Source of the DNA: Ilumatobacteraceae bacterium
GTDB lineage: Bacteria > Actinomycetota > Acidimicrobiia > Acidimicrobiales > Ilumatobacteraceae
Assembly: GCA_044238435.1 (NCBI GenBank)
Contig: JBIIDH010000001.1
Span: forward strand, 5,101-69,100
Length of the DNA: 64,000 nucleotides
Reading direction: 5' to 3'
Shown: positions 1-64,000 of the stretch, one piece after another
Numbering within the stretch: the stretch's first letter is position 1
Layout: the number at the start of each line of letters is the position of its first letter
Translations under genes and position numbers: made by a program
Notes under the pieces: model-generated
What the model saw: the letters and a program-made list of their open reading frames with translations, nothing else
Databases searched by the model: none
Told to the model about the DNA's origin: nothing

Positions 1-1102
1 CATCGGCGACGACGGCACGCGCTACTCGCGCTGCCACCACGTCGACCGCATCGACCAGATCCACGACGACGTCACCAAGGTGGGCATCAGCATGCTGGTG
101 CCCGATGAGGCACACCCCGATGTGCTGCAGCTCAGTCACGTGTCGAAGACGTTCCACCAGCGCAGCACGGCCATTCCAGCGCTTGTCGATGTCGACCTCG
201 AACTCGTCGAGGGCGAGACACTCGGCATCGTCGGCGAGTCGGGTTCGGGAAAGTCGACGCTCGCCAAGACGATGCTCGGGATCGAGAGCCTCGACATCGG
301 TGGCGCGGTGTCGCTCGACGGCCACCAGCTCGCCGCATCAACCGTCGACCGCACGGCCGCCGACAAGCGCTCGATGCAGATGATCTTCCAGAACCCCGAC
401 TCGGCGCTGAACCGCAGTTGGTCGGTGCGGCGCATCCTGGTGCGTAGTGTCGAGAAGCTCACCGGCATCAAGGGCAAGGAGGCCAACGACCGAGTCGAGG
501 CGTTGGCTGCACATCTGCGGCTCACCCCGCGGCATCTCGACCTCAAGCCTCGCCAACTCTCGGGCGGCCTGAAGCAGCGTGTCGCCATCGCCCGCGCCTT
601 CGTGGGCGATCCGCGCATCGTGGTGTGCGACGAGCCCACCAGCGCGCTCGACGTGTCGGTGCAGGCCGCCATCTTGAACCTGCTCGCCGACCTGCAGTCG
701 GAGAACAAGACGAGTTACGTCTTCATCTCCCACGACATGGGCGTGGTGCGCTACCTGGCCGACCGCATCGCCGTGATGTACCTCGGTCGCATCCAGGAGA
801 TCGGCTCCACCGACGAGGTGTTCAAGGGGCCCAACCACCCCTACACCGAGGCGCTGCTGTCGGCCATCCCCGACGTGGATGGTGGCGTGAAGGAACGCAT
901 CCGCCTCGGCGGCGAGATCCCCAGCCCGGCCAATCCGCCGTCGGGCTGTGTGTTCCACCCTCGCTGCCCGCGGGCCATGCCAGGGGTGTGCGAGGTCAGC
1001 GAACCGCCGCTGCGTGAGGTGTCGCCGGGGCACGCGATGCGCTGCCACATCCCCATCGAGACCCTCGTCGAACTGCAACGCAAGCCCTCGGTCGACGCCT
1101 GA
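1..1102 (+). CDS. ABC transporter ATP-binding protein, C-terminal half of a fused double-ATPase (5' partial); Dpp/Opp-type
   Basis: ORF 80..1102 has Walker A GESGSGKST, the LSGGLKQRVAIARAF signature, Walker B IVVCDEPTSALD and an oligopeptide-ABC C-terminal Cys-rich tail. The frame stays open upstream to base 2 (…GDDGTRYSRCHHVDRIDQ…), matching the linker RCHHTDRVAE of the fused ATPase at 5254..7297. The window therefore begins inside a two-domain ATPase. Confidence 0.85.
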   Translation, partial: IGDDGTRYSRCHHVDRIDQIHDDVTKVGISMLVPDEAHPDVLQLSHVSKTFHQRSTAIPALVDVDLELVEGETLGIVGESGSGKSTLAKTMLGIESLDIGGAVSLDGHQLAASTVDRTAADKRSMQMIFQNPDSALNRSWSVRRILVRSVEKLTGIKGKEANDRVEALAAHLRLTPRHLDLKPRQLSGGLKQRVAIARAFVGDPRIVVCDEPTSALDVSVQAAILNLLADLQSENKTSYVFISHDMGVVRYLADRIAVMYLGRIQEIGSTDEVFKGPNHPYTEALLSAIPDVDGGVKERIRLGGEIPSPANPPSGCVFHPRCPRAMPGVCEVSEPPLREVSPGHAMRCHIPIETLVELQRKPSVDA

Positions 1103-1147
1103 CGGAAGCCCGACCGAGCCGCGTGGCAGCCCGCGGGTGCGGACGGT

Positions 1148-1384
1148 TCAGTCGACGATGCGGTCGACGCTGGTGTCGCGCTGCAGGGTGCACCACCGGT
1201 GGCAGCCGCCCGAGTGGAACCACCGCTCGGTCTGCACGCCCGACCCGTTGGTGTAGAACCACACCCGGTGCAGGTCGCGCTCGTTCGGGTCGGTGATCGA
1301 CGCGGGTGCCTCGGGGTCTTCGCCGCCGAAGCGGAACTCTTCCACCGGACGTGGGCCGCAGTGGGGGCAGGGGATCGTCAGCAT
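1148..1384 (-). CDS. soxD: sarcosine oxidase delta subunit
   Basis: 78-aa product MLTIPCPHCGPRPVEEFRFGG… is the typical SoxD N-terminus. It lies 8 nt downstream of soxB. The ORF-track N-terminal extension is spurious. Confidence 0.8.
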   Translation of the reverse strand: MLTIPCPHCGPRPVEEFRFGGEDPEAPASITDPNERDLHRVWFYTNGSGVQTERWFHSGGCHRWCTLQRDTSVDRIVD

Positions 1385-1392
1385 CGTGGCTC

Positions 1393-2601
1393 CTACTTGG
1401 TGCCGGTCGAGCCGAGGTCGGCCATCGGCTGGTCCTTGGCGAAGCGGTCGAGGGCGAACGGGGCGATGAGTTCGGGCACGCGGCCCGTGGCGATGAGTTG
1501 GGCCAACTGCTCGCCACCGGCGGGGATGGCCTTGAAGCCCCACGTGCCCCAGCCAGTGGTGATGTAGAACCCGTCGACACCGGTGTGGCCGATGATGGGC
1601 GAGAAGTCGGCCGACACGTCGCAGCGACCCGTCCACTGACGCAGGATGCGCAGGTCGCGGGTGAACGGCAGCACCATGGCCATCTTGCGCGAGCACTGCT
1701 GCAGGAACTGGAACGACGACTGCAACGAGTAGCTGGCCTGCGGCTCGTACTCATGGCCGATGAGCATCTGCCCACGGGCGGTCTGCGAGATGTACGAGTT
1801 CATCTCGGTGTCGGAGATGATGTTCGGGAACGTGCGGGCGTAGCTGTTGGTGACGAACGCCTGCAGCGGGTGGGTACGGATGGGCAGGCGCAGGTCGGCG
1901 TGGCGAGCGAGCTCCGACACGTTGCCACCCACGGCGCTCACGACGGCACCCGCGTGGATGTCGCCCATCGGCGTGCGCACACCGGTGACCCGGCCACCGT
2001 CGCGCAGCAGGCCGATGACCGGGGTGTTCTGCACCACGTGCACGCCACGACGCATCGCGCCCTGGGCATAGGCCCACACCACGCGGTCGTGGCGGGCCGA
2101 CGCGCCGGGCAGGTGATAGCTCGCGCCGAGCAACGGGTAGCGGCCGCCGCCGGCGAGGTCGATCTGCGGGCAGAGGCGCTTCACCTCGGCGGGCTCGATG
2201 AAGTGCGTCTCCACCCCGAACGCCTGGTTCAGCAGGGCGCGGGCGCGCTGGGTGCGCAGCGTGGCCTCGCTGTGGGCCAGCCACAGCAGGCCCTTGGTGT
2301 CGTGCATGATCCAGCAGCCGGTCTCGGCCTCGAGCTGTTGGTACAGATGCACGCTGTGGTCGTAGAACTTGATCGACTCAGACAACCCGTAGTTCGAGCG
2401 GATGATCGTGGTGTTGCGGCCCGAGTTGCCGCTGCCGATGTAGTTGGCCTCGATGACCAGCACATCGGTGATGCCGTGCCGCTCGGCGAGGTGGTACGCG
2501 GTCGACAGGCCGTGGCCGCCGCCGCCCACGATGACGACGTCGTACGACGACTTCGGTTCGTGCCAGGCCAGTTCGAGCAGGGTCTCGACGAACTCGTTCA
2601 T
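1393..2601 (-). CDS. soxB: sarcosine oxidase beta subunit (FAD-dependent oxidoreductase)
   Basis: 402 aa with an N-terminal dinucleotide-binding motif (YDVVIVGGGGHGLSTAYHLA) and DAO-family length. Its ATG overlaps the stop of the upstream gamma-subunit gene (ATGA). It sits between soxG and soxD. Confidence 0.85.
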   Translation of the reverse strand: MNEFVETLLELAWHEPKSSYDVVIVGGGGHGLSTAYHLAERHGITDVLVIEANYIGSGNSGRNTTIIRSNYGLSESIKFYDHSVHLYQQLEAETGCWIMHDTKGLLWLAHSEATLRTQRARALLNQAFGVETHFIEPAEVKRLCPQIDLAGGGRYPLLGASYHLPGASARHDRVVWAYAQGAMRRGVHVVQNTPVIGLLRDGGRVTGVRTPMGDIHAGAVVSAVGGNVSELARHADLRLPIRTHPLQAFVTNSYARTFPNIISDTEMNSYISQTARGQMLIGHEYEPQASYSLQSSFQFLQQCSRKMAMVLPFTRDLRILRQWTGRCDVSADFSPIIGHTGVDGFYITTGWGTWGFKAIPAGGEQLAQLIATGRVPELIAPFALDRFAKDQPMADLGSTGTK

Positions 2602-3092
2602 GCCACGGCCCCCAGTCGGTCGGGTACTTCATGGAACGCCGAGCCCGACACGATGAGCAGGGTGCGGTCGGCCTCCATCACCAGCTTGATGGCCAGGCCG
2701 CACACCATGCCCTGGGCCAGCGCCGGCCGGGCGGTGGGCAGCGGCCACTCGAGCTTGTGGGTCAGTGCCGTCAGCTGTGCCGCATCGAGCCAGGCGCCGC
2801 GGAACATGGCCTCGGGTTCGATGATGGCGTGCGGATCGGCGGCGGCCACGGCAGCGGCGTCGTCGACCGTGGCGTCGATGACCAACGCGTCGTCGGGGGC
2901 GACGCGCACCATGATGGCGCCGGCCGGCCAGGAGGCTGCGTCGATGGCAGCGGGATTGGCGGTGATGCGCACAGCCATGAGGGTGGTGAAGCGCATCGGT
3001 TCGAGTGCGTCAGAGGCGGGCACGGGCACCCTCCGGGTCGTAGAACGGGGTGGGAGCGACGGTGGCGGTGCGACCGTCGATGAACACGGCAT
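2598..3092 (-). CDS. soxG: sarcosine oxidase gamma subunit (start uncertain; alternative Met at 2996)
   Basis: A small ORF (133 to 164 aa) wedged between soxA and soxB, translationally coupled to soxB. Size and position fit SoxG. I could not recognise a sequence motif. Confidence 0.55.
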   Translation of the reverse strand: MPCSSTVAPPPSLPPRSTTRRVPVPASDALEPMRFTTLMAVRITANPAAIDAASWPAGAIMVRVAPDDALVIDATVDDAAAVAAADPHAIIEPEAMFRGAWLDAAQLTALTHKLEWPLPTARPALAQGMVCGLAIKLVMEADRTLLIVSGSAFHEVPDRLGAVA

Positions 3093-5214
3093 CGAGGAAT
3101 GGCAGACGTTTCTGCCAGCCGAGCAGCACGGTGTGGCCGAGCAGGGGAGAAGTGAAGCTGGTGGCCACGTGGCCGATCACCTCGCCGCCTTCACGGTCGA
3201 AGATGGGGGCTCCCTCCAAGGGGGCGGGGCCGTCCATCCGCATGCCGAACAGGCGGCGTGAATCCTCGAGGCTCGCCGTGCGGGCCAGCGACGGTCGGCC
3301 GATGAAGAAGGGCTTCTCCATCTTCACGGCCCATTCGAGGCCCAGGCGGGCGGGCGTGGAGTCCATCTCGGAGTCGAGCCCCACGAGGAAGTGGCCCTTT
3401 TCGAGGCGCAGGCCGAACAGCGCCTGCAGGCCGTGCGGGTGGATGCCGAGGTCGGCGCCCAGGCGCATCAGTTCGCGCCACAGTTCGACCGAGTGTGCCG
3501 TGAGGTGGTGCAGCTCGAAGCTGGCCTCGCCGGTGAACGACAGGCGCATCACGTGGCAGGGGACTCCGGCCACTGCGGCGTGCACGTGCTGCAGCATCTT
3601 CGGTGGCTCGGCCAGCCCGGCGCGGCGCAGCAGTTCGCCGGCCAGCGGCCCGGTGACGTTGATCGCTGCCAGCGAGAACGTGCGGTCGAGCACGTGCACG
3701 TCGAGGCCCCAGGTCTCGATCCAGTCGCGTACCCACATCTCGGCGAACGACGCGCCACCCGAGGTGAAGCTGAGGGCGAAACGGGTGTCGCTCTCGCGCA
3801 GGATCATGCCGTCGTCGATGACGTGGCCGCGCTCGTTCAGCAGCAGGGCGTAGCGGCTGCGGCCGGGGCGGATGTCGGCGACGTTGCAGGGGTACAGGCG
3901 CTCGAGCGCTTCGACCACGTCGGGGCCCGACACGATCATCTTGCCCAGCGTCGACACGTCGCCCAGCGACACCGCTTCGCGGACGGCCCAGTACTCGCGC
4001 ACGTGGTCGCCGTAGTTCCAGGGTCGCCACCAGCCGCCGAAGCGGTCCATGTGGGCGCCGAGGGCGAGGTGTTCGTCGTGCAGTGCGGTGCGCCGCCAGG
4101 CGTCGAGGTGCACATCGGCAGCGGCCTCGGCGATGGTGAGCTGACGCGAGGCCGGGCGACCGGTGAACGGTGCCGGCTCGGTGCCGCTGCGGTCGGCGAC
4201 GAAGGCCCGCAGATGCGGCATACATGCCCCGCCCTGACAGGTGCCGGTGCCGCACAGGCTGGCACGCTTCACCAGTTCGAGGTGCTGGAAGCCCTTCTGC
4301 CACACGCCGTCGAGGTCGTCGACGGTCACCTTCGAGCAGGGGCACACCGTGCCGGCCTGCGGGGCTGGCGGGAGGTCGAAGCGCTCGGCGGCCGCACCGA
4401 CGACGCGCACGGAGGGCTCGTCGGTCATGCGGGCGAGCAGGTCGCGAGGTGCTCGGCGAGCGCTGGTCACCACCACGCTGCGGCAGCTGTGCCGGGTGCC
4501 GTCGCGGGTGACCACGGTGTGCACCCAGCCGTCGTCGCCCTCGAAGTGGTCGAGGTCGTCGAGGTCGACGGTGACGCTGTCGTGCAGTTCGATGCCGCGT
4601 GCGGCGAGGTGGGCCGCTGCATCCGGTGTGAGGATGCCGCGCAGCATGTTGCCCTCGCACACCGGGTGCAGTTCGGCGGCACCGGTGGCGATGACCACTT
4701 CGTGGGCGTGCACGTGCAGCATGTGGTCGGGTCGGCGCACGATGACGGTGGGCCCCTGGTAGACGCCCACCACGTCGTCGCCCGACCCGCTGTCGAGCAC
4801 GAGCACCGTGTGACCACCTGCGTGTGCTGCGTCGGCCTCGGCTCGGCCGGCCTCGCTGGCACCGATGACGGCGACGTCGACGTGGGCTCGGCGCACGGCC
4901 ACCTCGATCGGTGGTGCGATGCGGGTGGGGTCGGCCAGCACCGCATTGCGTAGTGGCGGGCCACCCACCAACGGATGCCGGCGCACGTCGAGACCGGGAG
5001 CGGCTGCGGTCTGGCAGGTGCGGGTGAAGCCCACGCCGGCGACGACGGCGGAGCAGTTCCCGCAGTCGCCCGCCAGGCAGAGGGTGCCGCCGTGCTGTGG
5101 GTGCTGGCCGGCGCGGATGATCGCATCGGCCACCGTGTCGCCCGATTCGTAGGGCAGGGGCCGGTCGTCGACCACGATCCGGGCCGCGGAGATCGACTGG
5201 GAGGTCACGGTCAT
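3010..5214 (-). CDS. soxA: sarcosine oxidase alpha subunit (short 734-aa form: ferredoxin-like N-terminus, NAD/FAD domain, GcvT-like folate domain)
   Basis: N-terminus AARIVVDDRPLPYESGDTVADAIIRAG…CLAGDCGNCS matches the SoxA ferredoxin-like region. The C-terminal half is aminomethyltransferase-like. A SD-like AAAGGTG precedes the ATG. Confidence 0.75.
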   Translation of the reverse strand: MTVTSQSISAARIVVDDRPLPYESGDTVADAIIRAGQHPQHGGTLCLAGDCGNCSAVVAGVGFTRTCQTAAAPGLDVRRHPLVGGPPLRNAVLADPTRIAPPIEVAVRRAHVDVAVIGASEAGRAEADAAHAGGHTVLVLDSGSGDDVVGVYQGPTVIVRRPDHMLHVHAHEVVIATGAAELHPVCEGNMLRGILTPDAAAHLAARGIELHDSVTVDLDDLDHFEGDDGWVHTVVTRDGTRHSCRSVVVTSARRAPRDLLARMTDEPSVRVVGAAAERFDLPPAPQAGTVCPCSKVTVDDLDGVWQKGFQHLELVKRASLCGTGTCQGGACMPHLRAFVADRSGTEPAPFTGRPASRQLTIAEAAADVHLDAWRRTALHDEHLALGAHMDRFGGWWRPWNYGDHVREYWAVREAVSLGDVSTLGKMIVSGPDVVEALERLYPCNVADIRPGRSRYALLLNERGHVIDDGMILRESDTRFALSFTSGGASFAEMWVRDWIETWGLDVHVLDRTFSLAAINVTGPLAGELLRRAGLAEPPKMLQHVHAAVAGVPCHVMRLSFTGEASFELHHLTAHSVELWRELMRLGADLGIHPHGLQALFGLRLEKGHFLVGLDSEMDSTPARLGLEWAVKMEKPFFIGRPSLARTASLEDSRRLFGMRMDGPAPLEGAPIFDREGGEVIGHVATSFTSPLLGHTVLLGWQKRLPFLDAVFIDGRTATVAPTPFYDPEGARARL

Positions 5215-5253
5215 CGACAGTACACCTTTGGACAGATTCCTTGTACGAACGTT

Positions 5254-7297
5254 TCAGGAATGATCGGGGGCGGACGCACCCTGGGCAGTGGACGGTCGGG
5301 TCTGCAGGGTGACGAGTTGCTCGAACGGGATGTGGCAGCGGATGACACCACCGTCGGGAGTGGCCAGCAGCGGCGGCTCGACCGTCGAGCACAGGTCGCC
5401 TTCCAGGCGCCGCGGGCAACGGGTGTGGAACACGCAACCGCTCGGCACGTTCACGGCACTGGGGATCTCGCCCTCGAGCCGGATGCGCTCGCGAGTGTTG
5501 CCGTCGACCGACGGTGCCGCCGACAACAGCGCCTCGGTATAGGGGTGGTGCGGCCCGTCGAACACCCGCTCGGCCGGGCCGAGTTCCATGATGCGGCCGA
5601 GGTACAGCACCGCGATGCGGTCGGACAGATAGCGCACCACGCGCAGATCGTGCGAGATGAACAGATAGCTCGTGCGGCTGTCGCGCTGCAGGTCGCCGAG
5701 CAGGTTCAAGATGGCCGCCTGCACCGATACGTCGAGCGACGAGGTGGGCTCGTCGCACACCACGATGCGCGGCTTGCCGGCGAAGGCACGGGCGATGGCC
5801 ACACGCTGTTTCAGGCCACCCGACAACTGCGAGGGCCGCATGTCGAGGTGGCGGTCGGTGAGACGCACGGCGCTGGTGATGCCGTGCAGCTCGGTGTCGA
5901 TCTCCGCCGCAGGCACCTGGCCCAGGCGGCGCAGACTGCGGCCGATGATGCGCCGCACCGAATGGCGGCGATTGAGCGCCGAGTCGGGGTTCTGGAAGAC
6001 GATCTGGATGGCGCGGATGTGGTCGATCGGGCGCTTCTTGGTGTGCGCCGCGAGGGGCGTGCCGTCGAGTGTGACGACCGCTCCCTTGTCGGGCGCCGTG
6101 ATGCCGAGGATCGTGTGGGCGAGCGTGGTCTTGCCGCTGCCCGATTCGCCCACCAGGCCGAGCGTCTCGCCGGCATACAGTTCGAGCGACACATCGCGGA
6201 CGGCTTGGATCTGCTTGCCGCCCTGCTGGAAGGTCTTGCTCACACCCTCGAGGCGCAGTAGGGGAGCGACGCTGCGGTCGACCACCGTGGCCGTGCCCTC
6301 GGGGAACTCCGACGAGGCCAGTTCGGCCACCCGATCGGTGTGGTGGCAGCGCACCATCCGTCCGTCGAGCACGACCGCAGGCGGCACCTCGGTGCGGCAC
6401 CGGTCGCTCGCCAGCGGGCAGCGATCGACGAACACACAGGTGGGCAGATCGGCGCCGAGCGCAGGCAGGAACCCGGGGATCGTCTCGAGCCGCTGAGCGG
6501 TCTGGCGCGAGCCCTGGCGGGGAAGACAGCGCAGCAGCCCAACGGTGTAGGGGTGCTGCGGATTGTCGAACACCTCTTGGGCCGAGCCCTCCTCGACCAG
6601 CTTGCCTGCGTACAGCACGCCCACCCGGTCGCACATCGAGCGGATGGCACCGAGATTGTGCGAGATGAACAGCACCGAGGTGCCGAACTCGCGCTTCAGG
6701 GCCCGCACCAGGTCGAGCACCTCGGCTTCGACGGTGGCGTCGAGGCCGGTGGTGGGTTCGTCGAGGATGAGCAACTGCGGGCTCGAGGCCAGCGCCATCG
6801 CGATGACCACGCGCTGCTGCATACCGCCGGAGAGCTGGTGCGGGTAGCGGCCCAGCACCGAGTCGGGGTCGGCGATCTGCACCTTGTCGAGCATCTCGCG
6901 CGCCCGTTGGCGCGCCTCGGCACGATCGATGCCGATCACCTCGAAGGCTTCCATCAGTTGCGGACCCACCTTGATGGTGGGGTTCAGGGCCTGGCCCGGG
7001 TCCTGGTAGACGATCGAGGCGTTGTTGGCGCGGAGCAGACGCAGCTCCTCGTTCGGCATCGCCATGATGTCGCGGCCGGCGAGCGACACCGTGCCACCGA
7101 TGATGCGGGCGTTGTCGGGTAGATAGCGCACGGCGGCGTAGGCGGCCGTGCTCTTACCGCACCCGCTCTCGCCCACCAGGCCATACGACTCGCCCGGCGC
7201 CACGGCGAACGACACCCCACGCAACACCTCGCGCAGGTTGCCACGCACCATGTAGCCGAGGCGCAGGTCGTCGAACTGGAGCGCTGCCTCGGTCATC
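5254..7297 (-). CDS. ABC transporter ATP-binding protein, fused tandem ATPase domains (DppD/DppF-like)
   Basis: 681 aa from MTEAALQFDDLRLGY. It has two Walker A motifs (GESGCGKST, GESGSGKTT) and two LSGG signatures. Its ATG overlaps the stop of the upstream permease (ATGA). The ORF-track N-terminal 300 aa are out-of-frame read-through of the permease gene. Confidence 0.9.
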
Positions 7298-8186
7298 GGT
7301 CGATCAGCCCCTGGATCCCGTCGGCGATGAGGTTGATGGCCACCACCAGCGAGGCCAGCGCCAGGGCGGGCACCACACACGGCCACCAGGCGTTGCTCAG
7401 CAGGCCGGCGCGCTCTTCGAAGATGGTGCGGCCCCAGTCGGGCGAGCCGGGCTGGGTGCCGAAGCCGATGAACGCGAGGCCGGCCATGGTGAACACGGCG
7501 TAACCGAGGCGGACGGTGAACTCGACGACGATGGGGCCCATCACGTTCGGCAGGATCTCGACGAACATGATGTAGCTGCTGCGTTCGCCGCGTAGTTCGG
7601 CAGCTCGCACGTAGTCGAGGTTGCGCTCGGCGAGAACGGCAGCGCGGATGGTGCGGGCGATGATGGGGCCGAACAGGATGCCGATGAGCAGGATGATGGT
7701 GCCGCGCCCGCTGCTGAGGGCGGTGAGGGCGAGCAGGGCCACCAAGATGAGCGGCAGGCTCATCAGGGCCTCGATGAGTCGGCTCAATGCGTCGTCGAGC
7801 GGGCCACGGAAGTAGCCCATCAGCAGGCCGAGCACAATGCCGATGACAGTTCCGAGGATGACTGCGGCGGGGGCGACGATCATGATCTCGCGGGCGCCGT
7901 AGATGGCCCGGCTGTACACGTCGCGTCCGAACCGGTCGGTGCCGAACCAGTGGCCTTCCTTGAAGAACGGATGGATCCACTTGCTGAGCGGATCCTGCTT
8001 CGACGGGTCGTGGGTGGCGATGACCGAGGGGATGATCGAGCAGACCACCCAGAACAGCACGATGAGCGAGCCGACGATGAAGGTCTTCGACCGGAACAAC
8101 TGGCGGCGCAACTCCTTGCGCACCGCCTTGGCGGTGTACCCGGTGGGCGCACCGGCCGTCGGTTCGAGTTCGGCGGGCATGGTCAT
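7293..8186 (-). CDS. ABC transporter permease (DppC/OppC-like)
   Basis: 297 aa from MTMPAELEP, multi-TM, with a typical permease C-terminus. It overlaps the upstream permease stop by 4 nt. Confidence 0.85.
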   Translation of the reverse strand: MTMPAELEPTAGAPTGYTAKAVRKELRRQLFRSKTFIVGSLIVLFWVVCSIIPSVIATHDPSKQDPLSKWIHPFFKEGHWFGTDRFGRDVYSRAIYGAREIMIVAPAAVILGTVIGIVLGLLMGYFRGPLDDALSRLIEALMSLPLILVALLALTALSSGRGTIILLIGILFGPIIARTIRAAVLAERNLDYVRAAELRGERSSYIMFVEILPNVMGPIVVEFTVRLGYAVFTMAGLAFIGFGTQPGSPDWGRTIFEERAGLLSNAWWPCVVPALALASLVVAINLIADGIQGLIDR

Positions 8187-9130
8187 TGCTTGTTCCCCAG
8201 TCGGACACGGGGGTTGAGCCAGGCGATGAGCACGTCGGCGATGAAGTTCAAGAACATCGCGATGGCGCCCACGATGAAGACCGACCCCATCAGCATCGGG
8301 ATGTCGCGGTCGCCGGCGGCATCGAAGACGAGCAAGCCGAGCCCGCGGTAGTTGAAGAGGGTCTCGGTGACCAACAGGCCACCGAGCAGGTAGCTCACCT
8401 GCACCGCGATGACGGCGATGGTGGGCACGAGCGAGTTGCGCAACACGTGGCGCCGCAGCACGGTGCGCCGCGGCAGGCCCTTCAAGATGGCCGTGCGGGT
8501 GTAGTCGGCCGACAATGCCTCGATGGTGCCGGCTCGTGTCATGCGTGACAGGTACCCGAACAGGATGGCGCTGAGGGTGACCGCAGGAAGGATGAGCACC
8601 TGGATCTGCTCCCAGATCGAACCTTTGGCCGAGCCGCCCGATGGCAGCCATCCCAGCTTCACCGCGAACACGATGATCAGCACGATGCCGATGACGAACT
8701 CGGGCGTGACGGCCAGGCTGAGACCTGCCACGGTGATGAACCGGTCGACGGTCTTGCCCTTGCGCAACGCTGCCACGGTGCCGCCGACGATGCCCAGCGG
8801 CACGACGATGAGGAAAGTCATTGCCGCCAGCTTCAACGACGACCACAGCGCTTTCGGCACGAAGTCCATCACCGGTGCCTTGAACTTGTAGGAGTTGCCG
8901 AAGTCGCCTTGCAGCGCATCGGTGAACCAGCGGATGTAGCGCCCGACCAGCGGCCCGTCGACCCCCAACTCGCGGTTGAGGTTGTCGACGGACTGCTGGT
9001 CGGCGAACGGACCGAGGATGGCTCGCCCCACACTTCCGGGCAGCACAGCGGCAATGGTGAACACCACCACGCTGAGGAGGAACAGCGTGATGAGGGCCAG
9101 GCCGAGCCGGCGGAGGACGAAGCGAGCCAT
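8183..9130 (-). CDS. ABC transporter permease (DppB/OppB-like)
   Basis: 315 aa, MARFVLRRLGLALITLFLLSVVVF…, with the six-TM BPD_transp_1 architecture. Confidence 0.85.
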   Translation of the reverse strand: MARFVLRRLGLALITLFLLSVVVFTIAAVLPGSVGRAILGPFADQQSVDNLNRELGVDGPLVGRYIRWFTDALQGDFGNSYKFKAPVMDFVPKALWSSLKLAAMTFLIVVPLGIVGGTVAALRKGKTVDRFITVAGLSLAVTPEFVIGIVLIIVFAVKLGWLPSGGSAKGSIWEQIQVLILPAVTLSAILFGYLSRMTRAGTIEALSADYTRTAILKGLPRRTVLRRHVLRNSLVPTIAVIAVQVSYLLGGLLVTETLFNYRGLGLLVFDAAGDRDIPMLMGSVFIVGAIAMFLNFIADVLIAWLNPRVRLGNKQ

Positions 9131-9168
9131 CGCTGGAGGTCAGATGGAGGTGAGTGGAGCCGGCAGCG

Positions 9169-10956
9169 TCAGGCGATGGTGACGCCGTCGACGAAGTAGT
9201 GGCCCATGCCCGTGGCGACCGCTCCCGAGACGTTGGCCTTGGTGACCGACAGGAAGTTGATCGCGAACGGGATGAGCATCGGCACCTCGTCCTGCAGGAT
9301 GCCGGTGATCTTCTCGCCGGCGGCCTTCTGGCCCTGCAGGTCGGGGGTCGACGAGTACTCGTCGACCGCTGCGTCGAAGTCGGCGTTCGCGAACTCGGCC
9401 GCGTTCCACACGCCCGCACCGTCTTCGACGCTCTTGAAGCTCTTCAGCGCAGCGTTCAGGTACACGTCGGGCACACCGCGGTGGCCGTAGTCGGTGATGC
9501 CGATGTCGGCGCCCGGCACGCTGGGGTCGTAGGTGCGCACCCAGTTCTTGTCGTAGTAGTCGTCGCGCAGCTCGATCGTGAGGTTGATCCCGATCTCCTT
9601 GGCGGCGTTCTGCAGGATGACGGCCAGGTCGGGGGCCTCGAAGTAGTTGATGCCGTAGAGCGTGGCGTCGAAGCCGCCACCGGCATCGGCGACGAGCTGC
9701 TTGGCCTTCTCGACGTCGTACGGCGTCTCGGGCACGTTGCCGGCCGACGGGTACATCCCGAACAGCGGCGTGTCGTACGCAGCGGCGGCGCGACCACCGA
9801 AGATGGCCTCGATGATGGCCTTGCGGTCGGTGGCGAGCGCCATGGCCTGGCGGATGCGCTTGTCGGCGAAGGGACCTTCCGAGCACCGCATGTGGATCTG
9901 GCGGTGGTTGGCCGAGGGGATCTCGGAGATCGTGTAGTCGGGGTTGTCGAACAGCGACTCTGCGCCTGCGTAGTTGAACTGCGGGATGGCGTCGATCTCG
10001 TCGGACTGGAACGCAGCAACGGTGGCCGCCTGGTCGCTGAAGAACGTGAACTCGAGGCCGCCGAGGCTCATCGGCTTGCCCCAGTAGTTGGGGTTCGGCA
10101 CGTAGACGACACCCGAGGTGGCGTCGAACGACTTGATGGTCCAGGGGCCCGTGGTGGCGATCTTGCCGGCGGCCACGTCGGCGGCGAAGTTGCTGGTGTC
10201 GGTGACCGAGGCGGGCAGGATGACCGCGTTGTAGTTGTCGCTCGACACGATGTACGGGAAGTTGGCGAACGGCCCGTTCAGGGTGAACACCACGGTGGTG
10301 TCGTCGGCGGCCTTGGTGCCACCGGGCGACAACTTGCCCGTGCTGAACGCCGACAGCGAGTTCGAGTTGTTGGCGGGGTCGACGAGGCGCTCGATGGTGG
10401 CCACGACATCGGCCGCCGTGACGGGGGAGCCATCGCTGAACTTGGCAGCCGGGTCGAGCTTGAAGGTCCACTCGGTGGCATCGGCGTTGGCCGACCACTC
10501 CTTGGCGAGCGACGGGCTGAGCGTGAGGTCGGGGTTCGACAGGGTGAGGAACTGGCCCACCTGGCTGAGCAGGATGAGGCCACCACCGTCGTTGACGAGC
10601 ACCGGGTCGAGCGTGGCCGACGCAGCCGACGGCGCGACGCCGGCGACACGGAGGGTGCCGCCCCGGGCAGCGGGGGCGCTGGTCTCGACCGGAGCGGCCG
10701 TGGTCTCGGTGGCTCCGCCGCCGGCCGTGGTCTCGGTGCCGCCGCCGGCGGCCGTGGTGGACGCCGACTCCTTGTCGTCGCCGCAGGCGGCGATGACGGC
10801 ACCGATCGCGGGCAGCGAGAGCCCGACGACCGTGCCCCGACGGATGAAGCCACGCCGCGACAAGCGGCCGGCCACGAATTCGTCGATCACGTGATTGGCG
10901 ACGTCGCCCTGTGTGCGGCGGATGCCGTCGATACGGGCGTGGTCCTTGCTGTTCAT
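9169..10956 (-). CDS. ABC transporter substrate-binding protein, family 5 (peptide/opine/nickel type), Tat-signal lipoprotein-like
   Basis: Start at MNSKDHARIDG…. It has a twin-arginine motif SRRGFIRRG, a hydrophobic stretch …AIGAVIAACGDD and a Thr/Gly-rich linker, with SBP_bac_5-like length. GGGGGA lies upstream of the ATG. The ORF-track upstream 66 aa are spurious. Confidence 0.8.
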   Translation of the reverse strand: MNSKDHARIDGIRRTQGDVANHVIDEFVAGRLSRRGFIRRGTVVGLSLPAIGAVIAACGDDKESASTTAAGGGTETTAGGGATETTAAPVETSAPAARGGTLRVAGVAPSAASATLDPVLVNDGGGLILLSQVGQFLTLSNPDLTLSPSLAKEWSANADATEWTFKLDPAAKFSDGSPVTAADVVATIERLVDPANNSNSLSAFSTGKLSPGGTKAADDTTVVFTLNGPFANFPYIVSSDNYNAVILPASVTDTSNFAADVAAGKIATTGPWTIKSFDATSGVVYVPNPNYWGKPMSLGGLEFTFFSDQAATVAAFQSDEIDAIPQFNYAGAESLFDNPDYTISEIPSANHRQIHMRCSEGPFADKRIRQAMALATDRKAIIEAIFGGRAAAAYDTPLFGMYPSAGNVPETPYDVEKAKQLVADAGGGFDATLYGINYFEAPDLAVILQNAAKEIGINLTIELRDDYYDKNWVRTYDPSVPGADIGITDYGHRGVPDVYLNAALKSFKSVEDGAGVWNAAEFANADFDAAVDEYSSTPDLQGQKAAGEKITGILQDEVPMLIPFAINFLSVTKANVSGAVATGMGHYFVDGVTIA

Positions 10957-11075
10957 GATCCCCCCAGAGGTCGTTGGTCGGTGCAGTATTGCACACACCC
11001 GATGTGTTGGTTCAGAGCAACCCCAGTTGCGATGAAACTCCTGACGTGCCCCGCGGCAGACAGTACCATCCGCCC

Positions 11076-11879
11076 ATGCCCAGCACCCTTGCGTCGGTCG
11101 TCGATCTCGAGTCCTATCCGCTCGATCGGGTCGGGTCGGATGACTGGATCGCACTCGTCGAACGGTGTCGCGCCGAGCTGATCGACCGGGGCATGTTCGA
11201 GTTGCCGGGCTTCCTGCGCGCCGATGTGCTGGCCGACATCACCGCCCGACTGCTGCCACGGATGGCGACCGAGTCGTGGGAGCAGCGACGGATGCACAAC
11301 ATCTACTTCCTCGACCACGTCGAGGGTCTGGCGCCCGACCATCCGGCCCTGCACCGCATCCTCACCGTGAACCACACCCTGTGCGCCGACCAGCTGCGCG
11401 ACACGGCGCTCACCGAGTTGTACGAGTGGGAGCCGTTCCGTCAGTTCATCGCCGCCACCGTGGGCATGGACGAGTTGTACCTGATGGACGACACCCTGGC
11501 CCGCGTGAACGTGCTCAGTTATCGCCCCGGCGAGGCGCTGAACTGGCACTTCGACCGATCGGTGTTCACCACCACGTTGCTGCTGCAGGCCGCCGAGCAC
11601 GACGGCATCTTCGAGTACCGCCGCGAGCTGCGCACCGACACCGACCCCAACTACGAGGGTGTGGGCCACGTCGTGGCGGGCACCGACCCCGACGTCATCC
11701 GCTGCGCGGTGCAGCCCGGGGCGCTCAACGTGTTCTTCGGCAAGAACACGGCCCACCGGGTCACCACCGTGGAGGGTTCGCTCGAGCGGATGATCGCCGT
11801 GTTCTCGTTCTACGACCGGCCCGGTGTGGTGTTCACCGACAGCGAGAACCTCGGCTTCTACGGTCGCACTGCACCGTGA
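11076..11879 (+). CDS. putative Fe(II)/2-oxoglutarate-dependent oxygenase (small PhyH/IDO-like)
   Basis: 267 aa from MPSTLASVVDLESY. It has a candidate HxD…H facial triad (NWHFDRS … NTAHRVTTV). It is divergent from the SBP operon and immediately upstream of the Rieske oxygenase. Family assignment is tentative. Confidence 0.5.
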   Translation: MPSTLASVVDLESYPLDRVGSDDWIALVERCRAELIDRGMFELPGFLRADVLADITARLLPRMATESWEQRRMHNIYFLDHVEGLAPDHPALHRILTVNHTLCADQLRDTALTELYEWEPFRQFIAATVGMDELYLMDDTLARVNVLSYRPGEALNWHFDRSVFTTTLLLQAAEHDGIFEYRRELRTDTDPNYEGVGHVVAGTDPDVIRCAVQPGALNVFFGKNTAHRVTTVEGSLERMIAVFSFYDRPGVVFTDSENLGFYGRTAP

Positions 11880-13021
11880 ACCCGACGCAGCCCGCCGGAG
11901 CGCTGGCCGCCGTGAGGCGTGCCCTCGTGGCGGCCGAGCAGCAGGGCTACGACGACGCCTGGTCGCTGCCGCACGAGGCCTACACCGATACCGACCTCCT
12001 GGCCGTCGAGCAGTTGGAACTGTTCGGCCAGGAGTGGGTGTGCATCGGTCGGGGCGACGAGATCGCCCACGTGGGCGACACGATGCCGTTCCAGCTCTGC
12101 GACGAGCCGCTCGTCGCAGTGCGCGGCGACGACGGTCGGGTTCGTGTGCTGTCGAACGTGTGCCGTCACCGCGGTGCCATCGTCGTGCCCGAACGCAGCC
12201 AGGGGTCGCATCTGCTGTGCCCCTACCACCACTGGTCGTACGACCTCGACGGGGCGCTGGCCCGCGCCCCGCGCCTCGACGAGCACACTGCGTTCGAGCC
12301 AGCCGCCTGCCGCCTGCCGGAGGTGGCCTGCGAGGAGTGGCTCGGGTTCCTGTTCGTGTCGCTGGCCGACCGACCAGCGCCCCTGGCGCCCCGTCTGGCC
12401 GGGCTCGAAGCGCTCGTCGGTAACTACCACCTCGAACAGATGACCACCCGCTTCGTGGCCGACGAGGTGTGGCCCACCAACTGGAAGTGCTTCGTCGAGA
12501 ACTTCATGGAGGGCTACCACCTCACCCCGCTGCACCGAACCACTCTGCACCCGGTGAACCCCACCCGACTGTGCCGGCACTACGAACCCGGCGACGCCTA
12601 TTTCGGCTATCACGCCGGGTTCTCGCCCGATCTGCCGCGCAGCGAGCGCGGCCATCCAGACCTGTCGCCCGCAGAGGTCGACAACTGCGTGATGTTCGCC
12701 ATCCCGCCCGGCCTGGTGTCGGGGTGCGCGGGCGACTACAGCTCGTTCATCTGCATCCAGCCCGAGAGCGTCGACCGGGTGCGGTTGAAGATGGGGCTGC
12801 AGTTCTTCGGCGAGCACTGGACCGACGAACTGGTCGAGCACGCCGCGGTGCTGTTCCAGGAGACGAACGCCGAGGACCGCGTGGTGCTCGAGGGCATCAC
12901 CCGGGCCTATCGGTCACGGCACCATCGGCCGGGGCCACTCGCCCCGGCCGCGTTCGAAGGACCGATCCACGACTTCCACCGGTACCTGGCCAGGCGGCTG
13001 GTACCGGCGCTGGGCGCCTGA
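11876..13021 (+). CDS. Rieske non-heme iron oxygenase alpha subunit, GbcA/Stc2/CntA-like (betaine N-demethylase type)
   Basis: The GTG start overlaps the upstream stop (GTGA). N-terminus LPHEAYTDTDLLAVEQLELFGQEWVCIGRGDE is typical of the family. The Rieske motif is CRHRG…x17…CPYHHW, followed by a C-terminal catalytic domain. The ORF-track N-terminal 237 aa are out-of-frame junk. Confidence 0.8.
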   Translation: MNPTQPAGALAAVRRALVAAEQQGYDDAWSLPHEAYTDTDLLAVEQLELFGQEWVCIGRGDEIAHVGDTMPFQLCDEPLVAVRGDDGRVRVLSNVCRHRGAIVVPERSQGSHLLCPYHHWSYDLDGALARAPRLDEHTAFEPAACRLPEVACEEWLGFLFVSLADRPAPLAPRLAGLEALVGNYHLEQMTTRFVADEVWPTNWKCFVENFMEGYHLTPLHRTTLHPVNPTRLCRHYEPGDAYFGYHAGFSPDLPRSERGHPDLSPAEVDNCVMFAIPPGLVSGCAGDYSSFICIQPESVDRVRLKMGLQFFGEHWTDELVEHAAVLFQETNAEDRVVLEGITRAYRSRHHRPGPLAPAAFEGPIHDFHRYLARRLVPALGA

Positions 13022-13029
13022 TCAGGCGC
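13014..13029. other. perfect 16-bp palindrome GCGCCTGATCAGGCGC containing both stop codons of the convergent Rieske and DMGO genes
   Basis: Seen in the sequence. The genes abut with a zero-length spacer (TGA/TCA). Confidence 0.3.
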
Positions 13030-15481
13030 GCATCCGCAGGCCCTCGGGGTCGAGCACCGGCTCGTGCTGCAGCGTCGCCGGGCGACGACGGCCCATGATC
13101 TCGATCTCGAAGCCCGATTCGGCCGTAGCGATCTCGGTGGGGACGTAGCCGAGGGCCAGCGACACCGCCGAGTAGTGGGCGTAGCCGCCACTGGTGATCC
13201 AGCCGACCACCTCGCCGTTGTGCCACACCGGCTCGTCGCCGATCACGTCGGCGGGGGCATCGGGGTCGACCTCGACACGGAACATGACGAGCTTGCGCTT
13301 CGGGCCGCCGGCGGCGATCTCGGCCTCGACGGCTGCACGTCCGATGAACTCGTGGTCGAACTTCAGCGAACGGTCCATGCCGGCCTCGAGCGGCGTGTAG
13401 ATGGGCCGGTACTCGCGGTACCAGGTGCCGAAGTTCTTCTCGAGACGCATCGTGATGAGCGCTCGGAAGCCGAACAGGCGCATGTCGAACTCCTGGCCGG
13501 CCTCCCAGATGAGGTCGAACAGGTAGCGCTGGTACTCGGGCTCCATCCAGATCTCGTAGCCGAGATCGCCCGAGTAGGTCATCCGGCTCAGCCACACCGG
13601 CGCCATGCCGAGGTTCACCTTGCGGAACGCCATGAACGGGAAGTCCTTCGTGGCGAGCGAGGTGTCGGTGAGCTTCTGGAGCACATCGCGCGACAGCGGA
13701 CCAGCCACGGTGAGGCCCACCATCGACAGACGGAGGTTCTCGAAGCGGATGGGGCTGCCTTCGGGCAGGTGCGAGAGGAACCACCGCGGGTGGTGCACCT
13801 CGGCGGCCTGCGAGCCGAACAGGAAGAACTCGTCGTCGCCGATGCGGCTGACCGAGAACTCGCCCTCGATACGACCCTGCGGGTTCAGCATCGCAGTGAG
13901 GTTGGTGCGGCCGATCTTCGGCAGGCTGTTGGTGAACAGACCCTGCAGCCACTCGGCTGCGCCGGGGCCACTCACCTTGTACTTGGCGAAGTTCGAGGCC
14001 TCGCTGAAGCCCACCCGCTCGCGCACCGCACGGCTCTCCTCGGCCACCACGTCGAACGCGTTCGAACGCAGGAAGGTGATGTTCTCGACCGGCTCGAGGC
14101 CCGGCTTCTGGAACCACAGCGGGTGCTCGAGACCCATCGCCGCGCCCCACACCGCATTGTGCGCGGTGAGACGGTCGTAGATGGGGGTGGTGAGCAGCGG
14201 ACGTGCCGCCGGCAGTTCCTCGTTCGGGAAGGTGATGCGGAAGCGCCGCGAGTAGTTCTCGCGCACTTTCGAGTTGGTGTATGCGAGGGTGGCGAAGTCG
14301 CCGTAGCGGGCCACGTCCATGCCCCAGATGTCGGCACCCGGGTCGCCGTTCACCATCCACTCGGCGAGGCTGAGGCCCACGCCACCGCCCTGCGACAGAC
14401 CGGCCATCACGGCGCACGCCGACCACATGCCGCGCATGCCCTTGATGGGGCCCACCAGCGGGTTGCCGTCGGGGCTGAACGTGAACGGCCCGTTCACGAA
14501 CCGCTGGATACCGGCGCGGCCGACGGCGGGGAAGTGCTCGAAGGCCCGCTCGAGCTCGGGCGAGATGCGGTCGAGGTCGTGGGGGAGCAGCTGCGAGACG
14601 AAGTCCCACGGGGTCTGCTTGGCCGACCACACCCGGTTCTCCTGCTCGTAGGTGCCGAGCAGGATGCTCTGGCCCTCCTGGCGGGCGTAGATCTCGCCGG
14701 CGAAGTCGATCATGTGGGGCAGTTCGCGGCCGTGCGTCTGGTTGTACTCGATCACCTCGGGCATCGGCTCGGTCATCAGGTAGTGGTGCTCCATCGCCAG
14801 CACCGGCAGCTCCAAGCCGCACATCCGGCCCACTTCACGGGCCCACAGACCGCCGGCGTTCACGACGTGCTCGGTGTGGATGACACCCTTGTCGTCGCCG
14901 GTGTTCGGGTCGTAGCAGTGCACGTCCCAGGTGCCGTCCTGACGCTGGGTGAGCTTGTTCACCCAGGTGTGCTGGTAGGTCTCGGCGCCGCGGTTGCGGG
15001 CGCAGATGAGGTACGCGTTGGTCACGCCGGTGGGGTCGACGCTGCCCTCGTCCTCGTCGTACATCGCGCCGACGAAGAAGCGCTCCTCGAGCAGCGGGTT
15101 CAGCTCCTTGGCCTCCTTCATCGACATCATCTCGGTCTTCATGCCGAGGTAGCGGCCGCGGGCGTGCGCCATGCGCAGCCAGTCGAGGCGCTCGGGCGTG
15201 TCGGCCAGCTGCAGGCCGCCGGGCAGGTGGATGCCGCAGTTCTGGCCGCTCTCGGCCTCGATCTCGCGGTACAGGTTCACCGTGTACTGCTGCAGGCGGG
15301 CCACGTTGGGGTCGCCGTTCAGCGTGTGCATGCCACCTGCGGCATGCCACGTGCTGCCCGAGGTGTACGTCGCCTTCTCGACGAGAACGACATCGGACCA
15401 GCCGGCCTTGGTGAGGTGGTACAGCACGCTGGCGCCGACCACACCTCCACCGATGACGACGACCTGGGTTGAGGTTTTCAT
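13022..15481 (-). CDS. dimethylglycine oxidase / sarcosine-dimethylglycine dehydrogenase family flavoenzyme (FAD DAO domain fused to GcvT folate-binding domain)
   Basis: 819 aa from MKTSTQVVVIGGGVVGASVLYHL (Rossmann GxGxxG). The C-terminal half is glycine-cleavage-T-like. AGGAG lies 7 nt upstream of the ATG. The 120-aa ORF-track extension is spurious. Confidence 0.85.
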   Translation of the reverse strand: MKTSTQVVVIGGGVVGASVLYHLTKAGWSDVVLVEKATYTSGSTWHAAGGMHTLNGDPNVARLQQYTVNLYREIEAESGQNCGIHLPGGLQLADTPERLDWLRMAHARGRYLGMKTEMMSMKEAKELNPLLEERFFVGAMYDEDEGSVDPTGVTNAYLICARNRGAETYQHTWVNKLTQRQDGTWDVHCYDPNTGDDKGVIHTEHVVNAGGLWAREVGRMCGLELPVLAMEHHYLMTEPMPEVIEYNQTHGRELPHMIDFAGEIYARQEGQSILLGTYEQENRVWSAKQTPWDFVSQLLPHDLDRISPELERAFEHFPAVGRAGIQRFVNGPFTFSPDGNPLVGPIKGMRGMWSACAVMAGLSQGGGVGLSLAEWMVNGDPGADIWGMDVARYGDFATLAYTNSKVRENYSRRFRITFPNEELPAARPLLTTPIYDRLTAHNAVWGAAMGLEHPLWFQKPGLEPVENITFLRSNAFDVVAEESRAVRERVGFSEASNFAKYKVSGPGAAEWLQGLFTNSLPKIGRTNLTAMLNPQGRIEGEFSVSRIGDDEFFLFGSQAAEVHHPRWFLSHLPEGSPIRFENLRLSMVGLTVAGPLSRDVLQKLTDTSLATKDFPFMAFRKVNLGMAPVWLSRMTYSGDLGYEIWMEPEYQRYLFDLIWEAGQEFDMRLFGFRALITMRLEKNFGTWYREYRPIYTPLEAGMDRSLKFDHEFIGRAAVEAEIAAGGPKRKLVMFRVEVDPDAPADVIGDEPVWHNGEVVGWITSGGYAHYSAVSLALGYVPTEIATAESGFEIEIMGRRRPATLQHEPVLDPEGLRMRA

Positions 15482-15539
15482 GCGGTACTCCTGGACTGAA
15501 AGGTTGCTGAGCTGGAATGGAACGAGTGAGAGGGACCGG

Positions 15540-17156
15540 TCAGTAGTCGGTGGCGACGCCGCCCTCGGCGACGCGCCGGGCGAGGAACTCGTCGAGTTCC
15601 TGGCGGCGGTCGGCGGGCATGGCGGGCGGCTCGTAGGCGTCGAGGAACTTGGCGGCGAGCTGCTTGGCCTTGCCGTCGGCGGTGGGCGAGCCGGCTTCCT
15701 CCCAGCTCTCGTAGTTGCGCCAGTCGCTGAGGAACGGTCGATAGAAGGCGTCGCGGAACCGGGCCTGAGTGTGCGCCGTACCGAAGAAGTGGCCACCCGG
15801 CCCGACCTCTTCGATGGTGTCGATGGCGAGCGTGTCGGCATCGACGATGACGGGCTCCATCATCTTGGTGACCATCTGCAACAGGTCGGCGTCGAGCACC
15901 ATCTTCTCGAGGCTCGAGTGGAGGCCACCCTCCATCCAGCCAGCGCCGTGCATCATGAAGTTCACGCCACCCATGACGGCGCCCCACAGCGCGAACACGC
16001 TTTCGTAGGCGGCCTGGGCGTCGAGCGCGTTGGCTGCACAGACGTTCGAGCTGCGGTACGGGATGCCGTAGCGGCGGGCCAACTGGCCGCCGATCATGGC
16101 GGTGCGCACGTACTCGGGGGTGCCGAACGCCGGCGCGCCGCTCTGCATGTCGACGTTCGAGGTGAACCCTCCGTACATCGCCGGCGCGCCAGGGTTGACG
16201 ATCTGCAGGAAGGCGATACCCGCCAGGGCTTCGGCGTTCTGCTGCGCCAGCGCGCCGGCCAGCGTGATGGGAGCCATGGCGCCGGCGAGGGTGAACGGGG
16301 TGACCACGACGGGCTGGTTGTGGAGGGCGAACTCGATCATGCCCTGTGCCATCGGGATGTCGAGACGCAGCGGCGAGTTGGTGTTCACCACGGTGATGAG
16401 TGACGGCTCGCGGTCGATGGTGGCCTGGTCGACACCGCGGGCGATGCGCACCATCTCGATGCAGTCGATGTTGCGCTGGCGACCGAGGCTGTAGCAGTAC
16501 ATGCCCTTGTCGGTCATCGTGAGGATGTCGTGCGAGGCCTCGAGATGGCGTACCGAGTGGTGGATGTCGATCGGTTCCACCGGGTAGCCCGGCACGTAGT
16601 GGATGACGTTCAGCATCTGCGCCAGCTTCAGCAGGTCGCGGAAGCCTTCGCGGTCGCCGGTGCGGCGCACGCCGTTGCGGTCGATGTAGTGCGGGGTGCT
16701 GGCCACCGTGCCGAACGTGAGCCAGCGGCCGCCGATGCGCACGTTGTGGTCGGGGTTCCAGCTGTGCAGGGTGTACTCGCTGGGTGCCGTGGTGATGGCC
16801 GACTCGATCAGTTCACGGGGGAAGCGCACCCGGTGGTTGCTCTCGTCGACATCGGCGCCGGCAGCCTTCATGATGCTGCGCGACTCGGGGCACATGAACT
16901 CCATGCCGATGCGTTCGAGGATGGTGAGCGAGGCCTGGTGGATCGACTCGAGCTCGTCGGCCGACACCACCTCGGTGTGGTTGAGTCGCATCTGCGGCTG
17001 CTTGAAGGGCAACTGCTCGGGCAGCCGGGAACGGGTGCCCTCGGCGCGGTCGCGGCCACGCCGACGAGCGGGAGTTCCGCCGTCTGGTCCGCTGGTGGGG
17101 CCGGTGTCGGAAGCGGTGTCGGTCACGAGATCCGACACTACACCGCCCGACGGCAT
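15540..17156 (-). CDS. MttB-superfamily (trimethylamine methyltransferase family) methyltransferase, non-pyrrolysine type
   Basis: 538 aa, uninterrupted with no in-frame amber. It aligns along its full length with the second copy at 26624..28138 (…[21 protein letters not shown]…[18 protein letters not shown]…[19 protein letters not shown]…GPGGHFF…). AAGGA lies 4 nt upstream. It ends 58 nt upstream of the DMGO-like gene. Confidence 0.85.
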
Positions 17157-17221
17157 TCCTTGTACGGTTGTCTCGCGAATGGCCGAGCCGGCCGCGTGTC
17201 GTGGAGGAGAGGGGCCGAGCC

Positions 17222-18391
17222 GTGAGCACGATCGTCGCCATCGACATCACCCACCACCAACTGGTGCTCGACCCACCGTTCCCGGCGTCGTGGGATCCGC
17301 AGCCCCGCACGCGGTTCCCCGCCACGATCGTGCGGGTCCGCGACAGCGAGGGTCGGGTGGGCGTGGGCTCGGGCGATGCGATGTACGGCTTCGCCGACTA
17401 CGCCCGCTGGTTCCTGGGCGAGGACCCGCTCGATCTCCAGCAGCACGCGGCCTGCCTGGCCAACGTGGGCTTCCATGCCGGTCGCCCGTGGCCGCTCGAC
17501 GTGGCCCTGTGGGATCTCGCCGGTCAGATCCGCGAGCAGCCGGTGTGGTCGATGCTCGGTGGACGATCGCCCCGGCTGCGGGTATACGCCTCCACCGCAG
17601 TGCACAGGCCGGTGGCGGCGATGGTGGAGGTGGCCCGACGACTCGTCGACGAGGGCTTCGACGCGATGAAGGTGCGGTTCGGTCGAGCGTCGCTGGCCGA
17701 CGACCTGGCCGTCGTGCGCGCGGTTCGAGATGCGGTCGGGCTGGCGCTGACCCTCATGGTCGACTGCAACCAGGGGTGGCGCATGCCGTGGGACACCCAG
17801 GCCCCCTGGCATCTCGACCAGGCCACCGAGGTGGCGCTGGCCCTGCAGCGCGAGGGCGTGTACTGGATGGAGGAACCGCTGCACCGCGGCGACTACGGCG
17901 CGATGAGCGAACTGCGGCGGCGGGTGCGCGAGGCGGCCATCGGTGAGGCACCGATGCTGATCGCCGGCGGCGAGATGACACGTGAGCCGTACGAGTTCGA
18001 CGAGTTGCTGCGACGCGATTGCCTCGACGTGTTCCAGCCGGACGTGGTGTGCACGCAGGGGTTCGCTGCACTCGCCTCGCTGGGGCGCCGCGTGGTGGCC
18101 GACGGCAAGGTGTTCACGCCGCACACGTGGGGTAACGGCATCGGGGTGCTGGCCAACCTCCATCTGACGGCCGGGTCGGTGGGCCACGAGGGGTCGCGGT
18201 GGGTGGAGTTCCCGCTCGACCCACCGGAATGGAGTATCGAGCGACGCGACTACCCGCTCGAATCTCCGATCACTGCAGAGCGCGGTGAACAGGGCATGTG
18301 GGTCGAGCTCGGCGAGCGACCCGGTCTCGGCATCGACCTCGACGAACAGCGCCTCGCGGCCACCGCCAGTGCCTCGGCCACCTTCTCCTGA
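17222..18391 (+). CDS. enolase-superfamily enzyme, mandelate racemase/muconate-lactonizing-enzyme subgroup (racemase/epimerase/dehydratase)
   Basis: GTG start [12 protein letters not shown] preceded by GGAGGAGAGGGG. It has N-terminal capping and C-terminal barrel features (…MVDCNQGW…EEP…DV…). It is divergent from the MttB gene. Confidence 0.8.
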
Positions 18392-18417
18392 CCGTCGGCC
18401 TGGTTAGCCTCCACACC

Positions 18418-19584
18418 GTGTCCACCATCGCCAGCATCGTCGCCACCCCGGTCAACGTGCCGATGGTGGCGCCCTACCGGTTCTCGTTCGGCACTCTCGC
18501 CAGCTTCACCACCACCATCGTCGAGGTCACCGACAGTGACGGGGTCACCGGCATCGGCGAGACCCCGCACGGCGACCTCTCGGGCCTGATCTCCTCGATG
18601 GGCGCGCAGCTCGCCGGTTGCTCGGTCGACGACCTGAACGGGTGCGAAGCCCGGTGTGTGGCCCGCACCGGCTTCAGCCTGTGGGACGACTCGGCCAACG
18701 AGCGGCGGGCGTTCGGCGGCATCGAGATGGCGCTGTGGGACCTGCGGGCCAAGCGTGCCGGTGTTCCGCTGGTCGACCTGCTCGGTGGCCGAGTGCGCGA
18801 CAGCGTGGCGTTCACCGAGTACTTCGCGCTGCGCGTGGGCCGTGAGGAGACACCCGTCGACGTGGTGCGCTACTGCGAGCAGATCGCCGCCGATTTCGAC
18901 GCCCGGGTGTTCGAGGGCAAGCTCGGCGTGCTCGACGTGGAGACCGAGATGGCCATGGTGGCCGATCTGGTGCGGGCGCTCGGGCCGGGCCGGGTGCAGC
19001 GCCTCGATGCCAACGGCGTGTACACCGTGCCCACCGCTCGTCAGGTGGTGCGACGGCTCGCCGATCTGGGAGTGGGCTGGCTGGAAGACCCGTGCCGTAC
19101 CCACGACGAGACGGCCCGTCTACGCGCCGACGGGGCGCCGATCTCGTTCAGCACCCACCAGGTCGACCTCGCCCGCGCCGCCCGCGATGGCGTGCCCGAT
19201 GCCTTCTGCATCGACGCCACCGAGATGGGCGGCCTGCGACGCACGCAGGACTTCCTGCGCGCCTGCGCTGCGCTCGGCATCGACTTCTGGTGCTACAGCG
19301 GCGACGCCGGCGTGATGACCGCCGCCTACCTGCACCTCACCGCGGCGGAGGCATCGATGATCCGTCCGCACCAGAGCCTGTTCCGGTTCACCGCCGACGT
19401 GGTCGTCGAGCAGGGTCACTACTCGCCGAGGGGTGGTGTGCTGCCGGTGCCCGAGGCACCCGGCCTCGGTGTCACCATCGATCGGGCGGCCTTGGCTCGG
19501 CTCCATGAACGCTTCCGTGCCGAAGGGTCGATGGCGGCATCCGATGGCGACGGCGGGTACCGCCAGCAGTTCCGTCAGCAGTAG
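18418..19584 (+). CDS. enolase-superfamily enzyme (second tandem paralog)
   Basis: GTG start VSTIASIVATPVNVP, the same VSTI start as its neighbour. It has MR/MLE-like features (…LDANGVYT…EDP…). It lies 27 nt after the first copy. Confidence 0.8.
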   Translation: MSTIASIVATPVNVPMVAPYRFSFGTLASFTTTIVEVTDSDGVTGIGETPHGDLSGLISSMGAQLAGCSVDDLNGCEARCVARTGFSLWDDSANERRAFGGIEMALWDLRAKRAGVPLVDLLGGRVRDSVAFTEYFALRVGREETPVDVVRYCEQIAADFDARVFEGKLGVLDVETEMAMVADLVRALGPGRVQRLDANGVYTVPTARQVVRRLADLGVGWLEDPCRTHDETARLRADGAPISFSTHQVDLARAARDGVPDAFCIDATEMGGLRRTQDFLRACAALGIDFWCYSGDAGVMTAAYLHLTAAEASMIRPHQSLFRFTADVVVEQGHYSPRGGVLPVPEAPGLGVTIDRAALARLHERFRAEGSMAASDGDGGYRQQFRQQ

Positions 19585-19616
19585 CAGCACCCCAGCGCAG
19601 GGGTAGTGTTCCGGCC

Positions 19617-20231
19617 GTGGCGCGGACACCCGATCTCGAGCGTCGGCAGGAACTGCTCGACCGGATCGTCGATCACCTCGCCGAACACGGCCTCGCGCAG
19701 ACGACGTTGCGGCCACTCGCCGCCTCGCTCGGTGTCAGCATCAACCGCCTCGTGCACCATTTCGGTACCAAGGAGGAGCTGCTCGCCACGGCGTTGCGCC
19801 GCGGTGTCGAGCGGCAGAACGAGATCGAGGACGCGTGGATCGAGCGCGACCCGTCGATCTCGATGGCCGACATCTACCGCAAGTGGTGGAAGTGGATGAA
19901 CGCCAAACCGCAGAACCTGGCGCTCGTTCGACTCGGGTACGAGGCGGCTGCACTGAACACCACCGTCACCGGTCTCCCCGGCGACCTGCGCGCCGACCAG
20001 TTGGCGGTGTGGCGGCACTTCGTGGAGGAGAAGCTGCACCGCGAGGGCCTGCCCATGCCGCTCGCCCAGAGCGAGGCATCCATCCAGAAGGCCATCTTCA
20101 CCGGGTTGATCATCGACCTCGTGGCGTCGGGCGATCGCAAGCGACTCGGTGCAGCACTCGAGGTGTCGCTGCAGCGGCTCGAGGCGCTCATCGCCGCGGC
20201 CCGCGCCTCCACCGAACTGTCCGACACATAG
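19617..20231 (+). CDS. TetR-family transcriptional regulator
   Basis: 204 aa with an N-terminal HTH (LAEHGLAQTTLRPLAASLGVSINRLVHHFGTKEELL). GTG start. Confidence 0.8.
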   Translation: MARTPDLERRQELLDRIVDHLAEHGLAQTTLRPLAASLGVSINRLVHHFGTKEELLATALRRGVERQNEIEDAWIERDPSISMADIYRKWWKWMNAKPQNLALVRLGYEAAALNTTVTGLPGDLRADQLAVWRHFVEEKLHREGLPMPLAQSEASIQKAIFTGLIIDLVASGDRKRLGAALEVSLQRLEALIAAARASTELSDT

Positions 20232-20296
20232 CACCCTTGGTATGACGGTCAGACCACGAGTAGTGTTCGCCGACACCTGCCGAACAAGGGAGTGAC

Positions 20297-20824
20297 ATGA
20301 CGTACCCGAACATCCTGGTCTTCGTCGACTTTCCGACCGACGATGTGAACGCCGCTCGCGCCTTCTACGCCGAGGTCTTCAACTGGGAGGTCGAGGACCG
20401 CATCAAGGACCTCTTCGCCCGTATCGTCCCGGGCCAGAACTTCAAGCTCGACGACGGCACCCAGGGGCCCACGGGCAACCTGCACATGGGCATCGCCAAC
20501 GCGGCCGACATGCGGCCGCGACCCGACTACGTGTCGGGCGAGCCCACCACGCTGAACCGCACCGGCCGTGGTGCTCGCGCCTGGATCCTGGTCAGCGAGG
20601 ACGACTCGTTCGAGCGCATCCTCGAGGCAGCGGTGCGCCTCGGTGGCACCGAACTGTGGCGCAACCACTTCTGGACCGAGTTCGGCGGCGCCAACGCCTC
20701 GTTCATAGACCCGTGGGGCAACCAGATCATGCTGTGGCAGCACCTGCCCGATGTGGAGCGCGACGAGGAGAGCCACCAGGTGGTGGGCGAACACAAGATC
20801 CCCGAGGGCTGGACCGTCGAGTGA
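20297..20824 (+). CDS. VOC-family (glyoxalase/bleomycin-resistance/dioxygenase-like) protein
   Basis: 175 aa with glyoxalase-like beta-alpha-beta-beta-beta modules (…AARAFYAEVFNWEV… / …FIDPWGNQIMLWQ). AAGGGAG lies upstream of the ATG. Confidence 0.6.
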   Translation: MTYPNILVFVDFPTDDVNAARAFYAEVFNWEVEDRIKDLFARIVPGQNFKLDDGTQGPTGNLHMGIANAADMRPRPDYVSGEPTTLNRTGRGARAWILVSEDDSFERILEAAVRLGGTELWRNHFWTEFGGANASFIDPWGNQIMLWQHLPDVERDEESHQVVGEHKIPEGWTVE

Positions 20825-20846
20825 CCGCCCGGCGCGGAGCCGACGC

Positions 20847-22094
20847 TCAGTCGATGGTGCCGTAGGCGCCCTGATCGCCTGAGGCGGCGGCTGCGGTCAC
20901 CTCGTCGATCGACGCGCCGAGATCGGCGAGGAATGACTCCACCTTGTCGGCGTGCACGGCATTCACGGTGAGGTGCAGCGACGGGGGAGGGCCCTGCCGG
21001 TCGACGTACCAGCCGCGCCGCCACAGCGCGTCGGCGACCGCGTACACATCGAGTGCCGATGGGTCGGCAGCGCCGAACGACAGCAGCATCGCATCGGGTT
21101 CGGCGCGCAGCACCAGTTCGGGCATCGACCGCACGGCGGCAGCGATCTGCTCGGTGGCGCGTCGGGCGTCGGCCGTGAGGCGGAGGTACCCCTCGTCGCC
21201 CAGGTGGTGCATCACCGCCCACGCCGCGGCCATCGGACCGCCACCCTTGGTGCCCAGCACACCCGACGAGCCGTACATGCCGCCGAGCCAGTTGTCGGTG
21301 ACGAAGGTCTGGTAGGCACGCAGTCGCTTCGAGCGGTGCATGATCACCGACGCACCCTTCGCGGTGTAGCCGAACTTGTGCAGGTCGACCGAGATGCTGG
21401 TCACCCCCGGCACCGTGAAGTTCCACGGGGCGATGTCGTAGCCCAGCCGGGCGAGATACGTCAGCGTCACGCCGCCCATGCAGGCGTCGACGTGGCAGTT
21501 GATGTCGCGCTCGGCGGCCAGGGCGGCGATGTCGGCGATGGGGTCGACCACACCCTGCGGGTACTGGGGTGCCGAGCCCACCACCAGCACGGTGTCGTCG
21601 TCGATGGCGTCGGCCATCGCGTCTGCATCGGCTCGCCAGTCGTCGCGCACGGCAACCCGTCGGCTCTCGAGGCCGAAGTAGTAGCACCCTTTCTCGAACG
21701 CCGCGTGGGCACTGGTGGGCAGCACCACGTTCGGCCGGGCAACGCCTCGCTCGGCGCGGCCCCGCTCGCGTGCCGCCTTCACCGCCATGAGAATGCTCTC
21801 GGTGCCGCCACTCGTCATGAATCCGGCACCATCGGGGCCCGCCTGCAGCCAGTCGGCCACGATTCCCACCACCTCGGCCTGGATGGTGCGCAGGCTGGGG
21901 AACGCATCGGTGTTGAGGGCGTTGTCGGTGCTGAAGCGGCGGTGCGCCTCGTCGGCGACGGCCGACACCTCGGGCCCCGCGTAGTAGGCGAGCGTGAACG
22001 CCCGCCCGTCGCGCCACCGGACGTCGTGCTCCTTCAGCGCGTCGAGCCGGGCGAGCACCTGATCGGCAGGAACGCCGGAGGAGGGGAGTGTCAT
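20847..22094 (-). CDS. PLP-dependent group II decarboxylase / sphingosine-1-phosphate-lyase-like enzyme (start uncertain)
   Basis: 415 aa with a PLP-lysine context SISVDLHKFGYTAKGASV and a …MTSGGTESILMAV… motif. Its ATG overlaps the divergent aminotransferase ATG. Confidence 0.7.
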   Translation of the reverse strand: MTLPSSGVPADQVLARLDALKEHDVRWRDGRAFTLAYYAGPEVSAVADEAHRRFSTDNALNTDAFPSLRTIQAEVVGIVADWLQAGPDGAGFMTSGGTESILMAVKAARERGRAERGVARPNVVLPTSAHAAFEKGCYYFGLESRRVAVRDDWRADADAMADAIDDDTVLVVGSAPQYPQGVVDPIADIAALAAERDINCHVDACMGGVTLTYLARLGYDIAPWNFTVPGVTSISVDLHKFGYTAKGASVIMHRSKRLRAYQTFVTDNWLGGMYGSSGVLGTKGGGPMAAAWAVMHHLGDEGYLRLTADARRATEQIAAAVRSMPELVLRAEPDAMLLSFGAADPSALDVYAVADALWRRGWYVDRQGPPPSLHLTVNAVHADKVESFLADLGASIDEVTAAAASGDQGAYGTID

Positions 22095-23301
22095 GACGGC
22101 AACGTACCCGAGCAGCCCACTCGGGCCTGCCTACGCTCGGTTGGTGCGCACCGACGGCTTCCTCCTGAACCCCGACATCACGTTCCTGAACCACGGTTCG
22201 TTCGGAGCGTGCCCGGAGCCGGTGTTCGCGGCGTACCAGCGCCTGCAGCTCGAGATGGAACGCCAGCCGGTCGAGTGGTTGGCCCGTCGCTCCGACGACC
22301 TGCTGGGCGCTGCCCGGGCGCGCCTGGCCGCCTACCTCGGTGCGCAGGCCGACGACCTGGTGTACGTGCCCAACCCCACCACGGCGGTGAACATCGTGGC
22401 GCGCAGCCTGCGCCTGCAGCCGGGCGACGAGGTGCTCACCACCGACCACGAGTACGGTGCGATGAACCGCACCTGGCGGGTGATCTGCGAGCAGGCCGGG
22501 GCGCGCTACGTGCAGGTGCCCGTCCCCGTACCGGTCTCCACGCACGCCGACTTCGTCGAGCGACTGTGGGCCCAGGTCACCGAGCGCACCAAGGTGATCT
22601 TCCTCAGCCACATCACCAGCGACACCGCGCTCGTGTTCCCGGCCGACGAGATCTGCCGCCGGGCCAGGGCCGCCGGCATCTTCACCATCGTCGACGGGGC
22701 GCACGTGCCGGCCCACATCCCGCTGCACCTCGGCACCCTCGACGCCGACATCTACACCGGCGCCTGCCACAAGTGGCTGTGCGCCCCGAAGGGCTCGGCG
22801 TTCCTGTGGGCCCGCCGCGACGTGCAGCCGATGCTGCGTCCGCTGGTGGTGAGTTGGGGATGGGAGCCCGCCGTGCCCGGTCCCTCGCCGTTCATCGACC
22901 ATCACCAGTGGCAGGGCACCCGCGACCTGAGCGCGTTCCTGGCCACACCTGCGGCCATCGACTACGAGGAAGCCAACGACTGGGACGGTGTGCGCGAGCG
23001 CTGCCACGCCGCTGCCGTCGAGGCGAGCGCACTGCTGCACGGCGTCACCGGGTGCGAACCGTTCAGCCCCGAGCACACCGGCGACCAGCGTTCGCCCATC
23101 TGGTACGGGCAGATGGTGGCCATCCGCCTGCCCGACCACGTCGATGTGGCCGACCTGAAGCGGCGCCTGTACGACGACCACCGCATCGAGGTGCCCGTCT
23201 ACCGCTGGGCCGACATCCCCATCCTGCGCGTGTCGATCCAGATGTACAACACCCCCGACGACGTCGACCGCCTCGCCGCCGCCCTCCGCACGCTCCTCTG
23301 A
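22093..23301 (+). CDS. class V aminotransferase-fold PLP-dependent enzyme (cysteine desulfurase / isopenicillin-N-epimerase-like)
   Basis: 402 aa, …FLNHGSFGACPE…, with PLP Lys in GACHKWLCAPKGSAF. A strong SD GGAGGAGGGGAG lies 6 nt upstream. Confidence 0.75.
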   Translation: MTATYPSSPLGPAYARLVRTDGFLLNPDITFLNHGSFGACPEPVFAAYQRLQLEMERQPVEWLARRSDDLLGAARARLAAYLGAQADDLVYVPNPTTAVNIVARSLRLQPGDEVLTTDHEYGAMNRTWRVICEQAGARYVQVPVPVPVSTHADFVERLWAQVTERTKVIFLSHITSDTALVFPADEICRRARAAGIFTIVDGAHVPAHIPLHLGTLDADIYTGACHKWLCAPKGSAFLWARRDVQPMLRPLVVSWGWEPAVPGPSPFIDHHQWQGTRDLSAFLATPAAIDYEEANDWDGVRERCHAAAVEASALLHGVTGCEPFSPEHTGDQRSPIWYGQMVAIRLPDHVDVADLKRRLYDDHRIEVPVYRWADIPILRVSIQMYNTPDDVDRLAAALRTLL

Positions 23302-23369
23302 CCCGCCACCACCCGCCGCGATGAGCACCCTGCGCAGCAGGTGCGCATGTTGCTCATCGCGGTGGCGGG
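23302..23369. other. large imperfect hairpin (9-bp plus 10-bp stem with a 7-nt bulge, 23-nt loop containing two TGCGCA palindromes) between the aminotransferase and amidohydrolase genes
   Basis: The arms cccgccacc/ggtggcggg and gcgatgagca/tgctcatcgc are seen directly. The element starts 1 nt after the aminotransferase stop. It is a candidate intrinsic terminator or attenuator, or a REP-like element. Confidence 0.4.
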
Positions 23370-23392
23370 GGAGGGCGGCTAACGTCGGCGCG

Positions 23393-24265
23393 ATGGGGAT
23401 GCCGACCGACATCGGGGTGATCGACCTCATGCTGGGCATCCCCGAACCGGGCATGCGCGCCCACTGGTACGACTTCTTGAAGCCGAACCTGCGCGACACC
23501 GAGAGCCAGTCGATGGCGATGCCGGCGCAGTACCTGTTCAAGGACATCCCCGACGACCCGAGCGATGCCGACATGATCGCCTGGACCGTCGACCAGATGA
23601 ACGGCCACGGCATCGCCAAGGCGCTCATCGGCGTCGACCTCGCCGGCGGCATCCAGAACGACGCCATCGTCCGACACCCCGACCGTTTTTTCGGCTGCCT
23701 GCACGTCGATCCCAACGGCGGTATGGCCGTGGTGCGCGCCATCCAGGAGGCGCACGACCGGCTCGGCATCAAGGGCGTGTCGCTGTTCCCCTCGGGCTGC
23801 AACCCGCCGGTGCCCATCGACGACAAGCGCATGTACCCGGTGTACGCGAAGTGCGCCGAACTCGGCATCGCCGTGCTGTGCTGCGTGGGCGTGCCCGGGC
23901 CGCGGCTGCCGATGGCGGCCCAGCACGTCGAACGCATCGACGAGGTGTGCTGGTACTTCCCCGAGCTCACCTTCGTGATGCGCCACGGCGGCGAACCCTG
24001 GGTCGACCTCGCCGTGAAGCTGCTGCTGAAGTGGCCGAACCTCTACTACAGCACGTCGGCGTTCACGCCCCGGCGCTACCCGCAGGAGATCATCGACTTC
24101 GCCAACACCCGGGGGAGCGACAAGGTGATGTACGCCGGCTACTTCCCGATGGGCCTCAGCCTCGGCCGCATCTTCCGCGAACTGCCGAACGTGCCGCTGC
24201 GCGACGAGGTGTGGCCGAAGTTCCTGCGCGACAACGCCGTGCGCGTGTTCGGACTCGACCGATGA
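23393..24265 (+). CDS. amidohydrolase-2 / TIM-barrel metal-dependent hydrolase family protein (ACMSD-like)
   Basis: Start at MGMPTDIGVIDLMLGIPE. It has a C-terminal …DKVMYAGYFPMG… motif. Its stop overlaps the next ATG (ATGA). An alternative upstream ATG at 23321 lies inside a large hairpin. Confidence 0.6.
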   Translation: MGMPTDIGVIDLMLGIPEPGMRAHWYDFLKPNLRDTESQSMAMPAQYLFKDIPDDPSDADMIAWTVDQMNGHGIAKALIGVDLAGGIQNDAIVRHPDRFFGCLHVDPNGGMAVVRAIQEAHDRLGIKGVSLFPSGCNPPVPIDDKRMYPVYAKCAELGIAVLCCVGVPGPRLPMAAQHVERIDEVCWYFPELTFVMRHGGEPWVDLAVKLLLKWPNLYYSTSAFTPRRYPQEIIDFANTRGSDKVMYAGYFPMGLSLGRIFRELPNVPLRDEVWPKFLRDNAVRVFGLDR

Positions 24266-25239
24266 GTGCACCCCTGCAGCAGCGACCCACCAGCGAACGC
24301 TGGCCGTGGCCCATCCCGTTCGGCTGGTTCGCCCTCGGCTGGTCGCACGAACTGACCGAGCAACAGGTGCTGCCGCGGCACGTGTTCGGCGCCGACACCG
24401 TGCTGTGGCGCGACGCCGACGGAACCGCCCACCTGCACGACGCCTACTGCCCCCACCTCGGCGCGCACCTCGGCGTGGGCGGCAGCGTCGACGGATGCAC
24501 CATCGTGTGCCCGTTCCACGCCTGGGCGTTCGATGCCGAAGGCCGCAACACGATCATCCCCTACAGCGACCGCACCAACGCCAAGGCCCGCCTGCGCACC
24601 TACCCGGTGGTCGAGCGCAACGGGCTGATCATGGCCTGGTACCACCCGCACGAGGCCGAGCCGCAGTGGGAGATCCCCGAGGTGCCCGAGTTCGGCACCA
24701 CAGGTGTGGGGGAGGAGTTCAGCGACCCGTTCACCCGCCAGTTCGAGATCGCCACGGCATGGCAGGAGATGGCCGAGAACGGCGTCGACTCGGCCCACTT
24801 CCGCTACGTGCACGGTACTGCCGAGGTGCCCGTGCTCGAGAGCTACGAGACCGAGGGCCATCGCTCGCGGATGCGGTCGAAGCAGTTCTTCGTCACGCCT
24901 CGGGGCACCACCGAGGGCCGCATCGACAGCGACGGGTGGGGCCCGGGCTTCTCGGTGGTGCGTTTCAGCGGCATCGTCGAGACCCTGCTGCTGGGCTGTG
25001 CCACCCCGGTGGAACGCGACCGGTGCGAGATGCGGTTCACGTTCTGCGTGCGTCGTTTCGCCGACGACCGGGTCACGAGCAGTGTGGGCGAGGCCTTCGT
25101 GAACGAGGTGTCGCGGCAACTGCTGGAAGACAAGCCGATCTGGGAGCACAAGACCTACATCGACCGGCCAGCACTCGCCGACACCGACGGACCCTTCGCC
25201 GCCTTCCGCCGCTGGGCCAGCCGGTTCTACGCGGCCTGA
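24262..25239 (+). CDS. Rieske [2Fe-2S] non-heme iron oxygenase, KshA/phthalate-family-like, alpha-only
   Basis: 325 aa from MSAPLQQ. Rieske motif CPHLGAHLG…x17…CPFHAW. Mononuclear-iron motif ENGVDSAHFRYVHG (D-x2-H-x4-H). Confidence 0.8.
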   Translation: MSAPLQQRPTSERWPWPIPFGWFALGWSHELTEQQVLPRHVFGADTVLWRDADGTAHLHDAYCPHLGAHLGVGGSVDGCTIVCPFHAWAFDAEGRNTIIPYSDRTNAKARLRTYPVVERNGLIMAWYHPHEAEPQWEIPEVPEFGTTGVGEEFSDPFTRQFEIATAWQEMAENGVDSAHFRYVHGTAEVPVLESYETEGHRSRMRSKQFFVTPRGTTEGRIDSDGWGPGFSVVRFSGIVETLLLGCATPVERDRCEMRFTFCVRRFADDRVTSSVGEAFVNEVSRQLLEDKPIWEHKTYIDRPALADTDGPFAAFRRWASRFYAA

Positions 25240-25260
25240 GCAGCGCGGATCACCCGTCGA

Positions 25261-26091
25261 ATGGCCATCCTCCTCGCCGCCGTCGCCGCCGTGCTGCTGG
25301 GCGCCTCCGACTTCTTCGCCGCCCGCTCGGCGCGCCATGCCGCCAGCCTCACGGTCACCCGCACGGTGGTGCTCACCTCGGCCGTGCTGTCGCCGCTGCT
25401 GGTGCTGGTGGTCGACTCGCGGTGGATCGGCCGCGACATGCTGCTGGGCGCGCTGGCCGGGCTGTCGATGATCACCGGGCTGATGCTGCTCTACCACGGC
25501 TACAAGGTGTCGCGCATCGGCATCGTTGCTCCCATCTCGTCGGTGCTGCTGGCTGCCGTACCGGTCGTCACCGATCTGGTGCGCGGCGAGCGCCCCAGCA
25601 CCCTCGGCACGGTCGGCATCGCCATCGGCCTCGTCGCCGTGGTGCTGACCAGCTATCAGCCGGGCGGCGAGGGCAGCGTGCGCCAGGGCGCCATCCTCGG
25701 GGTCACCTCGGGCATCGGGTTCGGCATCGCCTTCACGCTGATGGGCGAGGTGAGCGCTGAGGCCGGCCTGGCGCCCGTGTTCGCTCAACGTGGCACCGGA
25801 CTGGTGCTGCTGTGCGTGATCGCCCTGTTCCGGGCCGAGCCGTTCCTGGTGCAGCACCCGCTCGGCCGACGCATGGCGATGATCAGCGGCGTGTTCGGCG
25901 TGGTGGCCATCGGCTCGCTGCAGTTGGCGTTCCGCGAGGGGGCATCGGGCCCGGTGTCGGTGGCCGGCTCGCAGTTCGCCACCGTCGCCGTCATCCTCTC
26001 GGTGCTGTTCAACCGCGAGCGGATGCGCTGGTGGCAGGGCATCGGGGTGGGCGCCACCGCCGTGGGTGTCGCCCTGATGGCCCTCGGCTGA
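25261..26091 (+). CDS. EamA/DMT-family transporter
   Basis: 276 aa with about 10 predicted TM helices and two-repeat EamA topology. Confidence 0.7.
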   Translation: MAILLAAVAAVLLGASDFFAARSARHAASLTVTRTVVLTSAVLSPLLVLVVDSRWIGRDMLLGALAGLSMITGLMLLYHGYKVSRIGIVAPISSVLLAAVPVVTDLVRGERPSTLGTVGIAIGLVAVVLTSYQPGGEGSVRQGAILGVTSGIGFGIAFTLMGEVSAEAGLAPVFAQRGTGLVLLCVIALFRAEPFLVQHPLGRRMAMISGVFGVVAIGSLQLAFREGASGPVSVAGSQFATVAVILSVLFNRERMRWWQGIGVGATAVGVALMALG

Positions 26092-26116
26092 CGGCCCCAC
26101 ACCGGTCGGCGCCGAT

Positions 26117-26158
26117 CTTGTTCGAGTTTCCGTTGTGTACGACCGAAACTCGAACAAG
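26117..26158. promoter_or_regulatory. perfect 14-bp inverted repeat CTTGTTCGAGTTTC…GAAACTCGAACAAG separated by 14 nt; candidate operator or structured element
   Basis: Seen directly in the sequence. It is a locally AT-richer site between EamA and the FKBP/MttB2 genes with no downstream T-tract. Confidence 0.4.
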
Positions 26159-26235
26159 TTCGGGTGTGGCTACCGCCGCAAGCCAGCGTCGACCCGCCAG
26201 GGACTGGCCGACCGGACAGCGGCTAGGGTCGAGAC

Positions 26236-26613
26236 ATGAGCGATCGCACCAAGCCTTCCATCACCATTCCCGCCGGCGACCCGCCCGCCGACCTGCTGAT
26301 CGACGACGAGATCGTCGGCGACGGCGACGAGGCCACCATCGGCAAGCGGGTCACCGTGCACTACGCCGGTGTGGCGTGGAGCACAGGCAGCGAGTTCGAC
26401 GCCAGCTGGAACCGCGGCGAGACGTTCAGCTTCCGCCTCGGCGCCCGCGAAGTGATCGAGGGCTGGGACCGCGGCGTGAAGGGGATGAAGGTGGGTGGCC
26501 GTCGGCGCCTCACCATCCCGGCCGACCTGGGCTACGGCAGCAGGGGAGCGGGCGGGGTGATCAAGGGCGGCGAGACCCTCGTGTTCGTCGTCGACCTCGT
26601 CTCGGTGCGCTGA
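26236..26613 (+). CDS. FKBP-type peptidyl-prolyl cis-trans isomerase
   Basis: 125 aa. …VTVHYAGVAWSTGSEFDASWNRGETFSFRLGAREVIEGWDRGVKGMKVGGRRRLTIPADLGYG… is the canonical FKBP fold signature. Confidence 0.9.
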   Translation: MSDRTKPSITIPAGDPPADLLIDDEIVGDGDEATIGKRVTVHYAGVAWSTGSEFDASWNRGETFSFRLGAREVIEGWDRGVKGMKVGGRRRLTIPADLGYGSRGAGGVIKGGETLVFVVDLVSVR

Positions 26614-26623
26614 GCAACCGTCG

Positions 26624-28138
26624 GTGAGCCGCCTCAACCGCACCCGTACTCGGCGCGAGGCGACCGGCGCCACGCCACAGCCGTTCACCCCGCTGCGCAA
26701 CCCGTACCGTCCGGTGGAGGTGCTGTCGGCCGACCAGGTCGAGCACATCCACCGCTCGTCGCTGCAACTGCTGGCCACCACCGGGATGCGCATCCTCGAT
26801 GCACAGGCGCGGCGCTACTTCGCCGACGCCGGGTGCGTGGTCGACGACCTGATCGTGCGGTTCGACCCCGAGATGGTGGAGGCCACCGTCGCCCTCGCTC
26901 CTGCCGAGTTCACCCTGCGGGCCCGGAACCCGCAGCACTCGATCACGCTCGGCGGCAACCATGTGGCGTTCAGTGCCGTGGGAGGCCCCGCCTTCACCCA
27001 CGACCTCGACCGCGGGCGTCGCGGCGGCTCGGCCGCCGAACAGCGCGAGTACCTGCAGCTCATCCAGATGCTGGGCGTGGTGCACCAAGAGGGTGGCGGC
27101 CCGTTCGAGGCACTCGACCTGCCCGCCGAGACCCGGCACCTCGACCTCTACCTGAGCCTCATCCGCACCCTCGACAAGAACTGGCAGGCCGTTGCGCTGG
27201 GCCGCGAGCGCGCGGCCGACGCCATCGACATGGCCGCCATCGCCCTCGGCACCGACCGCGACGGTCTGGCTGCCATGCCCGCCGTGATGGCGGTCATCAA
27301 CACCAACACCCCGCTCACGCTCGACATCCCGATGGCCGAGGGGCTCATCGAACTCGCGGGCGCCGGACAGGCGGTGTGCGTCACCCCGTTCACGCTCGCC
27401 GGCGCCATGGCCCCGGCCACCATCGCCGGCGCGCTGGTGCTCCAGAACGCCGAAGCGCTGGCCGGTATCACCCTCACCCAACTGGTCAGGCCCGGCGCAC
27501 CAGCCATCTACGGCTCGTTCACGTCGAACGTCGACATGCGCAGCGGCTCGCCGGCCTTCGGCACTCCTGAGTTCACCCGTGCCGCGCAGGCGAGCGGCCA
27601 ACTGGCCCGCCGCTACGGGCTGCCGTTCCGGTCGTCGAACACCACGGCCTCGAACGCCGTCGACGCCCAGGCCGCCTACGAGAGCGGCATGTCGCTGTGG
27701 GGCGCCGTGATGGGCGGCGCCCACCTGGTGAACCACGCCGCAGGCTGGTTGGAGGGAGGGCTCACGGCGTCGTTCGAGAAGCTGATCATCGACGCCGAGA
27801 TGCTGCAGATGATGGCCGAGTACCTGAAGCCCATCGAGGTGAACGACGCCGAGATCGGCCTCGACGCCATCGCAGCCGTGGGGCCCGGCGGGCACTTCTT
27901 CGCCTCACCCCACACGATGGAGCGCTACGAGCGGGCGTTCTACTCGCCACTCGTGTCGGACTGGCGCAACTTCGAGACCTGGCAGGAGTCAGGCTCGATC
28001 GACGCCACCCACCGCGCCAACCGCATCTGGAAGCAGTTGCTCGACCAGTACGAGGCGCCCGTGCTCGATCCAGCCATCGACGAAGCGCTCGTCGACTTCG
28101 TGGTCCGCCGCCGGGCGGCGCTCGACTCGGTGGCCTGA
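26624..28138 (+). CDS. MttB-superfamily methyltransferase, non-pyrrolysine type (second paralog)
   Basis: 504 aa, uninterrupted. It shares blocks with the first copy ([64 protein letters not shown]). GTG start 10 nt after the FKBP stop. Confidence 0.85.
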   Translation: MSRLNRTRTRREATGATPQPFTPLRNPYRPVEVLSADQVEHIHRSSLQLLATTGMRILDAQARRYFADAGCVVDDLIVRFDPEMVEATVALAPAEFTLRARNPQHSITLGGNHVAFSAVGGPAFTHDLDRGRRGGSAAEQREYLQLIQMLGVVHQEGGGPFEALDLPAETRHLDLYLSLIRTLDKNWQAVALGRERAADAIDMAAIALGTDRDGLAAMPAVMAVINTNTPLTLDIPMAEGLIELAGAGQAVCVTPFTLAGAMAPATIAGALVLQNAEALAGITLTQLVRPGAPAIYGSFTSNVDMRSGSPAFGTPEFTRAAQASGQLARRYGLPFRSSNTTASNAVDAQAAYESGMSLWGAVMGGAHLVNHAAGWLEGGLTASFEKLIIDAEMLQMMAEYLKPIEVNDAEIGLDAIAAVGPGGHFFASPHTMERYERAFYSPLVSDWRNFETWQESGSIDATHRANRIWKQLLDQYEAPVLDPAIDEALVDFVVRRRAALDSVA

Positions 28139-28154
28139 GCCCAGGTCGTCCTGC

Positions 28155-30023
28155 TCAGTCAGGCAGGGCGCGGTACCCGAGGCGCTCGCGCAGGTCGCCG
28201 AACTGCAACAGCGAGATGATGCCGGCCGTGGGCACCAGCAGCAGACCCACCACACCGTCGATGAGGTTCACCACCGTGAACGACCAGTCGGTGAGGAGCA
28301 GGGCCAGCACACCGCACGCCGCCGGGACGACGGTGGCCAACGTGTAGGCCGCGCCGCCGAGGGCGAGCGAGCGCAAGCGGCGGCGCAGGGTGAGGCGACG
28401 GCTGAGCCAGAGGGGAGCGGAGTCGACCAGTGCCGCAGGTACGGCAACGGCCCACATGGCGAGCAACACCAGACCCAGGGGGAGCAGCACGGTGGTGGCG
28501 GTGAGGCCGGTCAGCCCTGCTGAGAGGAACAGTGAGATGAGGACGACGCGTCGCCGTTGCCACACCTCCGACACCACGAGGCGCCAGGAGACAGGCTCGT
28601 CGGAGTCGATGTGCAGCGTGGCGATCATCGCCGCAACGCTCACCGTCGCCGTCGCCGGGCCGATGAACAGCGAGCCGAGCAGGAGGGCGACGAATCCCCC
28701 CGATGCCGAGTCGCGGTCGGCGACATCGGCGACGTCGCCGAGTTCGGTGAAGTGGAGCACGACGGTCTGGACGATCGAAGCGAGAAGGCCGGCGAGGGGG
28801 AGCAGCGCCCCGATCCGCATGTACAGCAGCGGTCGGCGCCGAACCGTCGACACCGCAGCGCGGATGATCTGACCCCCGGCGCGTCGGGCGCGAACCGGCC
28901 GGGTGAACACAGGCCGCCAGCGCGTGCTGCGCAGCAACACCGTGAGCACCAGCAGCAGACCCACCAGGAACGCACCGGTGAGCAGCGGTTGCTGCAGCAG
29001 CCGGAACAGGACCTGCGAGGCATAACCGGCGACAGCACAGAACGCGTCGGTGACCTTCGTGCCCTCCGCCGGCAGATTGGCCGCACCGCGGCGGCCTTCC
29101 TCCTCCACCCAGCGCACCGGGTTGGTCCACTGCGTCTTCATGTTCGGACCCGTGGGCCCGTTGTTGAACGACGGCTGCCTCTCGCCCCAGTGGCCACGGA
29201 ACCCGGCCCAGGTGGGCAGGGACTCGTCGTCGAGCATGATCACGTCGGGCGACACATCCTCCGACGGCGCCCGGGTGTCGTCGCAGCCGAACCCGCTCTG
29301 CGCGCTCTTGCCGAACCAGCGCTCGGCTTGGAAGTACGAGGCATGGCTACCGGCCGCCACGTACACGACGGGTCGAGTGCCGTCGACCACCTGCAGCACG
29401 TCGTCGCTCCAGTCCGACACCTCAGCTCCCTCGTGCTGTGCGAACGCCACCAGGCGGGGCTCGGTGCCGATGGCCGAGCGGGCGTCGGGGGCGTCGAAGA
29501 ACAACTGGATCATCTCCCAGTCGCCCTCGTGGCGGTCGTTCCAGTCGTTGTAGAGGTAGAAGAACCAGTACTGCAGGACCAGCGTCTCGGGATCGTCGGG
29601 GTCGGAGAACACGTGGGCGTAGATCACCGGCGGGGTGCGCCACTGGTCGAACAGCTTCTCGTACGAGCAGCCGGGCGACAGGGCGTTGCCGGGGATGTCG
29701 AGGTACCAGTCGCCGGCGCTGTCGGCGAGGTCGGCCTCGGTGGGGGCCTTCACCGTGCCGTCGGGCTTGCGGAGCACCACGCCTTCTCGACCGAACAGGG
29801 CGTCGACCGCCATCACCCGGTACGGCTCGCCCGGGCCGCAGGTGACGGGTTGCTGCTGGACCCGCAGGAGGGGAGTGTGGCGCGCGGCCAGCTCGGCCGC
29901 TGCCTCGTCGGCGCTCTCGACGCGCGGCGCAGTTGACGAGGAAGCAGCCGTTGGAACCAACAGCGCTGCGAGTGCACCCATCACCAGTCCCAGTACCGAG
30001 ATCGTGCGCAGCCGCCGAGTCAT
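28155..30023 (-). CDS. hypothetical exported protein: signal peptide, extracytoplasmic domain of about 320 aa, C-terminal polytopic membrane domain of about 270 aa
   Basis: N-terminus MTRRLRTISVLGLVMGALAALLVPTAASSS. The conserved-looking core is YWFFYLYNDWNDRHEGDWEMIQ. The C-terminal third is hydrophobic with multiple helices. Confidence 0.5.
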   Translation of the reverse strand: MTRRLRTISVLGLVMGALAALLVPTAASSSTAPRVESADEAAAELAARHTPLLRVQQQPVTCGPGEPYRVMAVDALFGREGVVLRKPDGTVKAPTEADLADSAGDWYLDIPGNALSPGCSYEKLFDQWRTPPVIYAHVFSDPDDPETLVLQYWFFYLYNDWNDRHEGDWEMIQLFFDAPDARSAIGTEPRLVAFAQHEGAEVSDWSDDVLQVVDGTRPVVYVAAGSHASYFQAERWFGKSAQSGFGCDDTRAPSEDVSPDVIMLDDESLPTWAGFRGHWGERQPSFNNGPTGPNMKTQWTNPVRWVEEEGRRGAANLPAEGTKVTDAFCAVAGYASQVLFRLLQQPLLTGAFLVGLLLVLTVLLRSTRWRPVFTRPVRARRAGGQIIRAAVSTVRRRPLLYMRIGALLPLAGLLASIVQTVVLHFTELGDVADVADRDSASGGFVALLLGSLFIGPATATVSVAAMIATLHIDSDEPVSWRLVVSEVWQRRRVVLISLFLSAGLTGLTATTVLLPLGLVLLAMWAVAVPAALVDSAPLWLSRRLTLRRRLRSLALGGAAYTLATVVPAACGVLALLLTDWSFTVVNLIDGVVGLLLVPTAGIISLLQFGDLRERLGYRALPD

Positions 30024-30045
30024 CGCACCGATGGTAGATCGCGTG

Positions 30046-30083
30046 TGTGAGCGGGAGAGCGTGGTGCCGGGGTTCCGCTCACA
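30046..30083. other. hairpin: 9-bp stem TGTGAGCGG/CCGCTCACA with a 20-nt loop
   Basis: Seen in the sequence between two minus-strand genes. It is a possible terminator of the Cys-rich gene or a 5'-UTR element of the membrane-protein gene. Confidence 0.25.
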
Positions 30084-30163
30084 GACGCTGCGGTGGTGTC
30101 AGGTTGAGTTGACATAACGAGGATTATGGGCGTTGTCACTGGAACCGGCGGGCCAAGGGGGCG

Positions 30164-30529
30164 TCAGCCCGATGCGGGTAGACGGCGCCCCGCCAGGGGT
30201 TCTGCGGCGTCGAGCAGCCAGCGCAGCGCATCCAGCGCCTCGGCCGCCGTGAGGTCGTGCTCGAGATCGCGCCGGGTGTCGACCACTGCGCACTGCAGCA
30301 CGTACAGGTCGTCGTACAGCGCGTCGAGTTCGCTGCGCGCCATCACCAGCTCGCCCTCGCTGAGCGCCAGCTCCCGAGCCCGCTGGCGCGACACCCAGTC
30401 CCATTGGCGACACCGTTGCGAGCAGAACGCCCGTGGACGCCCCGGGCCCTGCCGGGTCGCGAGGACGATGCGGCACCACCGGCAGCGTCGCTCCTCCGGC
30501 GACGACGGGTCATCGACTGATTTCGTCAT
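30164..30529 (-). CDS. hypothetical Cys-rich small protein (CxxC…CxxxC zinc-ribbon-like N-terminus, helical C-terminus)
   Basis: 121 aa. MTKSVDDPSSPEERRCRWCRIV…FCSQRCRQWDW…. The start codon is embedded in a perfect 18-bp palindrome. Confidence 0.45.
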   Translation of the reverse strand: MTKSVDDPSSPEERRCRWCRIVLATRQGPGRPRAFCSQRCRQWDWVSRQRARELALSEGELVMARSELDALYDDLYVLQCAVVDTRRDLEHDLTAAEALDALRWLLDAAEPLAGRRLPASG

Positions 30530-30537
30530 GACGAAAT
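30520..30537. promoter_or_regulatory. perfect 18-bp palindrome ATTTCGTCATGACGAAAT centred on the start codon of the Cys-rich gene
   Basis: Seen in the sequence. The reverse complement is identical. It spans -8 to +10 relative to the ATG. Confidence 0.35.
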
Positions 30538-30606
30538 GGTAGGTGACACGATGCTTGCCGACGGGTGATCATGCAGGTCGACCTGTGACGACCGGGAGGC
30601 AGCGGT

Positions 30607-30894
30607 GTGGCCGACGAGCAGTTCTCGATCGACGTGCACGTGCGCCCCGGCGCTCGGCGCACCTCGGTGGGCGGCGAGCACGATGGTGCGCTGACGGTCG
30701 CCGTGAACGCGCCCGCAGTCGACGGCCGGGCCAACGAAGCCGTCGTCGCTGCGCTCGCTGCTGCCTTCGCCGTACGGCCCGCTGCCGTGTCGATCGTGCG
30801 TGGCGCCACCTCGCGCCGGAAGTCGGTGCGCATAGCCGGCGATGTGGAGCACCTCGCAGCCATGGCGGTGGTGCTGCGTCGCCAGGGTCGCTGA
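30607..30894 (+). CDS. DUF167 (YggU/UPF0235) family protein
   Basis: 95 aa. …VHVRPGARRTSVGGEHDGALTVAVNAPAVDGRANEAVVAALAAAF… is typical of the YggU family. Confidence 0.7.
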   Translation: MADEQFSIDVHVRPGARRTSVGGEHDGALTVAVNAPAVDGRANEAVVAALAAAFAVRPAAVSIVRGATSRRKSVRIAGDVEHLAAMAVVLRRQGR

Positions 30895-30938
30895 CGACGC
30901 ACCACCACCGACCACGGCCGGTCACTCGATGTGAACCG

Positions 30939-33062
30939 TCACTCGACGGGAACCGGCATCTCGACGGGAGCTGGCAGGGCACCACTCCCCTCGTTCGTCG
31001 GCGCGAACCGCTTGATGAGGGTGGCCGCCAGACCCTCGATGCTGCTGCCACCACTCACCAACACCTGGGGCATCACGTCGATGCGGCCCTCGGCGATGGC
31101 GTTGATGGCCGCCACGATGGCTGTGGCCGACGGTCCGAGGGCCTCCTTCTGGGCCTCGAACCCCTGGGCCCGGGCCAGGCCGAGCGCTTCGGCGGCCTTG
31201 GCCTCGGCCAGGCCCACCGCCTCGGCGCGGGTGGCCTCGGCGGCACCCACTGCGCCCACCTTGCTCGCCTCAGCGAGACCCAGGGCCTCGACGCGGCTGG
31301 CGTCGGCCTGGCCGAGCGCTTCCACCTTGCTCGCCTCGGCCCGACCGAGCACCTCGATCTTGGTGGCCTCGGCCCGTGCGGTGGTCTCGACGAACGCCGC
31401 TTCACCACGGGCCTGTGCGGCCCGGGCGTCGGCGGCGTTCGAGTTGATCTCGATCGAGACCTGCGAGCTGGCGAGTTGACCCTGCATGTCGGCGGTGCCG
31501 CGGGCCTTCTCCACCTCGATGCGGGCCTGTTGGGCGTCGCGTTGCTCGTGGAAGGTGGCCTTCTCCTGCTTGGCGATCTCGCGCTCGGTGAGCACCTGGA
31601 CCAGCTCAGCCGGGAAGATCACGTCCTGGATGTACACGCCGCGGGTCTCGACGTCGTACGACGCCAGGTAGCCGGTGATCGCGGCGAGCGCAGCCTCCTG
31701 CACCTCGTCGCGGGTCTCGATGAACCGCACCGCCTCGAGGCGTTGCAGAGTGTTGCGGAAGTGGTTCCCCACCGCCGACTGCAGCACCTCGTTGACGAGG
31801 TTCTGCATGGTGCCGACCATCGAGATCACCTTCGGCGCCTTGGTGTCGCTGACGTGGATCTGCACCTGCAGATCGATGGAGAACACGAACCCCTCGCGGC
31901 TCTTGCCCTCGATGGGGCTGAGCGACGAGTCGAGGTTGTGGGCCTGGCTCGAGGCGCTCGCCCAGTTGAGGGTGAGGATGCTGGTGGGCACGATCTCGGC
32001 CGAATAGATGCGCGGGTTGATCGGGTACTTGCCCGTGCGCAGCGGCTCCTGCCAGATACCGCGTCGGCCGGGCTGCACGATCGAACCGAACTTGAACTCC
32101 GAACCACTGGTGTCGAGGGTGGGCAGACCCACGAAGCTCTTCACCACGGCCACCTCGCCCTGGCGCACGACGAGCATGGGAACCATCTCGACGCGAACGA
32201 GGAACGGGTTCAGCAGGTACGCGCCGTACAGCAGCGGGTCGTGCTGCAGGCCGATGCGCCCACCGTGGCTCAGGAACGCCTGGAAGTCCTGGTAGTTGTT
32301 GTGGAGTTCGTTCTTGCGGCCCAGCAGCGTGTCGATGATCTCGGCGTCGGCGGCGCCGGCGGCCTCCATCCGTGTCATGTCGTCGAAGCCGCCAAGGCGG
32401 CTGGCGATGTCGCCGCTCGGCAGCGGTTCGCCCTCGAGGGCGGTGACGATGCCCACCATGTCGGTCGTGCCATTCGGCGCGATGACGGTGACCCGGAGTT
32501 GCTCGGGCGACAGCCCGAACGCCTCGGAGGTGAGCACACCGCGGTACTGGCGGGCGACCGACTGGAGTTCCTGCGACACCGGTTCGCCGTACACGCGGCT
32601 GGCCGTGATGACGAGGAACGCGGCCGGGTGGATGGGCACCAGCGTCCCTGGCGGCAGCACCGGTCGCTGGACGCCCTTCTGGCCGCCGTTGGCCAAGAAG
32701 GCGTCGAGGTCGCCGAAGTTGCCGAACTCGAGATGGAACTCGGCGCTCTTGGCGCCGATGGCGATGGGGTCGCCCACCTGGGCGATCACCACACCGATCT
32801 CGCCCGCGGGCACCTGCACCCAGGGGTGCTTGGTCACCACGAAGATGGGCCACAGCTTGAAACGCAGGCCCGGCATGAGCAGCTCGGCCTGGTAGCCGGC
32901 CTCGCCGTTGGAAGCGACGGGGTTGCCGTCGGCAAGGCTGCGCCTGGCGAGCCGCTTGTTGACCAGTCCGATCTCGGCCGGTCCGATGACGGTGAGCGAC
33001 TGGAACACGACGAGTGCGACCAGCGCGACAACGAGCAATGAGGCGATGAGCACGATGAACAC
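30939..33062 (-). CDS. flotillin / SPFH (band-7) family protein with extended EA-repeat coiled-coil tail
   Basis: 707 aa from GTG (VFIVLIASLLVV… TM anchor) preceded by AAAGGAGGTGA. SPFH domain. The tail carries repeated A-E-A-x-K-V-E-A-L-G heptad-like units. The ORF-track MMM… extension is spurious. Confidence 0.85.
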   Translation of the reverse strand: MFIVLIASLLVVALVALVVFQSLTVIGPAEIGLVNKRLARRSLADGNPVASNGEAGYQAELLMPGLRFKLWPIFVVTKHPWVQVPAGEIGVVIAQVGDPIAIGAKSAEFHLEFGNFGDLDAFLANGGQKGVQRPVLPPGTLVPIHPAAFLVITASRVYGEPVSQELQSVARQYRGVLTSEAFGLSPEQLRVTVIAPNGTTDMVGIVTALEGEPLPSGDIASRLGGFDDMTRMEAAGAADAEIIDTLLGRKNELHNNYQDFQAFLSHGGRIGLQHDPLLYGAYLLNPFLVRVEMVPMLVVRQGEVAVVKSFVGLPTLDTSGSEFKFGSIVQPGRRGIWQEPLRTGKYPINPRIYSAEIVPTSILTLNWASASSQAHNLDSSLSPIEGKSREGFVFSIDLQVQIHVSDTKAPKVISMVGTMQNLVNEVLQSAVGNHFRNTLQRLEAVRFIETRDEVQEAALAAITGYLASYDVETRGVYIQDVIFPAELVQVLTEREIAKQEKATFHEQRDAQQARIEVEKARGTADMQGQLASSQVSIEINSNAADARAAQARGEAAFVETTARAEATKIEVLGRAEASKVEALGQADASRVEALGLAEASKVGAVGAAEATRAEAVGLAEAKAAEALGLARAQGFEAQKEALGPSATAIVAAINAIAEGRIDVMPQVLVSGGSSIEGLAATLIKRFAPTNEGSGALPAPVEMPVPVE

Positions 33063-33220
33063 CGCCTCACCTCCTTTCGGGGGTGTTCGGGCGCCGAGAC
33101 GGTCTCGGCGCTCGGACGGCGACCACAGGATCGCCGACATCATCACGTGCTACTCCGCTTCGCGCGGAAGTCAAGATGTCGCCGACGACACGCCGACGCA
33201 GCGCGGTGGCGCGGTGCTTC

Positions 33221-34057
33221 TCAGCGGTCGGTGAGGACTTCGCGCCAGACGGCCTCGAGCCGGTCGAGGCGTTCGGTGGCGTGGGCCCGCAGCCGGTCGG
33301 CCACGGCCGAGACGAACAGGTCGAACACCGCCAGCGTGCCGGTGTGGCTGTCGAACGGTCCGCTGCCGGCGGCAGCGAGCACCACCGTCACATCGGCCGT
33401 CTGTGCGAGCGGCGACAGCACGCTGTCGGTGAGCGCCACCGACCACACCCCCGCCGCCCGGGCCGTCTGCGCGACGTCGACCACCCACCGCTCGTAGCGG
33501 CGCAGGTCGAGCGCCACCAGCACGTCGCCGGCACGAAGCAGCGCAGCCTGACGGCGCACGGCGATGGGGTTGCCGTCGATGAGCGCGACGTCATCGCGGA
33601 GCGACCCGAGATCGCCGACGAACTGCAGCGCCACACCGCGCGAGGCATCGCCCGACAGCACGAAGATGCGCGCCTCGCGTTCGGCGAGGTGGTCGACCAC
33701 TGCGGCGAGCGTGTCGGCCGATACCGCCCCGAGCGAGGCGTGCACATTGGCCACCTCGAGCTGCTGATGACGGGTGGCGAGGCCGGCACCCGCTGGCTCG
33801 CGGATGCGTTCGGCGGCCGGACGCAACTGGGCGGCCAGTTCGGCCTGCACCGCAGCCTGGAGCGCCGTGAACCCGTCGTACCCGAGTTTGGTGGACAGGC
33901 GCACCACTGTCGCTGCGCCCGAACCCGATGCCGTGGCCAGTTCGGCGACGGTGCCGAAGGCCACCAGTTGGGGCCGGGCCAGCACCACTTCGGCCACGCG
34001 TCGTTCTGCTGTGGTGAGCGAAGCCCCCTGAGCACCGATTCGATCCGCCACCAGCAT
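33221..34057 (-). CDS. MurR/RpiR-family transcriptional regulator (HTH plus SIS domain)
   Basis: 278 aa from MLVADRIGAQGASLTTAERRVAEVVLARPQLVAFGTVAELA (HTH_6). SIS-like C-terminus (…IFVLSGDASRG…). Divergent from the hydroxylase gene. Confidence 0.75.
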   Translation of the reverse strand: MLVADRIGAQGASLTTAERRVAEVVLARPQLVAFGTVAELATASGSGAATVVRLSTKLGYDGFTALQAAVQAELAAQLRPAAERIREPAGAGLATRHQQLEVANVHASLGAVSADTLAAVVDHLAEREARIFVLSGDASRGVALQFVGDLGSLRDDVALIDGNPIAVRRQAALLRAGDVLVALDLRRYERWVVDVAQTARAAGVWSVALTDSVLSPLAQTADVTVVLAAAGSGPFDSHTGTLAVFDLFVSAVADRLRAHATERLDRLEAVWREVLTDR

Positions 34058-34165
34058 CGCCGCGGAGTGTAGTCGCAGGCCGCGGAGTGTGTTCGTTCCG
34101 GTCCGCCTTCCACGGGAACGGTGACCAAGTGGAACAGTTCTTCCAGCCTGTGTAGTGTCTGGAAC

Positions 34166-35155
34166 ATGACGACCCGACGCGACCTCGACCTCGACCTCGA
34201 CATCCGCCACCGTCAGCACCGGCCCCCGGCGGTGGTGGTCTGGGGCGACCAGACCGGTTGGTCGGCACCCGACTCGGTCGACTGCATCGACGACCTCGTC
34301 GGCGCGGCAGGCCACGCCGGTCGGCGTCTGCCTGCTGCGGTGCACGACGCCCTGGTCGACTTCGCCGACGAGCCGCACCCCAGCGGCGCGCTCCTCGTCC
34401 GCGGAGCACCGATCGGTACGGTCGGTCGCACCCCCGCCTCACCCACCTCCATCGGGGCCAAGGACCGCACCAGCGAGTTCACGCTGCTGGCCGTGGCCCG
34501 CCGGCTGGGCCAGCCCGTCGGATACCTACCCGAGCACGGAGGCGACATCGTCCAGAACATCGTGCCCGTGGCCGGCACCGCCGACCGGCAGGTGTCGACC
34601 TCGTCGAAGGTCGAGCTGATGTTCCACACCGAGGCCGCCTTCCACCCGCATCGACCCCGCTACCTGGTGCTGCTGTGCCTGCGCGGCGACTCGGCTGCCC
34701 ACACCACGCTGTCGTCGATCGGCGAAGTGCTGCCCCTGCTCCCCCACGACGTCGTCGACACCCTGTTCGCTCCGCGCTTTCGCACTGCGGTCGACGAGAG
34801 CTACCTGCACGGACGCCAGAACGTGTTGGGCGCGCCGATGGCCGTGCTCAGCGGGCGCCGCGATCGACCGACGATGGTGTTCGACGCCGACCTGATGGTG
34901 GGTGTCGACGGTGAGGCCGACGAGGCGTTGCAGGCGCTCGGCGCCGCAGTTGCCTGCCACAGCACCTCCGTCTCGCTCTGTGCCGGCGACGTGCTGGTCG
35001 TCGACAACACCGTCGCCGTGCACGGCCGCACTCCCTTCGTCCCCCGCTTCGATGGCACCGACCGCTGGCTGCAGCGCAGCTTCGTCGTCGCCGACCTCGC
35101 ACCCAGCGCCGGCGAGCGGCGGGGCCGGGTCGTCGTCACCGAGTTCGGCGTCTGA
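34166..35155 (+). CDS. clavaminate-synthase-like (TauD/TfdA family) Fe(II)/2OG-dependent amino-acid hydroxylase (VioC/AsnO-like)
   Basis: HxE…H triad: ELMFHTEAAFHPHRPRYLVLLCLR plus DNTVAVHGRTPF, the canonical CAS-like signature. The start is uncertain (GTG at 34121 or ATG at 34166). Confidence 0.75.
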   Translation: MTTRRDLDLDLDIRHRQHRPPAVVVWGDQTGWSAPDSVDCIDDLVGAAGHAGRRLPAAVHDALVDFADEPHPSGALLVRGAPIGTVGRTPASPTSIGAKDRTSEFTLLAVARRLGQPVGYLPEHGGDIVQNIVPVAGTADRQVSTSSKVELMFHTEAAFHPHRPRYLVLLCLRGDSAAHTTLSSIGEVLPLLPHDVVDTLFAPRFRTAVDESYLHGRQNVLGAPMAVLSGRRDRPTMVFDADLMVGVDGEADEALQALGAAVACHSTSVSLCAGDVLVVDNTVAVHGRTPFVPRFDGTDRWLQRSFVVADLAPSAGERRGRVVVTEFGV

Positions 35156-35211
35156 CACCCGGGCACCGAACCCGCAGGGGGCGCTGAACCAGCCGAGGCG
35201 CAGGGCAGACT

Positions 35212-36279
35212 GTGGGCATGCTCGTCCTGCCGCCCGCACCGTCACGCAGTTTCGGGAGCGACAACGCCGCGGGGATGCACCCGCGGGTACTCGGCGCCCT
35301 CGCCGCAGCCAACGACGGCCACGCGGTCGCTTACGGAGCCGACCGGTGGACCGCCGAGTGCACCGACCGGCTCCGCGACCTGTTCGGCCCCCGCACCACG
35401 AGCCTGCTGGTGTGGAACGGCACCGGTGCCAACGTCACGGCCCTGGCGGCGATGCTGCGGCCGGCCGACTGCGTGGTGTGCAGCCAGTGGGCGCACATCG
35501 CCGTCGACGAGACCGGTGCACCCGAGCGCATCCTCGGTGCGAAGTTGCTGACACTCCCCTCCTCCGACGCCAAGGTGGTGCCCGAGCAGCTCGACGAACT
35601 CGCCCATCTCATCGGCGTGCAGCACCATGCCCAGCCTGGTGTGCTGTCGATCACCCAGAGCACCGAACTCGGCACGCTCTACACGCCTGACGAGATCGCC
35701 GCGCTGTGCGACGCTGCGCATCGGCTCGGTATGCGCGTGCACCTCGACGGCGCACGGTTGGCCAACGCCACGGCAGCGCTCGGCGGCACGGTCGAGGCGC
35801 TGCGGTCGTTCACCGTCGACGCCGGGGTCGACGTGCTGAGCTTCGGCTTCACCAAGGCGGGCGCAGCGTTCGGCGAAGCGGTGGTGTTCCTCGATCCCGA
35901 ACTCGCCGGCCGGGCCATGTTCATCCGCAAGCAGGTCACCCAACTGCCGTCGAAGATGCGGTTCGTCGCGGCCCAGCTGCTGGCCCTGCTCGACGGCGAC
36001 CTGTGGCTCGAACTGGCGCGCCACTCGAACGCGATGGCCAAGCGGCTCTACGAGGCAACGGTGCACCTCCCCGGCGTGCGTTTCGACTCGCCGCCCCAGG
36101 TGAACAGCGTCTTCCCACTCCTGCCGCCCGAGGTCATCGCTCCGCTGCAGCAGTGGTGCTCGTTCTACGACTGGGACGTCTCGCGTCACCAGGTGCGTTG
36201 GATGGCGGCCTGGGACACCAGCGCCGACGACGTCGACCAGTTCGTCGCCGGGGTGGCCGCCGCGCTCGGCACACGATGA
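35212..36279 (+). CDS. low-specificity threonine aldolase family PLP enzyme (beta-hydroxy-alpha-amino-acid aldolase)
   Basis: 355 aa. N-terminus SFGSDNAAGMHPRVL matches the threonine-aldolase DxRSDT-type motif. PLP Lys in FGFTKAGAAFGEAVVF. Confidence 0.75.
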   Translation: MGMLVLPPAPSRSFGSDNAAGMHPRVLGALAAANDGHAVAYGADRWTAECTDRLRDLFGPRTTSLLVWNGTGANVTALAAMLRPADCVVCSQWAHIAVDETGAPERILGAKLLTLPSSDAKVVPEQLDELAHLIGVQHHAQPGVLSITQSTELGTLYTPDEIAALCDAAHRLGMRVHLDGARLANATAALGGTVEALRSFTVDAGVDVLSFGFTKAGAAFGEAVVFLDPELAGRAMFIRKQVTQLPSKMRFVAAQLLALLDGDLWLELARHSNAMAKRLYEATVHLPGVRFDSPPQVNSVFPLLPPEVIAPLQQWCSFYDWDVSRHQVRWMAAWDTSADDVDQFVAGVAAALGTR

Positions 36280-36431
36280 TTGCGCGCTGCAATTGACTGG
36301 GCGGTCACTTCTGGTACGCTCGGGTCCAGCACGTCGGTGACGTCTCGCCCCTCGACCTCGGTCGATCGGCAGCGACACACGGGGGTCGAGTCGTCGAGTG
36401 CACCTGGGATCGTTCGTGCAAGGGGGCACTG

Positions 36432-36737
36432 ATGGCCGCTGTCGAGACTCTGTTCCACCGCATCGTCACCGATGACGCGTGGATGGCGAACGCCGAGTGC
36501 AAAGGCCTCACCCACTTGTTCTTCCCCGCTGCGGCCGAACGTCCGCAGGCACGCGAGCGACGCGAAGCAGCCGCTGAAGCCGTCTGTGGGGCGTGCCGGG
36601 TGCAGAGCACCTGCCGCGAGTTCGCCCGCACCAACCACGAGTACGGCTTCTGGGGTGGCGAGAGCGAAGACCAACGGCATCAGGCCGGGTTCCGACTCAT
36701 CGCCCCCATCGGCGTACGCGCCCGCGACGCAGTCTGA
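36432..36737 (+). CDS. WhiB-family (Wbl) transcriptional regulator
   Basis: 101 aa with four Cys (AECKG … CGACRVQSTCREFA) and a C-terminal GFWGGESEDQR turn. It has a leader of about 150 nt with a possible TTGACT-16nt-TACGCT promoter at about 36291..36318. Confidence 0.85.
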   Translation: MAAVETLFHRIVTDDAWMANAECKGLTHLFFPAAAERPQARERREAAAEAVCGACRVQSTCREFARTNHEYGFWGGESEDQRHQAGFRLIAPIGVRARDAV

Positions 36738-36801
36738 ACCGCACGCTCTGAGCCGCACGGTCTGAACCGCGGCGTCGCCCGACGCCGCCTACGCTGCCAC
36801 C

Positions 36802-37872
36802 ATGTCCGCCGATGCCCAGCAGCGCGCCGCCGTCGCCTCGGCATGGGCCGAATACGGCGACCCGCGGGCCATCGTCGCACTCGACGAGGTGAGTGCCGAC
36901 GTCTCGACGAACCGCGTGTACCGCATCCACCTCGACGACGGCAGCACCTGTGTGACCAAGGTGTCGTCGTACGGGTCGTACTTCTTGTTCGTCGAGGACC
37001 ACGATCGCCTGCACCGCTGCGCCCGATTGCTCGACGACACCCGCTTCGCCGGAATGCTCGCCGGGGTGTGGACCGAGCGGGGCCGACCCGACCGCATCTT
37101 CACCTGGTACGACCAGTCGATGTGGGCGGTGTTCTACGACGACGTGCCACGCGCCGACTCGCTGCCCCGCGTGCTCGGTGTCGACCAGGTCGAGAACCTC
37201 GGCCGCGAGATCGCCGAGTTCCATCTGGCGTGCACCGACATCGCGCCGCACATCCCGGGCAGCTCGAAGACCATCAAGAGCGATGCCATCCATCTGCTCG
37301 AACTGCTCGAGAGTCCGTTCGCCCCGCGCAACTTCGACCTGCCTCCCGAAGCGATCGGCCTGCTGTGGCGCCACACCCACGAGTTCCTCGAGCGGCTGGT
37401 CGAGGTGGGCTACGACGAGTGGCCGAAGATCCCCGTCCTCATCGACTGGAACCTCGGCAACTTCTCGGTCGCCCCCGCCGACCCGGCGCACCCCGACAAG
37501 GGGTTCCGCCTGTTCAGCCGCTGGGACTACGACTGGTTCCGCATCGAGCCGCGCCTGCTCGACTTCTACTTCCTGTCGCGCGTGTCGAGCCGTACCGGCG
37601 ACCGCACCCGTTTCACCTACGGCGCCCACACCCTCACCGAACCCACGTTCCTGGCGCTGGTGCAGGCCTATCGCTCGGTGTTCCCCTTGTCTGCCGACGA
37701 GGTGCGCTTCCTGCCCGAGGTGTACCGCTTCTTCATCCTCAACTACGTCGTGCGTGAGGGAGCGAGGTTCTTCCGGCCCGACCTGTGCGCCCAGTTCCGC
37801 CGCGACACGGTGCGCTCGTACCTGCCGTCGTTCGACCGTCACGACTTCTCACCGCTGTTCGATCTGGCCTGA
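36802..37872 (+). CDS. phosphotransferase (APH/choline-kinase-like) family protein
   Basis: 356 aa with a Brenner-like motif PVLIDWNLGNFSV and a kinase-like fold. Confidence 0.6.
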   Translation: MSADAQQRAAVASAWAEYGDPRAIVALDEVSADVSTNRVYRIHLDDGSTCVTKVSSYGSYFLFVEDHDRLHRCARLLDDTRFAGMLAGVWTERGRPDRIFTWYDQSMWAVFYDDVPRADSLPRVLGVDQVENLGREIAEFHLACTDIAPHIPGSSKTIKSDAIHLLELLESPFAPRNFDLPPEAIGLLWRHTHEFLERLVEVGYDEWPKIPVLIDWNLGNFSVAPADPAHPDKGFRLFSRWDYDWFRIEPRLLDFYFLSRVSSRTGDRTRFTYGAHTLTEPTFLALVQAYRSVFPLSADEVRFLPEVYRFFILNYVVREGARFFRPDLCAQFRRDTVRSYLPSFDRHDFSPLFDLA

Positions 37873-37924
37873 CGTTCCACTCCCCCTGGTCCACTCCCCT
37901 GCGGCGGCGTGCCACGATGCAGGC

Positions 37925-38737
37925 ATGGAGTACACCCAGATCGAGGTGGCGCGTCGGGGCCCCGTCAGCGTCATCACCCTGAACCGGCCCGAGAAGCTGA
38001 ACGCGTGGACGCCCACGATGGCCGAGGAACAGGCGCACGCCATTCGTTCCGCCAACGACGACCCGACCATCGGTGCGATCGTGATGACGGGTGCCGGACG
38101 CGGTTTCTGCGCCGGCGCCGACATGGACGCCACGTTCCGGTCGCGGCTCGACGGCGTCGATCCCGGACGTGACACGGCGGGTGGCGTGGGCGGAATGCCC
38201 GCCGGTCTCGACTGGGTGGCACTGCTGCGTGAGAGCAAGCCCGTGGTGTGCGCGGTGAACGGTGCGGCGGTGGGCATCGGTGTGACCATGTGCCTACCCG
38301 CCGACCAGATCGTCGCGTCCACCAAGGCCCGGTTCGGCATGGGCTTCATCACCATGGGCCTGGTGCCCGAACTGGCCAGCACCCGGCTGCTCGGCGCCCG
38401 GGTGGGATTCGGCCGGGCAAGCGATCTGTTCCTGTCGGGCCGCCTCGTCGACGCCGCCGAGGCCCACCGCATCGGGCTCGCCGACCGGCTGGCCGAACCC
38501 GACGACCTGCTCGACGAGGCCGTCGCCGTGGCCCTGTCGTACGCGGCCAACCCCGACCGCCAGCTCCGGATGACGAAGCGCTTGCTCACCGAGCACATGG
38601 TCGAGAGCGATCTGCAGCACATCCAGCGCCGCGAGCAGGAACTGCTGGCCGAGTGCTGGGCGTCGCCCGAGCACGCCGAAGCGGTGGCGGCCTTCCTGGC
38701 CAAGCGTCCTCCGGTGTTCCGACCGGCCGACGAGTAG
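37925..38737 (+). CDS. enoyl-CoA hydratase/isomerase (crotonase) family protein
   Basis: 270 aa. …VITLNRPEKLNAW…GAGRGFCAGADM…VNGAAVGIGVTM… are the crotonase signatures. Confidence 0.85.
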   Translation: MEYTQIEVARRGPVSVITLNRPEKLNAWTPTMAEEQAHAIRSANDDPTIGAIVMTGAGRGFCAGADMDATFRSRLDGVDPGRDTAGGVGGMPAGLDWVALLRESKPVVCAVNGAAVGIGVTMCLPADQIVASTKARFGMGFITMGLVPELASTRLLGARVGFGRASDLFLSGRLVDAAEAHRIGLADRLAEPDDLLDEAVAVALSYAANPDRQLRMTKRLLTEHMVESDLQHIQRREQELLAECWASPEHAEAVAAFLAKRPPVFRPADE

Positions 38738-38747
38738 CGTCGCGGCG

Positions 38748-39617
38748 ATGAGCGCCGAGTTCGACGTGTGTGTGGTGGGCAGCAGCAACCTCGACCTGGT
38801 GGCCACGGCAGCGGTGCTACCGGCCCCGGGCGAGACGGTGATGGGTCGCGACTACCACGAGCACCCGGGTGGCAAGGGCCTGAACCAGGCGGTGGCGGCC
38901 GCACGTGCCGGCGCGTCGACCTGCTTCGTCTCGGCGCTCGGCGACGACACCGCAGCCGATGTGCTGCGCGGCGTGATGGATGCCGACGGCATCGAACGCT
39001 CGCGGGTGCGCACCGTCGAGGGAGTGGCGACGGGCCGGGCTCTCATCGGGGTGGCCGACAGCGGTGAGAACTCGATCATCGTCGTGTCGGGCGCCAACCG
39101 GTCGGTGGTTGCCGACGACATCCCGTCGGCTGCGGTGGTGCTGTCGCAGCTGGAGGTGCCGCTTCCCACCATCATCGCTGCCTTCCGCTCGGCACGCGAG
39201 ATGGGTGCCGTCACGGTGCTGAACCCGGCGCCGGCCCAGGTACTCGATGCCGAACTCCTCGGGCTCTGCGACATCGTGGTGCCCAACGAGCACGAGGTCG
39301 AACTGCTCGGCGGCATCGATGCGGTGCTGGCCGCCGGGGCGGGCACCGTGGTGGTCACCCTCGGTGCCGAGGGCGCGATGGTGCACGACCGCAACGGTCG
39401 CACTGCCGTGGCACCGTTCGCTGTCCGGCCGGTCGACACCACCGGTGCGGGCGACACGTTCTGCGGGGCGCTGTGCGCCCGGCTCGCCGCCGGCGACAGC
39501 CGGGCCGATGCACTGCGTTACGCCTCGGCAGCCGCTGCGCTGAGCACCACTACGGCCGGTGCCGTGCCGTCGATCCCGCGGCGGGCCGACGTGGAGGCGT
39601 TCATCGCCGCAGGGTGA
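38748..39617 (+). CDS. rbsK: ribokinase / PfkB-family carbohydrate kinase
   Basis: 289 aa. N-terminal GSSNLDLV, GGKGLNQAVAAAR and C-terminal DTTGAGDTFCGAL are PfkB motifs. Confidence 0.8.
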   Translation: MSAEFDVCVVGSSNLDLVATAAVLPAPGETVMGRDYHEHPGGKGLNQAVAAARAGASTCFVSALGDDTAADVLRGVMDADGIERSRVRTVEGVATGRALIGVADSGENSIIVVSGANRSVVADDIPSAAVVLSQLEVPLPTIIAAFRSAREMGAVTVLNPAPAQVLDAELLGLCDIVVPNEHEVELLGGIDAVLAAGAGTVVVTLGAEGAMVHDRNGRTAVAPFAVRPVDTTGAGDTFCGALCARLAAGDSRADALRYASAAAALSTTTAGAVPSIPRRADVEAFIAAG

Positions 39618-40425
39618 CCGCGGCCCAGCCGTCGAGCACGTCGACCGCCACCACCTGCGCCGGTGAGAGGGCTGCGACGACGTGGTCGTACCGGCCGTCG
39701 AGCACGCCGCTGATGACGAGGGCGCCGCGGGCAGCCAGTACCCGGAGCAGGTCGTCGGCCAACTCCACCAGCGTCGGGGCGAGAATGTTCGCCACCACGA
39801 TGTCGTAGCTGCCCTCCACCTCGGCCAGCGGTGTGGTCGACACCTGTACCCGGTCGTCGACACCGTTGCGGACGGCGTTGTCGAGCGTGGTGGGCACGGC
39901 GGCCGGCGCGATGTCGATGCCTACTGCGCTGGCGGCGCCGAACAGCACAGCGCCGATGGCGAGCACACCCGAGCCGCAGCCCACGTCGAGCAGTGTCGCC
40001 TCCGTCCGGTCGGCCAACACGCGGCGCACGGCCAGCATCGACAGCCGCGTGGTGGGATGGTCGCCGAGGCCGAACGTGGCGCCTGGCTCGATGTGCACCA
40101 CGGTGGTGCCGGGGTCGACGCCCTCCGGCATCGGCACCCACGCCGGGCACACGACCAGGTCGTCGTCGGCCCACACCGGCGCGGCGAACTCGCGCCAGGT
40201 GTCGGCCACCGCTTCGTCGACCGTCTCCCAGCGCCACTGCCAGCCGGGTGGGAACGCATCGATCGCATCGGCGGCCGCGGCGGTGTCGTCGCCGAGCGAG
40301 GTCCACAGTTCCACCACGCCGTCGGCGGTGGTGCGCTCCTCCACCGCCACCACCCCGAGCGACCACAGGTGATCGGCGGCGATCTCGACCTCGTCGGGCG
40401 GTGCCGTCAGCACCAGGACGAGCAT
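39601..40425 (-). CDS. prmA: ribosomal protein L11 methyltransferase
   Basis: 274 aa from MLVLVLTAPP, with an SAM motif LLDVGCGSGVLAIGA. Its 3' end overlaps the ribokinase 3' end by 17 nt (convergent). Confidence 0.75.
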   Translation of the reverse strand: MLVLVLTAPPDEVEIAADHLWSLGVVAVEERTTADGVVELWTSLGDDTAAAADAIDAFPPGWQWRWETVDEAVADTWREFAAPVWADDDLVVCPAWVPMPEGVDPGTTVVHIEPGATFGLGDHPTTRLSMLAVRRVLADRTEATLLDVGCGSGVLAIGAVLFGAASAVGIDIAPAAVPTTLDNAVRNGVDDRVQVSTTPLAEVEGSYDIVVANILAPTLVELADDLLRVLAARGALVISGVLDGRYDHVVAALSPAQVVAVDVLDGWAAVTLRR

Positions 40426-40943
40426 CAGTCGATCCGGCGCAGCGTGTCGCGATAACGGCGCGACTTGTCGAGGTAGCTGGCCACACCCATCTCGATGTCG
40501 GCGGCGCGCGCCCGGCCTTCTTTGATGACCGCTGGCACGCCGACGGCGATGGCACCGGTGGGCACCTCGAGGCCGTTCAGCAGCACGGCGTTCGCCGCCA
40601 CGATGGCGCCGGTGTGCACCACCACTCGGTGCAGCACGATGGAGCCGTTGCCCACCAGTACACCCGATTCGATGGTGCACCCCTCGAGGTGCACGATGTG
40701 GCCGACCACGCAGTCGTCGCCCACCACGGTGGGAAACATCGGTGTGGTGTGCAGCACCGAGTTGTCCTGGATGGAGGTACGTGCGCCGATGCTGATGTAT
40801 CCGTCGTCGCCGCGCAGCACGGCCCCGGGCCACACCGAACTCTGGGCGCCGATGGTGACCGAGCCGATGATGACGGCGTCGGGATGGATGAATGCATCGG
40901 GGTGGATGTCGGGAACCTGGTCGCCGAGCGCGTAGATGGGCAC
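40425..40943 (-). CDS. gamma-carbonic-anhydrase-like / hexapeptide-repeat (PaaY/CaiE-like) protein
   Basis: 172 aa from GTG VPIYALGDQVPDIHPDAFIHPDAVIIGSVTIG, with left-handed beta-helix hexapeptide repeats. Confidence 0.75.
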   Translation of the reverse strand: MPIYALGDQVPDIHPDAFIHPDAVIIGSVTIGAQSSVWPGAVLRGDDGYISIGARTSIQDNSVLHTTPMFPTVVGDDCVVGHIVHLEGCTIESGVLVGNGSIVLHRVVVHTGAIVAANAVLLNGLEVPTGAIAVGVPAVIKEGRARAADIEMGVASYLDKSRRYRDTLRRID

Positions 40944-41010
40944 GCGGCAACCGTATCGACGCGACTGCGGGCGTGCAGAACCGGTGCACGGCCGGGTACC
41001 GTGGGCGACC

Positions 41011-42549
41011 ATGTCCCGACGGATCGACATCGAACTCACCAGCGCGCGCCCCGACGGCTCGTGGACCTGGCGCGCCGCAGGCGCGCGCGAGCCCCGCGGG
41101 GTGGTCGACGGCGCCCTCGTGCCCGACGGCGCCAAGACGGGCCAGGTGTTCAAGGCCGAGGCCGAGGTCGAGCTCGACGGGCTCACCATCGTCTCCGTTG
41201 CGGGCACGAAGGGCAGCACGCCGCGGTCGGGTCTGCTCGAGCTGATCCCCAGCGACAAGCCGTTCGAGGCCGTCACCCAGCAGCTCGCACGTCGCGAGCG
41301 CAGCGACCGTGGCGATCGCGGCGACCGTCCTCGTCGCGACCGTCCCCGCGGCGACCGCCCCGAGGGCGACCGTGCCCGTGGCGACCGTCCCCGTGGCGAC
41401 CGCCCCGAGGGCGACCGTGCCCGTGGCGACCGGCCGCGCGGCGATCGTCCGGCAGGCGACCGTCCCCGCGGCGACCGCCCCGCAGGCCAGGGCGACCGCC
41501 CTGCCCGCAAGCCACGCCCGTCGTTCACTCCCCCGCCCGAGTTGCCACAGCGCCCGAAGGCCAAGCGCCTCAAGCCGGGTCGCACCCATCGCAACGCCGT
41601 GCTCGCCGATCTGCCCGAGGCGCAGCGCCCCGTCGCCGAGCGTGCGCTGCAGGGCGGTATCCCCGCCGTGCGCCAGGCCATCAACGAGCAGAACACCCGC
41701 TTGCGCGCCGAGGGCCTCGACGAGGTACCGGCAGCCGGACTGCTGTCGATGGCCGAACAGTTGCTGCCGAAGCTCCGCGTCGCCGAATGGCTCGACCGTG
41801 CCGACGCAGCCAAGGCGGTCATCGACGATCTCGATCTTCGCGATCTGCGCAGCGTCGTGGCAGCGGGCGACGACCCGGCCGTGGCACGCGACGAATCGAC
41901 CCGCGCCATCGCCGCCGAGTTGAAGCAGGCGCTCGCTGCTAAGCAGGAGAAGGAACTCCGGTTGTGGCTCGACGACATCGATGCCGCCATCGGCGTCGGT
42001 CGTGTGGTGCGTGCGCTGAAACTGTCGTCGCAGCCGCCGAAGGCCGGCATCCCCTTCCCCGCCGACCTGGCTAAGCGCCTGGCCGACGCGGCCACTGCGT
42101 CGCTCACCGCCGATTCGGCGAGCGAGCGCTGGGTCGCGTTGCTCGAGGCGGCAGCGTTCTCACCGGTGCGCGCTCAGGTGGCCCCCACCGCCCGACCCGA
42201 GCAGCCCTCTGCCGAGTTGAGCAGCACGGTGAAGCGCCTTGGCCCCTTGCTGCCACAGGTGGCGGCACTGTTCGGCATCGAGGTCGCCGAAGGTGCTGCT
42301 GCTCCCAAGCCGCTGCGCCCCACGCGTCCGGCCGCGCCCGCCAAGAAGGCGGCGCCGCCGAAAGCAGCGCCCGCCAAGGCCGCCCCCGCTGCCGAACCCC
42401 CCACTGCCGAACCCGTGGCTGAGCCCGCGGCCGAAGCACCCGCAGCCGACGAATCCAGCGACACCGCTCCGGCCGCAGCCGACGAGTCGGTGGCCGCAGC
42501 GCCTGCTGCAGCCGACGACGCTGCTGCTGGCGACGCCACCGACGCCTGA
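41011..42549 (+). CDS. hypothetical protein with tandem GDRPR/GDRPE/GDRAR repeats and Ala/Pro-rich C-terminal tail
   Basis: 512 aa from MSRRIDIELTSARPDGSWTWRAAG. It has a structured N-domain, a repeat block and a disordered AP-rich tail. Confidence 0.45.
   Translation: MSRRIDIELTSARPDGSWTWRAAGAREPRGVVDGALVPDGAKTGQVFKAEAEVELDGLTIVSVAGTKGSTPRSGLLELIPSDKPFEAVTQQLARRERSDRGDRGDRPRRDRPRGDRPEGDRARGDRPRGDRPEGDRARGDRPRGDRPAGDRPRGDRPAGQGDRPARKPRPSFTPPPELPQRPKAKRLKPGRTHRNAVLADLPEAQRPVAERALQGGIPAVRQAINEQNTRLRAEGLDEVPAAGLLSMAEQLLPKLRVAEWLDRADAAKAVIDDLDLRDLRSVVAAGDDPAVARDESTRAIAAELKQALAAKQEKELRLWLDDIDAAIGVGRVVRALKLSSQPPKAGIPFPADLAKRLADAATASLTADSASERWVALLEAAAFSPVRAQVAPTARPEQPSAELSSTVKRLGPLLPQVAALFGIEVAEGAAAPKPLRPTRPAAPAKKAAPPKAAPAKAAPAAEPPTAEPVAEPAAEAPAADESSDTAPAAADESVAAAPAAADDAAAGDATDA
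41341..41430 (+). repeat. two tandem 45-bp direct repeats (1 mismatch) inside the coding sequence, flanked by degenerate 15-bp subrepeats (about 41300..41500)
   Basis: cgtccccgcggcgaccgccccgagggcgaccgtgcccgtggcgac is repeated twice. It encodes RPRGDRPEGDRARGD. Confidence 0.8.
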
Positions 42550-42566
42550 GTCGGGTGCCGCTCGGC

Positions 42567-43025
42567 TCAGCCGAGCCGTTTCGACACGGTGATCAGCCGA
42601 GCGGTCAGGCCCGACCGTTCGAACAGGTTCTTCGTCTCGCGGTCGCCCGGTAGGGCAACGGCTTCGATGGTGGCGCCACCGGCGGCGACTGTCGCCTCGA
42701 TGGCCGCCGCCAGCATCTCGTCGCCGAGGCCCAGTTCGCGGGCACCCGGCACCACGTACACCTGGCGCACCTCACCGGTGCCACCCGGATACGCCGGCAA
42801 CCGGAGTTCGAGCACGCCGAGCACGACCTCGTCGATGGTGGCCACCCATACCGCTCGCCCCGGTTCGGCGAGCGCGGCATCCCACTCGCCCACCGCTGGA
42901 CGATCGGCCAGCAGGGCGGCGCCGCCACGAGACTCGGTGATGGCCTCACGCGCCTCGTGCTCGAGCGCGGCGAGCGCCTCGGTATCGGCTGCCGTGGCGC
43001 GCCGCACGGCGAGCGTGGGGCTCAT
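42567..43025 (-). CDS. GNAT-family N-acetyltransferase
   Basis: 152 aa from MSPTLAVRRATAADTEALAALEHEAR, with an acetyl-CoA motif …RELGLGDEMLAAAIE…. Confidence 0.7.
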   Translation of the reverse strand: MSPTLAVRRATAADTEALAALEHEAREAITESRGGAALLADRPAVGEWDAALAEPGRAVWVATIDEVVLGVLELRLPAYPGGTGEVRQVYVVPGARELGLGDEMLAAAIEATVAAGGATIEAVALPGDRETKNLFERSGLTARLITVSKRLG

Positions 43026-43531
43026 GCGCCCTGCAGGACGTCGATCTTGGCGAGGATGGTGCGCCGCCCTCGGTTGGCCACCTCGAACCGGCGGATCTGC
43101 TCGATCTCGTCGGGGGTCAGCGTGGCCAGCCGTTGCACCACGTTCACCGCAGGCAGGCTCTCGTAGGCCGGAATGGCCAGCGAGTCGGCACCAGGCACCG
43201 CGGCGCTGGCAGCAGGTGCTGCAGCGTCGGACCCAGCGGGTGCTGCGGCCGTGGCGGGCGCCGGTGCCGCCTCGTGCGCCACGGCGTCGACCACTGCAGC
43301 CGAGGCGGGCGGGCGACGCGCCGCGAGGCGCTTGTCGACTTCGCGCCGCCCCTGCTGCACGGCCATCTGGCCGATGAACCGGGCCAACATGACACGGTTC
43401 TCCACCACCTGGCGGCCCTGCCGGGTGTAGGCCGGCAGTTGCTCCTTCAACGCCGTGTACATCCCGATGGGTGCGTACACCGCGAGATCGAGCAGGCGCT
43501 CGATCGGGGGGCGTTCGGGCTCGGGCGGCAT
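43022..43531 (-). CDS. hypothetical protein
   Basis: 169 aa with conserved-looking ends and an Ala-rich centre. It overlaps the GNAT start by 4 nt. Confidence 0.35.
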   Translation of the reverse strand: MPPEPERPPIERLLDLAVYAPIGMYTALKEQLPAYTRQGRQVVENRVMLARFIGQMAVQQGRREVDKRLAARRPPASAAVVDAVAHEAAPAPATAAAPAGSDAAAPAASAAVPGADSLAIPAYESLPAVNVVQRLATLTPDEIEQIRRFEVANRGRRTILAKIDVLQGA

Positions 43532-43536
43532 GTCGC

Positions 43537-44031
43537 TCAGGTGAACAGCGGGCAGTCGTCGTCGCCGACGGGGCAGTTGGGGGCGGTCTGGCGAACGAGC
43601 AGGAAGCAGTTCGAGCAGAGCGTCTCGTCGGCACGTTTGGGCTGCAGGCGGTCGGACTGCTCGGAGCGGTCTTCGGGCTCCTCGTCGTCCTCGTTGCCCT
43701 CGTCGTCGGAGGCGACGAGTCGGTCCTTGAGAATGGTGTCGAGATCGGCTTCGACGTCGTCGGGGGTGATGAGGTCGTCGTCGTCGTCGTCCTCGTCACC
43801 GCTCAGCGAACGACGAACGGGACCGGTGGTGGCGGCCTCCTCCTCGGTCTCCTCGGCGTCTTCGAACTCGTCGGCCAGGCCCCCGAACTCGTCGTCCTCG
43901 TCGGCCAGCGCATCTTCGTCGAGGTCTTCGACGTCGATCTCCTCGTCGTCGAGTTCGTCGACGAGCTCGACCTCCTCGTCGATCTCCTCGATGTCGTCGG
44001 GCTCCATGACCTCATCGTCGTCGGCTGCCAT
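43537..44031 (-). CDS. DUF4193-family acidic protein
   Basis: Start MAADDDEV. It has a very acidic D/E body and a C-terminal ETLCSNCFLLVRQTAPNCPVGDDDCPLF four-Cys motif characteristic of actinobacterial DUF4193. Confidence 0.65.
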   Translation of the reverse strand: MAADDDEVMEPDDIEEIDEEVELVDELDDEEIDVEDLDEDALADEDDEFGGLADEFEDAEETEEEAATTGPVRRSLSGDEDDDDDDLITPDDVEADLDTILKDRLVASDDEGNEDDEEPEDRSEQSDRLQPKRADETLCSNCFLLVRQTAPNCPVGDDDCPLFT

Positions 44032-44185
44032 CTCGACCCCTTTCGAACGAGCGTGTGGGCCGCGGATGATACGAGCGTCCCGCGACCGGGGGCGTGATCG
44101 TACCTGTGACACAGGTCACTTGGAACGTTTCAGCCCCGCGAACAGGTCGAATGTCGGGCCCTGCGGACCGAACGGACCCGCCGCG

Positions 44186-45781
44186 TCAACTACCGCGGCG
44201 CTGTTCCGCTCGGCGCTCGGCCTCGAGCCGCTCGAGCTCAGGGGCGGCGACGGTGATGTGCGTCATCGCATCAGCGACGGCATGGTGCCCGGCCTGCTCG
44301 GCGATGAGGCGATGCATCTCGAGCGCCACCCGGCGGTACGAGGGGTGGCCCTGGGGCGACGAGCGCAGTTCGAGCATGTGGATGGCCTCGCGGGCGTTGA
44401 ACTGCATCGAGTACCGGATGCGGTACGCCATCGAGACTGCGTAGCTGGCCTGTTCGGGGAACTCGTCCTTCAACGCGTCGTACAGCGCCGCCGAGCGCGC
44501 CATGGCGTCGTCGAACACATCGGCCATGCCGGCCTCGTCGATCAGTTCCGGCCGCACGTAGCCGTGGTTCGGCGTGAGCCGCTGCCACTCGACGGTGAGC
44601 ATGCGATGGCGCTGCAGGTCGCGGAAGGCGCCGTAGTCGGTGAGCACGTCGAAGCGGTAGTCGACGCGCTCGAAGGCCCGGCCCGGCTTGTGGCGACGGT
44701 TCTCGCGTTCGCCCACGTAGGCACGCATCAGCGCCAGGCGTTCCGTCGCCCCCATCCGCTGCACCCGCTCGAGCACCTGGTGCTCGGGCAGATTGGTGTG
44801 CGGATAGCAGATGGCGGCCAGCATCTTGTCCTCGGCCTCGGGGTCGAAGTCGACGAGTTCGACGAACTCGGCCCGGTCCACCGGTGTCTCGCCGAACAGC
44901 GAGTCGACGAGCTCACCCGTACGGGTGCGGGTGGAGGTGAGGTAGTCGCTCCAGCGCCCACCGCGGTCGGCCAGGTCGACGCGGCGCAGGAAGCTGGGGA
45001 TCACCTTGCGCAACTCGGCCAGCATCAGATCGGCGTAGTGGCGGGCCTCGGGCAACGGGTGCGAGCGCATGCGCAGCAGCAGCTGCTCGAATCCCTGACC
45101 CGAGCCGTAGATGCCGACGTTCGACAGCGACGACGCCGGCAGCACACCGCGCACGGCATCGAGCGCCTTGGCCCGGGTGGCCTGGCGGAAGACGAAGTCG
45201 GAGTCGTTGCCCTGGGGGATGCTGGCCCGCACGTGGTCGGTGACCTTGGTGAGCAGCAGGCTGTAGGCGTCGAACATGCGGTCCATGTCGCCCACGTAGC
45301 GCGTGCCGAACCGGCTCGACAGCAGTGCCGGGTCGCGGAAGTACCGGTAGCGGCCACCCAGGCGTGCGTCGTAGGCGATGTACCGGGTGCTCTGCTCGAG
45401 GTAGCTCATCAGCCGGCCCCACTCGAGCACTTTGGTGAGCACGTTCGAGGCCTGCTCACAGGCCAGGTGCACACCGCCGAGCTGGGCGACCGAGTCGTCG
45501 CCGTACTCGAAGAACACCTTCTCGTACAGTTCCTCGGCCCGTTCCAGGCCCATCGTGGCATCGACGGACTGGTCGCCGCTGATGTCGAGGTCGCCGACGA
45601 ACTCGTCGAGGAAGAGCCGTCGCAGGCTCTTCGGGCTGCGGCTGTAGCGGGCGAACAGCGCGCCCTTCACCACCTCGGGCAGGTTCACCAGTGCGAACAC
45701 CGGGCCGTCGAGGTTGGTGAAGTAGCGACGCAGGATGTCGGCTTCGCCAGGGGTGAACGCTTCGGGGACGTAGACCGTCAC
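44186..45781 (-). CDS. ThyX-like (FAD-dependent thymidylate synthase family) protein, double-length
   Basis: 531 aa. It has an RHR-containing motif DLQRHRMLTVEWQR and ThyX-like N-terminal …ALFARYSRSPKSL…. It is about twice canonical ThyX length. Assignment is tentative. Confidence 0.45.
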   Translation of the reverse strand: MTVYVPEAFTPGEADILRRYFTNLDGPVFALVNLPEVVKGALFARYSRSPKSLRRLFLDEFVGDLDISGDQSVDATMGLERAEELYEKVFFEYGDDSVAQLGGVHLACEQASNVLTKVLEWGRLMSYLEQSTRYIAYDARLGGRYRYFRDPALLSSRFGTRYVGDMDRMFDAYSLLLTKVTDHVRASIPQGNDSDFVFRQATRAKALDAVRGVLPASSLSNVGIYGSGQGFEQLLLRMRSHPLPEARHYADLMLAELRKVIPSFLRRVDLADRGGRWSDYLTSTRTRTGELVDSLFGETPVDRAEFVELVDFDPEAEDKMLAAICYPHTNLPEHQVLERVQRMGATERLALMRAYVGERENRRHKPGRAFERVDYRFDVLTDYGAFRDLQRHRMLTVEWQRLTPNHGYVRPELIDEAGMADVFDDAMARSAALYDALKDEFPEQASYAVSMAYRIRYSMQFNAREAIHMLELRSSPQGHPSYRRVALEMHRLIAEQAGHHAVADAMTHITVAAPELERLEAERRAEQRRGS

Positions 45782-45844
45782 AACGTCGAACTCTAGGCGG
45801 CGCGGCGACGAATCCCCGGGATAGGAGTCGTCTCACCGACCAGG

Positions 45845-47080
45845 TCAGAGCACCGACACACCGGTCGGCCGCATCGCGAACTCGCGATCGACCTGTTCGC
45901 GCAGTGCAGCCGAGCACCACAGGTCGACGACGGTCATGGCCATGGCCTTGGCCCCGTCGATCACGGCGCGGTCGCCCGATTCGCCACCGGCGAATGCTGC
46001 GAACTCGAGCGTGTGGATGGGCACTCCGGCGTCGGCCACCTGGATCATCGGGTGGATCGACGGCACCAGGTAGCTGATGTTGCCCATGTCGGTGGAGCCG
46101 ACCACGGCCTTGCCCACCGCACGGGGATCGACCACGCTGCGGCCGATGCGATCGGCGTTGGCCACGTAGGCAGCGACGATCGGGCCGTTGTCGATCATGT
46201 CGGCGTAGGGGTCGCCCTCCCACGCGGCGGTGCACCCGCACCCGGTGGCGGCCGCCGATGCCTCGAGCGCGGTGCGCACGCGCTGCTTCAGCGGCTGCAG
46301 CGAGGCGATGGTGGGCGACCTGACCATCCACAGCATCTCGGTCTCGGCAGGGACGATGTTGGCCACATCGCCCGCCCGGGTGAACACCCCGTGGATGCGC
46401 TCGGTGGGCAGGATGTGCTGGCGCAGCGCGGCCACGTTCATGTAGCCGAGCACGGCGGCGTCGAGCGCGTTGCGGCCCTCGTGCGGGGCAGCGGCGGCGT
46501 GTGCAGCACGGCCGTGGTACTGCACCCGCATCTGCTCGATCGCGATGCAGTCCATCCGCACCAGGTCGGCATCGGCGGGGTGCACCATCATCGCTGCAGT
46601 GAGCCCCTCGAACGCGCCCTTGCGGGCCATGCGGATCTTGCCGCCACCTCCCTCCTCGGCGGGTGTGCCCATGATGCGCACCCGACCTCCGGCCTCGTCG
46701 GCCAGAGCCGCTGCCGCCAAGCCGGCACCCAGGCCCGCGGCAGCGATGACGTTGTGCCCACAGGCGTGGCCCACCCCGGGCAGGGCGTCGTACTCGCACA
46801 GCACGGCGATCTCGGGGCCCTCGCTGCCGGCGCGGGCCTCGAACGCGGTGTCGACCCCGTAGGCGTGGCGCGTGGCGGTGCGGCCGGTGTCGTCGAGCAC
46901 CTGGGTGAGCAGGTCGTGGGCGAACACCTCCTGGTAGTTCAGTTCCGGGTGGGCGTGGATCTGCCGGCTCGTGTCGACCAGCCGATCGGCGAGGCGGTCG
47001 ACCTCGGCGCAGACGCGTTGCTTGAGCGATTCGATCCAGCCAGGCTGGTCCCGACCAGTTCCGATTGGGGCAGTGTCCAT
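45845..47080 (-). CDS. M20-family metallopeptidase / amidohydrolase (M20D, aminoacylase/hippuricase-like)
   Basis: 411 aa. …IHAHPELNYQEV…CEYDALPGVGHACGHN… is the M20D metal-binding region. Confidence 0.8.
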   Translation of the reverse strand: MDTAPIGTGRDQPGWIESLKQRVCAEVDRLADRLVDTSRQIHAHPELNYQEVFAHDLLTQVLDDTGRTATRHAYGVDTAFEARAGSEGPEIAVLCEYDALPGVGHACGHNVIAAAGLGAGLAAAALADEAGGRVRIMGTPAEEGGGGKIRMARKGAFEGLTAAMMVHPADADLVRMDCIAIEQMRVQYHGRAAHAAAAPHEGRNALDAAVLGYMNVAALRQHILPTERIHGVFTRAGDVANIVPAETEMLWMVRSPTIASLQPLKQRVRTALEASAAATGCGCTAAWEGDPYADMIDNGPIVAAYVANADRIGRSVVDPRAVGKAVVGSTDMGNISYLVPSIHPMIQVADAGVPIHTLEFAAFAGGESGDRAVIDGAKAMAMTVVDLWCSAALREQVDREFAMRPTGVSVL

Positions 47081-47107
47081 GGCCGAGACGGTACCGCGGC
47101 CGGGCGG

Positions 47108-47668
47108 CTACACGCAGACCAGCAGCGGCTCGGACTCGACCGTGACGGTGGCTTCGCGCACCGTCGCCCACGGTCGCCCGTCGAGCCACACCCGGGTGGG
47201 TCGCCGCCAGACGAGATCGATCGATGCGGCCTGACGCACCGAGATGTGCGGATGCGGGAGGTGTGCACCCAGGGGAAGTCGTCGCTTCGCAGTACGGCGG
47301 TCGCGCAGGCTCATCGCTCGGTCGACCCGCACCACATCGACCCGCCCGTCGCCGGGATGCGCTCGGGGCGCGACGTCCCAGGAGCCGAGGTACTGACCGT
47401 TCATCACCGCCGTCAGCTCGCCCCGCCACCAGGCCCGCCGGGCGAGCAGGTGGACGACGAACCAGCCCGTCGCCTCGGGAGTGTCGACCCGCACCACGTC
47501 CACCGGCAACAGCGCCACCTCACCGGCGAACCGGGTGGGATCGCCCGAGCCACCCACGCAGCGCAGCAGGTCGCCGCCGAGCAGGCCCACCGGGGGTAGC
47601 GGCTCGCCTGCCCTACGGCAGCGGGTGACGAGCGTGTTCAGTTCGCCGTCGGAGCCCACGACGACCAT
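47108..47668 (-). CDS. degenerate diacylglycerol-kinase-catalytic-domain (YegS-like lipid kinase) protein; start uncertain (possibly up to 47722)
   Basis: GSDGELNTLV resembles the GGDGT motif and PVGLLGGDLLRCVGGSG resembles PLGxxPxGTGND. The N-terminal about 50 aa usually found in the family are absent or overlap helY. Confidence 0.35.
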   Translation of the reverse strand: MVVVGSDGELNTLVTRCRRAGEPLPPVGLLGGDLLRCVGGSGDPTRFAGEVALLPVDVVRVDTPEATGWFVVHLLARRAWWRGELTAVMNGQYLGSWDVAPRAHPGDGRVDVVRVDRAMSLRDRRTAKRRLPLGAHLPHPHISVRQAASIDLVWRRPTRVWLDGRPWATVREATVTVESEPLLVCV

Positions 47669-47702
47669 GCCGTCGGGTGCCGCGCCGGTGCCGCCCCAGG
47701 CC

Positions 47703-50360
47703 TCACCCTTGCGGATCGGCACCGGGGTCCTCCACCTCGACCGCGCTCGACGCGGCGACCACCCCGCGGAACAGTTGCTGTGCCGCCTGGTCGGCTGCAC
47801 GGCGGGTGTCGCGTTCGGGTGCCACCAGGGCCAGCTGGCGCAGCAGGTCGATGAGTTGCTTGGTGGTGCGCACGAAGTCGCCGCCGCTCAGTTCCTCGTC
47901 GGCCACCACCTCGGCGAAGCCCTCCCCCGCCGCCCAGGCGTAGGCGATGGCTACGAAGGTGGGGTCGGGCGGGCGGTGTTCGGCCAGTCCGGCAGCGTCT
48001 TCGATCGAACGCAGTTCGTCGCTGACGGCTCGGATGCGCTGCCATCGACGCCGGGCGAGCGGCGACGGGAACCACGGGGGCGGCGGCGGGTCGGGGCTGC
48101 GGTGCTCGTACACGAACACCGACACCAGCGCCGCCAGCACCGGCGGTTCGAGACCGTCGAGCAGACCTTGGCGGAGGCATTCGACGATCAGCAGATCGCA
48201 CTCGTGGAACGTGCGCGCCAGGATGTCGCCCGCCGGGGTGAGCGACCACCCGTCGACGTAGTCCCAGTTCTGGAGGATGCGCAGCACGCGGTCGAAATCA
48301 CGCGAGATGGTCTGGCTGCGACCGCGCATGCGCTGACGCAGTTCGTCGATCTCGCGGGCCACGCGGGCGGCCTGGTTCGCAGCCTTGAGCCGATCGGCCA
48401 GATCGGGATCGGCCTCGACGGGATGCGCCGCGAGCGCATCCTCCACCTCACCGACCCGGCGCCGACCCCGCGTGTGCGCTTCCACCTCGGCGCGCTCGAG
48501 CCGTCGAGCCACCTCGCGCTGGTAGTCGGCGCTGTTGGGTGCGAAGTCGTCGGGCAGTTCGATGTGCCCGATGGCCCGCGGCACCTCGTCGAAGTCGGTG
48601 GCATCGAGTTGGATGAGGTCGCGCCGCGTGGTGACGCCACTCACACGGATGCCGTTCTTGCGGTGCGCCGAGGCCAGCACCGCCACCCGCCCGGCGTAGC
48701 GGCCCTTGTCGGCGTACACGACGTCGCCCGGCTTCAGCTTCAGCAGCGCCAGCGTGATCGGGTCGTCGCGACCGATCGACGGCGCCTGCCCACCCGCCAG
48801 TTCGTTGCGGCGCTCGAGCAGTCGGCGGTACTCGTCGATGTCGCCGTACGGGCTCACCGATGCAGCGGTGAGGTCGCGCAGATGCTGCTGACGGCGTTCG
48901 AGACGCGACTCGATCTTCACCACGTCGCGGTCGGCCTGGTACTGGGCGAACGAGAGGTTGAGCAGATGATGGGCCTGGTCGCTGGTGTACGACCGCACCA
49001 GGTTGGCCGCCATGTTGTACGTGGGACGGAACGCCGAGTTGAGGTGGAACACACGGCTCGACGCCAGCGCGGCGATCTGGTCGAACGGCACGAACGGGCT
49101 CCACAGCACGATGGCGTTGCCGAGATCGTCGATACCACGGCGGCCGGCCCGCCCGGTGAGCTGGGTGTACTCGCCCGGGCTGAGGAACGCGTGGTGGTCG
49201 CCGGTGAACTTGGTGAGTTTCTCGATGACCACACACTTGGCGGGCATGTTCAGGCCCACTGCGAGGGTCTCGGTGGCGAACACCACCTTCACCAGCCCGG
49301 CGGTGAAGCAGGCCTCGACCACCTCCTTGAACGGCGGCACCATACCGGCGTGGTGCGCGGCGATGCCCGCTTCGAGCTGGGCGAGGAACTGGCCGTAGCC
49401 CAGCACGGCCAGGTCGGCAGCTTCCATCGAACCGAGTCGGGCGTCGACGATGGCCCGGATGCGGTCGCGTTCGTCGCCAGTGGTGAGCCGCAGTCCTGCT
49501 GCCAGAGCCGTACGGGCGGCCTCGTCGCACTGGTTGCGACTGAAGATGAAGTAGATGGCGGGCAGCATCTCGTCGTGCTCGAGCACGTCGATGACGTCGA
49601 GCCGAGTGGGCGTGTACAGCTTGCGCCGTCCCTGGGTGCCCTTGCGTTGGCGACCGCCACGCGGCGCCCGGGCAGCTTCACTGTCGATGCGCAGTGCGTT
49701 CTGGTTGGGGCGACCACCCACCAGCACCGGCAGCAGGTGAAGGCGGCCGTGGGTCTTGTCGCCGACCAGGTAGAGGTTCTCGAGGCGGACGGGGCGTCGC
49801 TCCTCGACGATGGCCCGCGTGGGGCCGCGCACGGTGGAGATCCAGTCGGCGAGCTCCTGCGCGTTGCTCACCGTGGCCGACAGGCACACCAGGCGCACCG
49901 CATCCGGCAGGTGGATGATGACCTCCTCCCACACCGGTCCGCGGTAGGTGTCCTGCAGGAAGTGCACCTCGTCGAGCACCACCACGTCGAGCAGATCGAG
50001 GCCGCTGCTGCGCGCGTAGATCATGTTGCGCAACACCTCGGTGGTCATCACCACCACCGGCGCATCGCCATTGATGGTGTTGTCGCCGGTGAGCAGGCCC
50101 ACCGAGTCGGGACCGTACCGCTCGACGAGGTCGTGGTACTTCTGGTTCGACAGCGCCTTGATGGGCGCCGTGTAGAACGCCCGTCGCCCGGCTCGTCGGG
50201 CTGCCTCGATTGCGTACTCGGCCACCACCGTCTTGCCGCTGCCCGTGGGGGCCGCCACGAGCACCGACTCGCCGGCGTCGAGCGCGTCGAAGGCCTGCAG
50301 TTGGAACCCGTCGAGCGGGAAGGCGTACTGCGAGGTCAGTTCGGCCCGGTCGGCGCGCAC
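47703..50360 (-). CDS. helY: Ski2-like DEAD/DEAH-box ATP-dependent RNA helicase
   Basis: 885 aa. Walker A APTGSGKT, DEVH box, SAT, C-terminal DSHCT-like region. It is located next to tatC as in other actinobacteria. Confidence 0.9.
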   Translation of the reverse strand: MRADRAELTSQYAFPLDGFQLQAFDALDAGESVLVAAPTGSGKTVVAEYAIEAARRAGRRAFYTAPIKALSNQKYHDLVERYGPDSVGLLTGDNTINGDAPVVVMTTEVLRNMIYARSSGLDLLDVVVLDEVHFLQDTYRGPVWEEVIIHLPDAVRLVCLSATVSNAQELADWISTVRGPTRAIVEERRPVRLENLYLVGDKTHGRLHLLPVLVGGRPNQNALRIDSEAARAPRGGRQRKGTQGRRKLYTPTRLDVIDVLEHDEMLPAIYFIFSRNQCDEAARTALAAGLRLTTGDERDRIRAIVDARLGSMEAADLAVLGYGQFLAQLEAGIAAHHAGMVPPFKEVVEACFTAGLVKVVFATETLAVGLNMPAKCVVIEKLTKFTGDHHAFLSPGEYTQLTGRAGRRGIDDLGNAIVLWSPFVPFDQIAALASSRVFHLNSAFRPTYNMAANLVRSYTSDQAHHLLNLSFAQYQADRDVVKIESRLERRQQHLRDLTAASVSPYGDIDEYRRLLERRNELAGGQAPSIGRDDPITLALLKLKPGDVVYADKGRYAGRVAVLASAHRKNGIRVSGVTTRRDLIQLDATDFDEVPRAIGHIELPDDFAPNSADYQREVARRLERAEVEAHTRGRRRVGEVEDALAAHPVEADPDLADRLKAANQAARVAREIDELRQRMRGRSQTISRDFDRVLRILQNWDYVDGWSLTPAGDILARTFHECDLLIVECLRQGLLDGLEPPVLAALVSVFVYEHRSPDPPPPPWFPSPLARRRWQRIRAVSDELRSIEDAAGLAEHRPPDPTFVAIAYAWAAGEGFAEVVADEELSGGDFVRTTKQLIDLLRQLALVAPERDTRRAADQAAQQLFRGVVAASSAVEVEDPGADPQG

Positions 50361-50372
50361 AGGTGCATCGTG

Positions 50373-51182
50373 TCAGGTTGCGGTGGCTTGTGCGGCACGT
50401 CGGCGCTTCTGGACCAGATAGCCGATGAGGACGGCGATCAGGTAGAAGAACGTCATCGGCAGCGCCAGCGCCATCATGCTGTACGGATCGCCGCTCGGCG
50501 TGATGACCGCGGCGATGACGAAGATCGTGAGGATGGCGTAGCGCCAGCCCTTGATGAGGGTCTGCGGGGTGAGCACGCCGACGAGCTGCAGGAACACCAA
50601 CAGCACGGGGAACTCGAACGCAATGCCGAACGCAGCGACCATGAGGCCGACGAGTCGCACGTATTCGCTCACCCGGAAGATCGACTGCACATCCTCGCCA
50701 GCCCACGAGATGAGGAAGTCGAGCGCCTTGTCGAGCGTCCAGTAGGCGACGTACGCGCCCATCAGGAACAGCGCCAACGAGCAGAGGATGAACGGGATGG
50801 CGTACTTCTTCTCCTTGGCGTGCATCGCCGGCACGATGAACCGCCAGAGCTGCCACATCAGCACCGGCAGGGCGATGATGACGCCGCCGTAGGTGGCGAT
50901 GGAGAGCCGGGTACTGAAGCCCTCGAGGGGGGCGGTGGAGATGACGTTGCCATTGCTCAACTCGCAGAACTGCGGCTTCAGCGCACACAACTGCCGGTAG
51001 GGCTCGAGCAGGAAGTCCATCACCGGGTCGTAGAACGCGAGGATGATGACGATGCCCACCACCACGGCGAGCAGGCCGCGGATGATGCGCGTGCGCAGTT
51101 CGGCCAGGTGATCCGTGAGGGTCATCTGGTCGTCGGGCGTCTTCACCTGCGGCCGCTCGGCACGCTTGAACGGGTTCTTCAC
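50373..51182 (-). CDS. tatC: twin-arginine translocase subunit TatC
   Basis: 269 aa, six TM helices. …MTLTDHLAELRTRIIRGL… is the TatC N-motif. The ATG overlaps the tatA stop (ATGA). Confidence 0.9.
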   Translation of the reverse strand: MKNPFKRAERPQVKTPDDQMTLTDHLAELRTRIIRGLLAVVVGIVIILAFYDPVMDFLLEPYRQLCALKPQFCELSNGNVISTAPLEGFSTRLSIATYGGVIIALPVLMWQLWRFIVPAMHAKEKKYAIPFILCSLALFLMGAYVAYWTLDKALDFLISWAGEDVQSIFRVSEYVRLVGLMVAAFGIAFEFPVLLVFLQLVGVLTPQTLIKGWRYAILTIFVIAAVITPSGDPYSMMALALPMTFFYLIAVLIGYLVQKRRRAAQATAT

Positions 51183-51730
51183 GACGCGTCGGCCTCACCG
51201 TCGGGTGCGGAGGTGGGCTGGGCCGGGTTGTTCGGCCGATACGTGTGGTCACGGTCCATCACGACGCTGTCGAGCATCGACAGGTCGGGGCCGGCTGCCT
51301 CGGTGGGCGTCTCGAGGGCCGACGGCACCGGCGGGGGTGTTGGTGCCGTTTCGTGTGCGCTCCACATCTGTTTCGGTTCGGGCGTCGCCACCGGCGGTGC
51401 GGCACCGGTGGCATCGGCTCCGGTGTCGGCCGCACTGTCGGCCCCGGTGTCGGGCGCCGGTGCGACCCCCGCGGGCTTCTTGCCCTCCAGCATGTCGGCG
51501 GCAATGTCGAACGATGCAGCCTGCTTGAACGCGTCGGCGGTCTCGCGCATTTCGCGCATCGGCTCGTCGAGGGCGGTCTTCAGTTCGCTCTGGAAGCCCG
51601 TGGTCATCTTCTTGAACTCGGCGTAGGTCTTGCCGAACGAGCGGATCGCGTCGGGCAACTTCTCCGGGCCGAGAATGATCAACGCCAGCAAGAGCAGGAA
51701 GACGATCTCGCTGCCGGAGAAGTTGAACAC
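51179..51730 (-). CDS. tatA: twin-arginine translocase TatA/TatB-family protein (long Pro/Ala-rich tail)
   Basis: MFNFSGSEIVFLLLLALIILGPEKLPDAIRSFGKTYAEFKK is the canonical TatA/B TM plus amphipathic helix. Confidence 0.85.
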   Translation of the reverse strand: MFNFSGSEIVFLLLLALIILGPEKLPDAIRSFGKTYAEFKKMTTGFQSELKTALDEPMREMRETADAFKQAASFDIAADMLEGKKPAGVAPAPDTGADSAADTGADATGAAPPVATPEPKQMWSAHETAPTPPPVPSALETPTEAAGPDLSMLDSVVMDRDHTYRPNNPAQPTSAPDGEADAS

Positions 51731-51799
51731 GGCGCAAGTCTAGGAGAACAGCCCGCTGGTTCAGCAGCGACACAGACGAGTGGGTGGCACACTGGCGGG

Positions 51800-52531
51800 G
51801 TGCAGCAACGGCTCCCCTCCCTGCTCGACGACCCCATCGCCTTCGCCCATCGAGGGGCTCGGGCCCATGCGCCGGAGAACACGCTCGAGGCCTTCACCCT
51901 GGCGCTCCGACTGGGCGCGAACGGCCTCGAGAGCGACGTGTGGCTCACCGCCGACGGGGTGGCGGTGCTCGACCACGACGGCGTCGTGGTGAGCCGACTC
52001 CGGAAGCGGCCCATCGGCGAGGTCGCGCGCGCTGATCTGCCGCCACACATCCCTACGCTGGCCGATCTCTACGCGACGTGTGGCACCGCGTTCAGCCTCT
52101 CGCTGGATCTGAAGGCACCGGGTACGGGCCAGGCGGTCGTCGACGTCACCCGCGAGGCCGACCCCGGCATGCTCGAACGTCTGTGGTTGTGCGCACCGCA
52201 GTGGGAGACGCTGCTGCCGTTGCGCGGTCAGGGTGCGCGCCTCATCGACTCCACTCGCCTGGCCCGCATCAAGGAGGGACCCGAGCGCCGAGCGTCGCTG
52301 CTGGCGAACGAGGGCATCGACGGCATCAACCTCCACCACACCGATTGGAACGGTGGGCTGGTCGCCCTGTTCCACCGCTTCCAGCGGGTCGCCTTCGGTT
52401 GGGACATGCAGCACGACGACGTGTTGCGACCAGCGCTGCGGATGGGCCTCGACGCCGTCTACAGCGACTGGGTCGATCGGATGGTCGACGCCTACCAGAG
52501 CGAGGTCGGTCTGCCCCGGCGACCAGGATGA
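51800..52531 (+). CDS. glycerophosphodiester phosphodiesterase (GDPD) family protein
   Basis: GTG start VQQRLPSLLDDPIAFAHRGARAHAPENTLEAF…LESDVWLTADGVAVLDHD is the GDPD catalytic motif. Confidence 0.75.
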   Translation: MQQRLPSLLDDPIAFAHRGARAHAPENTLEAFTLALRLGANGLESDVWLTADGVAVLDHDGVVVSRLRKRPIGEVARADLPPHIPTLADLYATCGTAFSLSLDLKAPGTGQAVVDVTREADPGMLERLWLCAPQWETLLPLRGQGARLIDSTRLARIKEGPERRASLLANEGIDGINLHHTDWNGGLVALFHRFQRVAFGWDMQHDDVLRPALRMGLDAVYSDWVDRMVDAYQSEVGLPRRPG

Positions 52532-52543
52532 GCAGCCTGGCGG

Positions 52544-53149
52544 CTAGAGCCAGGCCCAGTCGCCCACGGGCCAGATGATGACGAAGGCCCGGCCGATGAG
52601 CATGCCTTCGGCCACCGGTCCGAACGCCCGACTGTCACTCGACCGACCCCGGTGGTCGCCGAGCACGAACACCGTATTGTCGGGCACCATCAGTGCGGTC
52701 TGGTCGCCGCCGCACCCGTCGCGCGCCTGCACCACCGGGTCGATGTACGGCTCGGTGAGCGGTGCACCATCGATGTACACGGTGCAGGCACGGAACTCGA
52801 CGGTCTCGCCGGGGAGGGCGACGATTCGTTTGATGAGGTCGCGTTCCTCGCTGACCGCGTCGAAGCGCTGCAGCACCACCACATCGCCGCGGCGCGGATC
52901 GTGGAGGCGGTAGCTGAGGCGGTTCACCAGCACCCGGTCGCCGTCCTGCAGGGTGCTCAGCATCGATTCGCCCTGGACGGCGAACTGCTGCACCACATAG
53001 GCGCGCACCAGCAGGGCCGACGAGATGGCGACCACGACGACGACGACCCACTCGACGAGCGGATTCATCTTTCGTCGACGCCGAGCCACCTCCCCCTCGA
53101 CCGGGTCGGTGGCGGCGGCAGCGTCGTCGCGCTGGAGGTGCTCGCTCAT
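52544..53149 (-). CDS. lepB: signal peptidase I
   Basis: 201 aa with a TM anchor, an S26 box …GESMLSTLQDGDRVLVN… (catalytic Ser) and …VLGDHRGRSSDSR…. Confidence 0.85.
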   Translation of the reverse strand: MSEHLQRDDAAAATDPVEGEVARRRRKMNPLVEWVVVVVVAISSALLVRAYVVQQFAVQGESMLSTLQDGDRVLVNRLSYRLHDPRRGDVVVLQRFDAVSEERDLIKRIVALPGETVEFRACTVYIDGAPLTEPYIDPVVQARDGCGGDQTALMVPDNTVFVLGDHRGRSSDSRAFGPVAEGMLIGRAFVIIWPVGDWAWL

Positions 53150-54207
53150 GCGCCCGACACGGTACCCGGCCCGGCGATGAGCGACACTGCATGGCTGGTG
53201 GCGGCACCTGCCGCAGCGAAGAACAACGGGTCCTCGAGCGGCCCGCGGCCCATTGTCGTCACCCGCAGCCGGAACTGCTCGAGCACGGCGGCGACATCAG
53301 GAGGCTGGGTCACCACCACCCGGTGCGGGGCCAGATCAGGGGCTGCTGCAGCCAGGCTGCCAGGCAGCACCACGTCGACCGGCACGGCCGTGAGCGCCAG
53401 CGCCGTACGGGTGTGGTGGCTCACACCACGGTGGCGTGGGCGTGTGTCGCCGTCGCTGGCACGCACCATCACCACCGGCCTCGCCCCCAGCTGCGACGCT
53501 GTCGTGGCGATGGAGGCCACCTCCACGGCCGTGGTGCCGAGTGCGCTGGCGGTACCCACCACGCCGGGGCCCATCACGCACACCACCAGGTCGGCCTCGG
53601 CCTGCTCGACGGCCAGCTGTAGCGCCGAGGCCGTGCTCACCGCTTCGAGGTCGCCGCCGAACGCGTGCCCGGCGGTGATCGTGGCGTGCAGCAGGCCGCG
53701 CATGCGCAACTCGTGCACGAGATCGCTGAGCGCGATGGGCAGCGCAGCCCCGTCGGTCATCACGTACACCACCCGCAGCCCCGGCCGCTGGGCGTGCGCC
53801 ACTGCGGCGGCCACCCCCAACTGGCTGTGCAGGCTGCCGACGATGACGGGCACACCCCCGAGGTGCGGCAACAGTGGTGCACCCTCCCCCGCTGCCCCGG
53901 CGTCGAGGTGTTCTTCGGCTGCGCCGGTGTCGACCTGCAGGCTGGTGTAGCGCACCTTCATGATGTGGCCCGGGCCGGGTTGGTGCAGTTCGCGGTGCGA
54001 CAGGTTCCAGTGCACGACGTGCCATCCGCCGGTGCCGAGGCCGAGGTCGACGGCTGTGGTGTTCACCACCACCTCGTCGCCCACGGCCACCGTGCCGACG
54101 AGCTGCGTCAGCACATAGGCACGGCTGCCGTCGGCGAGCGCCACCCGCTGCAGTCCGGGCCGCTCGACGAGCATCTCGACGACGCGGTGGGTGCGGAACG
54201 TGGTCAT
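53146..54207 (-). CDS. DUF3866-family protein
   Basis: 353 aa. The conserved N-terminus …RVALADGSRAYVLTQLVGTVAVGDEVVVNTTAVDLGLGTGGWH… recalls actinobacterial DUF3866. It overlaps lepB by 4 nt. Confidence 0.5.
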   Translation of the reverse strand: MTTFRTHRVVEMLVERPGLQRVALADGSRAYVLTQLVGTVAVGDEVVVNTTAVDLGLGTGGWHVVHWNLSHRELHQPGPGHIMKVRYTSLQVDTGAAEEHLDAGAAGEGAPLLPHLGGVPVIVGSLHSQLGVAAAVAHAQRPGLRVVYVMTDGAALPIALSDLVHELRMRGLLHATITAGHAFGGDLEAVSTASALQLAVEQAEADLVVCVMGPGVVGTASALGTTAVEVASIATTASQLGARPVVMVRASDGDTRPRHRGVSHHTRTALALTAVPVDVVLPGSLAAAAPDLAPHRVVVTQPPDVAAVLEQFRLRVTTMGRGPLEDPLFFAAAGAATSHAVSLIAGPGTVSGA

Positions 54208-54220
54208 CGCTGACGGCGAC

Positions 54221-55579
54221 TCAGAGCGACGCGATGAGCTTCTCGACCCGCTCGTCGCGGCTCTTGAACGGGTCTTTGCACAGCACGGTGCGCTGGGCCT
54301 GGTCGTTGAGCTTCAGGTGCACCCAGTCGACGGTGTAGTCGCGCTTGCGTTCCTTCGCCTTCTTGATGAACTCGCCACGCAGTCGGGCGCGTGTGGTCTG
54401 CGGTGGCACGTCGACGGCGGTGTCGATGTCGGCGTCGGCGCACACCCGCTCGACCAGCCCGCGGTCCTGCAGTTTGTAGAACGGGCTGCGTGCCCGACTG
54501 ATGTCGTGGTACTGCAGGTCGAGCAGCTGCACCCGGGCATCGCCGAGCGTGAGGTCGTGACGGGCACGGAATGCCTCGATGAGCCGGTACTTGATGACCC
54601 AGTCGACCTCGCGGTCGAGCTTCAGCGGGTCGTTCTCGATGGTGGTGATGCAGTGTTCCCACATCTCGAGTGCCCGCTGTTCGAGCGGAGGGAACCCCTT
54701 GGTGTCGGCATAGCGCAGTGCCCGGTCGAGGTACTCGCGCTGGATGTCGAGCGCGCTGACCTCGCGGCCGTTGGCCAGGCGCACCCGGCGGCGACAGGTC
54801 ATGTCGTGGCTGATGTCGCGGATGGCCCGGATGGGGTTCTCGAGCGTCATGTCGCGTAGCACCACCGACGGGTCCTCGAGCATGCGCAGCATGCACGCCG
54901 CCGCGCCCACCTTCACGAAGGTGGAGTACTCGCTCATGTTCGAGTCGCCGACGATGACGTGCAGGCGCCGGTAGCGCTCGGCGTCGGCGTGGGGTTCGTC
55001 GCGGGTGTTGATGATGGGCCGGCTGCGGGTGGTGGCGCTCGACACTCCCTCCCAGATGTGTTCGGCGCGCTGGGCGATGGAGTACAGCGGCCCTCGCGCG
55101 GTCTGGAGCACCTTGCCCGCACCCGTGTAGATCTGGCGGCTGACGAGGAACGGAATGAGCACCTCGGCGTAGTGGCCCAGTTCGTCGTCGCGGCTGGTGA
55201 GGTAGTTCTCGTGGCAGCCATAGCTGTTGCCCGCCGAGTCGGTGTTGTTCTTGAACAGGTACACCGTGCCGCGGATGCCCTCTTCGCGCAGACGTTGTTC
55301 GGCGCTCTCGAGCAGGCTCTCGAGGATCCGCTCGCCTGCCTTGTCGTGCACCACGACGTCGTAGATGCTGTCGCACTCGGGCGTCGCGTACTCGGGGTGC
55401 GAGCCCACGTCGAGGTACAGCCGGGCGCCGTTCTGCAGGAACACGTTGCTGCTGCGCCCCCAGCTGACCACCTTCCGGAACAGGTAACGAGCCACCTCGT
55501 CGGGGCTGAGGCGCCGCTGGCCACGCAGGGTGCACGTGACGCCGTACTCGTTCTCGAGCCCGAAGATGCGCCGTTCCAT
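54221..55579 (-). CDS. pafA: Pup--protein ligase
   Basis: Start [13 protein letters not shown]. It shares [11 protein letters not shown] and …[28 protein letters not shown]… with Dop but lacks the Dop insertion. 453 aa. Confidence 0.85.
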
Positions 55580-55630
55580 CTCCGACAACCTAGCCCCGCT
55601 CGGCACCGAGGCGCCCCCGTGGCTCGGTGA

Positions 55631-56449
55631 TCAGCGTGCCGCGACGAACCGGATCGTGCTGCCGGGTGGTGCCTGCGCGACCACCTCGAGATCGGCCCGG
55701 TCGACGACGGCGACCACCGGATAGCCACCGGTGACTGGATGATCGGCCAGCATCACGATGGGACGGCCGTCGGGCGGCACCTGCACGGCACCCTCGATGA
55801 GACCCTCGGAGGGCAACTCGCCGCGTCCCGCGGTGCGGATGGCGGGCCCGGCGAGCCGCACCCCCACTCGGTCGCTGTCGACACCCACGGTGAACCGGCT
55901 CGAGGTGAGCGTGGCCCAGGCCCCCGGCTCGAACCAGTCGAGACGCGGTCCGGGCCACAGCCGCACGGGCCGGTCGAGGGCTCGCGGGACGGCCGCCACC
56001 GGCGAGGGTTCGCTCACGACGGTCAGATCGGCCAGCCAGACACCATCGGCGAGTGACCAGGAGCGGGCCCCGCCGCGCACCGACAGGTACACGCGGGCAC
56101 CGCCGCGCAGGCGCCCGATCCGCACGACGGCACCCGGCGGGAGCGCGGTGGCCACTCCCCAGCCGAGCGGCGGGCCGCCCGACACCTCGAGGTCGACCTG
56201 ACTGCCCGTCACCGCCACCAGCACCGCCCGCTCGGCACGGACGACGAGCCCGCCCGAGGTCTCGAACGCCGGAGCATCGGCCGTGTTCCCCACCAAACGG
56301 TTGGCGAGGCGCAGGGCCTCACGATCGACCGCCCCTCCCCTGCTGCGTCCGAGGTGCGCCAGGCCGGTGCGGCCGCCGTCGCAGAGTGAGGTGGCGATTC
56401 CCGCACGCTCGACGATGAGGTGCGGCGATGCATCGCCCTGAGTGCTCAT
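55631..56449 (-). CDS. pxpC: 5-oxoprolinase subunit C / KipA-like (biotin-independent carboxyltransferase family)
   Basis: Start MSTQGDASPHLIVERAGIATSL. Allophanate-hydrolase-subunit-2 family architecture. It overlaps pxpB by 4 nt. Confidence 0.7.
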   Translation of the reverse strand: MSTQGDASPHLIVERAGIATSLCDGGRTGLAHLGRSRGGAVDREALRLANRLVGNTADAPAFETSGGLVVRAERAVLVAVTGSQVDLEVSGGPPLGWGVATALPPGAVVRIGRLRGGARVYLSVRGGARSWSLADGVWLADLTVVSEPSPVAAVPRALDRPVRLWPGPRLDWFEPGAWATLTSSRFTVGVDSDRVGVRLAGPAIRTAGRGELPSEGLIEGAVQVPPDGRPIVMLADHPVTGGYPVVAVVDRADLEVVAQAPPGSTIRFVAAR

Positions 56450-57081
56450 CGGGCCTCGAACCGCACGCGCATCCCAGGGACCAACAGGGCGGGCGCGTGG
56501 CGCGATTCGTCCCACAGCACCAGGTCGGTGGTGCCGAGCAGATGCCAACCGCCGGGACTGGGTGAGGGGTACACGGCAGAGAACTCGGCCGCCATCGCCA
56601 CCGAGCCCGCAGGCACGCGCGTCCGCGGTGTGCTGCGACGCGGGAGCTGCAATTCGGGCGGCAGGCCCAGCAGGTAGGCGAACCCGGGCATGAACCCGCA
56701 GAACCCGACCCGGTACTCGGCTGAGCAGTGCAATGCCACGACCTCGGCCTCGCTCCGACCGGTGCGCACCGCCACCTCGGCCAGATCGACGCCGTCGTAT
56801 CGAACGGGCACCGTCACCAGTGGACCCGCGTGCTGCGGTGCCGGACCGGTGTCGACGAGCGCCGCTTCAACGGCGCTGCGGTCGGCGCCGTCGACGACCC
56901 TGCGATCGTCGAACACGACCAGGACGGTTCGCATGGCCGGCACCACCTCCACCACACCGGGCAACGCGAGGTCGCGCACACGCTGGGCCACCGCCAACAC
57001 GGTGTCGAGGTCGTCGTACTCGGCCAGCACGGCACCCGGCCCGTAGGGCATCAACCGAACCGGAGCGGCCGATGCCGTCAC
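56446..57081 (-). CDS. pxpB: 5-oxoprolinase subunit B / KipI-like
   Basis: About 211 aa from GTG. …VRLMPYGPGAVLAEYDD…CGFMPGFAYL… is the KipI family signature. Confidence 0.7.
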   Translation of the reverse strand: MTASAAPVRLMPYGPGAVLAEYDDLDTVLAVAQRVRDLALPGVVEVVPAMRTVLVVFDDRRVVDGADRSAVEAALVDTGPAPQHAGPLVTVPVRYDGVDLAEVAVRTGRSEAEVVALHCSAEYRVGFCGFMPGFAYLLGLPPELQLPRRSTPRTRVPAGSVAMAAEFSAVYPSPSPGGWHLLGTTDLVLWDESRHAPALLVPGMRVRFEAR

Positions 57082-57085
57082 GATG

Positions 57086-57808
57086 TCACCCGACGAACGG
57101 TGCGACGACGGCTCCGACGCCTTCGAGCGCTCGCCGCGCCGCCTGCGCCAACGCAGCCGCTCCCGGGGTGTCGCTGTGCACGCAGATCGACTCGACCCGC
57201 CAGGTGAGCAGTTCGACAGCCTGTTCGGCGACTGCCGCGGCGTCGGTGAGGAGCGCCCCCGGCTGCCCACGGGGCACCAACCGGCCGTCGGTGTCGTAGC
57301 CACGGTCGGCGAAGCCCTCCAGCACGTAGCGCAACCCGCGGGCAACGGCGTGGTGCTCGATCGCTGCGTTCGCCATGCCGAGGATCGGCAGCGAGGGGTC
57401 GACGGCGTGCACAGCGGCGGCAACCGCCTCGGCCTGGGCCTCGTGCTGCAGCACGGCGTGGTACAGCGCCCCGTGCGGTTTCACGTAGGCCACCCGACCA
57501 CCCTCCACCCGGGCGAGCGCGTCGAGGGCACCGATCTGGTACACCACGGCATCGGCGAGCTCGTGCGGGTCGATGTCGATGAAGCGACGTCCGAAGCCGA
57601 CCAGATCGGGGTACGCGACCTGGGCGCCGACGGCCACACCGTGACGAACCGCAGCGGCACAGGTGCGCCGGATGGTGGACGGGTCGCCGGCGTGGAAGCC
57701 GCAGGCCACGTTGGCCGAGGTGATGATGCCCATCAGGGCGTCGTCGTCGCCGAGGGTCCACCGACCGAAGCTCTCGCCGACATCGGCGTTGAGGTCGATC
57801 GGCCGCAT
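57086..57808 (-). CDS. pxpA: 5-oxoprolinase subunit A (LamB/YcsF family)
   Basis: [43 protein letters not shown] is the canonical LamB/YcsF N-terminus. Confidence 0.85.
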
Positions 57809-57810
57809 CG

Positions 57811-58491
57811 TCAGCCTGCCAAGAGCGCCGCGACCTCGTCGTCGGCGAGCCGCCGGAAGCAGCGCCGCCCGTTGCTGCGGGCCAGCACCGCCACCTCGAG
57901 GTCTTCCGCCTTCAGCGTGCGGTCGGGCCCGCTGAGGGCGCTGGTGGCGGCACCGATGGCCGCACCGAGCGACATGCCCTCGTGGTCGAGCTCACGGAGT
58001 CGACCGGTGATCGACTCGGCATCGCCACCGAGCACGCTGAACTGCCGCTCGTCCATCACGGTGCCGTCGTAGAGGATGTGGAACAGCTGGTCGTCGGCCC
58101 CGTCGGCGCCCACCTCGGCCACGAGGATCTCGACCTCCATCGGCTTCATCTCGTGGGTGAAGATCTGGCCGAGGATCTGCGCGTACTGGTTGGCCAGGCT
58201 GCGCGCGTCGACGTCGTCGCGCGAGTACTGGAAGCCCTTCAGGTCGGCGGCGCGCACACCGGCGACGCGGAGCTGGTCGAACTCGTTGTACTTGCCCACC
58301 CCGGCGAAGGCGATGCGGTCGTAGATCTCGCTGATCTTGCGCAGTGTGTTCGACGGGTTCTCGGCGACGAGGGCGATGCCGTCGACATAGCGAACGGCCA
58401 CGAGCGCACGGCCGCGGGCGATGCCCTTGCGGGCGTAGTCGGCCCGGTCCTTCATCACCTGCTCGGGAGCGACGTAGAAGGGCATGCTCAT
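57811..58491 (-). CDS. prcA: 20S proteasome alpha subunit
   Basis: 226 aa from [24 protein letters not shown]…, with a bacterial PrcA-like N-terminus. Its ATG overlaps the prcB stop (ATGA). Confidence 0.85.
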
Positions 58492-59279
58492 CGGTTGCGC
58501 ACCTCCGCGACGATCGCTTCGTACCGCGCGGCGAGGTCGGCGTCGGCGAGACGCTGCCAGCCGTCGGCGGTGATGGTTGCCACCACCGGGTAGATGCCAC
58601 GAAGGGCATCGGGCCCACCGGTGGCCGAGTCGGCGTCGGCGGCCTCCCACAGTGCGGTGCAGGCCAGCTTCACCGCCTCGTCGCGGCTGAGGCCATCGCG
58701 GTAGCCCACCTTCACGACGGTGCCGGCGTGCAGGCTGCCCGATCCGGTGGCCGAGTACTCGCTCTCCTCGTAGCGACCACCGGTGACGTCGTAACTCCAC
58801 AGCCGGCCCACACCGCGGCGGGTGTCGAACCCGGCGAAGAGGGGCACCACCACCATGCCCTGCATGGCCGCGGGCAGGTTGCCGCGCACCATCATCGACA
58901 GCTGGTTGGCCTTGCCCTCGAGGCTCAGCGACGAGCCCTCGACCTTCTCGTAGTGCTCGAGCTGCAGAGTGAACAGCTTGATCATCTCCATCGCCGGCCC
59001 GGCGGCGCCGGCAATGGCCACACCGCTGTGGCGGTCGGCCTGCACCACCTTCTCCATGCCGCGGTGGCTGATGAGGTTGCCGCTGGTGGCCCGACGGTCG
59101 CCCGCCATCACCACACCGTCGGCGAACCGAAGTGCCACGCACGTGGTGGCATGGGGCACGGTGAGCGCACCGGCGCCCAGCGAGGCATCGGCTGCAGGCG
59201 GCCACGCACCGATGCGGCGCAGCAGTTCCGGGAAGCTCGCGCCGGGGTCGTCGCCCGGCTGGAAGAACGGCATCGCCAT
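58488..59279 (-). CDS. prcB: 20S proteasome beta subunit (with propeptide)
   Basis: 263 aa. A propeptide is followed by TTCVALRFADGVVMAGDRRAT (catalytic Thr after the HATT cleavage site). Confidence 0.9.
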   Translation of the reverse strand: MAMPFFQPGDDPGASFPELLRRIGAWPPAADASLGAGALTVPHATTCVALRFADGVVMAGDRRATSGNLISHRGMEKVVQADRHSGVAIAGAAGPAMEMIKLFTLQLEHYEKVEGSSLSLEGKANQLSMMVRGNLPAAMQGMVVVPLFAGFDTRRGVGRLWSYDVTGGRYEESEYSATGSGSLHAGTVVKVGYRDGLSRDEAVKLACTALWEAADADSATGGPDALRGIYPVVATITADGWQRLADADLAARYEAIVAEVRNR

Positions 59280-59284
59280 CGCGA

Positions 59285-59479
59285 CTACTCGCCGCCCTTC
59301 TGGACGTACGACTTCACGAAGTCCTCGGCATTGGTCTCGAGCACGTCGTCGATCTCGTCGAGCAGGTCGTCGAGTTCGGCCCGCAACTTGTCGCCGGTGG
59401 CCGTCGATGCCAGAGCATCGACCACCTCGTCGTCGGTGCGGGCCGGTGCGGGCTTCTGCTTGTGGGTGCGCTCTGCCAT
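59285..59479 (-). CDS. pup: prokaryotic ubiquitin-like protein Pup (C-terminal GGE)
   Basis: 64 aa from MAERTHKQKP…DDLLDEIDDVLETNAEDFVKSYVQKGGE. The ORF-track upstream 25 aa are spurious. Confidence 0.9.
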   Translation of the reverse strand: MAERTHKQKPAPARTDDEVVDALASTATGDKLRAELDDLLDEIDDVLETNAEDFVKSYVQKGGE

Positions 59480-59507
59480 CGGATCGGGTCTCCTGGTCGG
59501 AACTGGC

Positions 59508-61019
59508 TCAGGTGTCGAGGCGGGCGAGCAGGTCGGCCGCCGTGTCACTTCCATCGATCAACCTAGCCACGTGATGACGGGTGCCGCGCAGCGGTTCCAT
59601 CATCGGTACGCGGCGCAGGGGGTCGCGGCCGACGTCGAACACCAGCGAATCCCAGTTCGCAGCCACGATCTCGTTCGGCCACTTGGCCAGGCAGCGCCCC
59701 CGGAAATAGGCGCGGGTGGTGTCGGGGGGCTCGGTCATCGATCGGGCGACCTCGTCGTCGGACACCACGGTGGCCAGACCCACCCGGCGGGCAAGGCACT
59801 TGTCGGGCCGCATGTCGTGGTACTGCAGGTCGAGCGCCTTCAGGCGTGCATCGCCGGCGCGCAGACCGTGTCGCTCGGCGAAACCCTGCACCACGCGGCG
59901 CTTGGCCACCCAGTCGACCAGGTGGGCGACCTCGTCGGGGTCGCGTTCCAGGCCGGTCAGCACGGTCTCCCACAGGTCGAGCACCTGCTCGCCCACCTCG
60001 ACGCCAACCGCCTCGAGGCCGTGCGTCCCTGCGTAGCGGCGGGCCTGCTGGTACATCCCCCACTGCACCTCGAGCGCCGTGGCCCGACGGCCCGAGCGGA
60101 GCAGGACGGTGCGCTGCAGGGTGGGGTCGTGGCTCACCTGACGGATGGCGCCCACCGGGTTGGCGAGCAACCACTCGTCGCCGAGGACGTCGTCTTCGAT
60201 CATGGCGAGCACGATGGCGGTGGCGCCCACCTTCACCAGCGTGGCGCTCTCGCTCATGTTGGCATCGCCCACGATGACGTGCAGGCGCCGGTACTTCGTG
60301 GCGTCGCAGTGCGGCTCGTCGCGGGTGTTCACGATGGGTCGCTTCAGCGTGGTCTCGAGGCCGACCTCCTCCTCGAAGAAATCGGCGCGCTGGCTGATCT
60401 GGTACGGCACCTGGTCGGCGCCCACACCGGGCAGTTCGCAGCCCACCTTGCCCGCACCCACCACGATCTGGCGGGTGACGAAGTGCGGGGTGATCTGGGC
60501 CACCAGACGCCCGAACGGCACCTCACGGGCGAGCAGGTAGTTCTCGTGGCAGCCGTAGCTGTTGCCCTTGCCGTCGGAGTTGTTCTTGTGACACAACACC
60601 TCGGCGCCCTCGGGCAGCAGGGCGCGTGCCGCCTCCATGCTGGCGGCGATGATGGCCTCGGCGGCCCGATCGAAGCGCACCACCTCGAGGGCATCGCGAC
60701 ACTCGGGGGTGGAGATCTCGGGGTGGGCGTGGTCGACGTAGTAGCGGGCGCCGTTGGTGAGCACGGCGTTCACCAGATGGCTCTCGATCTCGGGGACGAA
60801 CATGTCGTCGAGGCTGAAGCCGCGGGCGTCGCGGCCGGGGTGTTCGTCCTGGTAGTCCCATCCAGCACGCAGCGAGGGGCTCGACGGGTCGACGCCGCGG
60901 GCTGTGCTGGAGAGGTAGGCGTTGATCAGCAGCGACGACGCCAGTACCGGGTTGTTGTCGGCGCCGCGCACCAGGATCCCGTACTCGGTCTCGATGCCGC
61001 AGACCTTCGGGATCGCCAT
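59508..61019 (-). CDS. dop: Pup deamidase/depupylase
   Basis: 503 aa. [25 protein letters not shown], the Dop-specific insertion relative to PafA, and its position adjacent to pup. Confidence 0.85.
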   Translation of the reverse strand: MAIPKVCGIETEYGILVRGADNNPVLASSLLINAYLSSTARGVDPSSPSLRAGWDYQDEHPGRDARGFSLDDMFVPEIESHLVNAVLTNGARYYVDHAHPEISTPECRDALEVVRFDRAAEAIIAASMEAARALLPEGAEVLCHKNNSDGKGNSYGCHENYLLAREVPFGRLVAQITPHFVTRQIVVGAGKVGCELPGVGADQVPYQISQRADFFEEEVGLETTLKRPIVNTRDEPHCDATKYRRLHVIVGDANMSESATLVKVGATAIVLAMIEDDVLGDEWLLANPVGAIRQVSHDPTLQRTVLLRSGRRATALEVQWGMYQQARRYAGTHGLEAVGVEVGEQVLDLWETVLTGLERDPDEVAHLVDWVAKRRVVQGFAERHGLRAGDARLKALDLQYHDMRPDKCLARRVGLATVVSDDEVARSMTEPPDTTRAYFRGRCLAKWPNEIVAANWDSLVFDVGRDPLRRVPMMEPLRGTRHHVARLIDGSDTAADLLARLDT

Positions 61020-61075
61020 GACGGAACCCTATCGGCCGAACAGTTGCAGCGCAGCGGCCCTCTCGGAGCCGCTGA

Positions 61076-62788
61076 TCACAGGTACTGCCCGGTGCCCACC
61101 CGTTCGATGGCACGACCCCCCGAGCGGTCTGCCTCGGCCCGGCCCGACACCAGGGTGCGGATGAACACGATGCGCTCGCCCTTCTTGCCCGAGATCTTCG
61201 CCCAGTCGTCGGGGTTGGTGGTGTTGGGCAGGTCTTCGTGCTCCTTGTACTCCTGCTTGATCGAGTCGATCAGGTCCTGGGTGCACACGCCGCGCGGACC
61301 GCCGGCGATGACCCGCTTGATGGCCAGCTTCTTTGCCCTTCGCACGATGTTCTCGATCATCGCACCCGACGAGAAGTCCTTGTAGTACAGGATCTCCTTG
61401 TCGCCGTTCTGGTAGGTCACCTCGAGGAACTGGTTGGCCTCGTCGTCGCGGTACATCTCGGCCACGGTGGCATCGATCATGGACGGGATCTGTTCGCCCG
61501 CCGCGATGGGGATGTCGTCGGTGAGGTACTGGGCGAAGATCTGGCGCGCCGCGCCGGCGTCGGGGCGCTCGATCTTGATCTTCACGTCGAGGCGGCCGGG
61601 GCGCAGGATGGCCGGGTCGATGAGGTCTTCGCGGTTGGTGGCGCCGATGACGATGACGTTGCGCAGGCCCTCGACGCCGTCGATCTCGGCCAGCAACTGC
61701 GGCACGATGGTGCTCTCCATGTCGGAGCTGATACCCGAGCCGCGGGTGCGGAACATCGAGTCCATCTCGTCGAAGAAGACGATGACCGGCCAGCCCTCCT
61801 CGCTCTTCTCACGCGCCCGCTGGAACACGAGGCGGATCTGACGCTCGGTCTCGCCGACGTACTTGTTCAGCAGTTCGGGGCCCTTGATGTTGATGAAGTA
61901 GCTGCGGCCCTTCTCGCCACCGGTCTTCTCGGCCACCTTGGTGGCGAGTGAGTTGGCCACCGCCTTCGCGATGAGGGTCTTGCCGCAGCCCGGCGGGCCG
62001 TACAGCAAGATGCCCTTCGGCGCCGGCAACTGGTGCTCGGCGAACAGCTCGGCATACAGGAACGGCAGTTCCACGGCGTCGGCGATCTGTTCGATCTGTG
62101 CGTCGAGACCGCCGATGTCGGCGTAGCCGATGTCGGGCACCTCCTCCAGCAACAGGTCTTCCACCTCGGGCCGCGGCAACCGTTCGAGCAGCAGGTTGGT
62201 GCGGGTGTCGAGGCGCATCGTGTCGCCCGCTCGCAGGTGCATGCCGCGCACGCTGTCGGCCAGCTCGCATACGCGCTCTTCGTCGGCCCGCCCCACCACC
62301 AGGGCGCGCACACCGTCGTCCATCAGCTCGCGGATGGTGACCACCTCGCCGGTGGCCTCGGGGCTACGGGCCAGCACGACGTTGAAGCTCTCGTTCAGCA
62401 CCACCTCGGCGCCCCGGTCGAGGGTGTCGTGGTCGATGTCGGGGTGAAGGCTGACGCGCATCTTGCGGCCGCTGGTGAGCACGTCGACGGTGCCATCGTC
62501 GTTCTTGCCCACCACCACGCCGTACGCCGAAGGCGGTTGGCTCAGCTTGTCGACCTCGTCGCGTAGCGTGGCGATGTGCTCGCGGGCCTCGCGCAGGGTG
62601 TAGCTGAGCTTCTCGTTCTGCGAGACGGCCTGGGCGAGCTGACCCTTCGTCTCGAGCAGGCGCTCCTCGAGGGCGCGCATCCGCTTCGGCGCGTCGACCA
62701 GCCGGCGACGCAGATCGGCGATCTCCTGCTCGAGCACCAGCACCTGGGCTCGCACGACTTCGGCGCTGTCGTCATCGGCGTGTGCCAT
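61076..62788 (-). CDS. arc: proteasome-associated AAA+ ATPase ARC/Mpa
   Basis: 570 aa with an N-terminal coiled coil, OB domains, Walker A GPPGCGKT, an AAA+ core and the C-terminal GQYL proteasome-docking motif. Confidence 0.9.
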
Positions 62789-62911
62789 GTGGGGAACCTA
62801 CACGCATCATCGAACGACTGTGTAGCGCTAGGTGCAGGGCCACCTGGCCCGGTACACTCGACCCGACCGCCATCACCTGATGGCCCACCGCACGAGGAGA
62901 CTGCAACCGCA

Positions 62912-63157
62912 ATGAAGGTCTGGATCGACCAGGATCTGTGCACCGGCGACGGCCTGTGCGAGGAGATCGCCCCCGATGTCTTCACCCTGCTCGACGATGG
63001 CCTTGCCTACGTCCGAGAAGGCGACAAGATCTTCGCCGCCGCCAAGGGCCTTCCCCAGGGCGCCGAGGGTCTGGCGAACATCCCCGACAACAAGCTCGAC
63101 GGGGTCATCGAGAGCGCCGAGGAGTGCCCCGGCGAGTGCATCTTCATCGAACCCTGA
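62912..63157 (+). CDS. ferredoxin (single-cluster, FdxA/Fer-like)
   Basis: 81 aa. MKVWIDQDLCTGDGLCEEIAPDVF…ECPGECIFIEP, with a CxxGxC…C cluster motif. Confidence 0.8.
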   Translation: MKVWIDQDLCTGDGLCEEIAPDVFTLLDDGLAYVREGDKIFAAAKGLPQGAEGLANIPDNKLDGVIESAEECPGECIFIEP

Positions 63158-63232
63158 TCCGGTTCCACCATCTCAGTCGACGGGGCGCCTGCGGGCGCCC
63201 CGTTGCGCGCCCCGGCACCGGTGGGGGCGACC

Positions 63233-64000
63233 TCAGCCCAGGAACCGGCCGACGGTGAGGAATCCGGTGTGGGCCACCATGCGGTGGTCGGGCCGTACGG
63301 CTGCGCCTTCCACGTGCCAACCACGGTGCAACACCTCGAGCGAACGCAGCCCGGTCCACGCCTTGCCCACCATGGCCTCACGCAACTGCGACACCTGGAT
63401 GATCGACGGGCAGTAGGCCACGAAGATGCCCCCGGGACGGAGCGCCTCCATGGCATGGGGCACCACCTGCCACGGCTCGGGCAGGTCGAGCACCACTCGG
63501 TCGACGTTGCGTTCGTCGATGCCGGCGTAGCAGTCGCGAAGTTCGACCCGGTAGTTCGCCAGCGCTTCCTCGCCGAGGAACGATCGCACGTTGGCGATGG
63601 CGCGATTGGCGAAGTCTTCGCGCAGTTCGTAGCCGACGATGCGGGCGCCCCACCGCAGCATCGTCATGCTCAGCGCGCCCGAACCCACACCACTCTCGAG
63701 CACGGTCACACCGGGGCCGATGTCGGCCAGCATGCAGATGGGGGCCAGATCCTTGGGGTAGATCACCTGGGCCCCACGGGGCATCTCGATGACGAAGTCC
63801 TCGAGGGTGGGACGCAGCGCGATGTACACCGAGTTCTTCGTGGTACGCGCCACCAGGCCCTCGGCACGGTCGACGATGTCGGCGTGCGGGATGAACCCGT
63901 GGTGGCTGTGGAACTCGCCACCCTCGGCCAAGGTGATGAGATAGCGGCGTTGCTTGGTGTCGAGCAGCAGGACCTTGTCGCCGTATCGGAACGGACGGTT
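63233..64000 (-). CDS. trmI: tRNA (adenine-N1)-methyltransferase TrmI (N-terminus runs off the window)
   Basis: The frame continues upstream of the ORF-track start (…RPFRYGDKVLLLDTKQRRYLITLAEGGEFHSHHG…). SAM motif VLESGVGSGALSM. It is adjacent to arc, as in mycobacteria. Confidence 0.8.
   Translation of the reverse strand, partial: NRPFRYGDKVLLLDTKQRRYLITLAEGGEFHSHHGFIPHADIVDRAEGLVARTTKNSVYIALRPTLEDFVIEMPRGAQVIYPKDLAPICMLADIGPGVTVLESGVGSGALSMTMLRWGARIVGYELREDFANRAIANVRSFLGEEALANYRVELRDCYAGIDERNVDRVVLDLPEPWQVVPHAMEALRPGGIFVAYCPSIIQVSQLREAMVGKAWTGLRSLEVLHRGWHVEGAAVRPDHRMVAHTGFLTVGRFLG

Follow-up and report, generated by a model that had tools for sequence, protein, structure and literature searches.

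Two divergent enolase-superfamily proteins encoded beside an MttB-family methyltransferase gene in an Ilumatobacteraceae bacterium

Among the known enolase-superfamily enzymes, HpbD of the MLE subgroup (PDB 4H2H and 4J1O) acts as a 4-hydroxyproline betaine 2-epimerase and proline betaine racemase and binds betaines via Trp312 and Asp293. Its metal ligands are D194, E219 and D242, its catalytic bases are K164 on strand β2 and K266 on β6, and the published proline betaine pathway employs the racemase, a Rieske demethylase and a flavin demethylase, encoded in the order hpbD-hpbB1C1-hpbA (PMC3950512). The family of HpbD and cis-3-hydroxy-L-proline (c3LHyp) dehydratase lacks the first Lys of the K-x-K motif and contains Q/S-x-K in its place, which is consistent with amino-acid-type substrates. 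The MR subgroup comprises mandelate racemase (MR), TalrD/GalrD, galactarolactone cycloisomerase (4HPN) and 3,6-anhydro-D-galactonate cycloisomerase (5OLC). In the case of glucarate dehydratase (GlucD), two adjacent genes code for close relatives of one subgroup, GlucD and GlucDRP, which form a heterotetramer with one degenerate active site (4GYP).

We analysed a stretch of 64,000 nucleotides from an Ilumatobacteraceae bacterium (the window), which codes for two further proteins of this superfamily, Eno1 and Eno2, among genes for methylated-amine metabolism. The relevant features are as follows:

5254..10956, minus strand: ABC importer, with Pfam matches for an SBP_bac_5 binding protein (9169..10956, minus), a permease (8183..9130, minus) and a fused double ATPase
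11076..11879, plus strand: HalD/BesD-like Fe(II)/2-oxoglutarate oxygenase, 267 aa (weak Pfam matches to HalD, 0.0031, and 2OG-FeII_Oxy_3, 0.03)
11876..13021, plus strand: alpha subunit of a Rieske oxygenase resembling GbcA, i.e., of quaternary-amine monooxygenase type, 381 aa (Pfam Rieske, Ring_hydroxyl_A)
13022..15481, minus strand: DMGO-like flavoprotein, 819 aa, 3' of the MttB gene (Pfam DAO, FAO_M, GCV_T, GCV_T_C)
15540..17156, minus strand: MttB-family (non-pyrrolysine) methyltransferase, 538 aa (Pfam MTTB, 7.8e-193)
17157..17221, no strand: divergent intergenic region between the MttB and Eno1 genes, 65 bp (from the sequence and an alignment with loci L088 and L090)
17222..18391, plus strand: Eno1, GTG start, 389 aa (from the translation; Pfam MR_MLE_C, 3.9e-42)
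18418..19584, plus strand: Eno2, GTG start, 388 aa (from the translation; Pfam MR_MLE_N and MR_MLE_C, 1.8e-33)
19617..20231, plus strand: TetR-family regulator, 204 aa, 32 nt 3' of the Eno2 stop codon (Pfam TetR_N, 6.8e-09, residues 14-57)

The first-pass annotation had described tandem enolase-superfamily paralogs of 389 aa each, encoded 27 nt apart, starting alike with GTG-Val-Ser-Thr-Ile and divergent from the MttB and DMGO-like genes. The tandem arrangement, the superfamily assignment, the common V-S-T-I start from GTG in both proteins and the divergent orientation were all confirmed, whereas Eno2 turned out to be one residue shorter than claimed and the spacer to be 26 nt long (18392..18417). 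Close kinship of the two was not borne out: they share 25% identity in BLASTP, and a repeat search of the two genes returned DNA matches of merely 14-21 nt, located at conserved motifs. The VSTI codons differ as well, with the non-interconvertible Ser codons AGC and TCC and the Thr codons ACG and ACC, and an M-S-x-I start is kept independently within each of the two families. Because of this separate conservation and the differing codons, we attribute the similar starts to a homologous first β-strand and chance. Judged by their sequences, Eno1 and Eno2 are ancient paralogs from different subgroups and not products of a recent tandem duplication; such a duplication or a gene conversion as the origin of the VSTI start is ruled out by the low identity, the lack of a DNA repeat and the different Ser codon boxes. 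The tandem layout is not accidental: at least seven further loci (L001, L002, L009, L013, L024, L088 and L090) show it as well, with proteins of 68-92% identity and a spacing between a 4-nt overlap and 36 nt.

All metal and acid-base positions of Eno1 (K150-x-R152, D181, E217, E251, D274, H301 and E329) were invariant in 120 homologs, a set saturated with sequences of at least 68% identity, while the genome scan covered Eno2. The motif K150-V-R152 was likewise constant in these homologs and kept in a 41%-identical protein from Thermoleophilia (AMKIRF). The AF2 model of Eno1 (pLDDT 93) places the catalytic residues at the C-terminal ends of the barrel strands, and its top Foldseek matches belong to the MR subgroup (2ovl, 4hpn, 3ozm, 5olc, TalrD and MR). 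With these enzymes Eno1 shares the fold, the D/E/E metal ligands (D181, E217, E251), the His-Asp dyad (H301-D274) and the β8 Glu (E329). It differs from them in two respects: Arg152 aligns to the second Lys of K-x-K, the base of mandelate racemase (alignments to 5olc and 3ozm), and a Trp-rich insertion of 10 residues follows the first metal ligand D181 in the same alignments. In addition, its gene context is that of methylamine instead of sugar-acid or mandelate metabolism. From sequence and model, Eno1 can thus be classified as a mandelate-racemase-like member of the superfamily. Its Arg152 is the natural counterpart of the crippled MR mutant K166R, whose structure (1MDL) is among the fold matches of Eno1. 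Without the catalytic Lys on β2 and with the His301-Asp274 dyad, the enzyme would be expected to work as a one-base β-eliminase, i.e., a dehydratase or lyase, rather than as a racemase.

For Eno2, we recognised a signature consisting of E166-x-K168, D197, E223, H247, D266, Y293 and D296, which was invariant in 121 homologs and set them apart from remote homologs. Across the wider clade, the column of D266 mostly contains Asn or Gly, and position 293 is a Tyr, with His in some relatives among the genome loci. The signature of the clade reads E-K-D-E-H-(D/N/G/H)-(Y/H/R)-(D/E/N); it was present in every genome locus at or above about 33-36% identity and in no control, and its carriers belong to the Actinomycetota, Alpha- and Betaproteobacteria, Desulfobacterota, Oscillospiraceae and Chloroflexia. 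The AF2 model (pLDDT 94) again shows the signature residues at the C-terminal ends of the barrel strands. The closest folds were those of uncharacterised GlucD-subgroup structures (3VFC MSMEG_6132, 4IT1, 3VC5/4DHG Tbis_1083, 4DYE/2OQH and 3VA8) and E. coli glucarate dehydratase, with TM scores of about 0.86-0.89 and TMq values of 0.84-0.89 in Foldseek. Eno2 has the β2 Lys, the β3 Asp, the β4 Glu and a β6 Asp in common with these structures, but is only 20-29% identical to them and contains E166-G-K168, His247 and Tyr293 where they contain K-x-K, Asn as the third ligand of an Asp/Glu/Asn set, and a β7 His paired with the β6 Asp. Its score with the NCBIfam model of glucarate dehydratase was 52.9 bits, compared to a cutoff of 828.7. 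As far as sequence and model allow, Eno2 is a protein of glucarate-dehydratase-like fold that forms a distinct clade, and names such as 'glucarate dehydratase', under which Eno2 homologs are listed at JGI, or 'chloromuconate cycloisomerase' are very likely wrong for proteins of the Eno1 and Eno2 types. Eno2 retains the β2 Lys, K168, and the metal site, with His247 as the predicted third ligand, and has Tyr293 (His in some relatives) at the acid/base position of β7. The replacement of the first Lys of K-x-K by Glu166 fits a substrate with a cationic nitrogen beside its carboxylate. Eno2 may abstract the α-proton of a betaine or of its demethylated product, leading either to inversion at C2, a function like that of HpbD, or to elimination of a β-hydroxyl group and formation of a ketimine.

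The gene neighbourhood supported placing both genes in a methylated-amine cluster, as had been proposed. An MttB gene was found within 10 kb of 21 of 53 Eno2-clade loci from several phyla and of none of 22 controls (Fisher p = 1.8e-4, in a test that ignores phylogenetic non-independence), and less than 600 nt away in nine loci; the other 32 of the 53 loci had no MttB and at times unrelated surroundings (L012), a point against the reading preferred below. MttB, Eno2 and DMGO genes form operons in Roseibium, Leisingera, Marivivens, Paracoccus and Mesorhizobium, including MttB-(hydrolase)-Eno2-DMGO operons on annotated plasmids of the latter two genera. The MttB proteins next to distant Eno2 homologs are 27-43% identical to that of the window, so their substrates may differ. 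Other recurrent neighbours code for DMGO-like proteins, Rieske proteins (L022 and L026), Ldh_2/OCD imine reductases, c3LHyp-dehydratase-like proteins and SBP_bac_5 ABC transporters, the last in L010, in Mesorhizobium loci and on Phyllobacterium and Terrarubrum plasmids. A member of the c3LHyp dehydratase family (NCBIfam NF043002; PDB 4MGG), here called EnoX, is encoded in tandem with Eno2 homologs in Mesorhizobium and Phyllobacterium, where the tandem-enolase layout and the type of ABC transporter are the same as in the window. EnoX is MLE-type with Q-x-K, D/E/D ligands and a β6 Lys; it shares only 26-30% identity with Eno1 and Eno2, and the Eno1 of the window is not its ortholog. In the Actinomycetes loci L015 and L050, a gene related to that of EnoX is found within a few kb of the Eno2 homolog. 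Together, the imine reductases and this c3LHyp-dehydratase-like protein suggest imino acids of the proline type as substrates. Our literature search for a connection of MttB with the enolase superfamily, mandelate racemase or muconate lactonizing enzyme yielded nothing; matches for MttB and racemase concerned lactate racemase, and a paper on marine glycine betaine is silent on these genes.

Within the Ilumatobacteraceae, the complete module of ABC transporter, DMGO and MttB genes divergent from Eno1-Eno2 is conserved, and the divergent layout of MttB and Eno1 is kept in L002, L003, L009, L013, L024, L088 and L090. Among PDB entries, the MttB protein is closest to 4yyc (1e-110) and to glycine betaine methyltransferase (2qne/9yce, 7e-87), and GbcA was the best NCBIfam match of the Rieske protein (7.7e-42), although it did not reach the cutoff of the model. 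The start of the DMGO-like protein was chosen from its ATG codon and by comparison with its homologs in L088 and L090, which are 819 aa long, and a second permease is assumed within the ABC importer. The HalD/BesD-like gene overlaps the start of the Rieske gene by 4 nt; a Mesorhizobium homolog of its product (55% identity; HalD, 9.7e-11) is encoded two genes upstream of the EnoX-Eno2-homolog pair, with a GntR ORF in between. No tblastn match was obtained in the window for a corrinoid protein, Pterin_bind, RACo, Ldh_2, OCD, FA_desaturase or a PhnD-like protein, and the lack of an Ldh_2/OCD gene and of a corrinoid protein, Pterin_bind or RACo partner runs against the reading preferred below.

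The TetR gene is indeed located 32 nt downstream of Eno2, but this adjacency is confined to close relatives: the gene follows Eno2 in L088, L089 and L090 (at least 88% identity), while FA_desaturase and PhnD-like genes stand there elsewhere. No terminator-like site was found between the two genes in our scan. In the intergenic regions 17157..17221 and 19585..19616, a search for a TetR operator palindrome returned nothing except a short hairpin which is not conserved in L088 and L089. The divergent region 17157..17221 contained no inverted repeat and no sigma-70-like match in the promoter scan; a conserved non-palindromic block, TTCCTTGTACGGTTGTCT(S)GCGAATG, was visible in the alignment with L088 and L090, and a Shine-Dalgarno-like run, GGAGGAG, precedes Eno1. 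The regulator is not a BetI protein, since BetI models match its HTH region alone (31.8 bits vs. a cutoff of 201). It is probably co-transcribed with Eno1 and Eno2 and is probably a repressor that was recruited locally and recently.

The gene anatomy, the catalytic-residue constellations, the fold neighbours and the cross-phylum gene linkage were observed directly, and from them we infer the substrate class, the reaction types and the regulation. In our preferred interpretation, to which we assign a probability of about 0.55, Eno1 and Eno2 are anciently diverged enolase-type enzymes, neither an HpbD pair nor a single heteromeric enzyme, and are encoded in a conserved cluster that serves to import and break down an N-methylated α-amino or imino acid. 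The substrate, probably a quaternary amine, would be taken up by the SBP_bac_5 ABC transporter and lose its first N-methyl group via the cobalamin-dependent MttB and/or the GbcA-like Rieske oxygenase, and the DMGO-like flavoprotein would perform the second N-demethylation. Eno2 would catalyse an epimerisation or a dehydration, and Eno1 an elimination that relies on a single base.

The first-pass annotation had instead proposed that one or both proteins represent proline-betaine racemase or 4-hydroxyproline-betaine 2-epimerase, possibly with two specificities. We compared them with HpbD using its published residue list, EnoX as a stand-in for the HpbD/c3LHypD family in a four-way alignment, and column statistics. 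The context agrees: MttB, the GbcA-like Rieske protein, the DMGO-like flavoprotein and the ABC importer adjoin the pair, so that enolase-superfamily genes stand amid betaine N-demethylase genes as in the case of hpbD-hpbB1C1-hpbA, although the first demethylase would here be MttB plus Rieske and the second a DMGO-like protein instead of HpbA. The proline-like partners noted above and matches of Eno2 to HpbD structures (4h2h, 3.7e-22; 4e8g, 1.9e-19) add to this. The active sites, in contrast, do not correspond: neither protein contains the D/E/D ligands with Lys on both β2 and β6, as Eno2 has D197/E223/H247 and K168 with D266, and Eno1 has D181/E217/E251 and R152 with D274, which forms a dyad with His301. 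When the 94 closest representatives of 50% clusters were examined for Eno2, none had a Lys in the β6 column; about 15 other PDB entries outrank HpbD for Eno2, HpbD entries are absent from its Foldseek top 50, and 4h2h and 4e8g are not among the best 60 PDB matches of Eno1. Moreover, a separate HpbD/c3LHypD-like protein, EnoX, already accompanies Eno2 homologs in Mesorhizobium. We consequently regard an HpbD identity as quite improbable, while the link to betaine-type N-demethylases is strong for Eno2; by analogy, HpbD and Eno2 likely share the task of α-proton chemistry on an N-methylated imino acid. The residues of a dipeptide epimerase or o-succinylbenzoate synthase (K-x-K, β6 Lys, D/E/D), which had been named as a pattern that would speak against the betaine proposal, were likewise encountered in neither protein, and NCBIfam matches to AEE and OSBS stayed far under their cutoffs.

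Another suggestion was that the two copies form a heteromeric enzyme. Such an enzyme would resemble GlucD/GlucDRP, in that one subunit is catalytic and the other degenerate. The tight spacing in at least seven loci, the precedent 4gyp among the Eno2 fold matches and the loss of one canonical catalytic residue from each protein are in its favour. However, an obligate heteromer is very unlikely because each protein is found without the other: Eno1 occurs with MttB and DMGO without Eno2 in L003-L006, with no Eno2 remnant in the 950-nt gap 3' of the lone Eno1 in L003, whereas L010, L011, L012 and L014 encode Eno2 with no Eno1 next to it, and Eno2 is the sole enolase-type gene beside MttB in many phyla. 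Furthermore, the pair belongs to different subgroups, unlike GlucD and GlucDRP, the Mesorhizobium partner of Eno2 is a different, MLE-type protein, and the metal sites of both are complete and invariant. It is also unlikely that the two proteins are conventional acid-sugar dehydratases or cycloisomerases whose genes happen to neighbour the methylamine genes without a functional tie to betaines. Their best NCBIfam and PDB similarities are indeed to arabinonate, talarate and galactonate dehydratases, cycloisomerases and glucarate dehydratase, in line with the JGI name, and Eno1, with the first Lys of K-x-K, the His-Asp dyad and acid-sugar enzymes as its nearest structures, would suit an anionic non-amine substrate. 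Yet every NCBIfam match fell far under its curated cutoff, Eno2 lacks the K-x-K, Asn ligand and His of GlucD, no sugar-acid pathway genes were found adjacent to the pair, Eno1 is divergent from MttB even where Eno2 is missing, and the association with MttB, DMGO-like and Rieske genes is seen repeatedly in different phyla but not for canonical relatives. The changes of K-x-K to E-x-K, of Asn/Asp to His247 and of His to Tyr293 relative to its nearest structural relatives might also mark Eno2 as an inactive pseudoenzyme with a binding or regulatory role, but this appears highly improbable: K168, D197, E223, H247 and Y293 are invariant in 121 members and the signature extends across five phyla, unlike what would be seen in a site undergoing decay, the Tyr/His interchange at position 293 is as expected for an acid/base position, and Eno2-type genes are often the only enolase-type genes in MttB operons.

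Returning to the two enzymes as parts of a catabolic cluster, Eno1 and Eno2 represent very different, uncharacterised families, and the Eno2 group is widespread, unstudied and repeatedly encoded beside MttB genes. The conserved His ligand and Lys/Tyr pair of Eno2 and the natural Lys-to-Arg change of Eno1 at the MR base position fall outside the MR, MLE and GlucD residue patterns as compared here. Aerobic bacteria from the sea, fresh water and soil contain very large numbers of MttB-family genes, and to our knowledge substrates are known for just a handful of their products. A conserved α-proton-abstracting partner would imply that many MttB methyltransferases act on chiral amino-acid betaines, and a racemase or dehydratase assay would offer a practical handle on their substrates. 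Only tentatively, we go one step further and consider that Eno2 founds a new enolase subgroup acting as a dedicated MttB partner in at least four phyla, that Eno1 represents a second new family, and that both belong to an undescribed branch of betaine catabolism. Eno2, with its predicted GlucD-like fold, Glu-x-Lys motif, His metal ligand and Lys/Tyr acid-base pair, would then work together with cobalamin-dependent MttB quaternary-amine demethylases, by inverting a stereocentre or by elimination, in aerobic and anaerobic bacteria alike. Eno1 would be an MR-type enzyme with a naturally occurring 'K166R' exchange and a Trp-rich, putatively cation-binding insertion and would eliminate a β-substituent from a betaine, e.g., a carnitine-like compound or the betaine of a 3-hydroxy-imino acid. 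If this is true, Eno1 and Eno2 together would define such a branch, for osmolytes as well as betaines, in Acidimicrobiia that are abundant in aquatic habitats.

The two neighbouring enolase-superfamily genes, here called Eno1 and Eno2, lie in a window with a G+C content of 66-72% and in the following surroundings:

13022..15481, minus strand: DMGO-like flavoprotein gene (DAO/FAO_M/GCV_T), 819 aa
15540..17156, minus strand: MttB-family (non-pyrrolysine methyltransferase) gene
17222..18391, plus strand: Eno1, GTG start, 389 aa
18418..19584, plus strand: Eno2, GTG start, 388 aa
19617..20231, plus strand: gene for a TetR_N protein, 204 aa

As the first-pass annotation had described, the MttB and DMGO-like genes stand upstream of Eno1 and diverge from it, the TetR gene begins 32 nt after Eno2, and V-S-T-I opens both enolase-superfamily proteins. 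Its values of 389 aa for Eno2 and 27 nt for the gap were each off by one, the spacer being 26 nt long. Conserved N-termini among the homologs (MSxIVAIEI for Eno1, MSTIASI for Eno2) support both start codons; these homologs derive mostly from MAGs of Ilumatobacteraceae and other Acidimicrobiia. The possibility that V-S-T-I represents a duplication scar was ruled out by an overall identity of 25%, DNA matches of only 14-21 nt at conserved motifs, and different Ser codons (AGC vs. TCC).

Both proteins match Pfam MR_MLE_C, and all their matches to NCBIfam equivalog models score far under the cutoffs, which places them outside any curated functional family. They had been read as betaine enzymes of the HpbD type (4-hydroxyproline betaine 2-epimerase/proline betaine racemase), which uses D194, E219 and D242 as metal ligands and K164 and K266 as bases, and which binds its substrate through Trp312 and Asp293 (PMC3950512). 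Inspecting Eno1 and Eno2 for this constellation revealed neither a beta6 Lys nor a D/E/D ligand set in either protein. Moreover, HpbD structures are only weak sequence matches of Eno2 (3.7e-22 and 1.9e-19) and do not occur among its top 50 Foldseek matches. HpbD membership is ruled out by these observations. The same residue columns exclude both proteins from the dipeptide-epimerase and o-succinylbenzoate synthase families, whose patterns had been named as the competing assignment.

The closest sequence relatives of Eno1 are mandelate-racemase (MR)-subgroup proteins (5olc, 3ozm, 3ddm, 4ggb), and its AF2 model (pLDDT 93) gave 2ovl, 4hpn, 3ozm, 5olc, TalrD and MR as top Foldseek matches of the predicted fold. 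Residues invariant among 120 homologs include K150, R152, D181, E217/E218, E251, D274, H301 and E329, and R152 aligns with the second, catalytic Lys of the KxK motif in HMMER alignments. These invariant residues, with Arg in the catalytic-Lys column, make Eno1 an MR-type enzyme that has the D/E/E ligands and the His-Asp dyad but lacks the beta2 base. Also invariant are 10 residues inserted after D181 (WRMPWD...W); a 41%-identical homolog from Thermoleophilia keeps this insertion partly and retains K-x-R. Eno1 has only the His-Asp dyad and, by comparison with MR-subgroup dehydratases and the MR K166R mutant, is more likely to be a one-base dehydratase or lyase than a racemase.

Eno2 is related in sequence to GlucD-subgroup proteins (3vc5, 2oqh, 4dye, 3va8), and its AF2 model (pLDDT 94) matched 3vfc, 4it1, 4dhg, 4dye, 3va8 and 2oqh best, with E. 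coli GlucD and GlucDRP next. The residues E166-G-K168, D197, E223, H247, D266, Y293 and D296 are invariant in 121 homologs. The 94 closest representatives of 50% clusters mostly hold K-x-K, Asn and His in the corresponding columns, and none of them carries a beta6 Lys. In the model, K168, D197, E223, H247, D266 and Y293 are located exactly at strand ends. The retained beta2 Lys and the beta7 Tyr/His could each transfer protons, from opposite faces, which would allow either inversion at C2 or anti-elimination. With Glu166 where the charge-neutralising Lys would stand, the site would suit a substrate whose nitrogen is cationic. The first Lys of KxK is likewise absent from the HpbD/c3LHypD family, which has Q/S-x-K. 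The His as third ligand suggests a metal preference other than the usual Mg.

In other Ilumatobacteraceae, the module of ABC transporter (SBP_bac_5), DMGO and MttB, divergent from Eno1-Eno2, recurs at six loci (L002, L009, L013, L024, L088, L090), and a heteromeric enzyme had been considered for the pair. An obligate heteromer is unlikely, because each gene is found without the other: Eno1 accompanies MttB-DMGO at L003-L006, where no remnant of Eno2 is present, and Eno2 occurs without adjacent Eno1 at L010, L011, L012 and L014. Directly 3' of Eno2, most Ilumatobacteraceae (L001, L002, L009, L013, L024) carry genes for a membrane FA_desaturase and a small PhnD/SsuA-like binding protein, which reappear beside Eno2 homologs on alphaproteobacterial plasmids of Terrarubrum (L094) and Fuscovulum (L091).

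In the subclade of the window, this position is occupied by the TetR gene, which is directly 3' of Eno2 only in the closest relatives (88-97% identity); its presence is specific to one lineage. It lies on the same strand as Eno1 and Eno2 with no terminator-like site after Eno2, and is probably co-transcribed with them. The 65-bp divergent region contained a conserved block only, and no palindromic operator was found in it. As had been proposed, TetR may plausibly regulate the set.

A species-level genome scan extended the Eno2 clade, defined as matches of at least 33% identity, far beyond this family. The signature E-K-D-E-H-(D/N/G/H)-(Y/H/R)-(D/E/N) was present in every such match and in none of the 22 control loci with only canonical relatives (23-32% identity). 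Its carriers include Actinomycetota, Mesorhizobium, Roseibium, Leisingera, Marivivens, Paraburkholderia, Novosphingobium, Desulfobacterota, Oscillospiraceae and Chloroflexia. An MttB gene was located within 10 kb at 21 of the 53 Eno2-clade loci (within 600 nt at nine) compared to 0 of 22 controls, with a Fisher p of 1.8e-4 that ignores kinship among loci. Arrangements on annotated plasmids are:

Paracoccus sp. TOH: LysR / MttB - hydrolase - Eno2 homolog - DMGO-like
Mesorhizobium sp. 113-3-3: LysR / MttB - Eno2 homolog - DMGO-like
Fuscovulum ytuae: SBP - Eno2 homolog - Ldh_2 - PhnD-like
Terrarubrum flagellatum: ABC - Ldh_2 - Eno2 homolog - OCD - PhnD-like - FA desaturase - B12-binding - DUF1638
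Phyllobacterium zundukense: GntR - EnoX - Eno2 homolog - ABC - Ldh_2

Ldh_2 or OCD genes also stand beside Eno2 homologs at L026, L045, L054 and L069. EnoX, the tandem partner of Eno2 homologs in Mesorhizobium and Phyllobacterium, is an MLE-type protein (best match 4mgg, 2.8e-87) scoring 369 bits against the NCBIfam cis-3-hydroxy-L-proline dehydratase model, under its cutoff of 500. In uncultured Actinomycetes (L015, L050), the gene for a c3LHyp-dehydratase-like enolase 53-55% identical to Mesorhizobium EnoX lies at a distance of a few kb from that of the Eno2 homolog; MLE-type and Eno2-type enolases are thus paired in a second phylum as well. The Mesorhizobium loci further share a transporter (41-60% identical) and a HalD/BesD-like oxygenase (55%) with the window. 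In an anaerobic Desulfobacula MAG (L053), a DMGO-like gene and a sigma-54 activator precede a cluster of MttB, xylose-isomerase-like TIM barrel, Eno2 homolog, MttB, ferredoxin, aldehyde:ferredoxin oxidoreductase, DAO, and DUF1638 fused to hydantoinase.

Further genes of the window are:

1393..2628, minus strand: SoxB-like (DAO), upstream of the ABC transporter
3010..5214, minus strand: SoxA-like (Fer2_4, SO_alpha_A3, GCV_T), upstream of the ABC transporter
9169..10956, minus strand: SBP_bac_5 binding protein of the ABC transporter
11076..11879, plus strand: HalD/BesD-like Fe(II)/2OG oxygenase with HxD motif
11876..13021, plus strand: GbcA-like Rieske oxygenase, overlapping the preceding gene by 4 nt
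20847..28138: second methylamine-type block
34073..35152, plus strand: VioC/GntD-like Fe/2OG amino-acid beta-hydroxylase (TauD family)
35188..36276, plus strand: GntG-like PLP aldolase, next after the hydroxylase
44189..45832, minus strand: 548-aa ThyX-like protein with two Thy1 stretches, about double the usual length

The SoxB- and SoxA-like genes would fit additional steps of N-methyl oxidation. The HalD/BesD-like oxygenase scores weakly, its Mesorhizobium homolog reaching 9.7e-11; the latter is encoded two genes upstream of the EnoX-Eno2 homolog pair, across a GntR ORF. The second block, whose order is kept in L088 and L090, comprises a PLP decarboxylase (minus strand), class V aminotransferase, Amidohydro_2, a Rieske/KshA_C protein (about 24262..25239), EamA transporter, FKBP and a second MttB (26624..28138). 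The hydroxylase-aldolase pair (34073..36276), a hydroxylate-then-retro-aldol arrangement, is reminiscent of trimethyllysine hydroxylase and HTML aldolase. At L003/L004, a corrinoid protein, a Pterin_bind methyltransferase and a RACo activator accompany an MttB. Because tblastn detected no homolog of these three in the 64-kb window, the cobalamin partner of its two MttB proteins is unaccounted for within 64 kb.

Across phyla, the Eno2 clade is robustly associated with quaternary/tertiary-amine N-demethylases (MttB, Rieske, DMGO-like), as well as with ketimine reductases and a Dpp/Opp-type importer. The published Pro-B pathway, in which a racemase, a Rieske demethylase and a flavin demethylase act, is similarly composed (PMC3950512), and a betaine function is therefore reasonable for Eno2, even though the membership in HpbD proposed with it fails. 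Our best guess for the substrate is a proline-, hydroxyproline- or pipecolate-type betaine, with a carnitine-like beta-hydroxy betaine as an alternative for Eno1. No paper linking MttB with enolase-superfamily genes was found in the literature that could be searched, no curated NCBIfam model names either family, and the source annotations of the homologs are generic or probably wrong. Eno1 and Eno2 would each represent an enolase-superfamily family that is so far undescribed and has a non-canonical catalytic constellation, both in a pathway for methylated amines. While introducing no new principle, the finding is solid, testable, and useful for finding the substrates of MttB enzymes.

Follow-up and report, generated by a model that had tools for sequence, protein, structure and literature searches.

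The seven genes between positions 20847 and 28138 of the window (the whole 64-kb stretch of DNA analysed, from a freshwater Acidimicrobiia, Ilumatobacteraceae-like, MAG) quite probably constitute four independent transcription units, together with a former fifth unit, MttB2, that would have been joined to them by a deletion and whose chemistry would be of the MttB type; they lie side by side in a conserved part of a chromosome of Ilumatobacteraceae type. The four would be the decarboxylase gene, the class-V gene, the amidohydrolase-Rieske-EamA trio and the FKBP gene, because conserved −10 boxes precede the decarboxylase, class-V, amidohydrolase and FKBP genes. A new betaine pathway is not supported. 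All the genes named in the original prediction are present and their domain assignments were right on checking with Pfam and NCBIfam (Pfam E values from 1e-16 to 1e-192 over the named genes). The features are as follows.

20847-22094, minus strand: PLP decarboxylase, group II, MfnA/GAD-like (PF00282, 2.7e-16)
22101-22106, minus strand: −10 box TACGTT, 6 nt 5′ of the decarboxylase ATG
22132-22137, plus strand: −10 box TACGCT, 6 nt 5′ of the class-V GTG at 22144
22144-23301, plus strand (longest ORF from 22093): class-V-fold PLP enzyme, 385 aa (PF00266, 4.4e-33)
23380-23385, plus strand: −10 box TAACGT, 7 nt 5′ of the amidohydrolase ATG at 23393
23393-24265, plus strand: BB4693-like Amidohydro_2 TIM barrel, 290 aa (PF04909, 4e-26)
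24262-25239, plus strand: Rieske non-haem iron oxygenase, KshA/VanA type, 325 aa (PF00355, 2e-17; PF19298, KshA_C, 6e-36)
25261-26091, plus strand: EamA/DMT permease, 276 aa (PF00892, 6e-16)
26112-26163, no strand: inverted repeat with 25-nt arms in the EamA-FKBP spacer
26224-26229, plus strand: −10 box TAGGGT, 6 nt 5′ of the FKBP ATG
26236-26613, plus strand: FKBP-type peptidyl-prolyl isomerase, 125 aa (PF00254, FKBP_C, 3.8e-31)
26624-28138, plus strand: MttB2, non-pyrrolysine MttB superfamily, 504 aa, GTG start (PF06253, MTTB, 1.7e-192, 640 bits)

Some details of the layout needed revision. What had been counted as seven co-directional genes are six, plus the divergent decarboxylase, and six genes in a row on one strand are not in themselves unusual in bacterial genomes. 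Where two ATGA or near overlaps had been described there is a single true ATGA, that of amidohydrolase and Rieske at 24262-24265. The CATGA overlap of the decarboxylase and class-V start codons is an artefact of an over-long class-V ORF: homologues in relatives align from about residue 21 onward only, and the start is placed at GTG 22144 because the conserved −10 box points there, which leaves a true divergent spacer of 49 nt. The amidohydrolase starts at ATG 23393, in agreement with homologues and the JGI gene call, and the spacer between it and the class-V gene is therefore 91 nt, not 19. The remaining spacers (Rieske-EamA 21 nt, EamA-FKBP 144 nt and FKBP-MttB2 10 nt) are as first given.

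The promoter signal scored, across some 30 related loci, was the actinobacterial leaderless-type −10 box TANNNT situated 5-8 nt 5′ of a start codon. In high-GC Actinobacteria, leaderless genes are marked by this signal, which lies some 12 nt before their start (PMC3160421); the signature was validated in Actinobacteria other than Acidimicrobiia and its reading here rests on sequence. In the loci compared, the box stands at this distance before 0.5% of start-like triplets, and within the window it is found at 14 of 57 gene starts, typically at genes that come first, mpa, dop, tatA and TetR among them. It precedes the decarboxylase ATG in 23 of 24 loci, the amidohydrolase in 23 of 27, FKBP in all 30 and, with an automatic start search, the aligned class-V start in 17 of 26 relatives. 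Before the Rieske gene it was found in none of 27 loci, and before EamA in none of 28.

This distribution suggests that amidohydrolase, Rieske and EamA form a conserved, hitherto uncharacterised three-gene operon, whose leaderless promoter would lie in front of the amidohydrolase gene; the Rieske-to-EamA spacer is −40 to 25 nt in all relatives. The Rieske protein is of KshA/VanA type, with KshA structures its best matches (6e-41), and it shares with KshA and the class IA enzymes VanA, DdmC, NdmA and SxtT the CxH...CxxH and D-x2-H-x4-H...D motifs and the KshA_C helix-grip; residues C63/H65/C83/H86 and those of the mononuclear-iron motif, D176/H179/H184/D290, are invariant. However, at 325 aa it is shorter than KshA (about 390 aa), it is paired with an amidohydrolase-2 and a DMT permease, the window has neither a KshB-type reductase nor steroid-catabolic genes, and no NCBIfam model reaches its cut-off for it. 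As to the amidohydrolase, a search of the PDB with the family profile gave 3irs as best match (2.6e-24), then LigW and LigJ, and Foldseek ranked an AF2 model (pLDDT 84) in the same way, with BB4693, LigW, gamma-resorcylate decarboxylase, LigJ and ACMSD in the top 50. In both sequence and fold the closest protein is thus BB4693 of Bordetella bronchiseptica (PDB 3IRS/3K4W), for which our literature search found no paper characterising it; the next, the non-oxidative aromatic-acid decarboxylases and hydratases LigW, LigJ and gamma-resorcylate decarboxylase, are 13-18% identical. The strand-1 HxH/ExH metal ligands of Amidohydro_2 enzymes are replaced by D-L-M in the window protein.

Could the amidohydrolase itself be the oxygenase? 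For 555 uncharacterised PF04909 proteins a pattern of PF04909, Rieske and permease has been proposed, AibH2-like PF04909 genes having an adjacent Rieske gene in 90% of cases and a permease in 40% (Powell et al., PMC10029006). The window has all three, with a 4-nt overlap between the first two, and the protein might on that score be a dinuclear (Mn/Fe) monooxygenase like AibH2 and PtmU3, to which the Rieske protein would carry electrons, and EamA would be the permease for its substrate. Such a role is nevertheless unlikely, as the likeness is one of neighbourhood and not of sequence or fold: the family profile did not pick up the AibH1H2 structures 8FUL-8FUO at E<=0.01, nor were they among the top 50 Foldseek matches, and the conserved histidines are two only (H95 and H198), the N-terminal HxH being the D-L-M just mentioned. 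Further, where AibH2-like operons have a small ferredoxin, the window has a complete Rieske oxygenase whose mononuclear-iron motif is invariant, and a Myxococcota orthologue 63% identical to the amidohydrolase has no Rieske neighbour. On the favoured reading the operon would most likely import or export, oxygenate (by hydroxylation or demethylation) and further convert a small carboxylated molecule.

The decarboxylase (218 bits against TIGR03812, below the NCBIfam cut-off of 299) would have its own leaderless transcription unit, and the class-V gene would likewise be leaderless and monocistronic. The class-V protein had been taken to supply transamination, a role that its sequence cannot assign: it resembles SufS, Egt2 and C-DES, with every NCBIfam match below cut-off, and alignment with SufS in the PDB has HRI in place of HHC while the PLP lysine is retained. 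It is thus without the desulfurase cysteine and, as judged from the alignment, is not a cysteine desulfurase.

The original prediction brought transamination, hydrolysis, oxygenation, methyl transfer and export together in a single co-regulated pathway. That the six co-directional genes and the divergent decarboxylase serve one betaine-catabolic pathway, possibly for proline-derived betaines, with MttB2 as demethylase and FKBP as accessory, now appears very unlikely. It has in its favour co-directionality, short spacers, retention by MttB2 of carboxylate-binding Arg and His, a betaine-type island just upstream, and the neighbourhood comparison across relatives, which found the gene order kept in about 20 species-level relatives and therefore not a one-off juxtaposition. 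Against it stand the four internal conserved promoter signals, the opposite-strand genes which in most relatives part FKBP from an MttB2 with its own promoter, and the independent gain and loss of MttB2, the class-V gene, the decarboxylase and the amidohydrolase-Rieske pair; insofar as sequence can tell, these are separate transcription units. The class-V gene is absent from L010, L020 and L085, the last also being without the decarboxylase, and the amidohydrolase-Rieske pair from L086, L087-L089 and L092. Beyond the family-level clade that pair is the sole part to persist (about 10 of 59 loci), with no MttB within 10 kb of it there. In the upstream island MttB1 lies next to a GbcA-like Rieske gene (11876-13021; 1.6e-42 in NCBIfam) and a pair of enolase-superfamily genes, and there are also an opp-type ABC transporter and a DMGDH-like protein; only in L004-L009, the nearest relatives, does this island border on the string. 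The Rieske protein within the string is of another type than the betaine demethylases GbcA, Stc2 and CntA, and scores 18.6 bits with the GbcA model (cut-off 670). Nor is the hint of proline-derived betaines borne out. An enolase-superfamily proline/hydroxyproline-betaine pathway involving HpbD was reportedly described by Zhao et al. in 2013 and Kumar et al. in 2014; the enolase genes of the window lie upstream, outside the string, and enolase 2 matches HpbD structures weakly (1e-22), behind many others. Some observations do weigh against separate units. The automatic search found the class-V box in 17 of 26 loci only, and over about 20 species-level MAGs the succession of class-V, amidohydrolase, Rieske, EamA and FKBP genes is steadier than its flanks, which could reflect some selection for proximity. 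There may also be read-through between units; the EamA-FKBP spacer is just 11-41 nt in several relatives.

FKBP, at 74-98% identity across relatives, is generally among the best-conserved genes of the region, and its −10 box is there whichever gene lies upstream; it would seem to be a housekeeping-like gene with its own leaderless promoter. In the window an insertion of about 120 nt in the EamA-FKBP spacer includes the inverted repeat, present only in L001-L006 and absent in L007-L011, which folds as RNA at −74.5 kcal/mol (z −4.76), has no T tract and no Rfam match, and is possibly a terminator-like hairpin.

The closeness of FKBP to MttB2 had been regarded as an unusual and meaningful pairing. 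Spacing, opposite-strand genes and box loss point instead to a lineage-specific deletion product. The two are 10-19 nt apart only in L004-L007, L009, L011 and the P0127 contig, and 543-2175 nt apart in L012, L015-L018, L020, L021, L024, L084-L089 and L092, where the gap holds one or two opposite-strand ORFs (RDD, LysM-NlpC/P60 or Metal_hydrol where checked with Pfam). Of the 18 loci that have MttB2 apart from FKBP, 15 show its −10 box, against none of the 11 in which the two genes abut. Judged by parsimony, with the loci ordered by their protein identity rather than placed on a rooted tree, the contact would derive from a recent deletion of intervening genes and not from an insertion elsewhere. 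The ancestral MttB2 would have been monocistronic and leaderless, with cell-wall genes on the opposite strand between it and FKBP; in the window's lineage some 1-2 kb would then have been lost, these genes and the MttB2 promoter included, and MttB2 would now presumably be read through from the FKBP promoter. That the fusion is adaptive, with FKBP a dedicated folding helper of MttB2 or with co-expression selected, is scarcely credible, since the junction, though held in a whole sub-clade, is derived by parsimony, FKBP persists where MttB2 is absent from the locus (L019, L023), MttB2 orthologues of 70-76% identity occur in unrelated contexts without FKBP (L090, L093, L094), and FKBP sequence and promoter are conserved whatever the neighbours.

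MttB2 itself is, by its sequence, an ordinary stand-alone non-pyrrolysine paralogue of the MttB superfamily, distinguished from other MttB enzymes by the loss of its promoter signal and its position behind FKBP in the window's lineage. It is one uninterrupted ORF with a full-length PF06253 TIM barrel and no UAG codon, 48% identical to MttB1. Among solved structures it matches 4YYC of S. meliloti (1e-103), with which, as with MttB1, it has the Gly-bearing AGWLEGGL motif in common, and MtgB of Desulfitobacterium hafniense (7e-101; PDB 2QNE/9YCE). It keeps equivalents of the carboxylate-binding R312 and H348 of MtgB (residue assignments from PMC13080624), whereas the MtgB aromatics Y97 and F356 are both Gly; specificity for glycine betaine is therefore not indicated. 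A domain search found no corrinoid protein or B12-binding domain encoded in the 64-kb window. MttB2 is in this respect like MtgB1 and MtgB2 of the aerobe Ruegeria pomeroyi, in which scattered pfam06253 paralogues are served by unlinked MtgC and MtgD, aerobic Roseobacters carrying up to seven scattered MttB-superfamily copies (PMC12478193). Most likely MttB2 acts as do other non-pyrrolysine members of the superfamily in aerobic bacteria: its substrate would be a methylated (quaternary) amine that bears a carboxylate, its methyl acceptor the Co(I) of a corrinoid protein whose gene lies elsewhere in the genome, and from there the methyl group would pass to tetrahydrofolate.

Every gene named in the original prediction is present in the string, as judged by calling with a GC3-based method (the G+C content of the window is ~69%) and subsequent checks with Pfam and NCBIfam. 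The count of seven also holds, though not seven co-directional genes as had been claimed: six are co-directional and one is divergent, as follows.

20847-22094, minus strand: group II PLP decarboxylase
22093/22144-23301, plus strand: class-V-fold PLP enzyme
23393-24265, plus strand: Amidohydro_2 protein
24262-25239, plus strand: Rieske + KshA_C protein
25261-26091, plus strand: EamA permease
26236-26613, plus strand: FKBP
26624-28138, plus strand: MttB2, a full-length, uninterrupted MTTB-domain protein

The ATGA overlap of the amidohydrolase and Rieske genes and the 10-nt spacer between FKBP and MttB2 are both real; the supposed start-codon overlap of the decarboxylase and class-V genes was an artefact of an over-long class-V ORF. 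The same genes are found on near-identical JGI lake contigs, and these contigs alone were returned by an exact look-up of the Rieske protein, while that of the MttB2 protein returned no record. Homologues are from MAGs named Ilumatobacteraceae, Acidimicrobiaceae or Acidimicrobiales.

How constant is this string? An alignment of the Rieske protein was scanned against one genome per species, giving 80 loci with 10-kb flanks onto which the proteins of the window were mapped by tblastn and our own ORF calls, and MttB2-anchored look-ups provided further loci (L086-L090, L092-L094). The order decarboxylase (minus strand), class-V, amidohydrolase, Rieske, EamA, FKBP and, further along, MttB2 is seen again in 21 loci, the Rieske proteins of which are 69-98% identical. 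The tight FKBP-MttB2 junction (10-19 nt), however, is restricted to the closest sub-clade (L004-L007, L009, L011 and the further contig P0127). One or two opposite-strand ORFs part the two genes in L012, L015-L018, L020, L021, L024, L084 and L085, and where checked with Pfam these encode RDD, LysM-NlpC/P60 or Metal_hydrol proteins; in L019 and L023 FKBP is kept and MttB2 is missing at that position. L086 has class-V, 4HBT and FKBP genes, then RDD and LysM-NlpC genes on the minus strand and an MttB gene, with no amidohydrolase, Rieske, EamA or decarboxylase gene. Class-V, EamA and FKBP are present without the amidohydrolase-Rieske pair in L087-L089 and L092, and amidohydrolase-Rieske-EamA without either PLP gene in L085; MttB2 orthologues of 70-76% identity lie in unrelated surroundings in L090, L093 and L094. 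In distant Acidimicrobiia (Rieske identity 58-64%) only the amidohydrolase-Rieske pair is left, in ~10 of 59 loci, with no MttB gene within 10 kb, and a 63% identical amidohydrolase of Myxococcota has no Rieske neighbour. Since modules come and go separately among the loci, the string is a mosaic of independently gained and lost modules.

A scan of 20000-30500 for promoters and terminators of E. coli type yielded nothing, and because that method is unsuited to the GC content of the window a test for TANNNT at leaderless distance was adopted. In high-GC Actinobacteria this motif is a mark of leaderless genes when it lies ~12 nt ahead of the start codon (PMC3160421; also PMC3898074). Within the compared loci the background of TANNNT 5-8 nt before start-like triplets is 0.5%. 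Such a -10 box precedes 14 of the 57 gene starts in the window, typically those of first genes (mpa, dop, tatA, thyX, the TetR gene). Its occurrence along the string, with its retention in relatives, is as follows.

22106-22101, minus strand: decarboxylase box TACGTT; box in 23 of 24 loci
22132-22137, plus strand: class-V box TACGCT, ahead of GTG 22144; box in 17 of 26 loci
23380-23385, plus strand: amidohydrolase box TAACGT, ahead of ATG 23393; box in 23 of 27 loci
Rieske gene: no box in the window, and in 0 of 27 loci
EamA gene: no box in the window, and in 0 of 28 loci
26224-26229: FKBP box TAGGGT; box in 30 of 30 loci

The 49-nt divergent spacer of the two PLP genes (22095-22143) accommodates two back-to-back leaderless-type boxes. 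The simplest reading is of four units: decarboxylase, class-V, amidohydrolase-Rieske-EamA and FKBP. A single operon would be expected to be free of internal promoters and to keep its adjacencies in relatives; the string does neither, because conserved -10 boxes precede the class-V, amidohydrolase and FKBP genes and in most relatives FKBP is parted from MttB2 by opposite-strand genes. The proposal that the whole string serves one betaine pathway, perhaps for a proline-derived substrate, is accordingly not supported, given these conserved internal boxes and the independent variation of the modules.

The FKBP-MttB adjacency, which had been singled out as unusual, is probably a derived product of deletion. 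Of the 18 loci with MttB2 not fused to FKBP, 15 have a box before MttB2; of the 11 FKBP-fused loci, the window included, none has. MttB2 would originally have been a fifth, monocistronic unit; a deletion in the lineage of the window would have taken away its promoter together with the intervening genes, leaving its transcription presumably to the FKBP promoter. Before the box of stand-alone MttB2 genes a motif, GGTCA(C/G)...GAAAAATTGTCCAGTA, is conserved (L016, L018, L021, L024, L084, L086), and this may be a regulator binding site, gone in the lineage of the window. FKBP itself, at 74-98% identity, generally ranks among the most strongly conserved genes here.

The 144-nt spacer between EamA and FKBP holds a hairpin that folds strongly (-74.5 kcal/mol, z -4.76). 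With its near-perfect 25-nt arms (26112-26163) it lies inside an insertion of ~120 nt (26100-26215 of the window) shared by the closest relatives only. It has no T tract, and scanning of 20000-30500 at E<=1 gave no Rfam match for it or for anything else in that interval. A repeated element was considered and set aside, there being no second copy in the window and the hairpin being lineage-specific; a terminator, an operator or the remnant of a small mobile element are the candidates.

Amidohydrolase-Rieske-EamA is the only robust multi-gene unit of the string. Its amidohydrolase is BB4693-like without the HxH motif, and its oxygenase is of a short KshA type. The closest solved relatives of the Rieske protein are KshA proteins (6e-41), and as in KshA the ligands of both the Rieske [2Fe-2S] cluster and the mononuclear iron are present: C63, H65, C83, H86, D176, H179, H184 and D290 do not vary across 18 sequences. 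By profile and by fold (AF2 model, pLDDT 84, searched with Foldseek) the amidohydrolase is nearest to BB4693 (3IRS), on which we found no literature, then to LigW, gamma-resorcylate decarboxylase, LigJ and ACMSD, the fold matches having TM scores of 0.6-0.7 at 13-18% identity. The metal-dependent decarboxylases and hydratases among Amidohydro_2 proteins (LigW, ACMSD, LigJ) are marked by HxH or ExH metal ligands on strand 1 along with a His on strand 6 and an Asp on strand 8; here H198 and D243 are conserved and strand 1 reads D11-L-M13. Our best guess, held with low confidence, is that the operon acts on a small carboxylated compound that is transported, with oxygenation and a further, non-redox conversion.

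The combination of PF04909, Rieske and permease genes recalls the neighbourhoods of AibH2-like monooxygenases described by Powell et al. (PMC10029006). However, the Rieske partner here, unlike in those neighbourhoods, is a complete oxygenase. Membership calls for >24% identity to AibH2 and for the full set of six metal ligands. Neither the profile hits of the amidohydrolase at E<=0.01 nor its top 50 fold hits include AibH1H2 (8FUL-8FUO), and in these searches the assignment found no support from sequence or fold. A steroid role, as the KshA relationship might suggest, was rejected because the steroid context is lacking: neither a KshB reductase nor steroid-catabolic genes occur in the window or the string-bearing relatives, and thiolase-like and DUF35 neighbours are seen in distant relatives alone, on the other strand. 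A betaine demethylase of GbcA/Stc2 type is dismissed on the catalytic domain, which is KshA_C and not PF00848; the NCBIfam GbcA model scores 18.6 bits (cut-off 670), its match covering just the Rieske domain. We consider it improbable that the operon is a widespread two-enzyme oxygenation system of freshwater Acidimicrobiia with new chemistry (for example, modification or decarboxylation of the Rieske product by the PF04909 protein, or an AibH2-like redox role for the latter), or that the newly fused FKBP-MttB2 was recruited in the lineage of the window into the same response to a methylated substrate.

Distant Rieske orthologues (58-64%; Microthrixaceae, Iamiaceae) are solitary in L026-L080 (e.g. 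L072 11957-15282), where two thiolase-like (PF22691) and two DUF35/ChsH2_C OB-fold genes flank them on the other strand and a ferredoxin-reductase-like gene is a few genes off, an arrangement that recalls steroid side-chain genes.

In the class-V protein the catalytic cysteine of SufS (HHC loop) is replaced by Ile (HRI) with the PLP lysine (HK) kept, and so the label of cysteine desulfurase is rejected. That of transaminase is unproven, all NCBIfam scores being far under their cut-offs (SufS model: 114 bits, cut-off 475).

MttB2 is a stand-alone, non-pyrrolysine member of the known MttB superfamily. It matches PF06253 at 640 bits over profile positions 7-498 of 500, a full-length TIM-barrel domain; its ORF (26624-28138) has no in-frame UAG codon for pyrrolysine, and the model of the Pyl-type TMA methyltransferase (TIGR02369) scores 321 bits against a cut-off of 525. 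It is 48% identical to MttB1, the upstream paralogue, and about equally near to S. meliloti 4YYC (1e-103) and D. hafniense MtgB (7e-101). The glycine betaine ligands of MtgB are Y97, F356, R312 and H348, of which R312 pairs with the substrate carboxylate and is conserved in all characterised members acting on acidic quaternary amines (PMC13080624). MttB2 keeps R312 (PFRS aligns with PSRS) and the second carboxylate ligand, H348 (VNHAAG vs VLHTAG), but the aromatic pair Y97/F356, responsible for cation-pi binding, is Gly/Gly, a feature shared with 4YYC, and in MttB1 Ala/Gly. To judge from these residues, the site would fit a carboxylate-bearing methylated amine other than glycine betaine, or one bound differently. 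No gene of the 64-kb window matches PF02310, PF02607 or PF00809 (corrinoid protein, methylcorrinoid:THF methyltransferase). A lone MttB gene with its corrinoid gene elsewhere is nevertheless a known pattern, because in aerobic Ruegeria the pfam06253 proteins, with up to seven scattered paralogues, use unlinked MtgC/MtgD (PMC12478193). Converging on MttB2 across a 16-nt spacer is a gene for a 622-aa predicted membrane protein (28155-30023) with a faint Vps62 match alone, its own leaderless-type -10 box and a distribution confined to closer relatives.

Upstream of the string is a betaine-type catabolic island (1148-20231) that adjoins it only in the closest relatives (L004-L009). Its catabolic genes are SoxB/SoxD/SoxA of sarcosine-oxidase-like type, a Rieske gene resembling GbcA (11876-13021), a DAO+GCV_T fusion resembling DMGDH, MttB1 (15540-17012) and two members of the enolase superfamily; the island also has an opp-type ABC transporter, a TetR regulator and a gene without Pfam or NCBIfam match (11076-11879). 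For the enolase genes an HpbD-type role in proline betaine use was rejected, the similarity being weak. Downstream, an RpiR gene (33221-33997) is followed by a TauD-family gene and a GntG/threonine-aldolase-like PLP enzyme gene (34121-36279), and most relatives keep the RpiR/TauD pair downstream of MttB2. The best matches of the TauD-family protein are amino-acid beta-hydroxylases (GntD at 1e-59, clavaminate synthase, VioC). Such a pairing of hydroxylase and aldolase is reminiscent of carnitine biosynthesis, with its steps by trimethyllysine hydroxylase and HTML aldolase. From 40 kb the genes are of housekeeping type (ThyX, Tat, signal peptidase, PafA/Dop, proteasome, Mpa). Among them a 531-aa ThyX-like protein (44186-45781), about twice the usual ThyX length and with two Thy1 (PF02511) matches, may be a tandem-domain form, and 5-oxoprolinase-type genes (CT_A_B, CT_C_D, LamB/YcsF; 55631-57808) are found between two Pup-ligase genes, beside those for proteasome subunits.

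We found no literature on the gene combination of the string in Acidimicrobiia, and a tempting 'new betaine pathway' is removed as unsupported. The case shows that close spacing in a single genome may be misleading, since a deletion appears to have brought an MttB paralogue under the promoter of a housekeeping FKBP gene, and that transcription units in uncultured Acidimicrobiia can be marked off by TANNNT boxes conserved at leaderless distance. The novelty that remains is in the uncharacterised amidohydrolase-Rieske-EamA operon and in what the MttB2 clade, abundant among lake Acidimicrobiia and without the glycine betaine aromatic pair, has as its substrate.

Follow-up and report, generated by a model that had tools for sequence, protein, structure and literature searches.

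We examined a three-gene locus within a 64-kb stretch of DNA, here called the window, from an Ilumatobacteraceae bacterium, a freshwater and soil actinobacterium of the Acidimicrobiia. The locus encodes a transcription regulator, a predicted hydroxylase (Hyd), and a threonine-aldolase-family enzyme (LTA). The presence and coordinates of all three genes, as given in a first-pass annotation of the DNA, are confirmed, and the layout is as follows:

33221-34057, minus strand: RpiR/MurR-family transcription regulator of 278 aa with HTH_6 and SIS domains, transcribed divergently from the hydroxylase gene
34058-34165, no strand: putative divergent promoter/operator region, 108 bp
34166-35155, plus strand: predicted clavaminate-synthase-like (CSL) Fe(II)/2-oxoglutarate amino-acid beta-hydroxylase of 329 aa (Pfam TauD)
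35218-36279, plus strand: L-threonine-aldolase-family PLP enzyme (LTA; Pfam Beta_elim_lyase), the proposed retro-aldolase for a beta-hydroxy amino acid

For the hydroxylase, the ATG at 34166 suits the lengths of homologues (318-330 aa) better than a GTG at 34121. Translation of the regulator likely begins at ATG 34057 and yields 278 aa, the length seen in relatives, rather than using the longest open reading frame, which reaches 34378. The LTA gene can be read from an ATG at 35218 (353 aa) or a GTG at 35212 (355 aa), placing it 62 or 56 nt beyond the hydroxylase stop at 35155, and a scan of this gap found no terminator-like site. An enoyl-CoA hydratase gene is present near the pair (37925-38737), as had been annotated, and methylamine/betaine-type genes (two MttB, one DMGDH-like, and one SoxA-like) lie between 1 and 28 kb in the window. 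Neither the hydratase gene nor these genes are conserved beside the module in the related loci examined.

Catalytic residues and substrate pocket

The hydroxylase had been described as a CAS/TauD-family enzyme with an HxE...H...R signature, and this description holds. It matches Pfam PF02668 (TauD) with 56.3 bits, above the gathering threshold of 27, and carries H154-T-E156, H286, R300, and R304 (329-aa numbering, from the ATG at 34166). By alignment, H154, E156, and H286 are assigned as metal ligands, R300 as the 2-oxoglutarate (2OG) ligand, and R304 as the ligand of the substrate carboxylate. These residues align to H178, E180, the second His, R328, and R332 of KDO1, the L-lysine 3-hydroxylase of Catenulispora acidiphila (6f2a; PMC6224419), and are invariant in 118 homologues. 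The pocket residues E123, H124, S144, D210-E211-S212, D240, and D242 are conserved in 113-118 of the same 118 proteins.

Among solved structures, the closest in sequence is AsnO (9.3e-52, 41% identity), followed by KDO1 (1.4e-46, 38%). The AF2 model of the hydroxylase (pLDDT 92.5) has the CSL fold, with TM-scores of 0.73-0.87 to KDO1, AsnO, VioC, CmnC, OrfP, and CAS, and among PDB entries it is closest to lysine-bound KDO1 (6f2a; TM 0.85-0.87, rmsd 2.7 Å), compared with TM 0.80 for AsnO and 0.76-0.84 for VioC and CmnC. Overall sequence similarity therefore ranks AsnO slightly above KDO1, and structural fit ranks KDO1 best. In a neighbor-joining tree, the enzyme falls in its own clade, apart from KDO1 and the KDO1 representatives P0257 and P0217. 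Its scores lie under the curated NCBIfam cutoffs for GntD (NF041363, the best match; 202.2 against 345), VioC (TIGR03946; 176.5 against 418.6), and clavaminate synthase (NF043003; 185.6 against 450). Database names for family members vary, with "L-lysine 3-hydroxylase" in some NCBI MAG records and "L-asparagine oxygenase" applied by JGI to many homologues.

We compared 13 mapped positions comprising the metal ligands, the 2OG and carboxylate arginines, and the substrate pocket. The hydroxylase reads E-H-S-H-E-D-E-S-D-D-H-R-R and KDO1 reads E-G-S-H-E-D-E-S-D-D-H-R-R, the sole difference being His versus Gly at P3; AsnO reads E-K-N-H-E-P-P-S-D-A-H-R-R. The KDO1 structure shows the N-epsilon of lysine in salt bridges with D234 and D268 and its backbone anchored by S168, S236, E180, and R332 (PMC6224419). 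The lysine-binding residues of KDO1 are matched at aligned positions by S144, D210, S212, D240, E123, and R304, and E211 and D242 correspond to its E235 and D270, so that S168, D234, E235, S236, D268, D270, the P2 Glu, and R332 of KDO1 are all identical in the window enzyme. When set against known structures, a check that the first-pass annotation had proposed, the pocket resembles those of basic-amino-acid enzymes, with a KDO1-type D-E-S...D..D pattern. The two enzymes nevertheless differ in clade and at P3, the lid of the window hydroxylase is four residues shorter, and the gene neighborhood of KDO1 contains neither RpiR nor LTA. Family, catalytic residues, and pocket agree on a CSL-family enzyme, probably a free-amino-acid hydroxylase, and the best reading of its substrate, judged from alignment and model, is lysine or a similar basic amino acid, which would be beta-hydroxylated.

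The second enzyme was likewise correctly placed in the threonine-aldolase family, scoring 144.7 bits with Pfam PF01212 (Beta_elim_lyase), for which the cutoff is 27. Among solved structures it is nearest to the L-threonine aldolases 7w0i (4.3e-70) and 5vye (3.5e-69), with alignments spanning residues 9-350, and it aligns end to end with the Pseudomonas-type low-specificity L-threonine aldolases/phenylserine aldolase (5vye, 7w0i, and 1v72; 1e-60 to 1e-70). The PLP lysine and HxDGAR motif of these enzymes are both present: the Schiff-base lysine lies in FGFTKAG, aligned to GGTKNG of 5vye, and the PLP-binding motif HLDGARL aligns to HMDGARF. Unlike the window LTA, enzymes of this type have no known hydroxylase pairing. 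The LTA also falls below curated NCBIfam cutoffs, including those of its best match, GntG (NF041359; 50.1 against 230), and of E. coli-type LtaE (NF007825; 27.9 against 312).

Gene order, regulator, and upstream palindrome

An LTA orthologue was found in the fetched flank of 98 of the 112 assessable related loci; 41 of these have the pair adjacent (<200 bp), 44 have it separated, and 13 show other orientations. LTA was absent from 14 loci for which at least 2.5 kb had been fetched on both sides, and in L071 the hydroxylase gene is followed directly by WhiB. Ilumatobacteraceae-type loci have the pair directly adjacent in 28 of 66 cases and split by unrelated genes in 38, the inserts often being on the opposite strand (DinB/MDMPI-like, NicX+hydrolase+ACAD+TetR, acyltransferase, and GpsA genes). 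In the window family, LTA is always immediately upstream of WhiB. Across the relatives, we distinguished at least four gene arrangements with two regulator families:

RpiR (minus strand), divergent from Hyd, LTA, and WhiB in that order: the window type
RpiR then LTA (minus strand), divergent from a DUF4350-Hyd fusion, with no WhiB and other flanks: L087, L088, L089, L110, L112, L155, L171
LTA, GntR/FCD, Hyd in that order: L090, L092, L093
LTA, SBP, RpiR, Hyd in that order: L134

Only the regulator, hydroxylase, and LTA are constant across arrangements, at 58-66%, 57-59%, and about 50% identity to the window proteins for Hyd, LTA, and RpiR, respectively. LTA orthologues of 57-67% identity adjoin hydroxylase orthologues in four arrangements, which are not fully independent because they may have descended from one ancestral adjacency. 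The pairing of the two enzymes noted in the window is thus conserved beyond local synteny, and comparative genomics supports a functional hydroxylase-aldolase link, albeit a loose one in the window's own family. Neither an aldehyde dehydrogenase nor a transporter accompanies the module consistently. In L085, the gene after a related hydroxylase encodes a PLP decarboxylase (group II, DABA/lysine-decarboxylase type), which may be an alternative PLP partner that acts at C-alpha of a basic amino acid.

The regulator has an N-terminal HTH_6 domain (Pfam, 4.3e-16) and a C-terminal SIS domain (3.1e-12). All of its scores against NCBIfam equivalogs are far under the cutoffs, and a specific effector is therefore not assignable. 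Of 117 assessable loci, 112 have an RpiR orthologue in the fetched flank: 104 within 1 kb upstream of the hydroxylase (97 divergent and 7 co-directional), 7 at a greater upstream distance, and 1 downstream. Three hints favor a sugar-like ligand over plain lysine: the regulator has a SIS domain, the sister clade carries a DUF4350/GIFT-like N-domain, and in L132 and L134 a CUT1-type sugar binding protein lies next to RpiR-Hyd.

The rpiR-hydroxylase intergenic region contains the palindrome GGAACAGTTCTTCC (34131-34144; type GGAAC-N4-GTTCC), with extra half-sites GTTCC at 34095-34099 and GGAAC at 34115-34119 and 34161-34165. A -10-like TAGTGT (34153-34158) stands 7 nt ahead of the hydroxylase ATG at 34166. 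On the other side, the direct repeat CCGCGGAGTGT occurs twice (34060-34070 and 34080-34090) and includes a minus-strand -10-like TACACT, 8 nt before the rpiR ATG. We infer operator and leaderless roles for these elements from their sequence. The intergenic palindrome is the single match to GGAAC-N4-6-YTTCC in the 64-kb window, and 42 of the 85 unique intergenic regions between RpiR and hydroxylase genes contain the palindrome, whereas shuffles predict 0.2. It lies upstream of the hydroxylase in 76 of 164 regions, compared with 0/40 for separated LTA, 0/64 for U356, and 1/76 for WhiB. Fusion-type loci have a related palindrome, TGAAAC-N4-5-ATTTCA, in the intergenic region common to LTA and Hyd. 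The first-pass annotation had placed both enzymes under the divergent RpiR; this fits the hydroxylase but does not extend to the aldolase, which is separated in 38 of 66 Ilumatobacteraceae-type loci and then carries no such palindrome (0/40).

Proposed pathway and alternatives

On balance, we somewhat favor a substrate-inducible module of two enzymes, in which a hydroxylase and then an aldolase would act on a basic amino acid, with lysine as the best guess. This proposal builds on the three family identities, the intact catalytic residues, the KDO1-like pocket, the conserved palindrome, and the regulator-hydroxylase-aldolase linkage. The RpiR-family protein, presumably a repressor, would bind GGAAC-N4-GTTCC palindromes flanking the -10 of the hydroxylase promoter. 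On release of the promoter, the CSL-family Fe(II)/2OG oxygenase would hydroxylate C3 of a free basic L-amino acid, perhaps converting L-lysine to (3S)-3-hydroxy-L-lysine by analogy with KDO1. The low-specificity threonine-aldolase-family PLP enzyme might then accept this product and cut the C2-C3 bond to yield glycine and an omega-amino aldehyde. From lysine, the aldehyde would be 4-aminobutanal (delta-1-pyrroline), which can enter GABA/succinate metabolism.

Hydroxylation followed by retro-aldol cleavage, the logic put forward in the first-pass annotation, has biochemical precedent in GntD/GntG of guanitoxin, which are also the best, though sub-threshold, NCBIfam matches for the two proteins. 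The same two families work there in the same order, beta-hydroxylation of a basic amino acid preceding a PLP-dependent retro-aldol step to glycine and an aldehyde. The window proteins score far under the cutoffs, however (202 vs 345 and 50 vs 230). GntD/GntG act on L-enduracididine within a cyanobacterial toxin biosynthetic cluster, whereas the window module has no other biosynthetic genes, carries a substrate-type regulator, and is spread over an order-level Acidimicrobiia lineage. TMLH and 3-hydroxy-trimethyllysine aldolase of carnitine synthesis are formally equivalent, with C3 hydroxylation of a lysine derivative and then aldol cleavage to glycine and a C4 amino-aldehyde, but TMLH belongs to another branch of the TauD superfamily, its substrate is quaternary, and the pathway is biosynthetic and eukaryotic. 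The chemical logic is therefore already known from carnitine and guanitoxin; the module itself appears to be undescribed. We suggest only tentatively that it gives Acidimicrobiia, which are abundant in freshwater and soil, an undescribed means of degrading lysine or a similar basic amino acid, which may be conjugated, via Fe(II)/2OG-dependent C3 hydroxylation and PLP retro-aldol cleavage to glycine and 4-aminobutanal. In such a route, itself a tentative reading, control would be of the RpiR type with a perhaps sugar-like effector, and the chemistry would be a catabolic mirror of the first two carnitine steps.

The two enzymes may instead be independent, with RpiR and the hydroxylase standing as a unit of their own, its product going to another enzyme or to a use elsewhere, and with the LTA serving as a general glycine/threonine aldolase in a conserved LTA-WhiB-U356 syntenic block. 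We consider this rather unlikely, although the unrelated insertions in 38 of 66 Ilumatobacteraceae-type loci, the 14 assessable loci missing LTA, the lack of an operator-like palindrome upstream of separated LTAs, and the decarboxylase partner in L085 all speak for it. The fixed position directly upstream of WhiB would also be expected of a housekeeping gene within a syntenic block, and the LTA itself is typical of Pseudomonas-type L-TAs (~1e-70 to 5vye and 7w0i). Even so, LTA still lies beside the hydroxylase in lineages where WhiB/U356 and all other flanks differ, and the pairing survives inversion (divergent LTA and Hyd with a palindrome-bearing intergenic region), a GntR swap in one lineage, and a domain fusion. 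By our estimate, chance would place a gene found about once per genome within 10 kb in only ~0.5% of cases.

If the enzymes do work in sequence, other substrates must be weighed against lysine. The same logic could serve another basic amino acid or derivative, such as L-arginine/homoarginine (yielding 4-guanidinobutanal), L-ornithine, 2,4-diaminobutyrate, or a lysine conjugate with a sugar or phospho-sugar-like group. The D-x-S...D..D sub-pocket is common to Arg hydroxylases (CmnC, Q-Q-S-H-E-D-N-S-D-D), VioC and CmnC are close structural matches, GntD uses a cyclic arginine derivative, and the L085 decarboxylase is nearest to DABA and lysine decarboxylases; the SIS regulator, DUF4350/GIFT domain, and CUT1 binding protein would suit a sugar conjugate. 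We think this unlikely, as P2 is Glu like that of KDO1 and AsnO and not the Gln of Arg/Orn enzymes (PMC6224419), the D-E-S triplet is the same as KDO1's, the top structural match is KDO1 with lysine, and the sugar-type binding protein occurs in two loci only. An AsnO-like enzyme supplying 3-hydroxy-Asn or 3-hydroxy-Asp from L-asparagine or L-aspartate to the aldolase is improbable. AsnO (CDA cluster; PDB 2og5-7) is a free-amino-acid beta-hydroxylase with the same P2 Glu and the top sequence match among solved structures, and JGI gives many homologues the asparagine-oxygenase name. It belongs, however, to an NRPS antibiotic cluster, AsnO-type representatives form a distinct clade, and KDO1 is the better structural match. 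The pockets differ at P3, P6, P12-13, and P16, where the AsnO-defining Lys, N146, P-P-S sub-pocket, and Ala are replaced by H124, S144, D-E-S, and D, leaving the D241-equivalent Asp alone in common. More improbable still are bacterial carnitine steps 1-2, from trimethyllysine to glycine and 4-trimethylaminobutanal, tied to the betaine genes as the first-pass annotation had headlined. The chemical logic is the same, and the nearby betaine island does exist, its two MttB-family methyltransferase, DMGDH-like, and SoxA-like genes lying 5-30 kb upstream, but unrelated genes separate it from the module and it is absent from every related locus examined. The hydroxylase is of the CSL clade and not TMLH/BBOX-type; NCBIfam gave no gamma-butyrobetaine dioxygenase/TMLH-type match, only a 20-bit C-terminal match to TmpA. 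The two-Asp N-epsilon pocket, which holds a primary amine in KDO1, would likewise suit a primary rather than a quaternary ammonium.

Should the lysine reading be right, the module would add an entry to the short list of bacterial routes for degrading lysine and other basic amino acids, and would be a natural, regulated case of a hydroxylase-plus-aldolase logic so far known only from biosynthesis (carnitine and guanitoxin). The predicted route could bear on the supply of glycine, nitrogen, and C4 units in the host lineage. The hydroxylase clade is an uncharacterised CSL subfamily of interest for biocatalytic C-H hydroxylation, and paired with a matched natural aldolase it would be useful for both the synthesis and the cleavage of beta-hydroxy amino acids. 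Relatives of the hydroxylase are encoded in at least 505 species-level genomes, and the 80 loci retrieved all come from Acidimicrobiia or Actinomycetota MAGs. The host lineage is poorly cultured and often found in lakes and rivers, in soil, and in activated sludge.

Composition and conservation of the module

The three genes at the centre of this analysis encode an RpiR-type regulator, an oxygenase and a threonine-aldolase-family enzyme. Domain matches bear out this interval and confirm what the first-pass annotation had read from the sequence alone, and we regard the identity of the three genes and their families as practically certain. With gene starts adjusted by homologue lengths and sequence, the features are as follows.

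Genes of the module and its downstream flank in the window
33221-34057, minus strand: RpiR/MurR-family regulator with HTH_6 and SIS domains
34166-35155, plus strand: TauD-superfamily oxygenase (the hydroxylase)
35218 (or 35212)-36279, plus strand: Beta_elim_lyase/threonine-aldolase-family PLP enzyme (the aldolase)
36432-36737: WhiB, downstream of the aldolase
36802-37872, plus strand: U356, a 356-aa protein that matches no known family
Downstream of U356: enoyl-CoA hydratase, then ribokinase

The window has a G+C content of about 69%, and its genes have their close relatives almost exclusively in metagenome-assembled genomes (MAGs) of Ilumatobacteraceae and other Acidimicrobiia. Between the oxygenase and aldolase genes lie 56-62 nt with no terminator-like site; the terminator scan returned nothing relevant, and a sigma-70 promoter scan gave no match.

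We compared 80 genome loci, 80 metagenome loci and 11 contigs carrying hydroxylase relatives, with neighbours located by tblastn; a crude GC3-based gene caller performed poorly on lower-GC loci. The divergent regulator-hydroxylase pair is nearly invariant in Ilumatobacteraceae-type loci, where WhiB always lies directly downstream of the aldolase, and RpiR was present in the fetched flank of 112 of 117 assessable loci (104 of these less than 1 kb upstream, 97 divergent). Hydroxylase and aldolase had been proposed to form a pair, and partner retention across arrangements supports this, with an aldolase orthologue within the fetched flank in 98 of 112 assessable loci, but a tight operon is not the rule. 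Both genes occurred in 66 of the first 84 loci; the junction was shorter than 200 bp in 28 of these 66, whereas in the other 38 the two genes stand 0.2-8 kb apart, with unrelated genes between them that are often on the opposite strand. The aldolase has been lost entirely from a few loci, including one in which WhiB directly follows the hydroxylase (L071).

More distant loci keep the same partners in other arrangements. A sister clade (L087, L088, L089, L110, L112, L155 and L171) encodes hydroxylases with an N-terminal DUF4350/GIFT-like domain of about 200-250 aa and a catalytic domain about 60% identical (L087:8001-9608, L088:8001-9560, L089:8001-9587, L171:6001-7641; proteins P0122, P0308, P0334, P0370 and P0382); here the aldolase adjoins divergently, RpiR lies beyond it, WhiB is missing and the flanking gene content is quite distinct. 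A comparable length, about 430-680 aa, is seen in many of the closest 50%-identity cluster representatives. Another lineage has the order aldolase, GntR/FCD regulator, hydroxylase (L090, L092, L093), and L134 the order aldolase, solute-binding protein, RpiR, hydroxylase. Proteins of these rearranged loci are 58-66% (hydroxylase), 57-59% (aldolase) and about 50% (RpiR) identical to those of the window. Only regulator, hydroxylase and aldolase stay together through inversion, domain fusion, regulator swap and complete flank turnover, and all arrangements may descend from one ancestral adjacency. The comparative evidence that a pathway is shared appears good, though not conclusive, the genomic case for hydroxylase-aldolase coupling seems decent, and we think it more likely than not that the two enzymes act in one pathway.

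A third conserved pathway gene, such as an aldehyde dehydrogenase or a transporter, was sought around the module, and none was consistent. Inserted and flanking genes included DinB/MDMPI-like, NicX, hydrolase, ACAD, TetR, acyltransferase, GpsA, APH plus ACAD, K+ transporter and RimK-like genes. A Bac_luciferase-family (LLM) oxidoreductase gene recurs a few kb from RpiR in Ilumatobacteraceae-type and fusion-type loci (L001:434-1303, L002:6196-7065, L088:3849-4691, L089:3749-4426, L171:69-914); the window lacks it and has an SPFH/Band_7 gene abutting rpiR. One locus has a different partner: at L085:7071-10481, RpiR is followed by a hydroxylase 46% identical to that of the window, with the D-E-S pocket kept, and then by a group II PLP decarboxylase nearest to L-2,4-diaminobutyrate (DABA) and desferrioxamine-type lysine decarboxylases, with a TetR regulator and an MFS transporter after it. 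This arrangement appears to show a second route for C-alpha processing of a hydroxylated basic amino acid, one that would give a hydroxy-diamine.

The hydroxylase pocket and candidate substrates

The HxE...H...R signature attributed to the hydroxylase is present: residue mapping gives H154, E156 and H286 as the iron triad, R300 as the 2-oxoglutarate arginine and R304 as the substrate-carboxylate arginine. The nearest NCBIfam models are those of the guanitoxin-biosynthesis hydroxylase GntD, clavaminate synthase and VioC, all scoring well under their curated cutoffs, and the top sequence matches among solved structures are the L-asparagine oxygenase AsnO (9.3e-52) and the L-lysine 3-hydroxylase KDO1 of Catenulispora acidiphila (1.4e-46). 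We followed the suggestion to inspect the substrate-binding residues, using ligand contacts from the KDO1/KDO5 structural paper (PMC6224419), and the pocket proved to be that of KDO1 at every mapped position except P3, where His124 takes the place of the KDO1 Gly. P2 is a glutamate (E123), P6 is S144 (KDO1 S168), and the sub-pocket formed by D210-E211-S212, D240 and D242 corresponds to KDO1 D234-E235-S236, D268 and D270, in which D234 and D268 salt-bridge the lysine N-epsilon (PMC6224419). The mapped residues are invariant or near-invariant across 118 full-length homologues. An AlphaFold2 model built from a 51-sequence alignment (mean pLDDT 92.5) likewise has lysine-bound KDO1 as its best PDB match (TM 0.85-0.87, rmsd 2.7 A), with TM scores of 0.80 to AsnO and 0.76-0.84 to arginine enzymes.

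Several known identities were weighed against these data. Despite the shared pocket, orthology with KDO1 is ruled out by an identity of only 38% and by a neighbour-joining tree of 50%-identity cluster representatives, in which the hydroxylase clade stands apart from both KDO1 and AsnO. Identity to AsnO is slightly higher (41%), but AsnO differs at five mapped pocket positions (K, N, P-P, A), and we reject that assignment as well. Database labels are divided along the same lines, with "L-lysine 3-hydroxylase" in some NCBI MAG records and "L-asparagine oxygenase" in many JGI ones. A TauD-like sulfonate dioxygenase is rejected on the basis of a clavaminate-synthase-like (CSL) pocket with amino-acid-binding residues. 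The hydroxylase is a member of an uncharacterised CSL subfamily. Its pocket speaks for a substrate whose basic side chain has a terminal primary amine or guanidinium, and a basic amino acid or a derivative of one is the likely substrate. L-lysine is our best single guess, although free L-lysine specifically is somewhat less than an even bet.

In one representative protein, P0246 (972 aa), a CSL hydroxylase domain is joined to a complete lysine--tRNA ligase, whose NCBIfam score of 495 bits exceeds the cutoff of 468. The hydroxylase domain is 39% identical to the window hydroxylase, with the pocket E-K-S...D-Y-S-D-D. The fusion is possibly a Rosetta-stone link of this part of the CSL family to lysine, or else a gene-call artefact.

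Over its full length the aldolase aligns to Pseudomonas-type L-threonine aldolases and to phenylserine aldolase (7w0i, 5vye, 1v72; 1e-59 to 1e-70), with the PLP lysine and the HxDGAR motif conserved. Its match to the model of GntG, the guanitoxin aldolase, is weak (50 bits against a cutoff of 230), and its sequence bears no mark of specialisation. Hydroxylation of the (3S) KDO1 type yields the erythro (allo-like) isomer, which low-specificity L-threonine aldolases usually accept, and the present enzyme may do so too.

Both enzyme families are already well known. The order of a hydroxylation and then a retro-aldol cleavage is likewise established, both in carnitine biosynthesis and in guanitoxin biosynthesis, where GntG catalyses the cleavage. 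In literature on GntD/GntG, 3-hydroxylysine with aldolases, lysine 3-hydroxylase gene clusters and Ilumatobacter dioxygenases, we found no prior description of what appears to be a regulator-controlled, catabolic-looking hydroxylase-aldolase module with a lysine-type pocket across Acidimicrobiia. The hydroxylase family has many members and is common in the environment; the substrate, regiochemistry and aldolase role given here are predictions. Unlike the window hydroxylase, neither KDO1 itself nor an Amycolatopsis relative has RpiR or an aldolase as a neighbour, which indicates that the module is specific to the Acidimicrobiia clade. At the KDO1 locus (L172:7001-9599; Catenulispora acidiphila CP001700.1), two genes of 300 aa and 207 aa follow with overlapping or abutting starts. 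As these have no Pfam match and the flanks encode HTH_3/TPR/TIR proteins, the physiological context of KDO1 looks unrelated to this module.

Operator-like sites and regulation

An inverted repeat, GGAAC-N4-GTTCC, occurs in 42 of 85 unique RpiR-hydroxylase intergenic regions against 0.2 expected in shuffles, and upstream of the hydroxylase in 76 of 164 regions. Control regions upstream of separated aldolases (0/40), WhiB (1/76) and U356 (0/64) lack it almost completely. The window copy, GGAACAGTTCTTCC (34131-34144), is the sole match in 64 kb, and more half-sites flank a -10-like TAGTGT (34153-34158) 7 nt before the hydroxylase ATG, a position that suggests a hydroxylase mRNA with little or no leader. 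Two copies of the direct repeat CCGCGGAGTGT, spaced by 20 bp, lie just upstream of the rpiR start (34060-34070 and 34080-34090); read on the minus strand, the repeat supplies a -10-like TACACT 8 nt before the rpiR ATG, and a GGAG(T/C)(G/A)TAG element beside this start is conserved in most relatives. With -10-like elements so close to both start codons, rpiR and the hydroxylase gene may both have leaderless mRNAs.

The first-pass annotation placed the whole pair under the divergent RpiR. The palindrome upstream of the hydroxylase agrees with this for the first gene, but co-regulation of separated aldolases through the same site is rejected, none of the 40 carrying it. In fusion-type loci, a related palindrome, TGAAAC-N4-5-ATTTCA, lies in the intergenic region common to aldolase and hydroxylase. 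GntR-type loci have a GntR-like palindrome, ATTGGTC-N9-GACCAAT, just before the hydroxylase start (L090:7880-8010, L093:5000-5200), and replacement of RpiR by GntR/FCD together with a different palindrome would fit a swap of regulator and operator. This distribution across arrangements points to the hydroxylase as the regulated, committed step, with the aldolase probably under the same control only where both have a promoter region in common.

The SIS domain of the regulator, the DUF4350/GIFT-like domain of the fusion clade and a CUT1-type binding protein together hint at a sugar-like ligand. This sugar or glycerol-3-phosphate-like binding protein adjoins RpiR and the hydroxylase at L132:6995-8659 (minus strand) and L134:3561-4961 (plus strand), and is found in no other fetched locus, nor in the window. 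The two are SBP_bac_8/SBP_bac_1 lipoproteins, 53% identical orthologues at different positions, and their nearest solved relatives bind sugars and sn-glycerol-3-phosphate.

Methylated-amine genes and other neighbours

The pair had also been linked to a nearby betaine-catabolic island and enoyl-CoA hydratase, and read as a route resembling the opening of carnitine biosynthesis from trimethyllysine. Both neighbours are present, and the upstream 1-28 kb of the window encodes methylated-amine catabolism along with an ABC binding protein.

Upstream genes, by position in the window
1393-2601: DAO oxidase
3010-5214: SoxA-like Fer2_4+GCV_T protein
9169-11154: SBP_bac_5 binding protein
13022-15841: DAO+GCV_T dimethylglycine-dehydrogenase-like protein
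15540-17156 and 26624-28138: two MttB-family methyltransferases
17168-19584: two enolase-superfamily genes
20847-22094: Pyridoxal_deC
22093-23301: class-V aminotransferase
23321-24265: Amidohydro_2

Their tie to the module is not supported, however: unrelated genes for a Vps62-like membrane protein, YggU and an SPFH protein lie between, and methylated-amine genes adjoin the module in no related locus. The hydroxylase belongs to no TMLH/BBOX-type (trimethyllysine/gamma-butyrobetaine hydroxylase) NCBIfam family, and the aspartates that line its pocket fit a primary ammonium better than a quaternary one. On these grounds we reject a trimethyllysine hydroxylase identity, regard trimethyllysine as a very improbable substrate, and treat the carnitine reading as an analogy only, not a supported assignment.

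Orthologues of U356 occur in about 60 loci (e.g., L002:14377-15441), always with WhiB before them. The protein is highly conserved (76% mean column identity over 16 orthologues) and matches nothing in Pfam, NCBIfam or the PDB, even when searched as a 16-sequence profile; a single-sequence AlphaFold2 model was unusable (pLDDT 40.7). By eye, LIDWNLGNF and WDYDW in this protein look similar to the motifs for catalysis and Mg binding in APH/choline-kinase-like small-molecule kinases. Further downstream, the minus strand of about 47700-62800 looks by eye, from ORF translations alone, like a typical actinobacterial block.

Features of this block, putative and read by eye
Within about 47700-62800, minus strand: helicase, TatC and TatA, then PafA/Dop-like proteins
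59285-59557, minus strand: small Pup-like protein ending in QKGGE
61076-62797, minus strand: AAA ATPase
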